Source of the DNA: a virus | Lineage: Duplodnaviria > Heunggongvirae > Uroviricota > Caudoviricetes | IMG/VR virus record: IMGVR_UViG_2690316099_000006 | DNA: 27,026 bases | Direction: 5' to 3' (one strand) | Part shown: positions 1 to 27,026 of the stretch, piece by piece | How the letters are laid out: each line of letters opens with the position of its first letter | How positions within the stretch are numbered: the stretch's first letter is position 1 | Made by a program: the position numbers and the translations under genes | Notes under the pieces: model-generated | What the model saw: only the letters and a program-made list of their open reading frames with translations | What the model was told of the DNA's origin: nothing | The model's database searches: none

Positions 1-27
1 AAACCTCGGTTTACAGGAAACGGTAAA
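1..27 (+). other. Gin/Pin-family crossover site copy (gix/pix-like), truncated by window edge
   Basis: AAACCTCGGTTTACAGGAAACGGTAAA at the start of tail-fibre cassette 1. Positions 3-27 are the exact reverse complement of 4534-4558. Resembles the Mu gix half-site as I recall it (..AAACCTCGGTTTACAGGAA). Confidence 0.5.
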
Positions 28-1118
28 CAAGGCTGGTAACGCCGTGCAAAAAAATGGCGATACGTTGTCCGGTGGACTTACTTTTGAAAACGACTCAATC
101 CTTGCCTGGATTCGAAATACTGACTGGGCAAAGATTGGGTTTAAAAATAATTCGGATGCAGACACCGATTCCTACATGTGGTTTGAAACAGGCAACAACG
201 GCAATGAATATTTCAAATGGAGACACCGCATCATTGGCACCCGGCCTAAAGACCTGATGAATCTTAAATGGAATGCTTTGTCTGTTCTTGTTGAAGCCCT
301 TTTCAGCAGTGAAGTGAAAATATCGACAGTCAATGCACTGAGGATATTTAATTCATCTTTTGGTGCCATTTTTCGTCGTTCTGAAGAATGCCTGCATATC
401 ATCCCTACACGAGAGAATGAAGGGGAAAATGGTAATATAGGGCCACTACGCCCCTTTACGCTTAATCTCAGAACTGGCCGGATAAGCATGGGGCATGGTC
501 TTGATGTTACAGGGGATATATTTGCAAACCGTTTTGNNNNNNNNNNNNNNNNNNNNNNNNNNNNNNNNNNNNNNNNNNNNNNNNNNNNNNNNNNNNNNNN
601 NNNNNNNNNNNNNNNNNNNNNNNNNNNNNNNNNNNNNNNNNNNNNNNNNNNNNNNNNNNNNNNNNNNNNNNNNNNNNNNNNNNNNNNNNNNNNNNNNNNN
701 NNNNNNNNNNNNNNNNNNNNNNNNNNNNNNNNNNNNNNNNNNNNNNNNNNNNNNNNNNNNNNNNNNNNNNNNNNNNNNNNNNNNNNNNNNNNNNNNNNNN
801 NNNNNNNNNNNNNNNNNNNNNNNNNNNNNNNNNNNNNNNNNNNNNNNNNNNNNNNNNNNNNNNNNNNNNNNNNNNNNNNNNNNNNNNNNNNNNNNNNNNN
901 NNNNNNNNNNNNNNNNNNNNNNNNNNNNNNNNNNNNNNNNNNNNNNNNNNNNNNNNNNNNNNNAAACATGGAATTTTCAGTGCCCGTCAGGCTATGTACT
1001 GACGGGGATTAACGTACAGGATACCGGAAAAAACTCTGCCGATAATATTGCAGGCGTTCATTACAGGCCAGTGCAAAAGTATATAAATGGCACTTGGTAT
1101 AATGTGGCGAGTATTTAA
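2..1118 (+). CDS. H: Tail fibre protein C-terminal variable cassette 1 (P2 gpH C-terminal homologue); 5-prime end outside window, interior 537-963 masked
   Basis: Frame from position 2 translates [47 protein letters not shown]..., matching the P2 H region after residue ~400. It ends ...[17 protein letters not shown] at stop 1116-1118, like the P2 H C-terminus. Confidence 0.8.
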
Positions 1119-1119
1119 T

Positions 1120-1647
1120 ATGATGCACTTAAAGAACATAAAAGCAGGTAATGCTAAAACAGTGGAGCAGTATGAGTTAACAAAGAAGCACGGAGTCATC
1201 TGGCTTTACTCTGAGGACGGAAAAAACTGGTATGAGGAAGTGAAGAACTTTCAGCCAGACACAATAAAGATTGTTTACGATGCAAATAATATTATTGTCG
1301 CCATCACCAAAGATGCCTCCACGCTTAACCCTGAAGGTTATAGCGTCGTTGAGGTTCCTGATATTACAGCTAATCGTCGTGCTGATGATTCCGGTAAGTG
1401 GATGTTTAAGGACGGAGCTGTGGTTAAACGGATTTATACGGCTGACGAACAGCAACAACAGGCCGAATCACAAAAGGCCGCATTGCTTTCCGAAGCTGAA
1501 TCAGTCATCCAGCCGCTGGAACGCGCTGTCAGGCTGAATATGGCGACGGACGAGGAACGCACACGACTGGAAGCATGGGAACGCTACAGTGTTCTGGTCA
1601 GCCGTGTGGATACGGCAAAGCCAGAATGGCCACAAAAGCCTGAGTAA
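1120..1647 (+). CDS. G: Tail fibre assembly chaperone (P2 gpG-like) for cassette 1
   Basis: [23 protein letters not shown]...[52 protein letters not shown]... is near-identical to P2 G as recalled. Start sits 2 nt after the cassette stop. Confidence 0.9.
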
Positions 1648-1652
1648 AAATT

Positions 1653-1672
1653 AAGGCCCGATATCGGGCCTT
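1653..1672. terminator. Perfect 20-bp palindrome AAGGCCCGATATCGGGCCTT between convergent chaperone genes; candidate bidirectional terminator
   Basis: Lies between the stop of G (1647) and the stop of the minus-strand chaperone (1676), flanked by A/T-rich sequence. Confidence 0.5.
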
Positions 1673-1675
1673 GTT

Positions 1676-2209
1676 TCATTCTGGTTGTTCGGGAAACGTT
1701 ACTGGCAGGCTGGAGGTGTCTGTGGATTCGACCTTCTGCGCATAGAGCATCCACTCGGTTAATTTTTGTTTATTCTCGTCGGAAATAATGCCCAGCCGTA
1801 GCTGTGAGTCCCATAGCTGGGTTTTATCCCTGACGAGCTGTAGCAGGCTTTGCTTTTCATTTTCCGCTTGTTGCCTCTGCTCTTCCCCGGTATAAGTTCG
1901 CTTTATCACTACGCCATCTTTGAACATCCATTTACCTGAAATATCAGCCCGGCGATTTGCTGTAATATCAGGAACCTCAACGACGCTTGCGCCTTCCGGA
2001 TTAATTGCTGAAACATCCTTTTCAATACAAATAATAACGCCGTTGTGGTCATAGACCATTTTCAACGTATCAGGCTGAAAGTTCTTTTGTTCCTCATACC
2101 AGTTTTTCCCATCCTCTGTATAAAGCCATTTGATGTTAAATTGTTTCGTTAGCTGGTATTGCTCTTTTGTTTCAGGATTACCAGCAGAAATGTTTTTTAA
2201 GTGCATCAT
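1676..2209 (-). CDS. Tail fibre assembly chaperone (second, divergent allele) for cassette 2
   Basis: MMHLKNISAGNPETKEQYQLTKQ...[41 protein letters not shown]... has the same N-terminal and core motifs as G with a divergent C-terminus. Convergent with G. Confidence 0.9.
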   Translation of the reverse strand: MMHLKNISAGNPETKEQYQLTKQFNIKWLYTEDGKNWYEEQKNFQPDTLKMVYDHNGVIICIEKDVSAINPEGASVVEVPDITANRRADISGKWMFKDGVVIKRTYTGEEQRQQAENEKQSLLQLVRDKTQLWDSQLRLGIISDENKQKLTEWMLYAQKVESTDTSSLPVTFPEQPE

Positions 2210-2211
2210 CG

Positions 2212-3748
2212 TTAAATACTCCCCGCGTTATACCACGTCCCATTAATGCAATACTGAATTGGCCTTGCCTGAGTTGTATCAATTAGTTCATCTCTGTTTG
2301 AGTTAACGGAACCGGTAACAACATAACCTGACCTGTCAGACCATCCGGGACCATTCCATGTCTGAACAGATAACAGACCACCAAGGCGAATACCTGTAAT
2401 AAACCTTGAGTTACATTCTGCCTGCGTATATGCACCAACATCTCCCGCAGAGGGTTTGCGGGTTGTGGTGTAAAACTCTGACCAGTCAGCTTCAAAGCCA
2501 TAACCATCACGCGCTGAACGATAAAAAATACCNNNNNNNNNNNNNNNNNNNNNNNNNNNNNNNNNNNNCCGTTCCTGTAATTCACGCGGAACTGTACAGC
2601 AGGGCAGCTCCCCGTATTCATATTGAAGTGGAGGATTAATGTCGATGCGCCACCAATGTTTGCGTTATAGACCCCGCTATTCCAGTTCCAGCCAACAGCT
2701 TTATCATTTCCGACAGTGCTTCCTGTTTGCCCNNNNNNNNNNNNNNNNNNNNNNNNNNNNNNNNNNNNNNNNNNNNNNNNNNNNNNNNNNNNNNNNNNNN
2801 NNNNNNNNNNNNNNNNNNNNNNNNNNNNNNNNNNNNNNNNNNNNNNNNNNNNNNNNNNNNNNNNNNNNNNNNNNNNNNNNNNNNNNNNNNNNNNNNNNNN
2901 NNNNNNNNNNNNNNNNNNNNNNNNNNNNNNNNNNNNNNNNNNNNNNNNNNNNNNNNNNNNNNNNNNNNNNNNNNNNNNNNNNNNNNNNNNNNNNNNNNNN
3001 NNNNNNNNNNNNNNNNNNNNNNNNNNNNNNNNNNNNNNNNNNNNNNNNNNNNNNNNNNNNNNNNNNNNNNNNNNNNNNNNNNNNNNNNNNNNNNNNNNNN
3101 NNNNNNNNNNNNNNNNNNNNNNNNNNNNNNNNNNNNNNNNNNNNNNNNNNNNNNNNNNNNNNNNNNNNNNNNNNNNNNNNNNNNNNNNNNNNNNNNNNNN
3201 NNNNNNNNNNNNNNNNNNNNNNNNNNNNNNNNNNNNNNNNNNNNNNNNNNNNNNNNNNNNNNNNNNNNNNNNNNNNNNNNNNNNNNNNNNNNNNNNNNNN
3301 NNNNNNNNNNNNNNNNNNNNNNNNNNNNNNNNNNNNNNNNNNNNNNNNNNNNNNNNNNNNNNNNNNNNNNNNNNNNNNNNNNNNNNNNNNNNNNNNNNNN
3401 NNNNNNNNNNNNNNNNNNNNNNNNNNNNNNNNNNNNNNNNNNNNNNNNNNNNNNNNNNNNNNNNNNNNNNNNNNNNNNNNNNNNNNNNNNNNNNNNNNNN
3501 NNNNNNNNNNNNNNNNNNNNNNNNNNNNNNNNNNNNNNNNNNNNNNNNNNNNNNNNNNNNNNNNNNNNNNNNNNNNNNNNNNNNNNNNNNNNNNNNNNNN
3601 NNNNNNNNNNNNNNNNNNNNNNNNNNNNNNNNNNNNATTTTGGCCCCGTGGCTGACAGATATAGCACCTGTTCTCAGATTTATAGCGAATGGCCTTAATG
3701 GGCCGATATTACCGTTTTCGCCTTGTCCTTCAGCCGTCGGAATGAAAT
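2212..3748 (-). CDS. Tail fibre C-terminal variable cassette 2 (inverted, promoterless); upstream limit hidden in mask 3749-4074
   Basis: Hand translation of the minus strand 2532 to 2212 gives ...GYVVTGSVNSNRDELIDTTQARPIQYCINGTWYNAGSI with a stop at 2212-2214. Further upstream, 3637-3748 encodes [36 protein letters not shown], parallel to [27 protein letters not shown] in cassette 1. The reading frame changes across masked blocks. Confidence 0.7.
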
Positions 3749-4076
3749 NNNNNNNNNNNNNNNNNNNNNNNNNNNNNNNNNNNNNNNNNNNNNNNNNNNN
3801 NNNNNNNNNNNNNNNNNNNNNNNNNNNNNNNNNNNNNNNNNNNNNNNNNNNNNNNNNNNNNNNNNNNNNNNNNNNNNNNNNNNNNNNNNNNNNNNNNNNN
3901 NNNNNNNNNNNNNNNNNNNNNNNNNNNNNNNNNNNNNNNNNNNNNNNNNNNNNNNNNNNNNNNNNNNNNNNNNNNNNNNNNNNNNNNNNNNNNNNNNNNN
4001 NNNNNNNNNNNNNNNNNNNNNNNNNNNNNNNNNNNNNNNNNNNNNNNNNNNNNNNNNNNNNNNNNNNNNNNNNNAT

Positions 4077-4155
4077 GAACAAATATTTGAAGATAAATTA
4101 AGCGGAACAAGGACAGGCCGACCTGGATTAAAACGTGCTTTAAAGCGCCTTCAAA
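4077..4155 (+). CDS. Serine DNA invertase (Gin/Pin/Cin/Hin family), visible N-terminal segment only; start estimated near 3996 inside the mask, 3-prime part masked or absent
   Basis: Plus frame gives EQIFEDKLSGTRTGRPGLKRALKRLQ, near-identical to Gin/Pin residues ~28-53 as recalled (EQIFEDKLSGTRTDRPGLKRALKRLQ). Confidence 0.75.
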
Positions 4156-4447
4156 NNNNNNNNNNNNNNNNNNNNNNNNNNNNNNNNNNNNNNNNNNNNN
4201 NNNNNNNNNNNNNNNNNNNNNNNNNNNNNNNNNNNNNNNNNNNNNNNNNNNNNNNNNNNNNNNNNNNNNNNNNNNNNNNNNNNNNNNNNNNNNNNNNNNN
4301 NNNNNNNNNNNNNNNNNNNNNNNNNNNNNNNNNNNNNNNNNNNNNNNNNNNNNNNNNNNNNNNNNNNNNNNNNNNNNNNNNNNNNNNNNNNNNNNNNNNN
4401 NNNNNNNNNNNNNNNNNNNNNNNNNNNNNNNNNNNNNNNNNNNNNNN

Positions 4448-5567
4448 GGCAGGCACCAATATTTTTGGTGAAGGTATCTTTCCCCGGAATATCTGCGCCG
4501 TTCTGGTTTTTCTGTAATGCGCCAGAAGCCTGATTTACCGTTTCCTGTAAACCGAGGTATTCGATAACGGCGGCAACGGTCGATTTCGCAAGAATATCCC
4601 GCCCGACTTTTGTCAGGGTTGCCAGGCTGGCGACATCATTCCCCGTAAAATACGGAAACCTGTCTGCCGCAGTAGCAAGCCCCGCCAGCGCCGTCAGAGT
4701 GGCATCTTTCGGTTGCTTACCCGCAAGCGCGTTAGTCATGGTGGTCGCAAAATTCGGGTCGTTGCCCAGCGCCGCCGCCAGCTCGTTCAGTGTGTTCAGT
4801 GCATCAGGCGAAGAGTCTACAAGTGCGGCAATCGCAGCCATAACGAAAGCCGTGCTTGCGATTTGGGTATTATTCGTTCCCTGTCGCGCAGTTGGTGTTG
4901 TTGGCGTTCCGGTCAGTGCCGGGCTGTTTAATGGGGCTTTCTTGTTCGTTTCATCCATTACTGCCTTAACGGCTTTTGGTGTCGCTGCCAGCGTTTCAGA
5001 CGTGCTGTTGGTGGCGTTGCTGAGCTGGACAAGGCCTTTTGCGGTCAGCGAGGCGTCCGGGTGACGTCGTGACTGTTCATGCTCTTTCAGTTTGTCATCC
5101 ACGTAATTCACTGTGGCCATCACCATGGTGTTATCCACGGTAAGCGCCACAGTGGCAGTGCTGGATACGGTCAGAATGGTGCGAAATGTTTGTGCACGTC
5201 CGGATCCTTCGGCAACGGTTGGCTTGTAACTTTCGGCAGTATTGCCTACCGCGATCAAATCGCCGTGCTCATCAAACACACCAATTTCCCGGATCCAGAA
5301 TCCGCCCGTTTCAGGAGGAATAACCAGCTCCGCAATAATGTGGTTCTGATGTGTTGCGTCCAGGGTGACGCGATTAACGGTATGTCGCCACACCTCATGC
5401 ACAAGACGGGTCTGCTTACTGTCTGGCGTGGGTAAAGTACCGCCGCCGTCACCCACGGCCATATGTGTCAGGCGGACAGGTTTCCCATCTGGCGCGGTTG
5501 CCTGCGCTAATTTTTTTGCACCCGTATCGGTGATAATGGTTTTAAATTTTCGTGTTGTGGTACTCAT
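4448..5567 (-). CDS. H: Tail fibre protein H, N-terminal constant region plus crossover junction; 3-prime end hidden in mask 4156-4447
   Basis: MSTTTRKFKTIITDTGAKKLAQATAPDGKPVRLTHMAVGDGGG...SETLAATPKAVKAVMDETNKKAPLNSPALTGTPTTPTARQGTNNTQIA...[14 protein letters not shown] matches P2 H closely. After ETVN it diverges into QASGALQKNQNGADIPGKDTFTKNIGAC. Confidence 0.85.
4542..4567 (-). other. Gin/Pin-family crossover site (gix/pix-like) inside H at the constant/variable junction
   Basis: Plus strand TTCCTGTAAACCGAGGTATTCGATAA; minus strand reads TTATCGAATACCTCGGTTTACAGGAA, an imperfect 26-bp dyad close to the gix consensus as I recall it. It encodes VIEYLGLQE. Inverted relative to the copy at 1-27. 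Confidence 0.6.
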
Positions 5568-5569
5568 GC

Positions 5570-6133
5570 TTAATCGTCCGGATAAATGGTAATGACTTCA
5601 CCGTCGTAAGTTGCTGCTGCCGCGAAAATATCTCCCTGAATCTCCTGAATGATATTCAGCCCTGTCATGTGGCGGCTGACCGGGCGGGCATCAGCAATCA
5701 ACCGCTCCATTTCCAGATACATTTCCTCCGTCACGCCACTGTCCAGCGTGCCAACATCAATCTTGAATGTTCCGGGTTCGCCGTTGAACTCCCACCACTC
5801 AGACACGCGAATGAGGTATCCCAGCGGCTCAATGGCCCGTCGCAGGGCGCTGATGGTTCCTTTGTGTCGGTGTATCAGCCATGCATCACGAATCACCTGT
5901 CGCTTTGTCTCTTCCGGCCAGTTGCGATCCCAGCGGTCAACGGAAAACGCCCAGGCGAGATAAGGCAGCAGATGCACCGGGCAGGTGTCCGGCGACCACA
6001 GCGTGTTGAGGTCTGCCGGAATGTCTGTAATGCGTGTTCCGACGGCTTCGGCACAACGCATGAAATTGCTGGCTGATGGTGGTAACAGTGAATTACTCAT
6101 TACGCCCACCTTCGCTGATGGTGAATGACTCAC
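5570..6133 (-). CDS. I: Baseplate assembly protein (P2 gpI-like)
   Basis: 187-aa ORF immediately upstream of H; position and size fit P2 I. Confidence 0.8.
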   Translation of the reverse strand: MSHSPSAKVGVMSNSLLPPSASNFMRCAEAVGTRITDIPADLNTLWSPDTCPVHLLPYLAWAFSVDRWDRNWPEETKRQVIRDAWLIHRHKGTISALRRAIEPLGYLIRVSEWWEFNGEPGTFKIDVGTLDSGVTEEMYLEMERLIADARPVSRHMTGLNIIQEIQGDIFAAAATYDGEVITIYPDD

Positions 6134-6989
6134 AGCGCGCCGCCTGTATGTCGCTGATGGCCATATTCTGTGTGGGTTCGATTATCTCCACGCGTTGCAC
6201 ACCGTGCACATGCAGTGCGGCAGCAATGGCGGACAACGCCACGTCCTGACCGATAAGCCCCTGCTCAGCCAGCCACTTCCTGAACGACGATTCAGCCGCA
6301 GCCAGAATAGGTTCGGATTCCGGACCGGGGTAAAAGTACAGTTTTGCATTCAGCCGCCATGTCACGATTCTGGCACTCTGTACGGTCAGGCGGTCGGCCA
6401 CCGGGCGGGTATCCTCTGCATTCAGAACGGCGCGAACGGTATTAAGCAACGCCTCCGTTGCTGTGCCGTCGCCCTCAGTGGACAGGATGGAAACCGTCAC
6501 ATTTGCCGGAGACGGACTGATGGCCCGCGCATCGCGCACCAGACCGCTGGCGCTGCGGGCAAAATACTCGTATGCGCCTGACGGGCCTGCAACACTCAGG
6601 CCGTCATACGCCCGCTGCGCCCGCAGTCTCAGCGAGGTGTCGTTCTCCATCACCACGTCGGTGGTATCCGTTGCCGGAGTGATAACCAGGCGCTTTGTGT
6701 TCATATTGCCCGCGAGGTTGTCCAGGTCTGTTCCGGCGCTGTGGCTCAACATGCAGGCGCGTGCGGCCTCATTGACCCGCTGGCGTAACAGCATTTCACG
6801 AAACGACATGGTTTGAGCGATAACGTTCAGGGGTTCCGATTCCAGTTCCAGTGCGGCGGAGACGACTTCACGCTGTTCGGCGGGATAAGCTGCAATCATC
6901 ATGGCCTTTGTGTCAGCCAGAATTGCCTCAAAGTCAGGCTCCGCGATGATGGCGGGTTCCGGTAACTGGGAAAGGTCAACGGCAGGCAT
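6093..6989 (-). CDS. J: Baseplate protein J
   Basis: 298 aa. MPAVDLSQLPEP...RQRVNEAARA...GLSVAGPSGAYEYFARSA...RPVADRLTVQSA...YFYPGPESEPI... matches P2 J. Confidence 0.85.
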   Translation of the reverse strand: MPAVDLSQLPEPAIIAEPDFEAILADTKAMMIAAYPAEQREVVSAALELESEPLNVIAQTMSFREMLLRQRVNEAARACMLSHSAGTDLDNLAGNMNTKRLVITPATDTTDVVMENDTSLRLRAQRAYDGLSVAGPSGAYEYFARSASGLVRDARAISPSPANVTVSILSTEGDGTATEALLNTVRAVLNAEDTRPVADRLTVQSARIVTWRLNAKLYFYPGPESEPILAAAESSFRKWLAEQGLIGQDVALSAIAAALHVHGVQRVEIIEPTQNMAISDIQAARCESFTISEGGRNE

Positions 6990-6992
6990 GAT

Positions 6993-7343
6993 TTACTCCC
7001 TCAGCGTGATGGTTAATTCAACATTCTGCATGGTCTGCATGACAGTGCCCGACAGCGTCACCCCGGCGTGGCCTCCTGCCTTCCAGACAACGTCGATGGC
7101 GTTCAGGGCAATGCGTGGTTCCCATCGTGTCAGTGCAATCACGGTAGCACTCATGCATTGCAGACGCGTGGTGTTATTCATGGGTTCGTCAATCAAATCA
7201 GGCACAAGGCTGCCATATTCCCGTCGCATAACCCGGCTTGCCAGCGGGGTGGTCAGGATGTCCCTGACTGACTGTTTCAGGTGCGCCATATCGTTCAGGT
7301 TTCCCGTCCCGTCCGGGTTCATTCCTGTGTAGCGGGTTGTCAC
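6993..7343 (-). CDS. W: Baseplate wedge protein W (gp25-like)
   Basis: 116 aa, position between V and J, size equals P2 W. Confidence 0.8.
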   Translation of the reverse strand: MTTRYTGMNPDGTGNLNDMAHLKQSVRDILTTPLASRVMRREYGSLVPDLIDEPMNNTTRLQCMSATVIALTRWEPRIALNAIDVVWKAGGHAGVTLSGTVMQTMQNVELTITLRE

Positions 7344-7921
7344 TGCGGGCCTCCTGTCGAATCGCTGCCACCTTTAACGCCACCGTGCTTATGCGTATGC
7401 ACTGTGATGCCGTTTGAGGTGAAATCGCCGCCGCTGTGCGTGATATTGCCGCTCATCGTTCCCCCTTTTGTGACGTCAAGCGTCGCTGTTCTCAGAAGGT
7501 CTGTGCATTCCACGACAGGCGTGTTCAGTGTCACGCTGATGGATGCCTGCAAAGTGGCCGTTTTCATGCCGCTTGCGCTCAGTGCGCCTGCGTCCGCGTC
7601 GTAGCGGAACACCGCGCCGTCCGGCGCGCTGACCACGATTTCTTTCAGGCTTTTGCCGGGTGCCGGAATGGCATCACTCCACAGGCTGCCGATTATCATG
7701 GCGGTTTCCGGGTTGCCGCCGATGCAGGCAATTGCCACCTGTTCGCCTGGTGATGGCGGAAACCACACGTTGAAGTCTCCCGCGCGCGTGGTGTTCCAGC
7801 GCAGCCAGCCTGTTTCCAGTTCGCCGCTGCGAACGCGCACGCACCAGGATTCCTCATCAACTTCAGAGATGATCCCGGTGCGGATGATATTGCTCAGCAG
7901 TCGCATGAGTTCTGCGCTCAT
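7340..7921 (-). CDS. V: Baseplate spike/hub protein V
   Basis: ...IRTGIISEVDEE...RVRSGELETGWLRW...VTKGGTMSGNITHSGGDFTSNGITVHTHKHGG... matches P2 V (..QKGGTMRGNIEHTGGELSSNGKVLHTHKH..). Confidence 0.85.
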   Translation of the reverse strand: MSAELMRLLSNIIRTGIISEVDEESWCVRVRSGELETGWLRWNTTRAGDFNVWFPPSPGEQVAIACIGGNPETAMIIGSLWSDAIPAPGKSLKEIVVSAPDGAVFRYDADAGALSASGMKTATLQASISVTLNTPVVECTDLLRTATLDVTKGGTMSGNITHSGGDFTSNGITVHTHKHGGVKGGSDSTGGPQ

Positions 7922-8458
7922 CGTACAGCCTCCGCAATCCGGCCCAGCACCGTGTTATAAATCAGGCGCTCATCTGCCTGGCTGATACCCAGCAGCTCAC
8001 GTACCGGGTAATCGGTGAAAATGCCCGGCGCAACCTGATCGCGCTCACCGAACTGATGAACGCGTGCAATACGTGCGGCCACGCCGCTGTAACCCACCGT
8101 CACACCGGAAGCATCTGCACGGGCTTTCAGGTAGCGGGCGGTGCGCAGTTTTACGAACATGGAGACGCGCCTGGTGCTGTCCTGGTTGATGCGCCGGGTG
8201 CGTATTTCCAGAAAACGGTCGATGTCATCCCGGTAAAACGTGCGGATATTGTTTTTATCCTCATCCCACCCGGTGATGGTTCGCCCGTATTTCCCCGTGT
8301 CGTGATGCCAGTTTTTCAGCGTGCGTGCTTCGTTATTCCAGATAAAGCGAATGCGCTCCTGTATCCGGGTTACGCGGCGTCTGCGTGGTGTCCATGCGGT
8401 CCCGTCCGGCGCTTTCTGTGACCGGATACGCGCCTGCTGGGCGCGGCGTAAATCCTGT
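7918..8458 (-). CDS. S: Tail completion / virion morphogenesis protein (P2 gpS-like); 5-prime end in mask, where gene R is presumably also hidden
   Basis: Minus frame is open from the mask edge to the stop at 7918. Position between V and the lysis genes matches P2 S/R. Family assignment is by synteny more than sequence. Confidence 0.5.
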
Positions 8459-9243
8459 NNNNNNNNNNNNNNNNNNNNNNNNNNNNNNNNNNNNNNNNNN
8501 NNNNNNNNNNNNNNNNNNNNNNNNNNNNNNNNNNNNNNNNNNNNNNNNNNNNNNNNNNNNNNNNNNNNNNNNNNNNNNNNNNNNNNNNNNNNNNNNNNNN
8601 NNNNNNNNNNNNNNNNNNNNNNNNNNNNNNNNNNNNNNNNNNNNNNNNNNNNNNNNNNNNNNNNNNNNNNNNNNNNNNNNNNNNNNNNNNNNNNNNNNNN
8701 NNNNNNNNNNNNNNNNNNNNNNNNNNNNNNNNNNNNNNNNNNNNNNNNNNNNNNNNNNNNNNNNNNNNNNNNNNNNNNNNNNNNNNNNNNNNNNNNNNNN
8801 NNNNNNNNNNNNNNNNNNNNNNNNNNNNNNNNNNNNNNNNNNNNNNNNNNNNNNNNNNNNNNNNNNNNNNNNNNNNNNNNNNNNNNNNNNNNNNNNNNNN
8901 NNNNNNNNNNNNNNNNNNNNNNNNNNNNNNNNNNNNNNNNNNNNNNNNNNNNNNNNNNNNNNNNNNNNNNNNNNNNNNNNNNNNNNNNNNNNNNNNNNNN
9001 NNNNNNNNNNNNNNNNNNNNNNNNNNNNNNNNNNNNNNNNNNNNNNNNNNNNNNNNNNNNNNNNNNNNNNNNNNNNNNNNNNNNNNNNNNNNNNNNNNNN
9101 NNNNNNNNNNNNNNNNNNNNNNNNNNNNNNNNNNNNNNNNNNNNNNNNNNNNNNNNNNNNNNNNNNNNNNNNNNNNNNNNNNNNNNNNNNNNNNNNNNNN
9201 NNNNNNNNNNNNNNNNNNNNNNNNNNTGGCCCGCTTATCGGCG

Positions 9244-9717
9244 TTACAGGTTTCCAGTGCGTCCATGAGGCTGTCGCTCCATATCCCGATGTTTCCCCAT
9301 GATGGCGTCACCGGAAACGGCGGGGGAAGTACGGGGGCGGTCAGCCCTTCCGGGATGAAACGGAACGACGGCGGCGGCGCGGACGCGTTCTGCGTGCTGG
9401 TGCAACCGCTCAGTAAAGCGAGCGTCAGGAACAGCGCGGGCACATGCATCTGTCGTGATATCGTTGCGTAGCTGTTCACGTCGGATTTCCCCTTCCTGTT
9501 GTCGGTTCTGGCGCGCTGTCATGACGTCACGCAGTACACCGGATGCGGTGCTGATGATGGTGCCGGCCTCTTTCAGGGTCCGGCTGTAATCGTCCAGTTG
9601 CGCCTGTGTATAACGGTTGTGTCCGTCTTCCTGCCCCAGTCTGAATGTCTGCCAGAGTGTTATGGTCAGCAGCGTGAGGACGGTCAGTGCCATCATCAGG
9701 ATGTAACGCACTTTCAT
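9244..9717 (-). CDS. lysB: Inner-membrane spanin (Rz/LysB-like); 3-prime end runs into mask
   Basis: N-terminal TM segment ILMMALTVLTLLTITLW followed by a charged, likely coiled-coil region. Start overlaps the endolysin stop. Confidence 0.65.
   Translation of the reverse strand: MKVRYILMMALTVLTLLTITLWQTFRLGQEDGHNRYTQAQLDDYSRTLKEAGTIISTASGVLRDVMTARQNRQQEGEIRREQLRNDITTDACARAVPDARFTERLHQHAERVRAAAVVPFHPGRADRPRTSPAVSGDAIMGKHRDMERQPHGRTGNL
9247..9479 (-). CDS. lysC: Outer-membrane spanin lipoprotein (Rz1/LysC-like), visible N-terminal part; 3-prime end masked
   Basis: MNSYATISRQMHVPALFLTLALLSGCTSTQNASAPPPSF... has a signal peptide with an LSGC lipobox and a proline-rich body. It starts inside the i-spanin gene in another frame and extends past it. 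Confidence 0.6.
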
Positions 9718-10262
9718 GACTGGCCTCCGGTGTCACGTAAGCACCATGCACGAAAATCAGTACGACGGTTAACCAGTCCCTGTGAGCGTTCGCCGCCGCT
9801 GTTCACGAAGTCAGTCAGTCTGTTGCACATGTCAGGCCAGTTGTGCGCCTGTGCATGTTTCCAGATAGTGGTGCGGTGGTAGTTACGGTTCTTATCCCTG
9901 AACCACATAAGATTTCTGCATCCAAGATTAAAGGCGGCATCTGTCATTGCCTCAAACGCGGACTGTGGCATGGCGTTGCCGCTGAAGTTCTGATTTATGC
10001 AGTTTTCTGCATGTTGCATATCATTAACCCAGCGCCCGGCGACTTCCGTTTCGGTGTACAGACGATTTTCCACATGCCCGGTCGAGCCGCACCCCACGGT
10101 CATTACCCCGGCAATATCCCGGTAAGGCGTTGCGCGACAGTCCTCCCATGTGGCAATGCGGATTTGCGCTTCCGGGCTGGTCCGGAGTTTGTGAGGGGCA
10201 ATGGAGAACCCCAGCGCCACAATGGCGGCTACGGCGTAACGTTTAACGGGCAGCTTTATCAT
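9714..10262 (-). CDS. SAR endolysin (T4-lysozyme fold; P1 Lyz / phage 21 R type)
   Basis: N-terminal signal-anchor KRYAVAAIVALGFSIAP, then ENCINQNFSGNAMPQSAFEAMTDAAFNLGC and CNRLTDFVNSGG, matching P1 Lyz (ERCINQHFRGKDMPDNAFSAMTSAAFNMGC ... CNHLPDFVNSNG) as recalled. Confidence 0.85.
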   Translation of the reverse strand: MIKLPVKRYAVAAIVALGFSIAPHKLRTSPEAQIRIATWEDCRATPYRDIAGVMTVGCGSTGHVENRLYTETEVAGRWVNDMQHAENCINQNFSGNAMPQSAFEAMTDAAFNLGCRNLMWFRDKNRNYHRTTIWKHAQAHNWPDMCNRLTDFVNSGGERSQGLVNRRTDFRAWCLRDTGGQS

Positions 10263-10545
10263 GTGTATCGTTATCCCGCAGAATGTTCAGAGCCTGACGC
10301 TCACTGTCGTGAAGTGGCCGTGCGTCTGACTGCGCCAGGATACTGGCGATGAGTTCATTGCGACGCTGCATGGCGGTTTCCATCAGGCGGCGATGTCGCC
10401 AGGCATGTAATGCAGACAGAGAACCGAGTAACAACCCGGCAAGGGCGATTTTTTCACTGATGGTCATCACGCCTATTGTGGTGGCTGTGACTGATGCCCA
10501 GAAGGTGATCCAGTCACTCACCCGCTGAAAAAAACCTGTTACCAT
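10243..10545 (-). CDS. Holin, two predicted TM segments (pinholin-like)
   Basis: 100 aa from the internal ATG at 10545: MVTGFFQRVSDWITFWASVTATTIGVMTISEKIALAGLLLGSLSALHAW..., two hydrophobic helices and a charged C-terminus, directly upstream of the SAR endolysin. The longer listed ORF (to 10752) has an implausible N-terminus. Confidence 0.6.
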   Translation of the reverse strand: MVTGFFQRVSDWITFWASVTATTIGVMTISEKIALAGLLLGSLSALHAWRHRRLMETAMQRRNELIASILAQSDARPLHDSERQALNILRDNDTHDKAAR

Positions 10546-10736
10546 AGCTGTATCATCTCTCGTTGTTTTTTCTTCTCCGGCTCCGGCATTTCCACCTCCT
10601 GTCCGGCTTCCAGAAATACCTGTCGGCAGAGTCCGGGGTTGGCATCCAGCACCTTTTCGGTGACGCCCTGCGTCGTGCCGTAGTACCGGAAACAGAGCGA
10701 ATCCACGGTGTCGCCTTCCAGTGTCTTCACTTTCAT
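10539..10736 (-). CDS. X: Tail protein X (LysM-like)
   Basis: MKVKTLEGDTVDSLCFRYYGTTQGVTEKVLDANPGL... matches P2 X (MKTFALQGDTLDAICVRYYGRTEGVVETVLAANPGL...). Start taken at the internal ATG. Confidence 0.8.
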   Translation of the reverse strand: MKVKTLEGDTVDSLCFRYYGTTQGVTEKVLDANPGLCRQVFLEAGQEVEMPEPEKKKQREMIQLW

Positions 10737-11308
10737 CAGCACAACTCCGCAAAGATTCGCGGGCGGCACAGAATGTCAGAGATGGCCCAGCTCACATCGC
10801 GCCACAAATCCGATGTCTGTATATCCAGTGCGTCCGCCCGGCGGTCGCCCTTGTCCGTTGTGTCCGCATCGCGGTAACGCTCCAGAATCAGGGCGCGTGT
10901 GGCGGTATAAACAGCATTGCGCCAGTGCCAGAGATTGACGCTTTCTCCGTTAATTACAGGTGCCGGAACATCGGCCAGCGTCTGATGGCCNNNNNNNNNN
11001 NNNNNNNNNNNNNNNNNNNNNNNNNNNNNNNNNNNNNNNNNNNNNNNNNNNNNNNNNNNNNNNNNNNNNNNNNNNNNNNNNNNNNNNNNNNNNNNNNNNN
11101 NNNNNNNNNNNNNNNNNNNNNNNNNNNNNNNNNNNNNNNNNNNNNNNNNNNNNNNNNNNNNNNNNNNNNNNNNNNNNNNNNNNNNNNNNNNNNNNNNNNN
11201 NNNNNNNNNNNNNNNNNNNNNNNNNNNNNNNNNNNNNNNNNNNNNNNNNNNNNNNNNNNNNNNNNNNNNNNNNNNNNNNNNNNNNNNNNNNNNNNNNNNN
11301 NNNNNCAT
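10736..11308 (-). CDS. L: Head completion protein L (interior 10991-11305 masked)
   Basis: Visible C-terminal half plus position between M and X. Start is ATG at 11308 or GTG at 11317. Confidence 0.6.
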   Translation of the reverse strand: MXXXXXXXXXXXXXXXXXXXXXXXXXXXXXXXXXXXXXXXXXXXXXXXXXXXXXXXXXXXXXXXXXXXXXXXXXXXXXXXXXXXXXXXXXXXXXXXXXXXXXXXXXGHQTLADVPAPVINGESVNLWHWRNAVYTATRALILERYRDADTTDKGDRRADALDIQTSDLWRDVSWAISDILCRPRIFAELC

Positions 11309-11409
11309 GGGGTTCACTCCTGAAAAAATCGGGCGGTGGGTGCGCGGTGTAAACGGTCACGGAGCCAAACCGGAACACCGCGCACGCCGCCCGCTGACGG
11401 GGTCAGTCG

Positions 11410-12210
11410 TTAACCGCGCTTCGCCTTCTGCGTCGCGGTGGTTTTTCGTGTTGCAGGCTTCCGCGTTGTCTTTTTACTTTCGCTGCTTTCGTCCTGCGCC
11501 TGCTGTGCGCTGGCGTCTTCTGGTGCGGCTGCGGAATCGGCTTTTTTCAGGGCGCGGGAAAGGGTTGCAATCTCGCGTTTCACACCTGCGTTCTGGTTCA
11601 GATGCATCGCTTCGCGCAGCAGCTTCAGTGATGAGGCCATGCTGTCCGCATCGCTCAGGCCACGGCGGGCAAAGGCGCACGCCTTGCATAATTTGGCGCG
11701 CACTTCGTCCGGCATATCCTGGTTGGCGACAATTTCCCAAAGTGTGTCCAGTGGTTCGATAAAGACGGACAAATCCGCGTCGGCATCCGTCCCGGCCTGC
11801 GTCAGTACCGGATTGCAGATTTCTTCGGTCAGCACTGTGGCAGCAGTACGGCCAAAGTTATCCGGCATGATGAGGTTGTGACGGACCGCATACGCACCAA
11901 TACGCAGCGCAAGCGGAAGATCGCCGCAGTCAATCGCCCACACCATCAGCGTGGCAATCACTTCGTCCTGTTGCCCGCCGTCAGCCTCCAGCGTTCCCTC
12001 AATCCAGCCGGAAAAGTCCGGCAACAACGCTTTTTTGATGTCGGCTTTCGCGCTTCTGGCCTGTACGCCCTTAAGCCGGGCCTGTGCCAGACGCAGACGA
12101 TACAGCACCTCTTCATGCGCGGTACGCGCGGCGTGGTCCACACCTTCATTCGCCCGGCCTGCGCGCTGTGCCATCACGTTCTGCCAGTGTTGCTGTGCAG
12201 GAGTAATCAT
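11410..12210 (-). CDS. M: Terminase endonuclease (small) subunit M
   Basis: 266 aa; contains ...QDMPDEVRAKLCKACAFARRG... matching P2 M (ADMPDEVRAKLHKITGLFLRDG) and a basic C-terminal tail as in P2 M. Confidence 0.85.
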   Translation of the reverse strand: MITPAQQHWQNVMAQRAGRANEGVDHAARTAHEEVLYRLRLAQARLKGVQARSAKADIKKALLPDFSGWIEGTLEADGGQQDEVIATLMVWAIDCGDLPLALRIGAYAVRHNLIMPDNFGRTAATVLTEEICNPVLTQAGTDADADLSVFIEPLDTLWEIVANQDMPDEVRAKLCKACAFARRGLSDADSMASSLKLLREAMHLNQNAGVKREIATLSRALKKADSAAAPEDASAQQAQDESSESKKTTRKPATRKTTATQKAKRG

Positions 12211-12255
12211 TTTTTCTCTCCGTTACAGGCGGGCATGATGCCCGCCGTGAGTTGA

Positions 12256-13308
12256 TTAGCTGTCGGCGAACTTCAGGCCAGTGACCATCGCGCACTTGCC
12301 ATAGTCTTCAACGACATAAGCGTCATTGATGGACTGGTAGGTGGCGATGCGGTTGTATTCCGGTTCGTCTTTCATCAGACGACGCATTGAACCTTTCTGC
12401 CAGTAAATCGACAGGTTGTTGAATGAGGTGATCAGCATCGTTGCATCCGGGAAGAACGGTGCAAGGAACACACCCAGCCCGCCAATGGTGCGCGATGACA
12501 GGATGAGCTGCCCGGCAAGTAATTCCGCATTGGGATTCTGGCCGCTGATGCTGTTCAGCACTGGCAGACGCAGCGAGTTAAACAGGTTGCGCCCCATAAT
12601 CACCACGAGGTCGTCAGCTTCCTTGTGCCATTCATCCAGCAGAGATGAGCGCGCGTCCTGTACCAGTGCATCAGGGTTCGCGTATTTACCCGCGTGCGCC
12701 ACGGTGTTGTCCATGTTGCGGGAAGTCAGCGTCACGTCATTCATTACGCGCTCGCTGGCATTGGTTCTGATGTGCTCCAGCCACCCCACGTTAACGTCCT
12801 GAAGCAGCTTGTTGGTGCTGAAGTTGGACTCATCCGCGTGAGATGTGCCGTTGAAACCGATCATGATGCGGTCAAGTGCCACCTGTCGGGCAATCTGTGC
12901 GCTGATGCGGGACTGAAAATCGCTGTGTGCCGACCAGGCATCAAGCTGCGGATACGAAATAAACGTGTCGTAGTTCACCTGTTCGCACTGGTATTTGCGG
13001 TTTTTCAGATCAACCACGTTATTCGGGTTACGGCGTTTTGTTCCGTCATAACTGGTATTTGTGCGTGCAATCGGTCCTGTGGTGTCCAGGAGGATTTTTT
13101 CGCCTTTCTGGTCGGTCACGCCGATCACGTTAATTTTTTTTGTAAGTTCGGTGCTATCCTTTGAGGCGTTTTCAAAACGTTGCTGCACCGCAGGTTCCAC
13201 GGTAAATCGCGATACCAGTGCAGAAACCGGGATATTGTTAAGCGACGCCTGCTGCGCCATATAGCAACCCAGCTTGTTGCGGGTAATATCTGACATCACC
13301 AGATTCAT
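12256..13308 (-). CDS. N: Major capsid protein N
   Basis: 350 aa. ...RFTVEPAVQQ...KYQCEQVNYDTFISYPQLDAW...IMIGFNGTSHA...LQDVNVGWL...DLVVIMGRNLF...ATMLITSFNNLSIYWQ... matches P2 N. AAGGAG lies 10 nt upstream of the ATG at 13308. Confidence 0.9.
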   Translation of the reverse strand: MNLVMSDITRNKLGCYMAQQASLNNIPVSALVSRFTVEPAVQQRFENASKDSTELTKKINVIGVTDQKGEKILLDTTGPIARTNTSYDGTKRRNPNNVVDLKNRKYQCEQVNYDTFISYPQLDAWSAHSDFQSRISAQIARQVALDRIMIGFNGTSHADESNFSTNKLLQDVNVGWLEHIRTNASERVMNDVTLTSRNMDNTVAHAGKYANPDALVQDARSSLLDEWHKEADDLVVIMGRNLFNSLRLPVLNSISGQNPNAELLAGQLILSSRTIGGLGVFLAPFFPDATMLITSFNNLSIYWQKGSMRRLMKDEPEYNRIATYQSINDAYVVEDYGKCAMVTGLKFADS

Positions 13309-13331
13309 AAAAAATTTGCTCCTTTGTCTTA

Positions 13332-14168
13332 TCAGAAGTCAGCCAGCTGGTCGGAGGCTGCGCCCGTTGCGGTGAACCGGTTCTGCGGATCGCCGTCCTG
13401 CGTGCGCAGTTTTTCCTTCAGTGCTGTCAGCTCCGTGGTCAGTAAAGTGATTTTCTGGCTGTCCTGCTGATGGCGTGTTTCCAGCGCATTAAAACGGTCG
13501 ATAATGTCGGCCTGTGACGTTGCGACGCTTTCCACCGCTTCCTGAATACGGGAGAAACTGGCGTCATCCGCTTTGCGGCCACGACCAATAATCCCCATTA
13601 CGCGGTTAAACCACTGGGTGCCTTCTTCCTGGCGTTGTTCTGCCATTTCGATGATTTCAGACTCGATGGCTTCGGAGATAAGCGGTGCTTCACCCTGGAT
13701 ACTGTTGAACGTCATCACCGCCTGACGTTGCTGTGCCGTGAATTTCAGGCGCTCAGTGCCCAGGCTTGCCGGGGTGTCGGTCATCGCCAGCCCGACCAGA
13801 TAGGCGCGCCCGTTAACGGAGAACTGCGGGTGCAGTTCGATACTGGAATAGATTTTCTTGCCGTCCGCGACAAGCTGCTTCATGCGCTCGGTCGGTTCGA
13901 TTTCTGCATACAGCGCAGTACGTCCGGCCAGCGGACCTTCCGTAATGTCTTCCGTACTCAGTGCGGTGACATCGCCCATTGCGGAAAATTCGCTTGACGG
14001 GCATGGCGAGAGATAGTGCTCAACGTTCACGCGGGCAGCGTAAACATCCGGGTTGAAGTTCTCGGCGGCTTCACGCAGATGCACCGGACTGATTTCACGG
14101 CCATCAACAGTTGATCCGGAGACAGCCACGCGAAACTTTTTGCGGGATGTCTTTTTTTCATTAGCCAT
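13332..14168 (-). CDS. O: Capsid scaffolding protein O
   Basis: From the internal ATG at 14168: MANEKKTSRKKFRVAVSGSTVDGREISPVHLREAAENFNP... matches P2 O (MAKKVSKFFRIGVEGDTCDGRVISAQDIQEMAETFDP...). Also ...AYLVGLAMTDTPASLGTE... Confidence 0.85.
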   Translation of the reverse strand: MANEKKTSRKKFRVAVSGSTVDGREISPVHLREAAENFNPDVYAARVNVEHYLSPCPSSEFSAMGDVTALSTEDITEGPLAGRTALYAEIEPTERMKQLVADGKKIYSSIELHPQFSVNGRAYLVGLAMTDTPASLGTERLKFTAQQRQAVMTFNSIQGEAPLISEAIESEIIEMAEQRQEEGTQWFNRVMGIIGRGRKADDASFSRIQEAVESVATSQADIIDRFNALETRHQQDSQKITLLTTELTALKEKLRTQDGDPQNRFTATGAASDQLADF

Positions 14169-14322
14169 AGTTTTTGCCCCTCTGACTGGTTCTTCAGTCA
14201 TGATGGCAAAGCGTAACAGGCTGATACAAAGGGCTTTTGTTGTAAGAAAACGGCCAGAACAGGGGGTTAAGGAGAACGGTTTCGCGCGCGGGTAATCTTC
14301 CTGTAATTACTCAGGGGGAGCA
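14169..14322. promoter_or_regulatory. Divergent late-promoter region between O (minus) and P (plus)
   Basis: 154-bp intergenic region between divergently transcribed O and P operons, as in P2 where Ogr-activated promoters sit here. It contains the partial dyad ACAAAGGGCTTTTGTTGT, but I could not place a clean TGT-N12-ACA box. Confidence 0.45.
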
Positions 14323-16215
14323 ATGATTCAGGACGCTTTTGTGCGCCAGCGTGCGCGGCAACTTTACTGGCAGGGTTATCCGCCCGCAGAAATATCACGT
14401 CTGATGGGAATAAACCCGAACACGATTTATGCGTGGAAAAAACGCGACCAGTGGGATGAAACGCCACCCGTGCAGCGTGTCACGCAGTCCATCGATGCGC
14501 GCCTCATCCAGCTTACTGAAAAACAGAATAAAACAGGTGGTGACTTTAAGGAAATAGACCTGCTGACCCGGCAGCTTAAAAAACTGCATGATGGCCAGCC
14601 GGATGCGACGGCCACAGGAAAGAAAGGCCGGGCGAAAAAACTCAAAAATCATTTCACNNNNNNNNNNNNNNNNNNNNNNNNNNNNNNNNNNNNNNNNNNN
14701 NNNNNNNNNNNNNNNNNNNNNNNNNNNNTCCCTGACGCTTTGCAGGGAAGCCGGGATACGTAACAGGATGATCCTGAAATCCCGACANNNNNNNNNNNNN
14801 NNNNNNNNNNNNNNNNNNNNNNNNNNNNNNNNNNNNNNNNNNNNNNNNNNNNNNNNNNNNNNNNNNNNNNNNNNNNNNNNNNNNNNNNNNNNNNNNNNNN
14901 NNNNNNNNNNNNNNNNNNNNNNNNNNNNNNNNNNNNNNNNNNNNNNNNNNNNNNNNNNNNNNNNNNNNNNNNNNNNNNNNNNNNNNNNNNNNNNNNNNNN
15001 NNNNNNNNNNNNNNNNNNNNNNNNNNNNNNNNNNNNNNNNNNNNNNNNNNNNNNNNNNNNNNNNNNNNNNNNNNNNNNNNNNNNNNNNNNNNNNNNNNNN
15101 NNNNNNNNNNNNNNNNNNNNNNNNNNNNNNNNNNNNNNNNNNNNNNNNNNNNNNNNNNNNNNNNNNNNNNNNNNNNNNNNNNNNNNNNNNNNNNNNNNNN
15201 NNNNNNNNNNNNNNNNNNNNNNNNNNNNNNNNNNNNNNNNNNNNNNNNNNNNNNNNNNNNNNNNNNNNNNNNNNNNNNNNNNNNNNNNNNNNNNNNNNNN
15301 NNNNNNNNNNNNNNNNNNNNNNNNNNNNNNNNNNNNNACCGCTGGAACGAGAAAAAGGCCGCGCATAAACGCCAGCGTTTTTCTGTGGACTGGAAAACGC
15401 TGCATAACGGGCTTATCTGCCCTGACCGGACGTGGCGGCAAATTGTCACGCTGGAAGATGTGGTTAATCACGGCTGGAAACACACCGATATTGATGAAAT
15501 TCGTGATGAAAACACCGAAGACGAGTTCCGCAATCTCTATATGTGTGAGTTTGTCCGCGAAGGGGAATCGGCATTTAACCTGAATATCCTGATTGGCTGC
15601 GGTGTTGACGGATACGACGACTGGAAAGACTGGAAACCCTTTGCCCCCCGCCCGATGGGGAATCGTCCGGTATGGATTGGGTATGACGCAAACGGCAGCA
15701 GTGGTAACGGCGACAGCGGCGCTGTGTCCGTGGTGGTTCCTCCGGCTGTTCCTGGTGGTCGTTTCAGAACGGTGGAGACGCGACGCGTTCAGGGGCTGGA
15801 ATTTGAAGAGCAGGCCAGAGTTATTGAAGAGTTCACGTATCGCTACAACGTGGAACACATCGGCATTGATGCGACGGGCGGGCACGGGGATGCCGTCTAT
15901 CAGATAGTGAAACGGTTTTTTCCCGCCGCCATCCCTTACACCTTCACGCTGTCATCAAAACGGTCGCTGGTACTGAAAATGCTGCAAATAATGCGTGCCG
16001 GGCGGTGGGAATACGATCGCGCCGAACGCGAGCTGGTTGCGGCCTTTAACGCCGTGCGTAAGGTGAAAACACCGGGCGGTTTTATCACTTACGAAACGGA
16101 CCGCGCGAGGGGGATCAGCCACGGCGACCTTGCGTGGGCAACCATGCTTGCTGTCATTAACGAACCGATTGGCGGCGAAGGAGAAAACGAGCGTTTCACG
16201 GTTATGGAGTTCTGA
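14323..16215 (+). CDS. P: Terminase ATPase (large) subunit P (two internal masked blocks)
   Basis: N-terminus MIQDAFVRQRARQLYWQGYPPAEISRLMGINPNTIYAWKKRDQWDETPPVQRVTQSIDARLIQLTEKQNKTGGDFKEIDLL matches P2 P. C-terminal half is visible 15338-16215. GGGGGAG lies upstream of the ATG. Confidence 0.85.
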
Positions 16216-17261
16216 TGAGCAGAAAAAATAAAAAAGTGCGCATGAGTTCACGCATTGATCTCGCTGATGCGCTCAGGAAAGAATCGTCGCTCAGTGCATT
16301 CACATTTGATGGTCCTTACCGCCTGACCGGGCATGACCTGCTGGACAATATGTACTGTGCTGATAACGGGCGGTGGTATGAAACCCCGGTGGACTGGTAC
16401 GGTCTGGCAAGAGCTGCCCGGCAAACGTCCTGGCATCAGTCTGCGCTTTACTTTAAGCGCAATGTATTGCTCGGCTGCTATATTCCGCACCCGCTGCTTT
16501 CCCGGCAGGATTTCTCGGCGCTGGCGCTGGACTGGTTTGTGTTCGGTAACGCATTCCTTGAGCTTCGGAGCAATATGCTCGGCGAACCGCTTAAATTACG
16601 GCACGCCCTGGCGAAATACATGCGACGCGGAAGCGATCTTGAATCATGGTGGTATGTGCAGGATGGCAAGGATGCGTTTCAGTTTCGTCCTGGCAAAGTG
16701 TGCCACCTGATGAATCCGGATATTAACCAGGAAATCTACGGCATGCCGGAATATCTTGGCGCATTACTCTCGGCCAGCCTTTCTCATTCGGCGGACATGT
16801 TCAGAAAACTGTACTACGACAACGGATCCCACGCCGGGTGCATCATCTACATCGGTGCAGCGCAGGTAAACCGCGAAAGCATGGACTCCCTGAAAGAAAC
16901 GCTACAGGGGGCACGTGGTGGTGGTGCGTTTAAAAACGTGCTCATTCATGCGCCCAACGGGGGCAAAGAGGGGGTGCAAATTTTGCCGTTCCAGCAGATC
17001 ACCGCAAAGGATGAGTTCATGAATGTTAAGGCGGCATCCCGTGATGATGTGCTGGCTGCGCACCGCGTTCCGCCGCAACTGATGGGGGCGATGCCGGGCG
17101 AAAAAAGTGCGTTTGGTGATGTGGAGAAGGCCGCGCGGGTTTACGCAATTAACGAGCTGATGCCCGTCATGGAGGCCATGAAGCACATCAATGACTGGCT
17201 TGGCGAAGAGGTGATCCGCTTTAACCCTTACGCACTGTTAGACACCCAGCCCACATCCTGA
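16215..17261 (+). CDS. Q: Portal (capsid vertex) protein Q
   Basis: 348-aa ORF translationally coupled to P (TGATG overlap). Position next to the cos region and size match P2 Q. Confidence 0.85.
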   Translation: MSRKNKKVRMSSRIDLADALRKESSLSAFTFDGPYRLTGHDLLDNMYCADNGRWYETPVDWYGLARAARQTSWHQSALYFKRNVLLGCYIPHPLLSRQDFSALALDWFVFGNAFLELRSNMLGEPLKLRHALAKYMRRGSDLESWWYVQDGKDAFQFRPGKVCHLMNPDINQEIYGMPEYLGALLSASLSHSADMFRKLYYDNGSHAGCIIYIGAAQVNRESMDSLKETLQGARGGGAFKNVLIHAPNGGKEGVQILPFQQITAKDEFMNVKAASRDDVLAAHRVPPQLMGAMPGEKSAFGDVEKAARVYAINELMPVMEAMKHINDWLGEEVIRFNPYALLDTQPTS

Positions 17262-17287
17262 CGCGCTTCGCTTGTCTGCTGCTTCGC

Positions 17288-17312
17288 CGGGGCATAAAAA
17301 ATTTATGCCCCG
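17288..17312 (+). terminator. Stable hairpin (11-bp stem, 3-nt loop) 27 nt after the Q stop; possible terminator or cos-flanking structure
   Basis: CGGGGCATAAA-AAA-TTTATGCCCCG. No clear U-tract follows on either strand, so terminator function is uncertain. Confidence 0.35.
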
Positions 17313-17685
17313 ACTCTCCAGCTCCTGTATCAGTCAGATAATTTCACGACGCTTTCCTGCTGATTGCCATCATCGACAGTCAGACTCTTACGCAATCCCA
17401 CCTCGTTGACTGCATATTCTCGCCGTCTCAGTGCGATTTTGACGGCCTTACCTTTCACCCCATCAAATCAAAAGCCCTCACGTCTTTTTCACGCTCAGCG
17501 TGAGAAATACAGCCATTCTGTTGTATCTCTGCGACATCGTTCAGGGAATGCTATTTACCCCCTGAAACGCGGGCTGTTCCCCCGTCACCTGCGCGCAGAA
17601 AAAACGCGTTTTTTTGTGCATGCACGGATCCTTGACGGATCCAGCCGCCACGCGGGCCGGAAGGGCAAAAAGTCGTTCAAAAAAA

Positions 17686-17712
17686 TTGTGCAAATTTGTG
17701 CACTATTGTGCA
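17686..17712. repeat. Three helically phased TTGTGCA direct repeats (10-bp period), near the palindromes GTGCATGCAC and AAAAAACGCGTTTTTT
   Basis: aTTGTGCAaatTTGTGCActaTTGTGCAttt at about 17686, 17696 and 17706, in the noncoding stretch between Q and the accessory operon. Confidence 0.5.
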
Positions 17713-17752
17713 TTTATAAAATCAACTAAAAAACACCTAGTGTGACTTACCT

Positions 17753-17938
17753 CTACCACTCGATCGGCACGTAGTCATTAAGTTCCGGAGACCAATTGCA
17801 CTTTTCACATCTGTGTTTTCCATTCTGGCAGATACATAAACGATAACGGCCACAATGCGGGCACCCATTTTCACCATTATCATAATCACCGAGCGACCAT
17901 TCCTGCATAAGCAGCTCTTCTTCATCATCATTTAGCAT
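17753..17938 (-). CDS. Small Cys-rich zinc-ribbon protein (hypothetical), last gene of accessory operon
   Basis: 61 aa with CPHC...C.C...C..C spacing and an acidic N-terminus (NDDEEELL). Confidence 0.45.
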   Translation of the reverse strand: MLNDDEEELLMQEWSLGDYDNGENGCPHCGRYRLCICQNGKHRCEKCNWSPELNDYVPIEW

Positions 17939-17952
17939 TAATCCCCCTTGAG

Positions 17953-18192
17953 CTATTTACTCTTCTCGGCCCTCAAAATCATACGAGAACCATCATCCAG
18001 CTCCCAATTAATTTCACCGCCTTCTGCCATGACTAGATGCCAAACGAGTTGAGCGGCCTCGTTGGTTACATCGCGACCGCGATCATTTCCTACGCGGCGT
18101 TTTGTTCCGTCTCCTAAGTCACGCATTTTTGCCAATACGATGGTTTTTGATAGCGGTGAAAAACCAAGCTGTAGTCGTGCTGAATTACTCAC
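17953..18192 (-). CDS. Hypothetical protein (79 aa), accessory operon
   Basis: ORF whose start overlaps the upstream gene stop (18189/18192), suggesting translational coupling. No family recognised. Confidence 0.45.
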   Translation of the reverse strand: MSNSARLQLGFSPLSKTIVLAKMRDLGDGTKRRVGNDRGRDVTNEAAQLVWHLVMAEGGEINWELDDGSRMILRAEKSK

Positions 18193-18590
18193 TGGCTGCC
18201 CCCTTTGTACTGTGTTAACTCTTCCTGCTCCTGCATCATGCGATTGACCTGAACGCGTGTGCGTCGAACGGCAAAATTAAATTGAAACATGAGCCGGAAC
18301 ATTTCTGATGCTTCCGTGTGAGCATCACGGATAGGTGACAGGCGGTACAGTTCTGCCTCCGTAGCTTGTTGAATCAATGACAGATCAAATTGAAGTGCGG
18401 GTCTGGTACATTTTGCACATCTGGCAGCAAGCTCCGGTATTAGTCTCTTAACGAAGGTGTTTTGCACCGCTTTGTTGATTTGTGTCTGCATCCAAATCGC
18501 AAATTTCAGCGAACGCATAAGTTTGATAGCCTCGGGCAGCGGCAGATAGATCATGCTGGTAGATTTGGGTGGTTGGTGAACCATCTTCAC
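18189..18590 (-). CDS. Hypothetical protein (133 aa), accessory operon
   Basis: ORF immediately after masked block 18622-19260, same strand as the ParM-like gene. No family recognised. Confidence 0.45.
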   Translation of the reverse strand: MKMVHQPPKSTSMIYLPLPEAIKLMRSLKFAIWMQTQINKAVQNTFVKRLIPELAARCAKCTRPALQFDLSLIQQATEAELYRLSPIRDAHTEASEMFRLMFQFNFAVRRTRVQVNRMMQEQEELTQYKGGSQ

Positions 18591-19260
18591 GGATACGCGA
18601 TTTCGCAGCGTTCGGAAAATCNNNNNNNNNNNNNNNNNNNNNNNNNNNNNNNNNNNNNNNNNNNNNNNNNNNNNNNNNNNNNNNNNNNNNNNNNNNNNNN
18701 NNNNNNNNNNNNNNNNNNNNNNNNNNNNNNNNNNNNNNNNNNNNNNNNNNNNNNNNNNNNNNNNNNNNNNNNNNNNNNNNNNNNNNNNNNNNNNNNNNNN
18801 NNNNNNNNNNNNNNNNNNNNNNNNNNNNNNNNNNNNNNNNNNNNNNNNNNNNNNNNNNNNNNNNNNNNNNNNNNNNNNNNNNNNNNNNNNNNNNNNNNNN
18901 NNNNNNNNNNNNNNNNNNNNNNNNNNNNNNNNNNNNNNNNNNNNNNNNNNNNNNNNNNNNNNNNNNNNNNNNNNNNNNNNNNNNNNNNNNNNNNNNNNNN
19001 NNNNNNNNNNNNNNNNNNNNNNNNNNNNNNNNNNNNNNNNNNNNNNNNNNNNNNNNNNNNNNNNNNNNNNNNNNNNNNNNNNNNNNNNNNNNNNNNNNNN
19101 NNNNNNNNNNNNNNNNNNNNNNNNNNNNNNNNNNNNNNNNNNNNNNNNNNNNNNNNNNNNNNNNNNNNNNNNNNNNNNNNNNNNNNNNNNNNNNNNNNNN
19201 NNNNNNNNNNNNNNNNNNNNNNNNNNNNNNNNNNNNNNNNNNNNNNNNNNNNNNNNNNNN

Positions 19261-20176
19261 GTGGCACCCCGTCCGCGATGAAAGTCGCATTAACTCCGCA
19301 GGCTTCGCGGATAGCGGGTGCCACAATCTCCGCCCCTCCACCGACAACCATCACCCGCCCGTAACCCGAAAAACCCGCCAGCGCGCGGATCACGCGTTGT
19401 TTCAGTGTTTCTTCCTTTTCACGAATAACCGCCATCAGGCTGGCGTAATGCGCGTCATTGTGGATGTGCTGGCGCAGCCAGGCTTCATCATGGCGATGTT
19501 CGATAATGGTATTGGCGATGTGGTGACTGGTGCGCATACCGTTAGTGGCCATCACCGACAGTACGGCATCGGCCATCAGAGAAACGCCTACGTGTGGATC
19601 GCAAAACACCTGGCTGATACCTGCCAGTTGCCCCTGAACCTTTGCCACATCCAGCGTGGTTCCGCCCAAATCCACAATCAGCAGGGATTCAAACGGACTC
19701 ATGTCAGCCAGTGCCTTAAAGCCAGCCGGAATGGATTCAGGCATAACCCGCACGTTACGGATAGTGAATGCTTCGCCGTTCTGGTACTCCACCGGGCGCA
19801 TAACGTTCGCTTTTTTGCGGTTGATGTTGGCCATGTCCGGCTGTGCGTTTGTGTCGAAATACTCGCTCAGTGGCAGGGTGACAACCACATCCACCTCCTG
19901 TGGCGTGATGCCTGATTTGACCAGCGCGTGATGAATGGCAATGACATTTACATCGCTGTACTGGTATTGCGTGTCGGTTGTCTGGACAAAGCGATCGCTG
20001 ACCGGATCAAAACCATAGCGCACGCCATCAAGCATGTAGTTCGCGGGCTGCATGCCACCGAACGGCGCAGACCATTCCGACTTGAAGCTGTTCGGGCTGA
20101 TGGCGTTGCGGCGTTCGCCGTTCTCAGTCCATGCCAGCTTGATGTTGGTGGAGCCGTCGTCGATACAAATTTTCAT
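19261..20176 (-). CDS. Actin-fold ATPase, ParM/StbA family (visible N-terminal ~305 aa; C-terminus in mask)
   Basis: MKICIDDGSTNIKLAW...ISPNSFK...YSDVNVIAIHHAL...NINRKKAN...FTIRNVRVMPESIPAGF...SLLIVDLGGTTLDV...GVSLMADAV...FSGYGRVMVVGGGAEIV carries the actin-fold phosphate-1, phosphate-2 and adenosine motifs in ParM order and spacing. AAGGA lies 8 nt upstream of the ATG at 20176. Confidence 0.8.
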
Positions 20177-20205
20177 GTCGCTTTTCCTTATGTTGATTAA
20201 TTAAT

Positions 20206-20319
20206 CGTTTACGGGATTCTGAAATCCCGTTTTTGCCTGTTTTGTGCGCGCTTCATATATCGCTGCGCGTTTTTTGCTCATTTACGGGATTCGTGAGTCC
20301 CGTTTCTGTCTGTTTTTTG
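20206..20319 (+). repeat. Two ~40-bp direct repeats, each with a hairpin, upstream of the ParM-like gene
   Basis: CGTTTACGGGATTCTGAAATCCCGTTTTTGCCTGTTTTGTG (~20206-20246) and CATTTACGGGATTCGTGAGTCCCGTTTCTGTCTGTTTTTTG (~20279-20319). Each has ACGGGA(T)...(A)TCCCGT followed by a T-run on the plus strand. Confidence 0.55.
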
Positions 20320-23097
20320 TTTCCACTGGTCAGGCCACCCCGCAGCAGGTCTGCTTTGCGGCGGGCGCGTTCAGTGGTTTCACTGATTCTCTGTGCGTGC
20401 TCTGCGTCGCGGATGGCGCGCAGCATGTCAGAAAGCACGGTAACGGGTGTTTTCATGGTGTTCTGGTCCTGCTGAAGTGTGGATGCCAGGCGTGCGGCGG
20501 CTTCAGGGTCTGATGCCCCCAGCTGTGTCAGATAGCTGGCGACCGGGTTATGGCGGATCTCCGTGCTGCTTACGCCATGATTACGGCTCAGGCGCTGCCA
20601 GAGCTGCGTGATTCGGCTGTCCGGGCGGGTATCCGGTTTGCGTACAATTTCAAATCCCTGCGGTGCAATGATGCTGCCGTCAACGTACAGACTGCCGCCC
20701 CGTAACAGGTGCTGCATCTGTTGTTCACCGATATGCAGGCCGAGAGATTCAGCAGACTCCCGCCATTCTTTAGCGAGTAATTCGTGGTTATCAGGCAAAG
20801 GCCGCTGCTGTTTGCGGCTCTGTGTCCAGCTCTGCATTTCATCACTGCTGTTTTTTGCCTGTTTGTCACGAAGCGAACGCATCAGCGCCCGGCGTTCGTG
20901 CCGTTTCAGTGAGCGCATCCATTCATCCACATCAACGCCGTCAGGGAGCTGCGGCCACGGTGCTGGCCGTTCTTCCGGCTGTTCTGTCCCGTTGTTGTCC
21001 GTTTCCTGTACACGGGGACAGTTATTGCCACGAGTCCAAGGGGCGGCAGGGCCGCCCTGAAGGTCAAAACCATTTTCGCGGGCGCTGTCTTCCGCTTCCG
21101 GTTTGCGTCTTACCAGCTTCCAGTTATCCGGATGCGTGCACACACGGGAGGATTCCCCGATGAGTGGTGACCAGATCCCGTAAATCTGTACGCTCTGTTC
21201 GCCGTAATCGTTCAGCTCATCGGCGAGGTCGTAGGCGGTGCGAATCAGGTAGTCTTTGCGTGGAACAAGTACGCCGCCCTGTTTCTCTATGTAGGTGGCA
21301 AAACATCCGGCATCAGCGGCGGCAAGAACCGCATCCATTGCGTCATCCTTCAGCCGTTGCGGGCCTTCCGGGTTGCGTGCCATCTGGCTGGCAAGGCGGC
21401 GCAGTTCACGCCATACCTGGCGGGAGGGGATGCCAAAGAACTGGAACTGGCGGACCCGGNNNNNNNNNNNNNNNNNNNNNNNNNNNNNNNNCCCAGCCGA
21501 TGGCGCGTTCCACGCTCTCGGCCATTGATTTTCCGGTTTCGTGGTCAACGCGTGGCTTGCCCGTTTTCGGGTCGATGCCATCCACGGCGCGGCTGTCCAG
21601 GTTTTTCCCGATGTAGGTGGCGATGTAGCTGGTTGGCGTGCCTTTTGAGCCGTCTACATACTCCGCCTTAAAGCGCGGAGTTATGTCATCGCCCAGCTCG
21701 TGACGATCTTCCTGAATGGCAATATCGCGGGTGTGGGACACAATGGTGTCGATTTCTTCCGGATGAGCAAAGACCATCATATGCCAGTGCACGGTGCCGT
21801 CATGGTGAGGCTCCGCCGTGCGGATGCCATACCAGCGCAGGCCGTCGCGGTTCAGTTTTTTGCGGACCGTCGCAAAAAACGTGTTAACCAGGTAATCGCT
21901 GGAGTCGCGCATTGTGGCCCCGTTCCATTTGGGATTCGGATGACCGTTCTCCGTTGTGGCGTGGTATTTTGACGGGCAGGTGACAGTCAGAAACACCGCT
22001 TTGTCGCCACGGGCTTCGGCCAGAAGTTCCAGCCCCTTCATGGTGGCCATCATTTCTGCCTTACGGTGAACCGGGTTACTTACTCCCGCGTAATACACCG
22101 TCTCGAGATCAATCGTGAACCCGTCTTCATTTTCCAGCATGAAACTTTTCAGGAAATCGCGTGTTTTCTCGCGCTGTGCGCGAAACTCGCTTAACGCGTC
22201 CTGGCTCAGATAGGGCGATGTTTTTCTGGAAACCAGACAGGCGGCGCGAAGTTGTTCTTCTCTCCACTCGCAACGTAACAGCCACAGTTTGCGTTTCCAC
22301 CATTCCGCACAGGTCAGGCGAAGGATTGCGCCCGGCAGCAGTTCTGTGTCCGGTTCGTGCCTCCGGTCTTTGTCTGTTGTCAGTGCGTCATAATGCGGAG
22401 GCATGGCGTGTAAGTGTAACGCCATGCGGGCCAGCATCTGATACGCCTTCAGCGTTACATCCATGGTCAGCTCGCCATCAGTCGCGCCAAAACCATCGCA
22501 GAGTTTTTCGAAGGTGCTGCTGAACATCGCCGCCGTCATGGTGGCCAGCGTCTGTATCTGGTGTTTGTTGAGTTGCGGCAGGTAAAGCAAATCGTCCAGG
22601 CGTTCACGTCCGGCAAGGGAGCGATAACCCGGTGTCAGCCAGTGTCCGTCAGTGCGATCCAGACGTTCGAATATTTTGCGCAGGGTTCCGCGTGCATAGC
22701 GTTCCGCCTGCCAGCTCTTTTTGCCTTTCCGGCGATCGGCTTCCTGTTTTTTGCGCAGGAAGGAGAGGTGGCGAATAAGCGGATCGCGCAGATAGGACGG
22801 CAGCAGGCGCAGCGAGGCCATGGCTTCATCCACCGCGCCGCGTGCCTGTTTTCTGGCGTCTCCTGCCAGTGTGATGGTTTTGTCCTGTTTTTCCTGTGCG
22901 TCCAGGCTTTTATTAATCAGGTTGCCCAGTGGCGTGGCGGAGAACGCCGCATCAGCCATTTCCTGGCGGCGCTCGTTCTCTGCCCGGTGGGCATCCAGCC
23001 AGGAGGAAAGCGCGGATTCAGGAGCGGGGATCCCCGTTCCTTCACGCCCCACTGCGTGGCGCGGTTGTTGCCAGTCCCTGATGTACTCTGCCGTCAT
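20253..23097 (-). CDS. A: Replication initiator (rolling-circle endonuclease) A; frame appears to change across masked block 21460-21491
   Basis: N-terminal 535 aa (21492-23097) has ...MKGLELLAEARGDKAVFLTVTCPSKYH...GTVHWHMMVF...TPTSYIATYIGKNL... typical of P2 gpA. Downstream of the 32-nt mask an open ~400-aa frame continues to 20253 in a different frame. Confidence 0.75.
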
Positions 23098-23103
23098 AGT
23101 GAT

Positions 23104-23469
23104 TTACTTCGTCATGCCATTCAGGGTGTCGCGGCAGACTGTAGCCAGCCGCTGAATTTCCAGCACGGTGTCTTCTGTGTCGGCATGGCGATGTGTGATG
23201 CGGATGCTGTCGGCAATCACATCGACGATTGCAGAGGATGGGCGCTGGTAAATGCCAATAACGGACGGGGTGCCACCTTCAATGCGGTAAAGCCTGTAAT
23301 TTCCCTCGTGGCTGTCAATCATGTAGCGACCATCAATAACAATCTTTCCGTCAGCGAGCTGCGGTACAGGCAGGGATTTCAGGTACATGTCATAACGATC
23401 ACGCACGCGAGCGGCAAGATCACGCTCTGTGTTGAGCAGGTATTCAAGAAAGTCGTTGGCGAGAATCAT
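23104..23469 (-). CDS. Hypothetical early-operon protein (121 aa), immediately upstream of A
   Basis: ORF whose stop abuts the A start, same strand; position of P2 orf83-type genes. Confidence 0.5.
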   Translation of the reverse strand: MILANDFLEYLLNTERDLAARVRDRYDMYLKSLPVPQLADGKIVIDGRYMIDSHEGNYRLYRIEGGTPSVIGIYQRPSSAIVDVIADSIRITHRHADTEDTVLEIQRLATVCRDTLNGMTK

Positions 23470-24020
23470 TGCGGCAATCCTCTTGTTACAGATGTGCGAA
23501 GGCCTCCCNNNNNNNNNNNNNNNNNNNNNNNNNNNNNNNNNNNNNNNNNNNNNNNNNNNNNNNNNNNNNNNNNNNNNNNNNNNNNNNNNNNNNNNNNNNN
23601 NNNNNNNNNNNNNNNNNNNNNNNNNNNNNNNNNNNNNNNNNNNNNNNNNNNNNNNNNNNNNNNNNNNNNNNNNNNNNNNNNNNNNNNNNNNNNNNNNNNN
23701 NNNNNNNNNNNNNNNNNNNNNNNNNNNNNNNNNNNNNNNNNNNNNNNNNNNNNNNNNNNNNNNNNNNNNNNNNNNNNNNNNNNNNNNNNNNNNNNNNNNN
23801 NNNNNNNNNNNNNNGTTAGTGGGTTGCTACACCCAAACGGCATCAGGTTTACCTGATAAGAAAAGCGACCGCCTGTTTTGCGCTCTTTTCTTGTGACTAA
23901 ACCGCTGCGCCAGAGACGGCGTAGCTCCGCATTAATGGTTGTGGTTGGTGTATTCAGTGCTGCGGCGATTTCTCCACTGCTACAACCCGGATTGGCAGCG
24001 ATGTAGTCCAGAATGGTCAT
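23466..24020 (-). CDS. Hypothetical protein with N-terminal winged-helix-like segment; interior 23519-23814 masked
   Basis: MTILDYIAANPGCSSGEIAAALNTPTTTINAELRRLWRSGLVTRKER... looks like a wHTH. Length and frame through the mask are unverified. Confidence 0.4.
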   Translation of the reverse strand: MTILDYIAANPGCSSGEIAAALNTPTTTINAELRRLWRSGLVTRKERKTGGRFSYQVNLMPFGCSNPLXXXXXXXXXXXXXXXXXXXXXXXXXXXXXXXXXXXXXXXXXXXXXXXXXXXXXXXXXXXXXXXXXXXXXXXXXXXXXXXXXXXXXXXXXXXXXXXXXXXXXXXGGLRTSVTRGLPQ

Positions 24021-24220
24021 CTGCGTGACTCCTGTACCTGTCTGATAAGATTCACCTGCACCACGTTGGTGGCGCAGAAGTAAGTGCCGTCAGTGAGATA
24101 GATATGATGTGCATCCTTTTCTGAACGGTGTTTGTCGATTGTGGTAATCAGGCGTTCGTCAACTTCGTATTCACGTCCTCTGGAGGTGAAACGAACGACA
24201 GGAAAATGCTTAATTGCCAT
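24017..24220 (-). CDS. Hypothetical small protein (67 aa)
   Basis: AAGGAGG lies 5 nt upstream of the ATG at 24220 (MAIKHFPVVRFTSRGREYEV...). The listed ORF start at 24271 is probably too long. Confidence 0.55.
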   Translation of the reverse strand: MAIKHFPVVRFTSRGREYEVDERLITTIDKHRSEKDAHHIYLTDGTYFCATNVVQVNLIRQVQESRR

Positions 24221-24416
24221 TACGCCTCCTTGGCGTGTGCGAATACCTCCGCGAATGCGGATTGTTTTCACATTTTCTTATTTAACCTAGGGTCTTATTT
24301 GCGCGGTTATTCTTCAGTGAAAAAGCGTTCAATCTTTTTTACTGAATTAATAATTCGCATAATCCCAATGGCGCAGACCACCGAAATAATCAGAACAAGC
24401 CATGAAATAAATATAC

Positions 24417-24662
24417 TCATGCGATATTTCCCAGCTTATACGGTTCAATATGTTCCCCGCATTCTGCGGCACAGATCAGCTCGGAAAGTTCGTTAAGTGC
24501 ATCCAGATCATCAGCGTAAAAAGCCACGTCATACAGACTTCGGATTGCTCTGGTCAATGAGTCACGGGCCGCACGTTCAGCATGAGCGCCTGATGCACTT
24601 AACGAACTTTCCGAGCTGATCTGTGCCGCATTAATGAGAGTTTTATATTCTTTGCCCATCAC
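24417..24662 (-). CDS. Hypothetical small protein (81 aa) containing a 39-bp perfect inverted repeat
   Basis: ORF MMGKEYKTLINAAQISSESSLSAS...DALNELSELICAAECGEH...; both repeat arms lie inside the coding frame. Coding status uncertain. Confidence 0.4.
   Translation of the reverse strand: MMGKEYKTLINAAQISSESSLSASGAHAERAARDSLTRAIRSLYDVAFYADDLDALNELSELICAAECGEHIEPYKLGNIA
24465..24630. repeat. Perfect 39-bp inverted repeat (arms ~24465-24503 and ~24592-24630) around an ~88-bp spacer
   Basis: Left arm TGCGGCACAGATCAGCTCGGAAAGTTCGTTAAGTGCATC; right arm is its exact reverse complement GATGCACTTAACGAACTTTCCGAGCTGATCTGTGCCGCA. Verified base by base. Confidence 0.75.
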
Positions 24663-24670
24663 AACGCCCT

Positions 24671-24958
24671 TTAATCTGCTTTCTGTATTTCAGCTTCTGA
24701 ATCCATACAAATAATTTCGATATAGGGTTCATCGCCATTAACCTGGCGTGCCTTTTCATCTTCGCTGATGATTTCTCGTACGGTCTGGTACGGAAGTTCC
24801 ACAAGCAGTCGCGTGCCGTTCAGATAAACGTAAGTGGCTTCGTCGGCTCCGTTTTTACCCGCCGGAGTCACTCCGTCAATAGCGGATGCACGTAATAACA
24901 GTTCACCGCGAAAATCAATAAAACGGATAAATACACCTTGTGCATTGTCTTTGGTCAT
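24671..24958 (-). CDS. Hypothetical early-operon protein (~95 aa)
   Basis: From the internal ATG: MTKDNAQGVFIRFIDFRGELLLRASAIDGVTPAGKNGADEATYVYLNGTRLLVELPYQ... The longer listed start would overlap the upstream gene. Confidence 0.5.
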   Translation of the reverse strand: MTKDNAQGVFIRFIDFRGELLLRASAIDGVTPAGKNGADEATYVYLNGTRLLVELPYQTVREIISEDEKARQVNGDEPYIEIICMDSEAEIQKAD

Positions 24959-24968
24959 AAAGCACCTG

Positions 24969-25307
24969 TTATAAATCAGCCTGTTTAATAAAACTTTGCC
25001 CGCGAAGCAGACGATCAACCGTGCGAAGTGCTTCGTATAATGTGAAATCCTGCCCGAACTGATTGTCGCCACAGCTCAGTGCAAAAATGCGGTTTCCGGT
25101 AAACGGATTGCGTGGGCATTTGTGGATCACGATTCCAGCTTTCTCAATCAGCCAGGCGTGCTCGCCGATTTGTTTTACTGGGTAGCCATCCGGCGTTGCG
25201 TGTGTATCACTCAGGCTGTAGCGGATGTTGCTGCGTGATGCACTGGTAGTGAAACGGTTAGCGTGGCGTTCTGTTCCGGTACAAAAATTACGGCGTTGCT
25301 TCAGCAT
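24969..25307 (-). CDS. Hypothetical early-operon protein (112 aa), first gene after cox
   Basis: ORF directly downstream of cox on the same strand; no family recognised. Confidence 0.5.
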   Translation of the reverse strand: MLKQRRNFCTGTERHANRFTTSASRSNIRYSLSDTHATPDGYPVKQIGEHAWLIEKAGIVIHKCPRNPFTGNRIFALSCGDNQFGQDFTLYEALRTVDRLLRGQSFIKQADL

Positions 25308-25321
25308 AAAATGACACCTCG

Positions 25322-25600
25322 TTATTTTGTCATCTGCACGTATTTCTCTGCGTTTCTGATGGTTTTCAGGAAAATTGCGAAGAGATTTACTTTGCGTTTT
25401 GTGTTTCTTCCTTCTTGAGTAACGGGAATTACCGATCTATCAGCCTGCCTTCTTACAGCGAGAATGCTTTGATTTGTGCGTTTCGCATAATCCTCTAGGC
25501 TTTCTTCAAGTACCGGTAGCCCATGTTCATTACGGTATGGGTAGAACGCCGCCAAACGCTCAAAATCCGCTTGTTCGTATGTGTTAAGGACTTTTGCCAT
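25322..25600 (-). CDS. cox: Cox-like excisionase / early-operon repressor
   Basis: 92 aa, divergent from C across a 95-bp intergenic region. ...YAKRTNQSILAVRRQADRSVIPV... parallels P2 Cox ...FAKLIGKSTGAVRRMIDKGKLPVI... Confidence 0.65.
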   Translation of the reverse strand: MAKVLNTYEQADFERLAAFYPYRNEHGLPVLEESLEDYAKRTNQSILAVRRQADRSVIPVTQEGRNTKRKVNLFAIFLKTIRNAEKYVQMTK

Positions 25601-25695
25601 GGTGTGATAACCTATTCAATCTGGTGCTATTTGTGGCTCTTTGTAGCGTCAAGTGGTACTCAACTGATAACCAATATAGTATTCAGGTGCACACC
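25601..25695. promoter_or_regulatory. Immunity switch region: face-to-face early and repressor promoters with direct-repeat candidate operators
   Basis: Between cox (minus) and C (plus). TGATAACC...ATTCA..GGTGC occurs twice in direct orientation (~25607 and ~25666). Confidence 0.5.
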
Positions 25696-26007
25696 ATGTC
25701 AATAGAGATATCAAAGAAGCTAAAAGCAATTCGAGAATCTGAGGGGCTTAGTCAGGCAAAGTTCGCGGATTCAATAGGTATTGCGGTTGGTACGGTTAAG
25801 CAATACGAGACTGGTATTCGAGGTGTGGGAACGGAGGTTTTACTGAAAATCACAATGCACCCGGAATTTAAAAAATACACTACGTGGTTGATGAGTAACG
25901 AAACAAATGAGGCTGCTGGGCAGATCAGTCCTTCTCTCTCCCCTGATGGGCCAGAAAACACATCGTCTTCTCAAAAATCCCGCAAGACTGGCACACAGCC
26001 CGGCTAA
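25696..26007 (+). CDS. C: Immunity repressor C (XRE-type HTH)
   Basis: From the internal ATG at 25696: MSIEISKKLKAIRESEGLSQAKFADSIGIAVGTVKQYETG...PEFKKYTTWLMSNE...GQISPSL matches P2 C (MSNTISEKIVLMRKSEYLSRQQLADLTGVPYGTLSYYESG...PQFTKYTLWFMTNQIAPESGQIAPAL). Confidence 0.85.
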   Translation: MSIEISKKLKAIRESEGLSQAKFADSIGIAVGTVKQYETGIRGVGTEVLLKITMHPEFKKYTTWLMSNETNEAAGQISPSLSPDGPENTSSSQKSRKTGTQPG

Positions 26008-26056
26008 TCATGGAACGCTGGGGGCATGGTGGTCTTGTAACGCTGGGGCTTCACGA

Positions 26057-27026
26057 ATGAGCATAAAATCAATTCCGGGAGGGTATCTTCTTGACATGCG
26101 TCCTGAGGGGCGTAAAGGCAAACGCATTCGCAAAAAATTTAAAACGAAATCGGATGCAGTTTTATATGAGCGGTGGGTGCTGGCGCAACAGCATAACAAT
26201 GAGTGGAAAGGAAACTCCATTGATCGCCGTCCGCTGTCAGTGCTTATTGACTTGTGGTGGAAATACCACGGCCAGCTAATGAAGTCAGGGCATAACACGC
26301 GCCTTAAATTGCTGCGCTTGAGTGAGGCAATGGATGACCCGTGCGTGCATAAACTTAATACAACGATGCTCACCGAGCTACGTGTGTCCAGGATAGAGCA
26401 GGGGATACAGCCCAGCACCATAAATCGAGAGATTGGGGCGTTAAGCGCGATGTTTACCGCACTCATCTCATCCGGCCATTTTCTTAACGATAACCCCGTT
26501 CAAGGCCTTAAAGGAATGAAGGTTAACGAGCGTGAAATGGGATATCTGAGTAAGTCTGAATGTGTTCAGTTGCTGGATGCACTGGCTGAAAATCCCGATG
26601 AACGGCTGGCCGTCGAAATCCTTCTGTCGACCGGGGCGCGATGGGGCGAGGTAGCGGCACTGGAGCAGCGCCGTGTTCTTCATTGTCGAATCACNNNNNN
26701 NNNNNNNNNNNNNNNNNNNNNNNNNNNNNNNNNNNNNNNNNNNNNNNNNNNNNNNNNNNNNNNNNNNNNNNNNNNNNNNNNNNNNNNNNNNNNNNNNNNN
26801 NNNNNNNNNNNNNNNNNNNNNNNNNNNNNNNNNNNNNNNNNNNNNNNNNNNNNNNNNNNNNNNNNNNNNNNNNNNNNNNNNNNNNNNNNNNNNNNNNNNN
26901 NNNNNNNNNNNNNNNNNNNNNNNNNNNNNNNNNNNNNNNNNNNNNNNNNNNNNNNNNNNNNNNNNNNNNNNNNNNNNNNNNNNNNNNNNNNNNNNNNNNN
27001 NNNNNNNNNNNGCTTCAGAAAATTCT
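26057..27026 (+). CDS. int: Tyrosine integrase (P2 Int-like), 5-prime part; runs through mask 26695-27011 and off the window edge
   Basis: Not in the ORF track (no stop in window). Hand translation from ATG 26057: MSIKSIPGGYLLDMRPEGRKGKRIRKKFKTKSDAVLYERW...DDPCVHKLNT...QGIQPSTINREIGALSAMFTALI...LSTGARWGEVAALE..., closely parallel to P2 Int (MAIKKLDDGRYEVDIRPTGRNGKRIRRKF...NDPCAF...QGIKPSSINRDL...FTALI...LSTGARWGEAARLK). Confidence 0.85.
   Translation, partial: MSIKSIPGGYLLDMRPEGRKGKRIRKKFKTKSDAVLYERWVLAQQHNNEWKGNSIDRRPLSVLIDLWWKYHGQLMKSGHNTRLKLLRLSEAMDDPCVHKLNTTMLTELRVSRIEQGIQPSTINREIGALSAMFTALISSGHFLNDNPVQGLKGMKVNEREMGYLSKSECVQLLDALAENPDERLAVEILLSTGARWGEVAALEQRRVLHCRIXXXXXXXXXXXXXXXXXXXXXXXXXXXXXXXXXXXXXXXXXXXXXXXXXXXXXXXXXXXXXXXXXXXXXXXXXXXXXXXXXXXXXXXXXXXXXXXXXXXXXXXXXXXFRKF

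Follow-up and report, generated by a model that had tools for sequence, protein, structure and literature searches.

A probable Mu G-type invertible host-range segment at the tail-fibre gene of a P88-like prophage

The left end of the window (the whole stretch of DNA that was analysed, 27,026 nucleotides) carries two tail-fibre cassettes, each with its own chaperone gene, that converge on a terminator-like palindrome; next to them lies the constant part of a tail-fibre gene H (Table 1). The preliminary description of this DNA had placed cassette 1 with its chaperone on the plus strand and a second chaperone on the minus strand, and the similarity of cassette 1 to Mu S and the Caudo_TAP domains of both chaperones bear this out. 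The chaperone of cassette 1 also matches PDB 5yvq_B (E 5e-102), 5YVQ being the solved complex of Mu S and U. The palindrome is predicted to act as a terminator on either strand, in agreement with the convergence proposed earlier, and the motif INGTWYN closes both cassettes as described (1083-1103 on the plus strand and 2227-2247 on the minus strand).

Table 1. Features of the tail-fibre region and of the right part of the window (a full stop in the strand column: no strand assigned)
Feature	Position	Strand	Evidence or description
Left (invertase-proximal) gix-like crossover site, truncated where the window begins	1-27	.	AAACC at 1-5, core TC at 6-7, inner half-site GGTTTACAGGAA at 8-19
Cassette 1, alternative tail-fibre C-terminal part, predicted silent (Mu Sv-like)	2-1118	+	66% amino acid identity to Mu S residues 167-503
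Tail-fibre assembly chaperone of cassette 1 (Mu U homologue)	1120-1647	+	Pfam Caudo_TAP, E 2.5e-37
Bidirectional intrinsic-terminator-like palindrome, G+C-rich, between the convergent chaperone genes	1652-1673	.	Stem of 8-9 pairs, T-runs on both strands
Tail-fibre assembly chaperone of cassette 2 (Mu U' homologue)	1676-2209	-	Pfam Caudo_TAP, E 7.1e-37; 97.7% amino acid identity to Mu U'
Cassette 2, C-terminal part predicted to be expressed now (Mu S'v-like)	2212-4541	-	Fused in frame to H
Island with a second 11-residue block (block at 3687-3719), piece of a cassette of a third type (casX)	3637-3748	-	Lambdoid Stf invertible locus
Island with codons 28-54 of a Gin-type invertase, 81 nucleotides	4075-4155	+	Truncated recombinase remnant of a lambdoid locus
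Right (H-proximal) gix-like crossover site, within the H frame (codons ...EYLGLQETV...)	4542-4567	.	TTCCTGTAAACC-GA-GGTATTCGATAA
Tail-fibre gene H, constant N-terminal part (P2 type), outside the invertible segment	4556-5567	-	Pfam Phage_tail_fib E 2e-54, Phage_fiber_2 E 2e-20
Repressor HTH and integrase N-terminal domain	25696-26692		

The H gene is confirmed as P2-type by its two Pfam domains; it starts at 5567 on the minus strand, its constant part has 93-94% nucleotide identity to H of phage P88, and the genes I, J, W and V come after it. The limits previously given for cassette 2 were wrong: it does not end at 3748, but extends from 2212 to the right crossover site and is in frame with H, although it is readable only at 2212-2532, 2569-2732 and 4448-4541. 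In the orientation of the window, H and cassette 2 form an in-frame fusion, which has 656 amino acids in the relatives L005 and L020; inversion of the segment in silico fuses H in frame to cassette 1, and this fusion has 678 amino acids in the relative L008.

Inverted copies of a crossover site had been reported alongside the cassettes, and both are present, the left one lacking its outer 7 nucleotides at the window start. The site architecture is that of two 12-bp half-sites around an asymmetric 2-bp core (TC/GA), 26 bp in all, and aligns base for base with Mu gix: the full left site is TTATCTAAAACC-TC-GGTTTACAGGAA in identical relatives and TTATCCAAAACC-TC-GGTTTACAGGAA in Mu. The inverted repeat is exact over 25 nucleotides (3-27 versus 4534-4558) and 81% complementary over 52 nucleotides, far beyond chance. 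Only two crossover sites are readable in the window, where the N-run at 3749-4074 is the one place that might conceal a third, and no third site was found in any near-identical relative; a shufflon-like locus of the type of Min of p15B or of EPEC has at least three.

G-type segments have been a textbook example of host-range switching since about 1980, and the preliminary description had likened the locus to the Mu G segment and the e14 P region, acting here on a P2-type H. Homology, the in-frame fusions and the presence of both isomers in relatives support this. When aligned to the Mu G segment with gin, the window segment shows about 92% DNA identity; identities are 95% to SfMu and 92.7% to P88, with further matches in D108 and in the C segments of P7 and P1. 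Mu, and also D108 and SfMu, have the same order of site, Sv, U, terminator, U', S'v and site, with the invertase just outside. At the protein level, identity between cassette 2 and Mu S'v is 96.9% over 325 amino acids, and the chaperone of cassette 1 is 90% identical to Mu U. The crossover sites, core included, are almost the same as in Mu. Differences to Mu are found in cassette 1, which is far less similar to Sv than the other parts are to their counterparts, in the outer half-sites (1-3 positions) and in the constant part, which is Sc in Mu and a P2-type H (336 amino acids, Phage_tail_fib N-terminal domain) here; moreover, Mu is a transposable phage, while the window is from a P2-family prophage. 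The C segment of P1 and P7 (Cin) and the P region of e14 (Pin) belong to the same family of invertases and sites and have homologous cassettes (identity over parts of the segment is 92.5% for P7 and 90% for P1), but their constant parts and host elements differ and the e14 region is the remnant of a defective prophage.

Gene order in the window is of the P2 type (Q P O N M L X, lysis, R S V W J I H; early region, C repressor and integrase), and outside the segment nucleotide identity to phage P88 is 95-98% across those structural and replication genes that could be matched. P88 (Xuanwuvirus, Peduoviridae) and many P88-like prophages of E. coli share this backbone, with the same succession of H, segment, invertase, gpU and tape measure. 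P88 differs in several respects: it was deposited in the orientation that joins H to cassette 1, its H is longer (764 amino acids), its cassettes are 90-92% identical to those of the window, and its lysis module has an M15 peptidase, whereas the window and its close relatives have a lysozyme. Inversion is not discussed in the P88 paper. Our reading, to which we assign a probability of about 0.9, is that positions 1-4570 constitute an invertible segment for host range, directly homologous to the G segment of Mu, in a P88-like prophage (Xuanwuvirus, P2 family). To our knowledge, classic P2 has no such invertible segment, and to this extent the earlier statement on P2 stands; however, P88, a phage of the P2 family, is in GenBank with exactly this arrangement.

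Relatives in both orientations are available for comparison. An exact search with window positions 1-120 had no match in genome_contigs and matched two IMG/VR contigs, which were used as key relatives. Among the near-identical prophages (99.9-100%), six have H joined to cassette 2 as in the window (L020, L022, L026, L028, L029 and L005) and four are of the opposite isomer (L008, L021, L024 and L025), with flanks unchanged between the isomers. Contigs with an identical U' are divided likewise, five having H joined to cassette 2 and four having H joined to cassette 1. A synthetic inverted junction matches E. coli FDAARGOS_943 with 100.0% identity over 1064 nucleotides, and this genome has the same prophage (99.8-100%) in the other orientation; an intact invertase of 195 amino acids adjoins the segment there. 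A survey of complete E. coli genomes found the junction of H with cassette 1 in 310 genomes and that of H with cassette 2 in 69. The presence of both isomers in near-identical prophages is strong comparative evidence that the segment inverts.

Tail-fibre modules are exchanged among P2, Mu, P1 and lambdoid phages, and the mosaic identities of the locus fit such exchange; the convergent cassette-chaperone pairs could then be a static fossil of transfer from Mu-like phages that inverts nowhere. We consider this extremely improbable, as it is contradicted by the two isomers among prophages of 99.9-100% identity and by relatives in which all open reading frames, both sites and the invertase gene are intact, the first 240 nucleotides of the latter being 97% identical to Mu gin (in L008). 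Goldberg et al. (2014) showed experimentally, by sequencing and PCR, that the fibre C-termini invert at loci of P2-like prophages in EPEC E2348/69 and that clonal cultures contain both orientations at once (PMC4272514). One of these loci has three repeats and four variants, while only two sites are supported here. The segment of the window is real, ordinary and already known, and its novelty is low. The novelty implied in the preliminary description finds no support, and the biological addition is small: the P2-family arrangement is deposited with P88, it is present in hundreds of complete E. coli genomes, and inversion in P2-like prophages has already been demonstrated and measured (PMC4272514).

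In six relatives (L006, L008, L020, L022, L024 and L029) a gene of 195 amino acids begins 51-62 nucleotides beyond the left site. Resolvase and HTH_7 domains are recognised in its product, which shares 85.6% amino acid identity with Gin and 98.5% with the invertase of P88. From the sequences of these relatives, the prophage's own invertase is predicted to lie to the left of window position 1. The invertase segment that had been described alongside the cassettes (4075-4155) is not the invertase of the switch, but matches another, lambdoid locus. We had also considered this piece as the 5' part of a full gene at 3996-4577; this was rejected, as 4448-4577 consists of cassette 2 and the crossover site.

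This piece is one of two short islands between N-runs, and these runs are not true to length: with flanks that are 100% identical, the lengths in window and relatives are 427 and 339 (the run at 537-963, which breaks cassette 1 in the window, while its frame is kept in the identical relatives), 36 and 1, 768 and 609, 315 and 237, and about 317 and 226. The N-run lengths break the reading frames of both cassettes. Same-length masking was rejected, as lengths differ between identical flanks and frames are broken; the N-runs may be scaffold gaps, gaps of a reference-guided consensus, or masks of altered length. The 1715 positions of 2733-4447 correspond to 365 nucleotides of cassette 2 in relatives that are 100% identical at all visible bases, including all nine contigs with identical U', and the distance from crossover site to stop of cassette 2 is about 975 nucleotides in identical relatives versus 2330 in the window. 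The casX island within this part is 100% identical to L006 2702-2813 and 99.1% identical to L004 6001-6112 of E. coli EC958; the invertase island is 100% identical to L004 2957-3037 of EC958, where it lies within a pseudogene of 180 nucleotides, and 93.75% identical to the P88-type invertase. The islands are absent from the matching position in all 11 close relatives examined, eight of which are 99.9-100% identical. The extra 1350 positions and the two islands in 2733-4447 are most likely foreign here and look like pieces of a second, lambdoid invertible locus that entered by gap-filling or scaffolding: the casX island is probably misplaced or foreign to the locus, and the invertase piece probably does not belong at its position in the window.

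If the islands were real, the stretch from the C-terminal part of cassette 2 to H would also contain casX, a third site concealed by the N-run 3749-4074 and a truncated second copy of the invertase, in a partly decayed multi-site locus. Their orientation and spacing suit a Mu-like unit of cassette (minus), site and invertase (plus), with about 298 nucleotides expected versus 326 N; the larger N-runs are about 1.26-1.4 times the real lengths and thus non-random; and a P2-like prophage shufflon with three sites is known in EPEC (PMC4272514). We nevertheless regard such a locus as quite unlikely: close relatives (L005, L006, L008, L020-L022 and L024-L029) have exactly 365 nucleotides and no island, the islands match a different, lambdoid locus with 99-100% identity, and the N-run lengths disrupt the frames of otherwise intact genes. 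Searches with window positions 3637-4700 and 4075-4700 found the invertase island beside the junction of cassette 2 and H in none of 5426 complete E. coli genomes, and scans for a gapped pattern linking this island to cassette 2 found none in viral_contigs or genome_contigs. Moreover, inversion could not fuse casX to H, since the hidden site and the H-proximal site would be direct repeats; and with genuine N-runs and islands in 2733-4447, H in the orientation of the window would lack a fusion to a complete cassette 2. The Fis-dependent recombinational enhancer of such systems sits in the 5' part of the invertase gene. It is very unlikely that the N-runs hide a real third cassette with its own site and a truncated invertase copy that retains the enhancer region, as a three-site locus derived from exchange with a lambdoid Stf locus.

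The N-proximal block that the preliminary description saw in both cassettes is not shared: the real cassette 2, of the Mu S'v type, has no such block. Anatomy that is read across the N-runs, like this block or an invertase inside the segment, is unreliable because the runs are not length-true and the short islands between them can derive from paralogous invertible loci; the practical value of the window lies in this caution.

For the P88-like segment with two sites, the following course of events is proposed. The late operon transcript V-W-J-I-H would cover the constant part of H from 5567 to 4556 on the minus strand, cross the right site and read through into the facing cassette and its own chaperone, to stop at the central bidirectional terminator. 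In the state of the window, H, cassette 2 and U' would be read, with cassette 1 and U in the opposite orientation and silent. A serine invertase of the Gin family, encoded just outside the left site, would pair the two inverted 26-bp sites and flip the segment of about 3 kb; in the flipped state, H would be in frame with cassette 1, followed by U, and particles would have a different receptor-binding tip. Catalysis by the invertase, dependence on Fis and the enhancer, and the change of host range are what we infer from the biology of Mu.

The left site of the window copy itself may be modified, because the window starts at most 1 nucleotide from the IS600 junction of L005, L026 and L028. In these three relatives, of which L005 is the closest in the same orientation, IS600 is inserted in the outer half-site of the left crossover site. 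The odd left flank of L005 had been considered as a third constant region, which was rejected: it is the end of IS600. The insertion, or loss of the invertase, could have locked the switch in the state with H joined to cassette 2: a start this close to the junction is what a contig broken at an IS element typically shows, and the hybrid outer half-site ACACCTCAAACC matches the consensus at about 7-8 of 12 positions, the TTAT part being lost. We consider such a lock unlikely. L026, L028 and L005 have the same insertion (same nucleotide, same orientation, same 3-bp duplication AAC) next to cassette 1, and L021 and L025 have it next to cassette 2, which indicates most simply that inversion still happened after the insertion, and the invertase gene is intact 130 nucleotides past the IS in the copies that carry IS600. 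The occurrence of IS600 at one identical nucleotide of a crossover site in both isomers may be of interest to recombination specialists.

Two tail-fibre cassettes, each followed by its own chaperone gene, converge on a palindromic terminator, enclosed by inverted crossover sites and adjoining an H-type gene (see table). This basic observation of the preliminary description stands and is supported by the readable bases, the Caudo_TAP matches, the terminator score and the repeat: positions 3-27 are exactly repeated, in inverse orientation, at 4534-4558, and over 52 nt the two ends are 81% complementary. Both crossover sites can be aligned base for base to gix of phage Mu; the left, invertase-proximal site is truncated in the window and whole in relatives (TTATCTAAAACC-TC-...). 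The reading frame of H continues into the N-run at 4156-4447.

Features of the invertible segment, of the region between portal and ParM-like genes, and N-runs whose lengths are at odds with relatives or P88
Feature	Position	Strand	Remarks
Left crossover site	1-19		AAACC-TC-GGTTTACAGGAA; outer seven bases lost to the window start
Cassette 1 open frame	from 2, stop ends at 1118	+	broken by N-run 537-963
Chaperone gene, 175 aa	1120-1647	+	Caudo_TAP tail-fibre assembly protein, E 2.5e-37
G+C-rich palindrome between both chaperone genes	1652-1673		terminator score in both directions
Chaperone gene, 177 aa	1676-2209	-	Caudo_TAP tail-fibre assembly protein, E 7e-37
Cassette 2 frame, upstream of the 177-aa gene	ends at 2212	-	ends with ...QYCINGTWYNAGSI and stop
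Right crossover site	4542-4567		TTCCTGTAAACC-GA-GGTATTCGATAA
H-type gene	start 5567	-	P2-type Phage_tail_fib N-terminal domain and Phage_fiber_2 repeat
ORF with DUF7446	17953-18192
ORF without Pfam match	18189-18590
N-runs	537-963, 2533-2568, 2733-3636, 3749-4074, 4156-4447, 8459-9226		lengths at odds
N-runs, further	10991-11305, 14658-14728, 14788-15337, 21460-21491, 26695-27011		lengths at odds

The window contains 13 N-runs, five of them within 1-4567. Eleven close relatives were recovered, eight of them 99.9-100% identical: the IMG/VR contigs L005 and L006, E. coli FDAARGOS_943 as a complete genome (L008), and eight NCBI assemblies whose U' chaperone is identical (given as L020-L022 and L024-L029); the same U' also occurs on a ninth contig, L023, but in another prophage context. 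Across 1-8458 the readable bases agree with these relatives to 99.9-100%, whereas the gap lengths disagree: the run of 427 N corresponds to 339 nt, the run of 36 N to a single nucleotide and the 1715 positions of 2733-4447 to 365 nt, a stretch in which L005, L006 and L008 do not differ. Later N-runs differ too, both from relatives (768/609, 315/237 and about 317/226 for window/relatives) and from phage P88 (550/407, 32/10 and 71/73). Measured against identical or near-identical relatives, the larger runs are too long throughout, about 1.26-1.4x. They may be scaffold gaps, gaps in a reference-guided consensus or masks of altered length. As the N-run lengths differ from the real ones, frames read across them are meaningless: both cassettes are frameshifted under the literal lengths and intact under the real ones.

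The earlier reading as a Mu G-segment-style switch is correct in outline: positions 1-4570 align to the Mu G segment plus gin with about 92% nucleotide identity, and also match D108, SfMu (95%), the C segments of P7 and P1, and P88 (92.7%). For protein comparisons, N-runs were bridged with relatives whose sequence agrees 100% with the readable bases. Over 325 aa, cassette 2 has 96.9% identity to Mu S'v, and its chaperone is 97.7% identical to Mu U'; the other pair is more distant, with 90.3% identity to Mu U and only 66% to Mu Sv for cassette 1. Structures have been solved for Mu S with U (5YVQ) and for an S/S' construct (8JU3). Every testable feature of the family, whether in the window or in identical relatives, is present, and the locus is predicted from sequence to function like the Mu G segment.

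It also belongs to the P88-like prophage group. Outside 1-4570 the window is 95-98% identical to P88, a phage of the P2 family (Xuanwuvirus), with the annotated order H, chaperone, chaperone, tail-fibre fragment, DNA invertase, gpU, tape measure. Classic P2 is not known to have such a segment. P2-family phages carrying it are, however, already deposited and common, and the same prophage is found at 99.9-100% identity in public complete genomes. The switch described in the preliminary description is real and correctly interpreted in outline, but already known, and three anatomical details were wrong.

Judged from relatives, the invertase gene lies to the left of position 1 in window coordinates: L006, L008, L020, L022, L024 and L029 have an intact gene of 195 aa that starts 51-62 nt past the left site and points away from the segment. 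The protein has Resolvase and HTH_7 domains, and its identity is 98.5% with the invertase of P88 and 85.6% with Gin; the first 240 nt of the gene are 97% identical to gin. In Mu, the first part of gin contains the Fis-dependent enhancer.

The inverted junction was built in silico by joining the constant part of H via the site to cassette 1. The junction is in frame, and the synthetic sequence of 1064 nt has a 100.0% match in E. coli FDAARGOS_943, which carries the same prophage (99.8-100% over window 4527-14537) with the segment reversed and the places of H and invertase unchanged. Among assemblies with identical U', five have H joined to cassette 2 as in the window (L020, L022, L026, L028, L029) and four have H joined to cassette 1 (L021, L024, L025, L027); the TC core is the exact point of exchange between the isomers. 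Among complete E. coli genomes, 310 have a junction of the H-cassette 1 type and 69 one of the H-cassette 2 type. Comparison across the lineage, rather than of the source strain, thus strongly indicates that this prophage lineage inverts the segment. Inversion in two P2-like prophages of EPEC was demonstrated by sequencing and PCR (Goldberg et al. 2014, PMC4272514), and one of these prophages has three repeats and four variants.

In the proposed mechanism, late-operon transcription would pass from H through the H-proximal site into the cassette that faces H, continue over the accompanying chaperone gene and end at the central terminator, while the opposite pair would stay silent, presumably, as in Mu, for want of its own promoter upstream. 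Together with Fis and a putative enhancer, the Gin-family invertase would swap strands at the 2-bp core of the inverted sites; as the segment flips, the distal half of the fibre would be exchanged. The window shows the state that corresponds to Mu G(-), and its products are S'v-like and U'-like.

Two short readable islands within 2733-4447 do not fit this anatomy. The 'shared N-proximal block' ascribed to cassette 2 sits in island 3637-3748, and the real cassette 2 is of the Mu S'v type and lacks it; the island is 100% identical to casX, a third cassette in the left part of L006, and 99.1% identical to a cassette of E. coli EC958 that is joined to a lambdoid gene with a 'prophage tail fiber N-terminal domain'. 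The invertase piece inside 1-4567 is island 4075-4155, which covers codons 28-54 of Gin. Its 100% match lies in a 180-nt pseudogene, a truncated recombinase, in the same EC958 locus as the casX-type cassette; identity to the prophage's own invertase is only 93.75%. A full invertase gene around it would span 3996-4577 and cannot fit, because 4448-4570 is already cassette 2 plus crossover site.

Neither island is found at this position in any near-identical relative, and none of 5426 complete E. coli genomes has the invertase island joined to the cassette 2/H junction. The islands likely originate, as far as their matches tell, from another invertible locus in the same genome, one of lambdoid type, and were probably placed here by the assembly procedure; the lambdoid locus and this one have the same crossover site, and they are alike in the final 500 nt of the constant part (92-97%) and in much of U' (98.9%). 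That the islands are really in place is unlikely, and so is a rearranged three-site locus. Were they real, the concealed third site would repeat the H-proximal one in direct orientation, and no complete cassette would be joined to H in the present orientation, which would make this a decayed locus rather than a richer switch.

The lambdoid locus itself, on an Stf-type gene, is seen at L006 1-3140 and at 2937-6740 of the EC958 locus (L004); it has the same crossover site, its cassettes include casX, and its truncated recombinase keeps the region equivalent to the gin enhancer. L006 is a scaffold whose pieces meet at a single N within U'. The shared end of the constant part (window 4527-5030, compared with Stf of EC958) puts the boundary of the tail-fibre exchange module well upstream of the crossover site.

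In L005, the 62 nt left of the site (7236-7297) are the right end of IS600. This element (1264 bp) interrupts the outer half-site on the invertase side, always at one identical nucleotide, in several of the 99.9-100% identical prophages: L005, L026 and L028, with H joined to cassette 2, and L021 and L025, with H joined to cassette 1 (for example L026 9122-10385; L021 4772-6035); the L028 copy is internally deleted (511 bp). Orientation and 3-bp duplication (AAC) are the same in all: ...TTATCTAAAAC[IS600]AACC-TC-GGTTTACAGGAA. Either recombination still takes place at the hybrid site, with the invertase gene 1.26 kb further off, or IS600 struck the same base twice (a hot spot); two unrelated IS600 copies with flanks resembling the left-site sequence hint at a target preference. 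The window start (AAACCTCGG) is within 1 nt of the IS600 junction, so the source may carry IS600 too and the contig may simply end at the repeat.

In the rest of the prophage, the lysis region (8459-10547) does not align to P88, whose endolysin is an M15 peptidase; in its place, near-identical relatives have a Phage_lysozyme gene, a swapped module in comparison with P88. At the end for immunity and integration (25322-27026) are an HTH_3 repressor (25696-26007), an integrase from 26057 and a divergent small ORF without Pfam match (25322-25600). The window ends inside the integrase gene, 15 nt beyond an N-run; this terminal 15-mer is one base off the L005/L011 contig, indicating that the window comes from another, closely related genome. 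Also without alignment to P88 is 17715-19260, which lies between the portal gene and a ParM-like gene, is partly covered by N-run 18622-19260 and is possibly a cargo or hot-spot region.

Follow-up and report, generated by a model that had tools for sequence, protein, structure and literature searches.

Inversion of tail-fibre cassettes by recombinases of the Din family has been known since the G/Gin system of phage Mu. The B segment of Shigella boydii is the equivalent there of Mu G and, with its pinB invertase, is closely related to G/Gin; its inversion was reportedly described by Tominaga, Ikemizu and Enomoto in 1991 (J Bacteriol 173:4079). The sequences of the crossover sites bixL and bixR are listed in a secondary table (Table 3 of PMC3241671). 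Sequencing and PCR have demonstrated that such invertible loci of P2-like prophages vary in phase in EPEC (Goldberg et al. 2014, PMC4272514); the P88 paper makes no mention of inversion (PMC5285337).

We analysed a stretch of 27,026 nt (hereafter the window), which is the whole of a deposited draft scaffold (GCA_001253215.1, CXDD01000031.1). It belongs to the P2-like (Peduoviridae) prophages, being collinear with an annotated P2-like prophage and sharing the P2 gene order (V, W, J, I, H ... capsid, terminase, portal, replication protein, cox, C, integrase), and the Pfam families of P2 are present in its relatives. The window contains two inverted copies of a short sequence, which are very probably the crossover sites that bound the invertible tail-fibre segment (B segment) of a P2-like, P88-type prophage, a segment that probably switches and into which extra islands were most likely mis-scaffolded. 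The switch itself is real yet ordinary; the system is already known and represents no new kind, and these same two sites have been in print since 1991. Table 1 gives the features of the segment.

Table 1. Features of the invertible tail-fibre segment and its surroundings, in window coordinates.
Feature	Position	Strand	Remarks
Left crossover site bixR, cut by the scaffold start	1-27		First 19 nt of bixR; outer half-site end 1-5, core TC 6-7, inner half-site GGTTTACAGGAA 8-19, repeat remainder 20-27
Cassette 1 (Hv1), alternative C-terminal 333 aa of H	28-1118	+	Without a start of its own
G1, tail-fibre assembly chaperone for Hv1, 175 aa	1120-1647	+	Caudo_TAP (PF02413)
G2, tail-fibre assembly chaperone for Hv2, 177 aa	1676-2209	-	Caudo_TAP (PF02413)
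Cassette 2 (Hv2), C-terminal part	2212-2732	-	
Gap-riddled block	2733-4447		904 N, 112 nt, 326 N, 81 nt, 292 N
Island 1, internal fragment of a third tail-fibre cassette (Hv3)	3637-3748	-	
Island 2, codons ~27-54 of a pin/gin-like invertase	4075-4155	+	...EQIFEDKLSGTRTGRPGLKRALKRLQ...
Hv2, N-terminal 29 aa	4448-4533	-	QASGALQKNQNGADIPGKDTFTKNIGAC; in frame with Hc
Right crossover site bixL and repeat remainder	4534-4567		bixL 4542-4567, core GA 4554-4555; 4534-4541 complete the exact repeat
H constant part beyond the right site	4568-5567	-	P2 H-like; Pfam Phage_tail_fib, Phage_fiber_2

The inverted repeat reported in a preliminary description of this DNA is genuine: positions 3-27 (ACCTCGGTTTACAGGAAACGGTAAA) are the exact reverse complement of 4534-4558, and the repeat extends, at 81% identity, to 52 nt (3-54 and 4507-4558). 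A search of the window for the 16-mer TTCCTGTAAACCGAGG with up to 3 mismatches returned two matches, both at the sites, where 0.11 would be expected by chance; at least two matches arose in none of 100 shuffles. The right site is present as the full 26 bp, TTCCTGTAAACC GA GGTATTCGATAA, matching Mu gix at 24 of 26 positions and bixL at all of them. The left copy, AAACC-TC-GGTTTACAGGAA, keeps 19 of the 26 nt of a site, namely the core, the whole inner half-site and just 5 nt of the outer one; in the relative L006 it is complete, TTATCTAAAACC TC GGTTTACAGGAA, and is bixR (both compared with Table 3 of PMC3241671). With one site complete in the window, the other complete in identical relatives, and cores of GA and TC, these are crossover sites of the Din family, as the original term 'gix-like' implied, and the term can be made more precise, since they are not merely gix-like but exactly bixL and bixR. 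Each site also codes for protein, the right one for ...YLGLQE within H and the left one for (N)LGLQETVN in the + frame.

The segment between the sites has the layout of a host-range switch, in which the constant part of the fibre gene (Hc) stands outside and two promoterless 3' parts face in opposite directions within, Hv2 with G2 on the minus strand and Hv1 with G1 on the plus strand, each with its own chaperone. The order Hc, site, Hv2, G2, inverted G1, inverted Hv1, site, invertase is found in L001, L006 and P88. Hc comprises residues 1-345 of H, ends in ...LGLQETVN and spans 4533-5567 on the minus strand, thereby including the right site. H is 72% identical to P2 H overall, and the original observation that this homology breaks off after ETVN agrees with our alignment, in which identity is 100% over residues 241-320, 31 of 40 in residues 321-360, and thereafter about 22% to the attached Hv2. 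Likeness to P2 H persists for about 80 aa into cassette 1 (92-97% identical), the first ~100 aa of Hv1 being 75% identical to P2 H; Hv1 shares 66% identity with the variable part of Mu S. Among the chaperones, G1 shares 90% identity with Mu U and 88% with P2 G, and G2 shares 97.7% with Mu U'.

Inversion was simulated in silico on L006, which is ungapped and matches window positions 1-8458 at 100% identity wherever these are readable, with cuts at the two core dinucleotides. As had been predicted, Hc is thereby fused in frame to cassette 1 (...LGLQETVN followed by the start of the cassette), giving an H of 678 aa. This product agrees with the H of L007 at every residue, and in L007 G1 lies directly downstream, so that the full-length H next to G expected after the flip exists in a relative. 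The suggestion that the window represents one isomer of a switch is likewise borne out by public sequences: the same G1 protein occurs in 10 distinct contexts, 6 in the window orientation and 4 flipped, and one annotated complete genome also has the flipped state. The junction sequences of these relatives are those of a reciprocal exchange inside the 25 bp of identity. Thus, both orientations occur in nature, through reciprocal exchange at the sites, as seen in relatives. The deposited orientation joins Hc to Hv2 with G2, a tip like Mu S'/U', and the flipped orientation joins it to Hv1 with G1, a tip like Mu S/U and P2 H/G; inversion swaps the fibre tip and with it the phage's receptor specificity.

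These junctions also bear on whether the repeat could be conserved coding sequence and nothing else, reflecting an ...LGLQETVN motif common to tail-fibre genes and having no role in recombination. The repeat does lie inside coding sequence, and its 81% identity runs 27 nt further into the homologous cassette starts. Yet it is the nucleotides that are identical, and they agree in full with published crossover sites, the isomers differ by reciprocal exchange precisely inside the repeat, and a dedicated invertase adjoins it in relatives, leaving this reading with almost no probability.

The cognate Gin-like invertase is situated outside the window, the scaffold ending at the left site. In identical relatives it is a protein of 195 aa with Resolvase (PF00239) and HTH_7 (PF02796) domains, whose gene starts 62 bp from bixR; it matches the Mu Gin structures 4m6f and 3uj3 (E = 1e-100), differing by one residue over aa 1-103. 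Over its first 200 nt the gene matches gin at 98.5% identity, a stretch in which the sis enhancer of gin lies, and by analogy we infer a putative Fis-dependent enhancer in the 5' part of the relatives' gene. If the mechanism follows that of the Gin/Hin family, a serine invertase of the PinB type, encoded 62 bp past the left site, would pair the two sites and cut at the central GA/TC dinucleotide, so inverting the segment, and would be assisted by host Fis and the enhancer in the 5' end of its own gene.

The preliminary description had made its case depend on the other half of the left site being present beyond the window. In some identical relatives that half-site, TTATCTAAAACC, is intact, as the description required; in others it is split by IS600, and yet this split form is found in both orientations. 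The scaffold starts exactly at the IS600/bixR junction of L003 and L008, and it probably breaks off there at a copy of IS600 lying within the outer half of bixR. Several identical relatives have this arrangement, in which ACACCTCAAACC replaces TTATCTAAAACC beside the core and the junction reads ...GTACACCTCA/AACC. If IS600 does split bixR here, 8 of the 12 outer half-site positions next to the core match, and inversion may be slowed. A stronger version would have the segment locked with Hc on Hv2, a frozen relic left when IS600 split bixR and parted the site from the invertase gene. The coincidence of the scaffold start with that junction and the replacement of the half-site would fit this, and P2 H itself holds a non-switching fossil site (TTATCGAATATCTCGGTTTACAGGAA). 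We consider a locked segment unlikely, though by no means negligible, given that the same IS600 insertion, in position and orientation, occurs unflipped in L008, L012, L013 and L003 and flipped in L007 and L010; a second IS600, in G2, is common to L008, L010 and L012. Since one insertion is found in both orientations, inversion came after it. Moreover, the core-proximal GTTT alone is often kept in one half of natural Din sites, such as hixR and the mix sites (PMC3241671, Table 3), the relatives that carry IS600 retain an intact invertase gene, and other Din invertases of the host could act in trans. The occurrence of the split bixR in both orientations suggests that one good half-site and a core-proximal GGTTT suffice for inversion, and a segment that switches remains our preferred reading.

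The size and the interior of the segment require correction. To judge from its relatives, the N runs of the scaffold, which stand identically in the deposited record, are assembly gaps of wrong length. Seven gaps of 427, 36, 768, 315, 639, 32 and 306 N correspond in 100%-identical relatives to 339, 1, 609, 237, 512, 10 and 142 nt respectively; the gap in Hv1 (537-963) is really 339 nt long and that of 36 N in Hv2 (2533-2568) is a single G. With 1-609 nt standing against 32-768 N, and the runs native to the record, they cannot be length-preserving masks. The run of 768 N (8459-9226) has the length of IS1 (768 bp) but is not that element, the relatives carrying 609 nt of the gpS/gpR genes there. 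Elsewhere, a 29-nt difference (24602-24630) that resembles a small inversion of the relatives' own sequence is instead an inverted copy of a nearby stretch. Because the gap lengths are wrong, the segment measures about 3.1 kb and not about 4.6 kb; the interval of 4.57 kb first given for the two sites (1-4567) does not stand, being distorted by mis-sized N runs and foreign islands.

Both islands lie in a gap-riddled block that corresponds to 365 nt of Hv2 in 100%-identical relatives (L003, L006). Island 1 is found at 100% identity in L004, L027, L029 and L033 but is missing from L006-L015; its home locus is an stf inversion module of the lambdoid type. Island 2 is 93.75% identical to the cognate invertase gene, inv1, and 100% identical to 21 IMG/VR contigs, and on this comparison it is a different allele and not the cognate invertase. 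Both L034 and an ST131 genome carry this allele as a truncated pseudogene, so truncation, being the allele's natural state at its home locus, is uninformative as a sign of rearrangement. An invertase gene carried inside invertible DNA between three sites of a single element was considered and rejected, both because of the 93.75% identity and because the Hv3 island is absent from all close relatives. Every junction of the block is hidden in gaps; we infer that the block is most likely mis-scaffolded, with both islands coming from a lambdoid stf inversion module. Analogous chimeric joins are seen in the public scaffolds L004 and L029.

The deposited order could instead be real, a piece of a lambdoid stf module having been captured within Hv2 of the B segment to form a nested system of three sites. 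The captured piece would comprise a partial Hv3 cassette, a third site identical to bixR in the gap at 3749-4074 and, with its enhancer, the 5' end of a dead pin gene; the left site could then invert with either of two partners, and Hv2 would be disrupted. The islands do follow each other as cassette (-), site and invertase (+) naturally do, in order, orientation and spacing, with 298 nt between them in L022, L029 and L034 against a gap of 326 N here; the site of the lambdoid module is identical to bixR, and three-site shufflons of P2-like prophages are documented (PMC4272514). No finished genome examined has the nested order, however: among the matches listed from 5,426 complete E. coli genomes, none joins the invertase island to the N-terminal part of Hv2, bixL and Hc, and the best cover 27% of the query, namely Hv3, site and Hc only. 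All 100%-identical relatives have the 365 nt at the position of the block; the islands are just 112 and 81 nt, set between gaps of unreliable size and identical to a common lambdoid locus, which is similarly nested into the present one in other draft scaffolds (L029). Furthermore, no site-specific event yields the nested order, for which an illegitimate insertion into Hv2 would be needed. A real nested order is thus distinctly improbable. Were it true, one cassette would have been destroyed, the invertible DNA would carry a second enhancer along with it, and the locus would be a snapshot of how a multi-cassette shufflon originates by exchange between unrelated prophages. Under mis-scaffolding, which we favour, the record serves as a caution: tail-fibre modules that can invert and exist in multiple copies break up and scramble short-read scaffolds, the lengths of N runs in such records are unusable as distances, and short islands between gaps can derive from another locus.

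Among known systems, the e14 P/Pin-type stf modules of lambdoid prophages concern this record as the source of both islands. They consist of an stf constant part, a site identical to bixR, two cassette-chaperone pairs, a second site and a pin gene, and they differ from the present locus in that the constant part is lambdoid Stf and the pin gene, in the examples examined, is a truncated pseudogene. Phage P2 has an H that is near-identical up to ETVN, continues into Hv1-like sequence and contains a site-like sequence matching bixL at 25 of 26 positions, but P2 has a single fixed fibre, without a second site, second cassette or invertase. P88 (Xuanwuvirus) and the P2-like prophage loci of E. coli have the same order, J-I-H(const)-site-Hv-G-G'-Hv'-site-invertase-U-T, with ~91-93% identity to P88 across the segment; three sites are present at one EPEC locus (PMC4272514) against two in the canonical form of the present locus. 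The Mu G/Gin system (also in D108 and SfMu) is 89% identical to the segment at the nucleotide level over 2.6 kb, has the same GA core, and its Gin is near-identical to the relatives' invertase in the catalytic domain. It differs in that the constant part of the fibre is here like P2 H and not Mu Sc, in that the host element is a P2-like prophage, and at the sites, where gix departs from bixL at 2 of 26 positions and from bixR at 1 of 26. From the B segment and pinB of Shigella boydii (GenBank D00660) no substantive difference was found in a comparison made through the listed sites (PMC3241671, Table 3). This record departs from that system in that the invertase and the outer half of bixR fall beyond the scaffold end, probably behind IS600, and in the gaps and two foreign islands within. 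Otherwise the correspondence is close: bixL is window 4542-4567; bixR is the full left site of L006, of which the window's left copy represents the first 19 nt; the published sites are ~3.2 kb apart, compared with ~3.1 kb in L006; and the invertase stands outside the bixR end, as it does in the relatives.

The inverted copies that the preliminary description had reported are exact: window positions 3-27 are the reverse complement of 4534-4558, and the repeat runs on to 52 nt at 81% identity (3-54 versus 4507-4558). With ≤3 mismatches, the TTCCTGTAAACCGAGG core motif occurs at two places in the window only, both of them copies of this repeat, against an expectation of 0.11; two matches were obtained in 0 of 100 shuffles. 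Their designation as gix-like holds in so far as both are Din-family sites, the right one sharing 24 of its 26 positions with Mu gix, but their actual identity is bixL and bixR, listed among the Din recombinase crossover sites as TTCCTGTAAACC GA GGTATTCGATAA and TTCCTGTAAACC GA GGTTTTAGATAA respectively (PMC3241671, Table 3). The right site equals bixL at every position, and the left is the reverse complement of the first 19 nt of bixR. The full left site of L006, an ungapped relative that is 100% identical to the readable parts of window 1-8458, is TTATCTAAAACC TC GGTTTACAGGAA, in complete agreement with bixR.

The window represents a P2-like prophage; between the fibre genes and the integrase it is collinear with an annotated prophage of this kind. 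Because the scaffold stops inside the integrase gene, the attachment-site end lies outside the record; the last 15 nt differ from relative L044 by one base. Tail-fibre gene H comprises a constant part (Hc) and alternative C-terminal parts (Hv1, Hv2) with respective chaperones (G1, G2). Intact relatives share with phage P88 the arrangement Hc, site, Hv, G, G', Hv', site, invertase, U, T. In these relatives, 62 bp separate bixR from the start of the invertase outside it; the enzyme carries a Resolvase and an HTH_7 domain, and its match to Mu Gin structures reaches E = 1e-100, residues 1-103 showing a single difference.

Coordinates of the features described
Feature	Sequence	Position	Strand	Remarks
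Hc	window	from 5567 down through right site	minus	H aa 1-345, ends LGLQETVN
Hv2	window	4448-4533 and 2212-2732	minus	continues Hc
G2	window	1676-2209	minus	after Hv2
Hv1	window	28-1118	plus	follows left site
G1	window	1120-1647	plus	after Hv1
Right site	window	4542-4567		complete 26 bp
Left site	window	1-19		AAACC TC GGTTTACAGGAA; remainder cut off by sequence start
Hv3 island	window	3637-3748	minus	internal fragment of third cassette
pin island	window	4075-4155	plus	codons ~27-54 of invertase allele; 93.75% identical to cognate gene
Prophage integrase	window	26059-27026		scaffold terminates inside gene
bixR-identical site + pin remnant, lambdoid stf module	L034; L054	9790-10160; 1937-2116
IS600 in bixR	L008; L007; L003	7696-8962; 12055-13330; 7236-7297
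N run 427	window	537-963		339 nt in relatives
N run 36	window	2533-2568		1 nt in relatives, a single G; apparent Hv2 frame shifted
N run 768	window	8459-9226		609 nt in relatives
N run 315	window	10991-11305		237 nt in relatives
N run 639	window	18622-19260		512 nt in relatives
N run 32	window	21460-21491		10 nt in relatives
N run 306	window	23509-23814		142 nt in relatives

Recombination between the sites had been proposed to fuse the H constant region in frame to cassette 1, restoring a full-length P2-like H next to G. When L006 was cut and flipped in silico between both core dinucleotides, it yielded a minus-strand ORF of 678 aa that is, residue for residue, the H product of L007, a real genome with G1 directly after H. 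The P2 H protein shows 100% identity across H aa 241-320 and almost complete identity up to ETVN; past that point, its identity is ~22% to Hv2 yet 92-97% to Hv1 for a further ~80 aa, so P2 homology stops at the site, as had been noticed, and picks up again in cassette 1. Ten distinct public contexts carry the exact G1 protein, six in the window orientation (L006, L008, L009, L012, L013, L014) and four flipped (L007, L010, L011, L015). Their junctions are reciprocal, the outer half-sites remaining with Hc and the invertase side while the inner ones travel with the cassettes, and the flipped state also occurs in an annotated complete E. coli genome with 100% junction identity. The first suggestion, that the present arrangement is one isomer of a switch, is supported by these relatives. 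Experiments in EPEC have demonstrated phase variation at the fibre loci of P2-like prophages (PMC4272514).

The outer left half-site, on which the proposal also depended, is intact in five identical relatives (L006, L009, L011, L014, L015) and split by IS600, with a 3-bp duplication (AAC), in six (L003, L007, L008, L010, L012, L013). The insertion places ACACCTCAAACC beside the core, matching bixR at 8 of 12 positions. The opening bases of the window are compatible with either allele; its first base coincides with the IS600/bixR junction of relatives, and an insertion is probable here, the scaffold start being as expected of an assembly break at a multi-copy IS. A second IS600, at about 10690-11950 in G2, is common to L008, L010 and L012, and presumably disables the Hv2 fibre in either orientation. 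Since the identical bixR insertion is known in both orientations, and that in G2 is shared by these three, inversion postdates insertion; the split bixR is probably still usable.

The window is the complete deposited draft scaffold. That scaffold (GCA_001253215.1, CXDD01000031.1) has the same length, 27,026 nt, and its last 12.6 kb are identical to the window, all N runs included; the window's 13 N runs are therefore assembly gaps. Sized against relatives 100% identical on either flank, most runs exceed the real distance by 22-164 nt; their lengths are not true distances. In block 2733-4447, 1,715 scaffold positions (1,522 being N) stand against 365 nt of Hv2 in identical relatives. The block holds two islands, one from a foreign cassette (Hv3; 100% match to seven IMG/VR contigs) and one from a pin allele (100% match to 21), both native to the stf inversion module of lambdoid prophages, where they lie 298 nt apart in the order Hv3(-), site identical to bixR, truncated pin pseudogene(+). 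What is left of pin there is some 60-100 codons long and contains internal stops. A functional invertase of another prophage could flip this module in trans, or recombine it with the P2-like segment. Further public draft scaffolds (L004, L029) have the lambdoid module nested in the P2-like one; among the matches listed from 5,426 complete E. coli genomes, none joins the pin island to Hv2N-bixL-Hc. As every block junction falls in gaps, we infer rather than show that the scaffolder misplaced both islands, but this is very probably so, and the true segment would be about 3.1 kb.

Elsewhere, a perfect 36-nt inverted repeat (24465-24500 versus 24595-24630) has the look of either a quasi-palindrome mutation, made by template switching, or an artefact of assembly. 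Positions 24602-24630 differ in every relative, the 8-nt GCACTTAA alone being common, and the 80-aa protein that the repeat creates (24417-24659) occurs in one contig only across the whole gene-position index.

The inverted repeats are thus confirmed and their interpretation as an inversion switch is supported; what is unusual is limited to draft-assembly properties and the probable IS600 in one half-site. Across 2.6 kb, the segment and Mu G share 89% identity, and the opening 200 nt of the relatives' invertase gene are 98.5% identical to Mu gin. Of the chaperones, G2 shares 97.7% identity with Mu U'; for G1 the values are 90% with Mu U and 88% with P2 G. On these likenesses, the deposited orientation is the Mu G(-)-like state. 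P2 H (L041) carries TTATCGAATATCTCGGTTTACAGGAA at the same codons (~377-386), a 25/26 match to bixL that looks like a fossil crossover site of the non-switching P2. The bixL and bixR sites belong to the invertible B segment with pinB of Shigella boydii (Tominaga et al. 1991, as cited in PMC3241671), and the system is an already known one, a Din-family tail-fibre inversion switch of the B/pinB and G/Gin type in a P2-like prophage.

Follow-up and report, generated by a model that had tools for sequence, protein, structure and literature searches.

The tail-fibre switches closest to the locus described here are the G segment of Mu with its invertase Gin, the C segment of P1 with Cin and the P segment of e14 with Pin. 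In these systems the constant 5' part of the fibre gene ends in a 26-bp crossover site, and two opposed variable cassettes follow, each with its own assembly chaperone; the same layout is found in the window analyzed here, a stretch of 27,026 nucleotides from a virus of the Caudoviricetes (IMG/VR record IMGVR_UViG_2690316099_000006). Their invertase is encoded outside the segment, beside the distal site, which is also where it is found in the relatives of the window. Both Hin and Gin have an enhancer within the 5' part of the invertase gene. For Hin, the enhancer stands approximately 100 bp from a hix site (PMC3798978).

The window corresponds to a P2-like prophage in which H, I, J, W, V, S, R, lysis, capsid, terminase, gpA and integrase are laid out from approximately 4.5 kb rightward, and in which the tail-fibre inversion module forms the left end. 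The features of this module are given below by window position; positions and distances across the runs of N in the window are nominal only.

1-45 (-): crossover site at the left end of the invertible segment (core TTCCTGTAAACCGAGGT, 3-19), part of an inverted repeat of approximately 45 bp whose partner lies at 4527-4571
1-1118 (+): Hv1, alternative C-terminal cassette of the tail fibre H, masked at 537-963 and unfused to H in the orientation shown
1120-1647 (+): G1, tail-fibre assembly protein for Hv1, 175 aa (Caudo_TAP, PF02413)
1676-2209 (-): G2, tail-fibre assembly protein for Hv2, 177 aa (Caudo_TAP, PF02413)
2213-2732 (-): C-terminal part of the Hv2 cassette, GQTGSTVGNDKAVGW...INGTWYNAGSI
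3637-3748 (-): island i1, N-terminal part of a foreign tail-fibre cassette, matching a lambdoid side-tail-fibre locus
3890-3930 (+): predicted third crossover site, nominal coordinates, masked, placed from relatives of the foreign block
4075-4155 (+): island i2, codons 27-53 of a dead recombinase gene of the Pin/Gin family (rec')
4448-4541 (-): first 31 codons of the Hv2 cassette, immediately following the crossover site and continuing the reading frame of the constant part of H
4542-4567 (+): right crossover site, 26 bp, gix-type, core at 4542-4558, inside the H reading frame
4560-5567 (-): constant N-terminal part of H, approximately 336 aa, followed on the minus strand by I, J, W and V of the P2-like prophage

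The 17-nt core TTCCTGTAAACCGAGGT, which we take to be the core of the Mu gix site, occurs twice in the window, at 3-19 (-) and at 4542-4558 (+), against a chance expectation of 0.02. As in Mu G and P1 C, this pair of sites in inverted orientation flanks the segment, the site at 4542-4558 lies in frame within H, and the two opposed 3' cassettes each have their own chaperone (Hv1/G1 on the plus strand and Hv2/G2 on the minus strand). An earlier sequence-only reading of this DNA had deduced from the window start a second junction facing the other way; an inverted core does lie at 3-19. The same reading had rightly taken 4448-4541 for minus-strand tail fibre: this stretch reads ...QASGALQKNQNGADIPGKDTFTKNIGAC, is in frame with the constant part of H and is 100% identical to the related contig L004, to which Hv1 is likewise 100% identical (L004 positions 4970-5505 and from 5845 onward). 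The orientation shown has H joined to Hv2. Between the two visible parts of Hv2, two islands (3637-3748 and 4075-4155) interrupt the masked positions 2733-4447, leaving three N-runs.

Position 1 of the window coincides with the exact outer edge of the inverted repeat, and draft contigs of relatives (L040, L041 and L042) break there too; a start at the repeat edge fits an origin in a draft assembly.

Several contigs of E. coli and Shigella (L004, L014, L015 and others) match the visible stretches of the window at 99.9-100% identity, and neither island i1 nor island i2 is present at this position in them. Their H is one continuous protein of 656 aa (H-Hv2). In the 44 loci that were fetched, several of which share a genome, a constant 365 bases separates the 30-nt flank ending at 2732 from the 30-nt flank starting at 4448. 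The Hv2 unit, which runs from ...ALQKNQNGADIP...KNIGAC... to GQTGSTVG..., keeps a constant 459 nt from GQTGSTVG to the crossover site, more distant copies included, and is unbroken in 52 of the 52 natural copies inspected. A truncated-H variant is ruled out, as the H proteins with 100% identity to the visible 373 residues are all of the continuous 656-aa type or versions of it cut at a contig end. The suggestion that the variable stub of H could be a short fragment of a third cassette is, as it was put, likewise unsupported: 4448-4541 is the normal start of Hv2, which in the 44 loci continues into 2732 after 365 bases.

The relatives encode an invertase of their own, a protein of 195 aa with a Resolvase domain (PF00239) and an HTH_7 domain (PF02796), whose residues 1-135 are near-identical to those of Mu Gin. 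Its gene is located between the left crossover site and gpU, directly left of window position 1, in every relative that has identical flanks. Both segment orientations are present among the relatives, giving either H-Hv2 (656 aa) or H-Hv1 (678 aa). Since both orientations occur and a full-length invertase adjoins the segment on the left, the switch appears to be of the ordinary two-site G-segment type, with its enzyme encoded outside the window. The related prophages, with whose intact locus the sequence-only reading had proposed a comparison, speak against the arrangement it proposed: they have an unbroken 656-aa H and their own invertase left of position 1.

The invertase-like sequence inside the window is of another origin. 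At 4077-4155 (+) it reads EQIFEDKLSGTRTGRPGLKRALKRLQ, and its counterpart in Gin, residues 28-53, reads EQIFEDKLSGTRTDRPGLKRALKRLQ (numbered by alignment to Mu Gin, PDB 4M6F, through the 195-aa invertase of the relatives), a similarity that places it in the Gin/Pin family, as had been recognized from the letters of the window. All 81 visible bases match one widespread recombinase allele (100% identity), present in 17 viral contigs and 8 metagenome contigs, and the 81-mer is found in 399 E. coli records at an identity of at least 99%. In all 18 copies whose frame was inspected, this allele reads VLIGYVRVSTNDQ...KRLQKGDALVV and ends in a TGA after codon 60, with decayed sequence next; downstream of the decay lies a C-terminal remnant of a tail-fibre assembly gene, usually with a SAM-dependent methyltransferase gene after it. 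RefSeq labels the allele as "recombinase family protein, incomplete, missing C-terminus". The GYVRVS motif with the catalytic serine is present in the 18 inspected copies (within VLIGYVRVSTNDQ), and its position in the window falls under the mask at 3749-4074; by position, the start and the catalytic-serine codon would lie under the left mask, and the premature stop (codon 61 in relatives) under the right one.

An invertase frame of approximately 185-195 aa with a C-terminal HTH was not found: the inspected copies of the allele all stop after codon 60, and among the plus frames of 4448-4640 none is open and none is invertase- or HTH-like, in agreement with the sequence-only reading, which had seen no invertase HTH in any plus frame there. 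Because the fragment is identical to an allele that stops after codon 60 in 18 of 18 copies, the invertase gene of the window is almost certainly truncated as well. The earlier suggestion of a truncated invertase therefore holds as to the truncation, which is that of a dead allele, and fails both in the spacing argument that led to it and in its assignment to the prophage's own enzyme. The rec' fragment is 93.75% identical to the own invertase of the relatives, differing at 5 of 80 bases (six positions counting the first base), and the segment with EQIFEDKLSG is best regarded as a foreign, long-dead copy and not as the prophage's own enzyme. As everything past residue 60 is missing, this remnant would be unable to recombine DNA.

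The native home of rec' is the invertible side-tail-fibre locus of a lambdoid prophage, which adjoins trpA in E. coli ST131 (L002 and L020). Island i1 belongs to the same locus, being 99.1% identical to these ST131 loci and 100% identical to L030, L032, L035 and L042, and is absent from L004; it is the start of the cassette that adjoins the crossover site in one orientation of the lambdoid segment. In ST131 strain 2/0 and in many other genomes, i1 and i2 have the order and orientation of the window and lie 298 bases apart, compared with 326 N here. The crossover core is located 159 nt upstream of the rec' 81-mer in 24 of the 26 loci carrying an identical 81-mer, and in the eight loci with exact flanks in which the i1 cassette adjoins the crossover site, that site falls inside the 298-nt gap between the islands. 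From these comparisons, i1 and i2 can be read as one lambdoid block consisting of a cassette start, a crossover site and a dead recombinase, and a third crossover site is predicted upstream of rec' in the window.

In the native locus, the lambdoid segment occurs in opposite orientations beside the same dead allele in ST131 strains 4/1-1 and 2/0 (from the same series, Sweden, with consecutive accessions). Since the segment is found in both orientations next to an allele that is dead, these strains imply that another invertase may act on it in trans. The remnant probably persists there as a cis element, that is, as a crossover site with a Fis enhancer in the 5' end of the gene, and would be of modest interest as a site-plus-enhancer module served by invertases encoded elsewhere.

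The sequence-only reading had placed the start of the invertase near 3996 and its end near 4550, and had allowed it at most approximately 150 aa. These figures rest on the lengths of the N-runs, which we checked by bridging exact 30-nt flanks on both sides of a run in relatives. Nine runs could be checked in this way, and in none of them (0/9) did the number of N equal the number of hidden bases: runs of 427, 36, 768, 315, 71, 550, 639, 32 and 306 N cover 339, 1, 609, 237, 73, 407, 512, 10 and 142 bases, respectively, so that the N-run exceeds the hidden stretch by -2 to +164 bases. For a tenth run, the 326 N between islands i1 and i2, the native lambdoid locus has 298 bases. Under the 36 N at 2533-2568 lies one G, the same in 54 relatives, and the 10-base stretch under the 32-N run is likewise invariant in 14 relatives; the idea that the N-runs are assembly gaps at polymorphic sites is therefore unsupported. 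The run of 292 N that follows the rec' fragment is estimated to hide approximately 130-295 bases, and a full-length gene would still need 426 (142 codons). The gene is accordingly too long to be complete here, as had been concluded earlier, for a reason other than the one then given.

A small island at 14729-14787, also enclosed between N-runs, sits at its true position when compared with relatives, which suggests that the islands in 2733-4447 probably belong to the source record as well. It should be noted that this concerns their presence in the record, and that their position inside Hv2 was addressed by searching for the juxtaposition itself, with the 81-mer sought in the vicinity of H or of the Hv2 start, and i1 in that of the C-terminal part of Hv2. 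No juxtaposition of i1 or i2 with Hv2 was found in 5,426 complete E. coli genomes, in IMG/VR or in metagenome contigs, nor in 26 long NCBI contigs carrying identical G1 and G2. An exact-match scan with the 81-mer returned only lambdoid loci or mis-joined scaffolds among viral contigs, and only lambdoid loci among metagenome contigs. Scans of genome contigs, one of which used the flank to the left of the window, gave no match. At the protein level, a concatenated query against a collection of 5.8 billion clusters retrieved no protein covering both the foreign N-terminal part and the C-terminal part of Hv2. A natural hybrid cassette can be set aside on the same grounds: no protein has both parts, no complete E. 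coli genome has both within 1.3 kb, and each natural Hv2 unit inspected keeps its usual N-terminal part.

One contig, L032, has the appearance of a natural three-site P2-like prophage, with intact invertase, site, methyltransferase, dead recombinase, site, cassettes, site and H in apparent order. It is made of three contigs joined by single Ns, the first being P2-like prophage at 100% and the middle one coming from the lambdoid locus. The scaffold of another sibling genome, L042, is likewise a single-N join of both loci. Since L032 and L042 join the two loci through single Ns, genomes of this lineage evidently carry both, and draft scaffolds appear to mix them at exactly this place.

We therefore favor, as reasonably probable, the reading in which the remnant inside Hv2 is a chimeric join of two look-alike prophage loci, a view suggested by the absence of the juxtaposition elsewhere and by the precedent of the sibling scaffolds. 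Neither the switch nor the dead recombinase remnant is new, both being common and widely sequenced; the sole unusual element is the position of the remnant inside Hv2, which has no other sequence in its support and is probably an assembly artefact. Two further ideas were rejected: that the fragment is the branch of a de Bruijn bubble, as its ends are asymmetric around the mismatches to the paralogue, and that microhomology mediated a crossover or an assembly jump, as none of at least 14 nt was found.

A second reading, which we regard as unlikely though deserving of attention, is that of a real, strain-specific compound switch, in which the lambdoid block (foreign cassette start, crossover site and dead recombinase) has been inserted in Hv2. 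Such a locus would have three sites, that at 3-19 in one orientation and the hidden one together with 4542-4558 in the other, as a direct pair. In the orientation shown, H would be fused only to a stub of at least 31 codons, a fibre-less state. H-Hv1 would come back through inversion between the two outer sites, and an H-hybrid fibre would result if the stretch between the direct sites were deleted; the intact invertase on the left would drive these events. The islands do have the native order, orientation and compatible spacing expected of one inserted block, another small island between masks is authentic, and the block sits in the one locus of the window that is recombinationally related to it, which would fit a site- or homology-driven event; multi-site inversion systems are also known (p15B Min and the R64 shufflon). 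Against this, a second example is absent from every collection searched, Hv2 is unbroken in 52 of 52 natural copies, and L032, the only apparent three-site P2-like relative, is a scaffold chimera. Apart from the crossover site, no identical stretch of 14 nt or longer is common to the inside of Hv2 and the lambdoid locus, and a real insertion would need two illegitimate joints, made with neither homology nor a crossover site. When the known site-specific and homologous routes were worked through, each of them would either separate i1 from i2, which are linked natively, or leave the remnant at the opposite end of the segment.

A third reading takes the fragment for the invertase of this prophage itself, cut short where it stands when a rearrangement joined it to the variable stub of H. 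The fragment does adjoin the H crossover site, in a space too small for a full-length gene. However, in relatives with 100% identical flanks a full-length invertase of their own stands at the opposite end of the segment; the fragment has the 5 mismatches mentioned to that gene and none to the dead lambdoid allele; and island i1, which belongs to that foreign locus too, is present alongside. These points make this reading very improbable. Hardly credible at all is a complete invertase hidden, in no conflict with H, under masks longer than the N counts suggest: the N-runs are demonstrably not to scale, but those checked are at most 2 bases shorter than the stretch they hide and usually longer, the allele is dead in each copy inspected, and the visible plus frames of 4448-4640 contain no invertase C-terminus.

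Returning to the chimeric join, the locus is on this view a standard switch of the Mu-G/P1-C type, in which the constant part of H ends in the crossover site at 4542-4567 and the inverted second site lies at 3-19, and in which the 3.1-kb segment carries two opposed cassette-plus-chaperone pairs, Hv1/G1 and Hv2/G2. The Gin-like invertase left of position 1 would flip the segment between 3-19 and 4542-4567 with the help of Fis from the host and of an enhancer located in the 5' portion of the invertase gene, and the flip would swap Hv2/G2 for Hv1/G1, presumably changing receptor specificity. The foreign block in Hv2 would represent wrongly joined contigs of two look-alike loci of one genome and, if so mis-joined, would have no function at its position in the window. 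In relatives, approximately 60 codons of rec' remain, including the catalytic serine, and in the native locus another invertase would act in trans.

These observations call for caution in two respects. First, the lengths of N-runs in windows such as this one are unusable for gene-size arithmetic. Second, draft scaffolds readily join invertible tail-fibre loci into chimeras when these loci share crossover sites, as two sibling scaffolds illustrate. If the block were real, the capture of a foreign crossover site and of an enhancer-bearing dead invertase stub would have turned a two-state switch into a three-site one, in which the neighboring intact invertase would drive an additional state, fibre-less or with a hybrid fibre; a real juxtaposition would thus be an example of a two-state switch gaining a third site.

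In comparison with the described systems, the window differs from Mu G, P1 C and e14 P in that it belongs to a P2-like prophage, has other cassettes, does not include the invertase and contains a foreign fragment in one cassette. The closest match to the foreign block itself is the ST131 lambdoid locus (L002 and L020, with a truncated recombinase pseudogene), where the islands are found at 99-100% identity, in the same order and orientation and at a compatible spacing. There, the block comes after a complete cassette pair and before a tail-fibre-assembly remnant and a methyltransferase gene, whereas in the window it is flanked on both sides by halves of a P2-like Hv2. With p15B Min and the R64 shufflon the locus would share three sites and partial cassettes if the block were real; in contrast to these systems, the window has two visible sites with a third predicted, no relative has three, and the apparent precedent is an assembly artefact. 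Finally, the Hin/H segment of Salmonella has its invertase between the two crossover sites, resembling the picture drawn in the sequence-only reading. However, the internal invertase of Hin is complete and functional, whereas here the copy inside the segment is dead and fragmentary, and the relatives have their working gene outside the segment.

The side-tail-fibre segment of the lambdoid prophage that adjoins trpA in E. coli ST131 is inverted in L002 (ST131 4/1-1) relative to L020 (ST131 2/0), and the recombinase beside it is an identical 60-codon dead remnant in both loci. The presence of both orientations beside the same dead recombinase implies that the inversion would have been catalyzed in trans by a different invertase. 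At L020 5575-6381, and at the corresponding spot in most loci carrying the 81-mer (window 4075-4155, plus strand), which is a piece of the dead allele, the recombinase remnant is fused with what is left of the C-terminal part of a tail-fibre assembly gene. There the fusion is followed on the opposite strand by a gene encoding a class I SAM-dependent methyltransferase, which is apparently cargo.

Two IMG/VR contigs, L032 and L042, are scaffolds in which single N characters, located at 5233 and 10309 in L032 and at 3141 in L042, connect P2-like prophage contigs with contigs from the lambdoid side-tail-fibre locus. These contig joints generate a spurious three-site prophage.

Nine N-runs of the window were compared with relatives that have identical flanks:

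537-963, 2533-2568, 8459-9226, 10991-11305, 14658-14728, 14788-15337, 18622-19260, 21460-21491 and 23509-23814: N-runs compared with relatives

In every run compared, the hidden length differed from the length of the N-run (for example, runs of 36, 306 and 71 N correspond to 1, 142 and 73 bases, respectively), so reading frames and distances that span masks are untrustworthy. At the right end, the final 15 visible bases (27012-27026) had no match in any relative in the 900 nt following the sequence that flanks the final mask on its left. The end of the window is probably host DNA located past the integrase end of the prophage. Further inside, ParM/StbA-like and Plasmid_stab_B genes adjoin the replication gene gpA (window ~18.3-19.6 kb; L014 3401-4676); they form a plasmid-type partition module within a P2-like prophage.

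In L005, from a Shigella-type genome, an IS3-family element (8054-9320) lies within the 26-bp crossover site adjoining the invertase, and the insertion site, checked in this locus, reads TTCCTGTAAACCGAGGTT / IS / GTT TTAGATAA. With this insertion, the fibre should be locked as H-Hv1. The Shigella-type loci L009 and L010 share the gene layout of L005, with the alignment boundary likewise at the crossover core. In further relatives, an IS of the same type sits either within the chaperone gene G2 or in the stretch separating the invertase from Hv1.

To the left of window position 1, relatives carry the tail genes (tube, E, T, and U), with the invertase situated between these genes and the H operon (L004 1-4908). 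In L001, a relative that lacks the switch, the invertase spot holds only a C-terminal HTH remnant. In P2, the tube, E, T, and U genes are co-directional with H, whereas in the relatives their transcription runs toward the H operon and is convergent with it.

Follow-up and report, generated by a model that had tools for sequence, protein, structure and literature searches.

A predicted R1-type partition cassette in the backbone of P88-like, P2-type temperate phages

In P88-like (Xuanwuvirus, P2-type) temperate phages, the genes parM and parR are a module of the fixed backbone, not variable cargo of the hotspot in which they lie. We found this module in a 27,026-nucleotide stretch of viral DNA, called the window below. 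We consider it rather likely that this is a type II partition cassette of the canonical R1 type which acts on the extrachromosomal circle of the phage. The presence of parMR in P2-like phages is already published. Rousset et al. 2022 (PMC9122126) reported that about one in four P2-like phages has a putative partition system in this position, and parMR of phage PhiSM has been listed as a "fitness" gene (PMC6456863). This listing and a passing remark in PMC9122126 are all that we found in the literature on ParM function in P2-like phages.

Gene content of the locus

The locus is a string of minus-strand genes (17753-20176), flanked by the portal gene (16215-17261, plus strand) and the replication gene A (20253-23097, minus strand). 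The order is gene A, parM, parR, orf174, a DUF7446 gene, orf61, the presumed cos region and the portal gene, and every visible gene of the string has a good Shine-Dalgarno sequence. The original prediction of a minus-strand operon between cos and gene A was thus correct, as was its placement at the old/tin position, which is the gpA-gpQ hotspot. This hotspot was defined in PMC9122126, where many defence systems were located in it.

Gene A was recognized in the list of open reading frames as a replication endonuclease gene of the P2 gpA family. RefSeq records of relatives call it "replication endonuclease", and the copy in the closest genome that we used (L009, see below) matches the Pfam family Phage_GPA. 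In the window it is split into two reading frames because of a short mask (21460-21491). Homology to a relative that lacks parMR (E06) stops at about 20353-20363, inside gene A, and the last ~33 codons of the gene belong to the par module. The window had also been described as an integrase-carrying prophage, and by eye we could read the N-terminus of a P2-type tyrosine integrase from about 26057 on the plus strand, running into the last mask. A search with Rfam at gathering thresholds detected no RNA family in the window.

A conserved non-coding stretch (17262-17712) that separates the portal gene from the cargo is presumably the cos region. In all relatives, its identity is 94-98% up to 17712-17722, the point at which the cargo starts. 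Its assignment as cos is from synteny only, because the P2 cos 19-mer had no match when up to three mismatches were allowed. Three TTGTGCA repeats (17686, 17696 and 17706), 10 bp apart, close the region. We considered these repeats (17686-17712) as a possible parC and rejected them, since phage 500465-2 shares them, together with the presumed cos region, and has no ParM.

A mask of 639 N (18622-19260) covers part of the minus-strand genes. As a reference for it we used locus L009 of a public genome (GCA_002950135.1, CP026836.1), which is 100% identical to the window at every visible base of 13812-22341. The corresponding L009 stretch is 512 nt long. It begins with the final 44 nt of parM, followed by the complete parR (312 nt); a spacer of 60 nt, which contains a GC hairpin, then separates parR from the 92 nt at the 5′ end of orf174. 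The mask is 127 nt longer than the sequence in relatives, which could have meant an extra gene. We rejected this idea, because the three other masks in 13812-22341 likewise differ in length from the real sequence of this identical genome. Of the one or two genes that had been predicted in the ~640 masked bp, one whole gene is therefore present, and there is no second one. It is also the kind of gene that had been proposed for this place, a ParR-like ribbon-helix-helix gene: in L009 it encodes a 103-aa protein of family PF10784.

The ATPase is, judging from its sequence, a true ParM and a full-length homologue of R1 ParM. Its gene (19217-20176, minus strand) encodes 319 aa, and its visible part (19261-20176) covers residues 1-305. 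Because the last 14 codons and the stop codon are masked, the lower coordinate was counted from the right edge of the mask and is nominal. The protein matches the Pfam domains StbA_N (2.4e-82) and ParM C-terminal domain (4.5e-62), and belongs to phrog_691, annotated "partition protein" in PHROGs. The alignment with the R1 ParM structure (PDB 1mwk) spans the full length, pairing residues 2-316 with 2-318 (47% identity over 315 residues, E = 9e-93). The earlier assignment to the ParM/StbA family therefore holds, and the profiles gave no sign of another actin-fold family. ParM keeps the DDGSTNIK and DLGGTTLD motifs, and its IDDGSTNIKL and LLIVDLGGTTLD align with identical R1 residues. We take these two to be the phosphate 1 and phosphate 2 nucleotide-binding motifs of actin-fold ATPases. 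The gene is under strong purifying selection: pN/pS is 0.077 over 13 alleles, and in a Hafnia relative the protein is 94% identical, as compared to 70% identity at third codon positions.

The parR gene starts 4 nt after parM in L009. Its product matches PF10784 (Plasmid_stab_B) at 1.6e-24 as well as phrog_2515, and had no match in a sequence search of PDB. An N-terminal strand, RRISFYLKP, and a C-terminal tail, NI(R/Q)xLFPE, are invariant in 17 variants (the tail as NIxxLFPE), while the linker varies freely. In the form NIRALFPE, the tail resembles the C-terminus of an IncL/M plasmid ParR, NVQHLFPDDD. In R1-type systems the C-terminal tail of ParR is the part that docks on ParM, a role that this tail may have. 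Thus, by its sequence, ParR has the ribbon-helix-helix N-terminus and the conserved C-terminal tail of a normal centromere adaptor. Like parM, parR is under purifying selection (pN/pS 0.20).

Distribution of parMR and the variable cargo

The junction of gene A and parM occurs in 1372 of 5426 complete E. coli genomes (25%), and is full-length in 1287 of these 1372 (94%). The 1534 places at which the junction was found are almost all chromosomal (1532, versus 2 that are plasmid-borne). The order of gene A, parM, parR, cargo and portal gene is kept in relatives from E. coli, Citrobacter, Cronobacter and Hafnia, and parM and parR are closely associated with gene A of this type. Defence systems in the hotspot are variable in presence among phages that are otherwise close relatives, which parMR is not, given that 94% of genomes with the junction have it full-length. 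R1-type systems are carried by low-copy plasmids and secure their inheritance; here the carrier is an integrating P2-type phage. The original prediction regarded an actin-like ATPase as unexpected in a P2-type prophage. In fact it is present in 25% of complete E. coli genomes, and RefSeq and PHROGs already annotate it.

Among phages, we found this ParM only in Xuanwuvirus, apart from the plasmid-prophage D6, whose protein is 48% identical. Escherichia phage P88, Citrobacter phage PhiSM and other Xuanwuvirus have the same module at the same position, with ParM 96-100% identical and the same upstream repeats. Both P88 and PhiSM can be induced and form plaques. The RefSeq names of its proteins are "plasmid segregation protein ParM" and "plasmid partitioning/stability family protein". 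Plasmids in PLSDB have no ParM above 53% identity, from which we conclude that parMR is not a recent capture from a plasmid. The suggestion of a captured plasmid partition module was right about what the module is. A tblastn search with ParR in 72,556 plasmid records gave 7 matches, each next to a parM that shares 98% identity or more with the prophage gene, and those matches that were inspected are prophage copies. One complete P88-like genome of 34,461 bp, with an integrase, is deposited as the circular plasmid pZ1323PEC0009-2. To count circular forms we also queried the attP junction. No record had it intact, and of 587 places 577 lay on chromosomes, but this query would miss circular records that start at attP and carries little weight.

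By contrast with parMR, the genes after parR change from relative to relative. Differences in these genes between P2-like relatives are also seen in Table S5A of PMC9122126. In P88 they encode a ClpX-type zinc-finger protein and other small ORFs, and in PhiSM a putative membrane protein on the other strand; the window has orf174, DUF7446 and orf61. All three are replaced by other genes in relatives, as is usual for hotspot cargo. They had been proposed as small partners of ParM, which is at odds with the fact that they are swapped freely while parMR stays constant. We conclude that they are independent accessory genes outside the partition machine.

The three genes had been listed as ORFs of 133, 79 and 61 aa. 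Two of these lengths are correct, but the 133-aa ORF (18189-18590) is only the visible part of a 174-aa protein. Its gene, orf174 (18189-18713, minus strand), was completed with L009, and its hypothetical product belongs to the WP_000759755 family. Because the first 41 codons are masked, the upper coordinate was counted from the left edge of the mask and is nominal. Relatives of orf174 form only 8 clusters, in Escherichia and Shigella, and the protein had no match in Pfam, PHROGs, NCBIfam or PADLOC. The next gene (17953-18192, minus strand; GTG start) encodes the 79-aa DUF7446 protein (PF24233, 9.7e-17; phrog_1578). It has 372 relatives across Enterobacteriaceae, and occurs in unrelated phages and on plasmids as well. 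AlphaFold models of both proteins were too poor for a fold search, with a pLDDT of 49.7 for orf174 (5-sequence alignment) and 61.7 for DUF7446 (21 sequences).

The product of orf61 (17753-17938, minus strand) matches phrog_24897 (2.6e-46, function unknown). Its N-terminus is acidic and precedes a Cys-rich zinc ribbon (CPHC...CIC...CEKC), and the protein has a weak match to Zn_ribbon_IS1595. The earlier view of the small ORFs as zinc ribbons fits this 61-aa protein only; the 79-aa one, which had been listed among partners of no recognizable family, is DUF7446. Overlapping start and stop codons, also predicted, were seen between orf174 and DUF7446 only (GTGA, 18189-18192), while DUF7446 and orf61 are 14 nt apart. 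An exact search of genome contigs for the orf174/DUF7446 joint found nothing. The gene orf61 was called in four of the related loci (L009, L010, L016 and L017) and is unannotated in the RefSeq record of another (L001).

Repeats upstream of parM

Two direct repeats of 42 nt precede parM. They are 81% identical and spaced by 73 nt, and each contains a 20-bp palindrome. Copy 1 (20278-20319, minus strand; palindrome at 20284-20303) lies in the 3′ end of gene A, and copy 2 (20205-20246, minus strand; palindrome at 20211-20230) lies in the 76-nt region between gene A and parM, ending 28 nt before the parM start codon. The palindrome pattern has 2 matches in the window, where 0.11 are expected, and is unique to this pair of sites in the whole phage genome. 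The 42-nt repeat is absent from E06, the relative without parMR, so the repeats travel with parMR. In the Hafnia relative, copy 1 is 80% conserved, versus 50% for the flanking coding sequence of gene A, and copy 2 is 83% conserved, with an invariant core GGGATT-N4-AATCCC. The repeats are more conserved than synonymous sites.

An upstream parC is probably present in the cassette, and the two palindrome-bearing repeats are candidates for its halves or for ParR operators. The parC of IncL/M plasmids likewise has two repeat blocks that are 73 nt apart. However, both palindromes resemble intrinsic terminators on the plus strand, antisense to parM. Because the opposite strand looks like ordinary intrinsic terminators, the palindromes may not be centromere sites at all. 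Covariation between the palindromes and the DNA-binding strand of ParR offers nothing to compare, since RRISFYLKP is the same in all variants found.

No sigma-70 promoter was found upstream of parM at the threshold of the tool, and by eye the sequence between the palindromes has only weak promoter candidates (ATGAGC-N16-TATATG). The interval between gene A and parM also yielded no sense-strand terminator. Given that neither a promoter nor a sense-strand terminator was found there, parMR is probably cotranscribed with the early replication operon.

Possible roles of the cassette

The cassette has much in common with R1 ParMRC (StbA/StbB). In addition to the 47% identity over 315 residues, the two ParM proteins share both Pfam domains and the nucleotide-binding motifs, parM is followed by a parR of the same family (PF10784), and repeated DNA lies directly upstream of parM. 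The parC of R1 consists of ten 11-bp iterons in two sets of five, and the array encloses the parM promoter. The P88-type cassette has two 20-bp palindromes instead of 11-bp iterons, an intergenic region of just 76 nt with one repeat copy inside the end of gene A, and no recognizable promoter. Its ParR is shorter (103 aa) and unmatched in PDB. Moreover, the P88-type cassette occurs in an integrating P2-type phage, immediately after a rolling-circle replication gene.

On the reading that we favor, ParR would bind the two palindrome-bearing repeats on either side of the gene A end. The resulting complexes would cap ParM filaments, which would then push copies of the circular phage genome apart. 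This would happen during the extrachromosomal phase in which the A nickase replicates the phage, i.e., after infection and before integration, after excision, or upon induction. Such a phase must be brief, because the element is almost always integrated (1532 versus 2 places). The most likely benefit would be that the phage is neither lost nor diluted while it is off the chromosome.

Such a benefit has its best functional analogue in SrpMRC of the SXT/R391 integrative and conjugative elements (ICEs), an actin-type partition system on a normally integrated element (Carraro et al. 2015, PMC4489591). SrpMRC stabilizes the excised circle, which a nicking enzyme replicates. The P88-type ParM is a close homologue of R1 ParM, whereas the same paper describes SrpM and SrpR as no more than distant relatives of R1 ParMR, and the carrier of SrpMRC is conjugative rather than a phage. 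A close alternative is that the cassette could improve the efficiency of lytic replication, as was demonstrated for AlpAC of the Corynebacterium glutamicum prophage CGP3. AlpAC is induced early and is required for efficient replication of the phage DNA (Donovan et al. 2015, PMC4446434). It too combines an actin-like ATPase with a DNA-binding adaptor in an integrated prophage, and its adaptor binds upstream of its own operon, but it belongs to another actin-like family and a Gram-positive host. If parMR is expressed from the early lytic promoter only, lytic positioning would fit better than stabilization, given that inheritance by daughter cells would then matter little.

A more tentative reading goes further in this direction. 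P2-type phages package from monomeric circles. ParMRC could be a dedicated part of the P2-type replication program and not a relic of plasmid maintenance. It would be transcribed with the nickase A, use the two palindromes as a minimal centromere and spread the monomeric rolling-circle products. TraI of R1 and gpA are both HUH-type nickases. By analogy with R1, in which ParM/ParR are functionally coupled with the TraI relaxase (PMC4949242), ParM and ParR might cooperate physically with the A nickase.

Three other explanations were weighed against partition of the phage circle. P88-like phages might be facultative plasmid prophages, in which ParMRC lets them persist unintegrated for many generations as low-copy plasmids. 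This was suggested in passing by Rousset et al. (PMC9122126), and is consistent with the record of pZ1323PEC0009-2 and with the related StbA/StbB pair of D6, a P1-like plasmid-prophage with ParR downstream of ParM and iterons upstream. However, P88-type phages integrate, as the 1532 chromosomal places among 1534 attest, whereas D6 persists as a plasmid; its upstream region is 266 nt long and contains TCTCA-type repeats. The single phage-sized record stands alone among 72,556 plasmids, the other matches being prophages in large replicons. It still has integrase, cox and repressor, and could be an excised replicating form caught by assembly. The complete P88-like genome also has no annotated theta-type plasmid replicon beside gene A, and in P2 the rolling-circle replication driven by A is part of the lytic program. 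We therefore regard plasmid persistence as unlikely.

It is very unlikely that ParMR and parC serve in exclusion or defence, hindering related incoming phages or plasmids through partition incompatibility or mislocalizing filaments. An anti-phage or exclusion role had been among the original suggestions, and the location in the gpA-gpQ hotspot, rich in defence systems (PMC9122126), would fit, as would the co-occurrence of parMR with defence-like cargo such as an AAA ATPase with an S8 peptidase. The phage-protection assays of Rousset et al. (PMC9122126) took in no StbA-containing arrangements. Against such a role, none of the five proteins had a match in PADLOC, parMR is close to fixation in its lineage, ParR retains every normal feature of a centromere adaptor, and we detected no promoter that would serve expression in the lysogen. 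Finally, parMR could be an inert plasmid remnant that travels with gene A and does nothing for the phage. That no promoter belonging to the cassette itself was found would fit this idea. Nevertheless, it is extremely improbable in view of the low pN/pS of parM, the conservation of the protein relative to third codon positions in another genus, its intact catalytic motifs, and the invariant DNA-binding strand and tail of ParR on either side of a free linker. Capsid capacity, which limits genome size (PMC9122126), also argues against it.

About a quarter of complete E. coli genomes, including O157:H7, O104:H4, O145 and O111 strains, thus carry a plasmid-type actin segregation machine in their chromosome. 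If it stabilizes or positions the phage circle, a principle seen in ICEs (SrpMRC) and in one actinobacterial prophage (AlpAC) would extend to enterobacterial tailed phages, with a bearing on prophage loss, lysogenization and induction in pathogenic E. coli. If instead it belongs to the replication program, it would be the first demonstrated case of actin-based DNA positioning in an integrating phage of enterobacteria, and would account for the chromosomal ParM in a quarter of E. coli strains. For annotation, the P2 defence hotspot has its fixed edge at parMR, which should be taken neither as hotspot cargo nor as evidence of a plasmid.

Gene layout and the masked parR gene

The window covers part of a prophage of P2 type that belongs to the P88 group (genus Xuanwuvirus, family Peduoviridae). 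The region shares 95-99% identity with Escherichia phage P88, with Citrobacter phage PhiSM and with some dozen further members. Gene A, which encodes the replication endonuclease, lies on the minus strand (23097..20253) and is followed there, after a 76-nt spacer, by the parM ORF, which starts at 20176 and enters a mask at 18622-19260. Three further ORFs lie past the mask, the last ending at 17753, and roughly 450 nt of conserved non-coding DNA separate these cargo ORFs from the plus-strand portal gene (16215-17261). The right end of the window carries genes for Cox-like and repressor-like proteins, together with the N-terminal part of a tyrosine integrase of the P2 type.

Using an exact-sequence lookup of the 79-aa protein, we found relatives with the same gene string. 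One of these, L009 (GCA_002950135.1, CP026836.1), is 100% identical to all visible bases of 13812-22341. Comparison with L009 showed that the masks differ in length from the sequence they replace: those at 18622-19260, 21460-21491, 14788-15337 and 14658-14728 consist of 639, 32, 550 and 71 Ns, versus 512, 10, 407 and 73 nt in L009. Therefore, ORF lengths and frames across masks are unreliable; for example, gene A is seen as two overlapping ORFs in the window. The 127 surplus bases that might have accommodated an extra gene in the parM-proximal mask are likewise a masking artefact.

The hidden 512 nt, as read from L009, comprise the last 44 nt of parM, the parR gene, a 60-nt spacer that contains a GC-rich hairpin, and the first 92 nt of orf174. 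The parR gene starts 4 nt past the parM stop codon and has a strong ribosome-binding site. The complete string is A, parM (319 aa), parR (103 aa), orf174, DUF7446 (79 aa) and orf61. A ParR-like gene, which the original prediction suggested looking for under this mask, is thus present, and the 133-aa ORF described in that prediction is only the visible portion of a 174-aa gene whose 5′ end is masked.

The original assignment of the ATPase to the ParM/StbA family is borne out. Its 305 visible residues match the Pfam StbA_N (E 2.4e-82) and ParM C-terminal (E 4.5e-62) domains end to end. The full-length protein from a relative aligns with the sequence of the R1 ParM crystal structure 1mwk over residues 2-316 (E 9e-93, 47% identity), and the phosphate-binding motifs of the two are identical. 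These matches rule out another actin-fold family, and by sequence the ATPase is ParM proper.

ParR matches Pfam Plasmid_stab_B (StbB/ParR family, E 1.6e-24) and PHROG 2515, a "partition protein". Among 17 aligned variants, which are 42% to 89% identical to the L009 protein, the N-terminal strand RRISFYLKP, the helix core and the C-terminal tail NI(R/Q)xLFPE are invariant, while the linker varies freely. The tail is similar to the C-terminus of an IncL/M plasmid ParR. Judged from this alignment, the architecture matches what is expected of a working centromere adaptor.

Position, conservation and cargo

All inspected relatives (from E. coli, Citrobacter, Cronobacter and Hafnia) keep the order A, parM, parR. 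A 1076-nt probe for the A-parM junction has matches in 1372 of 5426 complete E. coli genomes, and the junction is full-length in 1287 (94%) of the matching genomes. By contrast, the gene content from parR to the cos region varies: there can be a ClpX-type zinc-finger protein, an Ead/Ea22-like protein, DUF4760, a membrane protein or nothing. Thus, parMR is a fixed backbone module at the A-proximal edge of the P2 gpA-gpQ (old/tin) hotspot, not cargo.

Selection on parMR is strongly purifying, with pN/pS values of 0.077 for parM (13 alleles) and 0.20 for parR (10 alleles), and the Hafnia ParM has 94% protein identity versus 70% at third codon positions. The lineage is also old and phage-specific. 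No plasmid ParM in PLSDB exceeds 53% identity to the prophage protein. A tblastn search of 72,556 plasmid records with the prophage ParR gave seven hits, all adjoining a parM with at least 98% identity to that of the prophage, and those inspected are prophage copies. In a set of 50,697 phage records, ParM is confined to Xuanwuvirus and the plasmid-prophage D6, where the identity is 48%.

The parR gene itself is a mosaic: variants about 52% identical overall nevertheless share identical first 18 residues and C-terminal tails (L007, a relative's locus, 2501-2815, and alignment). Given that divergent parR variants adjoin ParMs that are 99% identical, the sequences suggest that recombination breakpoints of the hotspot extend into parR. 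We also noticed IS3-family insertion sequences inside gene A in one relative (L015, 674-1830) and inside orf174 in another (L016, 2447-3687), with parM and parR intact.

The small genes orf174, DUF7446 and orf61 are shuffled between relatives and are therefore independent accessory genes with no tie to ParM, contrary to their proposed role as ParM partners. That they lack a recognizable family holds for orf174, which has no match in Pfam, PHROGs, NCBIfam or PADLOC and whose relatives form eight clusters only, in Escherichia and Shigella. It does not hold for the other two. DUF7446 is a small protein widespread in enterobacterial prophages that also occurs in unrelated phages and plasmids, and orf61 (17753-17938, minus strand) encodes a Cys-rich zinc ribbon, PHROG 24897, behind a strong ribosome-binding site. 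The structures predicted for orf174 and DUF7446 were not confident enough to be used. In the RefSeq record of FDAARGOS_943 (L001, about 6354-6539), orf61 is unannotated despite 99% identical DNA.

At the border between conserved cos-side DNA and variable cargo, three exact TTGTGCA repeats are spaced by exactly 10 bp (17686-17712). They also occur in phage 500465-2, which has no ParM, and their fold as a hairpin does not surpass that of shuffled sequence. One possibility is a site for protein binding within the cos region.

A candidate centromere beside gene A

Two 42-nt direct repeats (20278-20319 and 20205-20246) lie 73 nt apart, and one of them falls in the final codons of gene A. Both include a 20-bp palindrome, ACGGGAyT-N4-AnTCCCGT, a pattern found twice in the window (0.11 expected) and nowhere else in one complete 34.5-kb phage genome. 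In strain E06, which has the same gene A type without parMR, homology ends at about 20353-20363 and both repeats are missing; hence the repeats move together with the par genes. Conservation of the two repeats in the Hafnia relative is 80% and 83%, with the core GGGATT-N4-AATCCC unchanged, and exceeds that of both the neighboring A coding sequence (50%) and parM third positions (70%). An IncL/M plasmid parC likewise has two repeat blocks 73 nt apart, but the repeats of the prophage are not R1-style iterons. It is plausible from these sequence features that they are a parC or a ParR operator.

Between the palindromes (20247-20277), a short direct repeat, CGCGCA...CGCGCA, surrounds a conserved CGATATA. 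Both copies read CGTGCA in Hafnia, an identical change in each. The pair could be a hairpin retained through G-U pairs or a binding-site pair around a weak -10 element.

No consensus promoter was found between the two 42-nt repeats, nor any promoter-like site or sense-strand terminator between A and parM. On the opposite strand, each palindrome forms a hairpin followed by a T-run, resembling a terminator for antisense transcription. This and the lack of a consensus promoter between the repeats call for caution over a parC role. A weak terminator-like site after orf61 does not fold better than shuffled sequence does. On the simplest reading, parM, parR and probably the cargo are transcribed last in the early replication operon.

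Possible roles of parMR

In P2-type phages, replication starts at a nick that protein A introduces and yields circular monomers; gpA, like TraI, is an HUH-type nickase. We somewhat favor the view that parMR acts on this extrachromosomal, A-replicated circle. ParR-parC complexes would capture ParM filament ends, and the filaments would push sister phage circles apart. Other integrating elements employ this logic: srpMRC of SXT/R391 stabilizes an excised circle replicated by a relaxase (PMC4489591), and in prophage CGP3, AlpAC is induced early and required for efficient phage DNA replication (PMC4446434). The position of parMR directly after gene A is suggestive because ParM and ParR of R1 stimulate the TraI relaxase (PMC4949242).

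Rousset et al. suggested a stable plasmid lifestyle (PMC9122126), which P88-like phages would maintain via parMR. A single 34,461-bp "plasmid" record would fit this idea, which is nevertheless less likely given an overwhelming integration bias: in complete E. coli genomes, the A-parM junction occurs at 1532 chromosomal places versus 2 on plasmids. A defence role for parMR, which has no PADLOC match, is without support.

The observation of parMR in P2-like prophages is already known, since RefSeq (ParM and "plasmid partitioning/stability family protein"), PHROGs ("partition protein" for both), the PhiSM paper (PMC6456863), which names the gene as a fitness factor, and Table S5A of Rousset et al., with "StbA + Plasmid_stab_B + ..." arrangements (PMC9122126), all record the genes. 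Rousset et al. put the share of P2-like phages with a putative partition system at this locus at about a fourth. Our analysis adds the module's fixed place at the hotspot edge rather than among the cargo, its old, phage-specific and strongly constrained lineage, a candidate minimal centromere that extends into the end of gene A, and the parR hidden by masking.

The plasmid record mentioned (NZ_CP148288.1, whole record) is a complete P88-like genome entered as a circular E. coli plasmid, pZ1323PEC0009-2. Its genes include integrase, cox, repressor, Dam-type methylase, Com and a Hok/Gef toxin. The record could represent either a genuine plasmid state or an excised, replicating form captured by the assembler. 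In E. coli E06 (L020, 966-3458), an AAA-family ATPase and an S8/S53 peptidase stand in place of parMR immediately after a gene A of the same type, and are likely a hotspot defence pair. Other genomes have a comparable AAA plus Peptidase_S8 pair after parMR (Table S5A, PMC9122126).

Follow-up and report, generated by a model that had tools for sequence, protein, structure and literature searches.

Two 42-nt repeats located upstream of the parM gene, at positions 20205–20319 of the window (the whole stretch of 27,026 nucleotides of viral DNA that was analysed), together make up an element of about 115 bp that is likely to be the split parC site, and probably also the operator, of an R1-type ParMR system carried by a prophage. 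We give this reading a probability of roughly 70%. The strongest argument for a parC function comes from sequence comparison and is one of position: the units begin at −143 and −70 from the parM ATG, distances close to those of the repeat clusters found in plasmid relatives (−145/−73 and −138/−65).

Gene context and anatomy of the repeat units

Fourteen phage records, among them Escherichia phage P88 and further Xuanwuvirus genomes, are 95.9–99.4% identical to the region around the repeats, and the window is a P88-like prophage (Xuanwuvirus, P2-like Peduoviridae). All the relevant genes lie on the minus strand, in the order gpA, parM, parR. The gpA gene, which encodes the replication endonuclease (940 amino acids in P88), spans positions 20253–23075, with its stop codon at 20253–20255 and positions 21460–21491 masked in the window; its product carries a clade-specific C-terminal extension, missing from other gpA proteins, that terminates inside the distal repeat. 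The parM gene, encoding an actin-like segregation ATPase of 319 amino acids in P88, occupies positions 19217–20176, with the ATG at 20176, and its 3′ end is N-masked in the window from 19260 downward. Since the N-mask (18622–19260) covers both this end and the whole of parR, the gene for the ribbon-helix-helix adaptor, parR was read from relatives and placed at 18901–19212 of the minus strand according to P88 and 80 near-identical loci. The same early region holds a gene for a MarR-like winged-helix protein (23466–24020), and the P88-like phage also encodes an integrase, a C repressor and Cox. A gene of the hok/gef family is also present on the P88-like phage.

The parM ORF of the window matched the Pfam families StbA_N (8.7e-82) and ParM_N (9.1e-62), and the orthologous ParM of P88 matched R1 ParM in the PDB (1MWK) with E = 9e-93. 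Directly after parM, a protein of 103–104 amino acids is encoded in P88 and in at least 70 near-identical loci. This P88 ParR matched Pfam PF10784 (E = 1.6e-24), and a profile made from 28 ParR alleles matched the structure of pB171 ParR (2JD3) with E = 0.0047 over residues 8–73. An AF2 model of the ParR monomer, although of low confidence (pLDDT 57.6), showed a helix pattern compatible with a ribbon-helix-helix adaptor. Taken together, the family and structure matches of both proteins indicate that the P88-type prophage genes are a genuine R1-type ParMR pair in an integrating phage.

A repeat search of the window gave one strong family, the two repeats at 20205–20246 and 20278–20319, with 34 of the 42 positions identical and a start-to-start distance of 73 bp. 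When positions 19800–20800 were shuffled 200 times with preservation of dinucleotides, the best 42-mer direct match reached a mean of 24.5 (sd 1.0, maximum 28), against the 34 observed. The pair of repeats of about 40 nt reported in a preliminary description of this DNA is therefore real, with an identity of 81% instead of the approximately 85% given there. They are direct repeats, as described, and not strictly tandem, because a 31-bp spacer with the gpA stop codon separates them. Hidden iterons or a sequence periodicity of 10–11 bp were also sought through the self-similarity offsets of the region, and none was found; an offset of 73 was the sole strong and significant one (z = 5.2).

The distal unit (20278–20319, minus strand; coding strand CAAAAAACAGACAGAAACGGGACTCACGAATCCCGTAAATGA) extends from −143 to −102 relative to the parM ATG and takes in roughly 14 of the final 22 gpA codons, so the overlap with the extreme 3′ end of this frame that had been noted before was confirmed. 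The proximal unit (20205–20246, minus strand; coding strand CACAAAACAGGCAAAAACGGGATTTCAGAATCCCGTAAACGA) is intergenic and extends from −70 to −29. The spacer between them (20247–20277, minus strand) is the most variable part, with GCCATAAAACATGAAGTGCGC as an alternative allele, and downstream of the proximal unit a conserved leader (20177–20204, minus strand; TTAATTAATCAACATAAGGAAAAGCGAC) includes the Shine-Dalgarno sequence AAGGA at 20185–20189. Inside each unit there is a 20-nt dyad. The distal dyad (20284–20303) has the form ACGGGAyT-N4-AATCCCGT (ACGGGATTCGTGAGTCCCGT on the plus strand) and contains two GGGATT-type half-sites with centres 10–11 bp apart, and the proximal dyad (20211–20230) has the form ACGGGATT-N4-AATCCCGT (ACGGGATTCTGAAATCCCGT on the plus strand). 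The 73 bp from one unit to the other correspond to seven helical turns, and the periodicity of AA dinucleotides peaks at 10.5 bp, a peak reached by 11 of 2000 shuffles.

As RNA, three of the four possible hairpins (both on the plus strand and the proximal one on the minus strand) fold with an 8-bp stem and energies of −10.2 to −10.7 kcal/mol; on the minus strand, only 6 pairs form in the distal dyad (−8.7 kcal/mol). A hairpin followed by a T-run had been described for each repeat, and the dyad is indeed present in both, with T-runs that trail the hairpins on the plus strand only, the antisense strand of both gpA and parM. What comes after the hairpins on the minus strand is AAACGA or AAATGA, with no U-run. 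Hence, the repeats cannot insulate parM from gpA read-through, and the suggestion that they are plus-strand terminators with this purpose was rejected, gpA itself being transcribed from the minus strand. Another reading of the T-runs is that the repeats are plus-strand intrinsic terminators that stop antisense transcription, for example read-through of the convergent terminase/portal late operon, before it enters gpA and the replication origin. Both repeats were called in a consensus scan for plus-strand terminators, with 8-bp stems containing four GC pairs and then TTTTTG or TTCTGTCTGT, and no strong terminator of this strand was found directly after the portal gene. However, the repeats are located about 3 kb past the end of that gene (17261), a terminator that looks bidirectional is already present at 17688–17703, the distal T-run is poor and the proximal one is broken in many alleles, in which GGCGAAAGCGGG on the coding strand gives CUUUCGCC on the plus strand. 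Moreover, the Plesiomonas relative and the second Hafnia type described below lack a stable hairpin with a T-run, and their dyads and spacing persist. We therefore regard a terminator function as very unlikely.

No sigma-70 promoter scoring 9/12 or better was found between or around the units in a consensus scan. The best candidate is a weak one (8/12; TTCAGA-16-ATTAAT, from 20223 to 20196), with its −35 box inside the proximal dyad, and a weak promoter overlapping this dyad is a possibility on sequence grounds. Because the spacer is devoid of a consensus promoter and the distal unit lies inside gpA, read-through from gpA is probable; that is, parMR is probably transcribed together with gpA from the early lytic promoter.

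Distribution, conservation and linkage to parMR

The dyad pattern was found at these two places only in the 27-kb window (0.09 occurrences expected) and twice, at this spot only, in the whole 35.8-kb genome of P88. The 126-nt element was present in 1303 of 5426 complete E. coli genomes (24%), at a median of one place per genome, and all 40 rows sampled across the ranking of matches fell under the replication-endonuclease gene of a P88-like prophage. Carriers of these prophages include O157:H7 and ST131 strains. Six records of the plasmid collection matched, and for four of these the match was listed under the replication-endonuclease gene. Two records were examined: one is a P88-like prophage within a larger plasmid, the other a complete P88-like genome that had been deposited as a circular "plasmid" of 34.4 kb. 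Membership of a generic, dispersed repeat family (REP/BIME-like), which the preliminary description had named as the observation that would speak against a link with the operon, was ruled out, since the element has one place per E. coli genome (median) and a phage genome has two dyads: in the window, in the P88 genome and in the E. coli genomes, the repeats keep to the parMR operon. No other repeat arrays that might be the true parC were found near parMR.

At least 80 loci with ParM proteins 98% or more identical were compared, and these comprised 50–62 distinct upstream sequences. Scans of genome contigs and viral contigs retrieved relatives of this closeness only (ParM at least 98% identical), and useful divergence was reached only through protein-database searches followed by contig look-ups. 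In one locus (L039), gpA is shorter (871 amino acids) and an extra ORF of 155 amino acids lies ahead of parM; the point where its homology with P88 sets in coincides exactly with the distal unit's left edge. In a Hafnia prophage with a ParR 74% identical, the two units are retained 73 bp apart, together with the core CGGGATT-N4-AATCCC. Compared with this prophage, the window is 64–66% identical over the 3′ region of gpA; the corresponding values are 81% for the distal unit, 74% for the spacer, 86% for the proximal unit and 86–90% for parM. The gpA stop codon of the Hafnia prophage is placed in the loop of the distal dyad and the DNA beyond it is still conserved, which argues for selection on the nucleic acid and not on the tail peptide of gpA. 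Downstream of parR the sequence is hypervariable (24 unrelated clusters in 76 loci), and the conserved module is consequently the one formed by unit, spacer, unit, parM and parR. Conservation with the operon in other genomes, a point raised previously, was thus observed: the repeats stay with parMR where the upstream gene differs, and these comparisons support their linkage to parMR rather than to gpA.

The same data bear on whether the repeats might belong to the replication origin served by gpA, as a nick site or as accessory hairpins for this HUH endonuclease. The origin of P2, with its mapped nick site, lies inside the 3′ part of gene A, and enzymes of the HUH type often recognise hairpins. 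Nevertheless, the P2 nick region (GCCGCGCCTCGGAGTCCTGTCAATAACTGT) aligns with the window at about 21010–21050 (GCCGCCCCTTGGACTCGTGGCAATAACTGT), a nucleotide match far better than one would expect of two gpA proteins that are 30% identical, and this places a P2-type origin some 750 bp upstream of the end of gpA. The repeats lie in and beyond the extension that other gpA proteins lack, and they remain with parM when the end of gpA is replaced. A role in the origin is thus extremely improbable.

Among 26 distinct dyad variants (11 distal and 15 proximal), the GG/CC cores were invariant (G4 G5 and C16 C17 in the distal dyad) and the four central nucleotides varied (CACG, CACA or CATG, and TCAG, TAAA or TGAA in the proximal loop). 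Changes in only one arm of the dyad were found in both senses, and conservation reached through the A-rich 16 nt that precede each dyad. A search for RNA covariation gave no compensatory pair changes in these 26 variants, and the repeat region matched no family in Rfam. The pattern of conservation suggests a protein site rather than an RNA structure. The possibility that the dyads act as RNA hairpins at the gpA-parM junction of the early-operon mRNA, in processing, stability or the control of parM translation, was weighed against these data. The folding energies on the coding strand are −10.7 kcal/mol for the proximal dyad and −8.7 kcal/mol for the distal one, in which only 6 pairs form. Shuffled versions of the 164-nt region fold less well than the region itself (z = −3.4), the proximal hairpin lies 34 nt before the parM ATG and the proximal variants A1→G and C18→T retain G-U pairing on this strand. 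Against this, the one-sided distal changes produce mismatches on the coding strand, none of the 26 variants is compensated, the conserved stretch continues past the hairpin for another 16 nt upstream, into the A-rich part of the unit, Rfam gave no match, and in the Plesiomonas relative the dyad and the spacing persist with a 4-bp stem and a 10-nt loop. An RNA function would also leave the conserved spacing of 72–73 bp unexplained, and we consider it unlikely. Concerted evolution of the two units was examined as well and discarded (3 coincidences against 2.15 expected; 1874 of 5000 permutations were at least as high); changes at the same position in both units were seen in L039 and in the Hafnia prophage.

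Deeper relatives and known partition systems

The ParR alleles of P88-type prophages diverge to 52–57% identity while ParM remains at least 98% identical. The N-terminal strand RRISFYLKP is invariant across the alleles of this clade, as is the C-terminal NIxxxFPE, and the linker is hypervariable. In ribbon-helix-helix proteins the N-terminal strand is the one that reads the DNA. No association was found between the ParR allele type (A or B, 52–57% identical) and the repeat variants. Neither the strand nor the dyad core varies within the P88 clade, so true covariation is absent there; their joint invariance fits an unchanged reading head acting on an unchanged core site.

Intermediate relatives were found by a search with the ParM protein and their contigs were compared with the window and P88, the E. 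coli prophage reference (ParR strand RRISFYLKP; two 42-nt dyad units, 73 bp apart, at −143/−70). From this comparison, ParMR is seen as a recurrent module of P2-like prophages, positioned after the gpA replication gene and before the late structural genes. A Plesiomonas prophage (L096; ParM 63%, ParR 35%; strand VTRRISFYLNP) contains two GGG-N10-CCC dyads 72 bp apart, GGGACAACAAAAACCC and GGGACAACACTAACCC, and a second Hafnia prophage type (L097; ParM 62%, ParR 37%; STRRVSFYLKP) contains two dyads of the same form 73 bp apart, GGGATTGAGGAAACCC and GGGTTCATTAAATCCC. The remaining unit sequence has diverged in these two relatives, and both retain the strand RR(I/V)SFYL. The Plesiomonas dyad forms only a 4-bp stem with a 10-nt loop while the dyad and the spacing are conserved; thus, the hairpin is not the conserved feature. 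The paired-dyad pattern was found upstream of parM only, in 864 kb of the relatives' loci. In Serratia and Enterobacter prophages (L098 and L099; ParM 54–58%; NRKISFYLKP) there is a 19–20-nt inverted repeat, formed by AGGAACGAAATAGAAAAAT, 28 nt and the inverted copy. Two more distant relatives, a plasmid-like Pantoea record (L100; ParM 53%; RRKILFY) and a Salmonella plasmid (L101; ParM 51%; RRKITFY), have two clusters of three direct repeats of about 11 bp, 72 bp apart at −145/−73 in the former and, with the same type of cluster, 73 bp apart at −138/−65 in the latter. The layout of the site in Serratia and Enterobacter changes together with the ParR strand class (NRKISFYL), a contrast between strand classes that rests on two lineages per class.

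These relatives also help to judge whether the dyads could be operators for another dimeric regulator of the phage (the MarR-like protein, C or Cox) that controls parMR or gpA, with ParR binding elsewhere or without specificity. The dyads, 20 bp long with arms of 8 bp around an N4 centre, have the classical geometry of a helix-turn-helix dimer site, the MarR-family gene is situated in the same early region, and L039 and the Hafnia prophage are still P88-like phages, so a shared phage factor is compatible with the linkage to parMR. On the other hand, the dyads occur only here in the phage genome, whereas the sites of phage repressors and Cox cluster at early promoters; the distances from the parM start match those of the repeat clusters of the plasmid relatives, and in Serratia and Enterobacter a change of site layout goes along with a change of ParR strand class. 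This alternative was accordingly judged improbable.

If the two units are parC, they differ from the parC of plasmid R1. R1 parC is a curved region of 159 bp with two sets of five direct 11-bp iterons and a 39-bp spacer that contains the par promoter (PMC2241845). Like the prophage site, it lies directly upstream of parM, is composed of two repeat blocks around a spacer and works with homologous partner proteins; both are A-rich and helically phased or curved (PMC2241845). In the prophage, by contrast, each block would be a single dyad (two inverted half-sites) with an A-rich turn, the total is 115 bp, the spacer has no consensus promoter and carries the gpA stop codon, and the distal block is inside a coding sequence. 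Of the features of type II (ParMRC) systems, the locus has the two genes parM and parR and, at the usual distances upstream of parM, a repeated cis site; in place of tandem direct iterons of about 10–11 bp, each taking one ParR dimer, the units hold inverted half-sites. The proposal of parC-like repeats upstream of the ParM-like gene is in this way supported by the comparative data, but the repeats do not form an array of 11-bp direct iterons like that of R1. An arrangement of R1-type iterons was also seen in L086. By eye, AAATCCCGTAA in the dyad arms resembles AAACCCAATAA in the R1 iterons, but a matrix built from ten R1-type iterons ranked the arms just 183rd of 43,806 positions, and this likeness was therefore dropped.

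The clusters of the Pantoea and Salmonella records, presumed to be their parC, share with the prophage units the distance of 72–73 bp, the location at about −140/−70 from the ATG and a length of about three helical turns each; they differ in consisting of three direct TTCTCT-type repeats of about 11 bp and in the ParR strand RRKI(L/T)FY. Between the two clusters of the Salmonella plasmid there is a sigma-70 promoter scoring 11/12, as in R1, where the promoter also lies between the repeat clusters (PMC2241845, PMC5016525).

Palindromic ParR sites have a precedent in the chromosomal system of C. botulinum, whose cParC contains palindromic repeats bound by cParR in EMSA (PMC12270681). In that report the text places cParC upstream of cParMR and the legend of Figure 5 after cParR (PMC12270681). 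This site resembles that of the prophage in being palindromic and in belonging to a ParMR encoded on the chromosome and not on a plasmid, and differs in having three palindromes, sequence-unrelated proteins and a Firmicute host (PMC12270681). Two other systems are precedents, by analogy, for action on excised or replicating DNA. The srpMRC locus of the SXT/R391 ICEs is a type II partition system expressed only with the excision/replication programme, in which srpC consists of repeats in the 5′ region of srpM and stabilises the excised form of the element (PMC4489591). Like the prophage ParMR, it is located on an element that is normally integrated; unlike it, the element is an ICE and not a phage, SrpR lacks recognisable homology to ParR, there are four repeats and the promoter depends on SetCD (PMC4489591). 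In the Corynebacterium prophage CGP3, AlpAC/alpS is described as an actin-like filament with an adaptor bound to specific sites of the phage DNA, involved in transport and replication of this DNA after induction (PMC5539076). It shares with P88 ParMR a prophage-encoded actin-like protein and a DNA adaptor, and differs in host and phage type, the proteins being only distantly related. In the literature library searched, no paper describes a P88-type parMR or its cis site.

Proposed mode of action and significance

It is established that ParR dimers bind the parC repeats and that the C-terminal tails of ParR capture the ends of ParM filaments (PMC5016525). We infer a similar role for the prophage units from the evidence above; the stoichiometry, the mode of transcription and the biological role proposed here are less certain than the parC reading itself. 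Ribbon-helix-helix dimers of ParR would bind the GGGATT/AATCCC half-sites of each dyad in adjacent major grooves, with two dimers per dyad and perhaps a third on the conserved A-rich turn that precedes it, in such a way that about three helical turns would be bound per unit. Lying seven turns apart on one face of the DNA, with helically phased A-tracts, the two units may cooperate in one partition complex. The ParR-DNA complex would then present the C-terminal tails (NIxxxFPE) to the ends of the ParM filaments, and these might move or position the excised or replicating phage genome. If, as is probable, transcription of parMR comes from gpA within the early lytic operon, the time of action would be after induction or infection and not the quiescent integrated state. 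Against the parC reading, clear half-sites number four only, with at most about six positions for ParR dimers, compared with the ten iterons of R1; the ParR helices of pSK41 and pB171 contain about 12 dimers per turn (PMC5016525).

The annotation of the element itself would already be of use, as annotators gain a defined cis element (GGGATT-N4-AATCCC, twice, 73 bp apart) for thousands of genomes. ParMRC is the textbook actin-like system for DNA segregation and has been studied almost only on plasmids. The prophage variant would be unusual in that the centromere is reduced to two dyad units, the internal autoregulated promoter has been lost and there is partial overlap with a coding sequence. 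The molecular logic of a prophage parC is an expected one; of note would be the dyad-type, promoter-less and partly coding centromere and its presence in a prophage of 24% of complete E. coli genomes. If ParR binds the units, they would offer a minimal parC with which to ask how few ParR dimers can cap a ParM filament, and the finding raises the question of why an integrating phage needs a partition machine.

A broader and more tentative proposal, which we hold to be possible and rather doubtful, is that the P2-like phages present in about one quarter of complete E. coli genomes possess a working actin-type segregation machine, with a compact, promoter-less, dyad-type centromere in the early replication operon. 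If this were true, ParMRC would act on excised phage genomes replicating by the rolling-circle mode, where it might position or separate genomes that are to be replicated and packaged, or maintain a carrier state resembling that of a plasmid. The P88-like genome deposited as a circular "plasmid" and the hok/gef family gene of the phage are noted in this connection. It would also represent the use of a plasmid centromere by a phage, in the form of a minimal natural parC with four to six positions for ParR.

Sequences within gpA and downstream of parR

A sequence closely matching the nick region of the P2 origin was located on the minus strand of the window, within the gpA gene. The stretch in question, GCCGCCCCTTGGACTCGTGGCAATAACTGT, lies at approximately 21010–21050, and its counterpart is the mapped P2 nick region GCCGCGCCTCGGAGTCCTGTCAATAACTGT, where the nick falls at NC_001895:29892. 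Despite this close match of the DNA, the P88-type and P2 gpA proteins share only 30% identity. Judged by its sequence, the region at ~21010–21050 is probably the replication origin of the P88-type phages.

A cargo hot spot lies directly 3' of parR (window equivalent ~17900–18620), where 24 unrelated sequence clusters were found among 76 loci (L002–L092). Many of these cargo variants open with the hairpin CAGGGCG-N4-CGCCCTG, placed right behind the parR stop codon. On the minus strand at 17688–17703, the palindrome GTGCACAAATTTGCAC and the T-run behind it resemble a terminator. They lie between the convergent early (minus-strand) and terminase/portal (plus-strand) operons, and the same motif was found in P88 at 10903–10930.

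Variation of the ParMR module

The parR gene is masked in the window (equivalent position ~18901–19212). Among the P88-like loci L003–L085 the ParM proteins are at least 98% identical, whereas identity of ParR falls to 52–57%. The ParR linker (residues ~65–95) is hypervariable in these loci and mosaic alleles occur (P0029, for example), while the ends are constant in all P88-like alleles, with RRISFYLKP at the N-terminus and NIxxxFPE at the C-terminus. Diversifying selection and recombination are both possible causes of this divergence.

In locus L039 the gpA protein is shorter (871 aa) and is followed by an inserted 155-aa cysteine-rich (zinc-ribbon-like) ORF at 3457–3924, between gpA and parM. 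The last ~20 codons of this ORF read through the distal repeat upstream of parM, and the peptide tail KQTKTGFTNPVNEQKTRSDI is common to the ORF and the gpA of P88.

Occurrence of ParMR and of a hok/gef family gene

P2-like prophages across the Enterobacterales repeatedly carry a ParMR module, as in Plesiomonas, Hafnia, Serratia and Enterobacter (L096–L099); the module always comes downstream of gpA and before the genes for late structural proteins. Their ParM proteins are 54–63% identical to the E. coli type, and in Serratia and Enterobacter the upstream layout differs, consisting of a 19–20-nt inverted repeat, 28 bp apart. The 226-kb contig that holds one P88-like prophage (NZ_JBQPOM010000071.1; ParM 98% identical) is assigned to a member of the Gram-positive genus Vagococcus (Vagococcus sp. 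WN89Y); assembly contamination or mislabelling is the most likely explanation.

One circular "plasmid" record from E. coli Z1323PEC0009, 34,461 bp long (L095; NZ_CP148288.1, 1–34461), consists of an entire P88-like genome, with genes for the integrase and C/Cox-type regulators as well as parMR. This record could represent a phage that had been excised or was replicating, or else a carrier state in episomal form. P88-like phages also contain a hok/gef family gene (34928–35068 in P88; 1291–1431 in L095), and hok/sok, the second stability locus of R1, is of the same gene family. Each of the two classical stability loci of R1 may thus have a counterpart in the phage.
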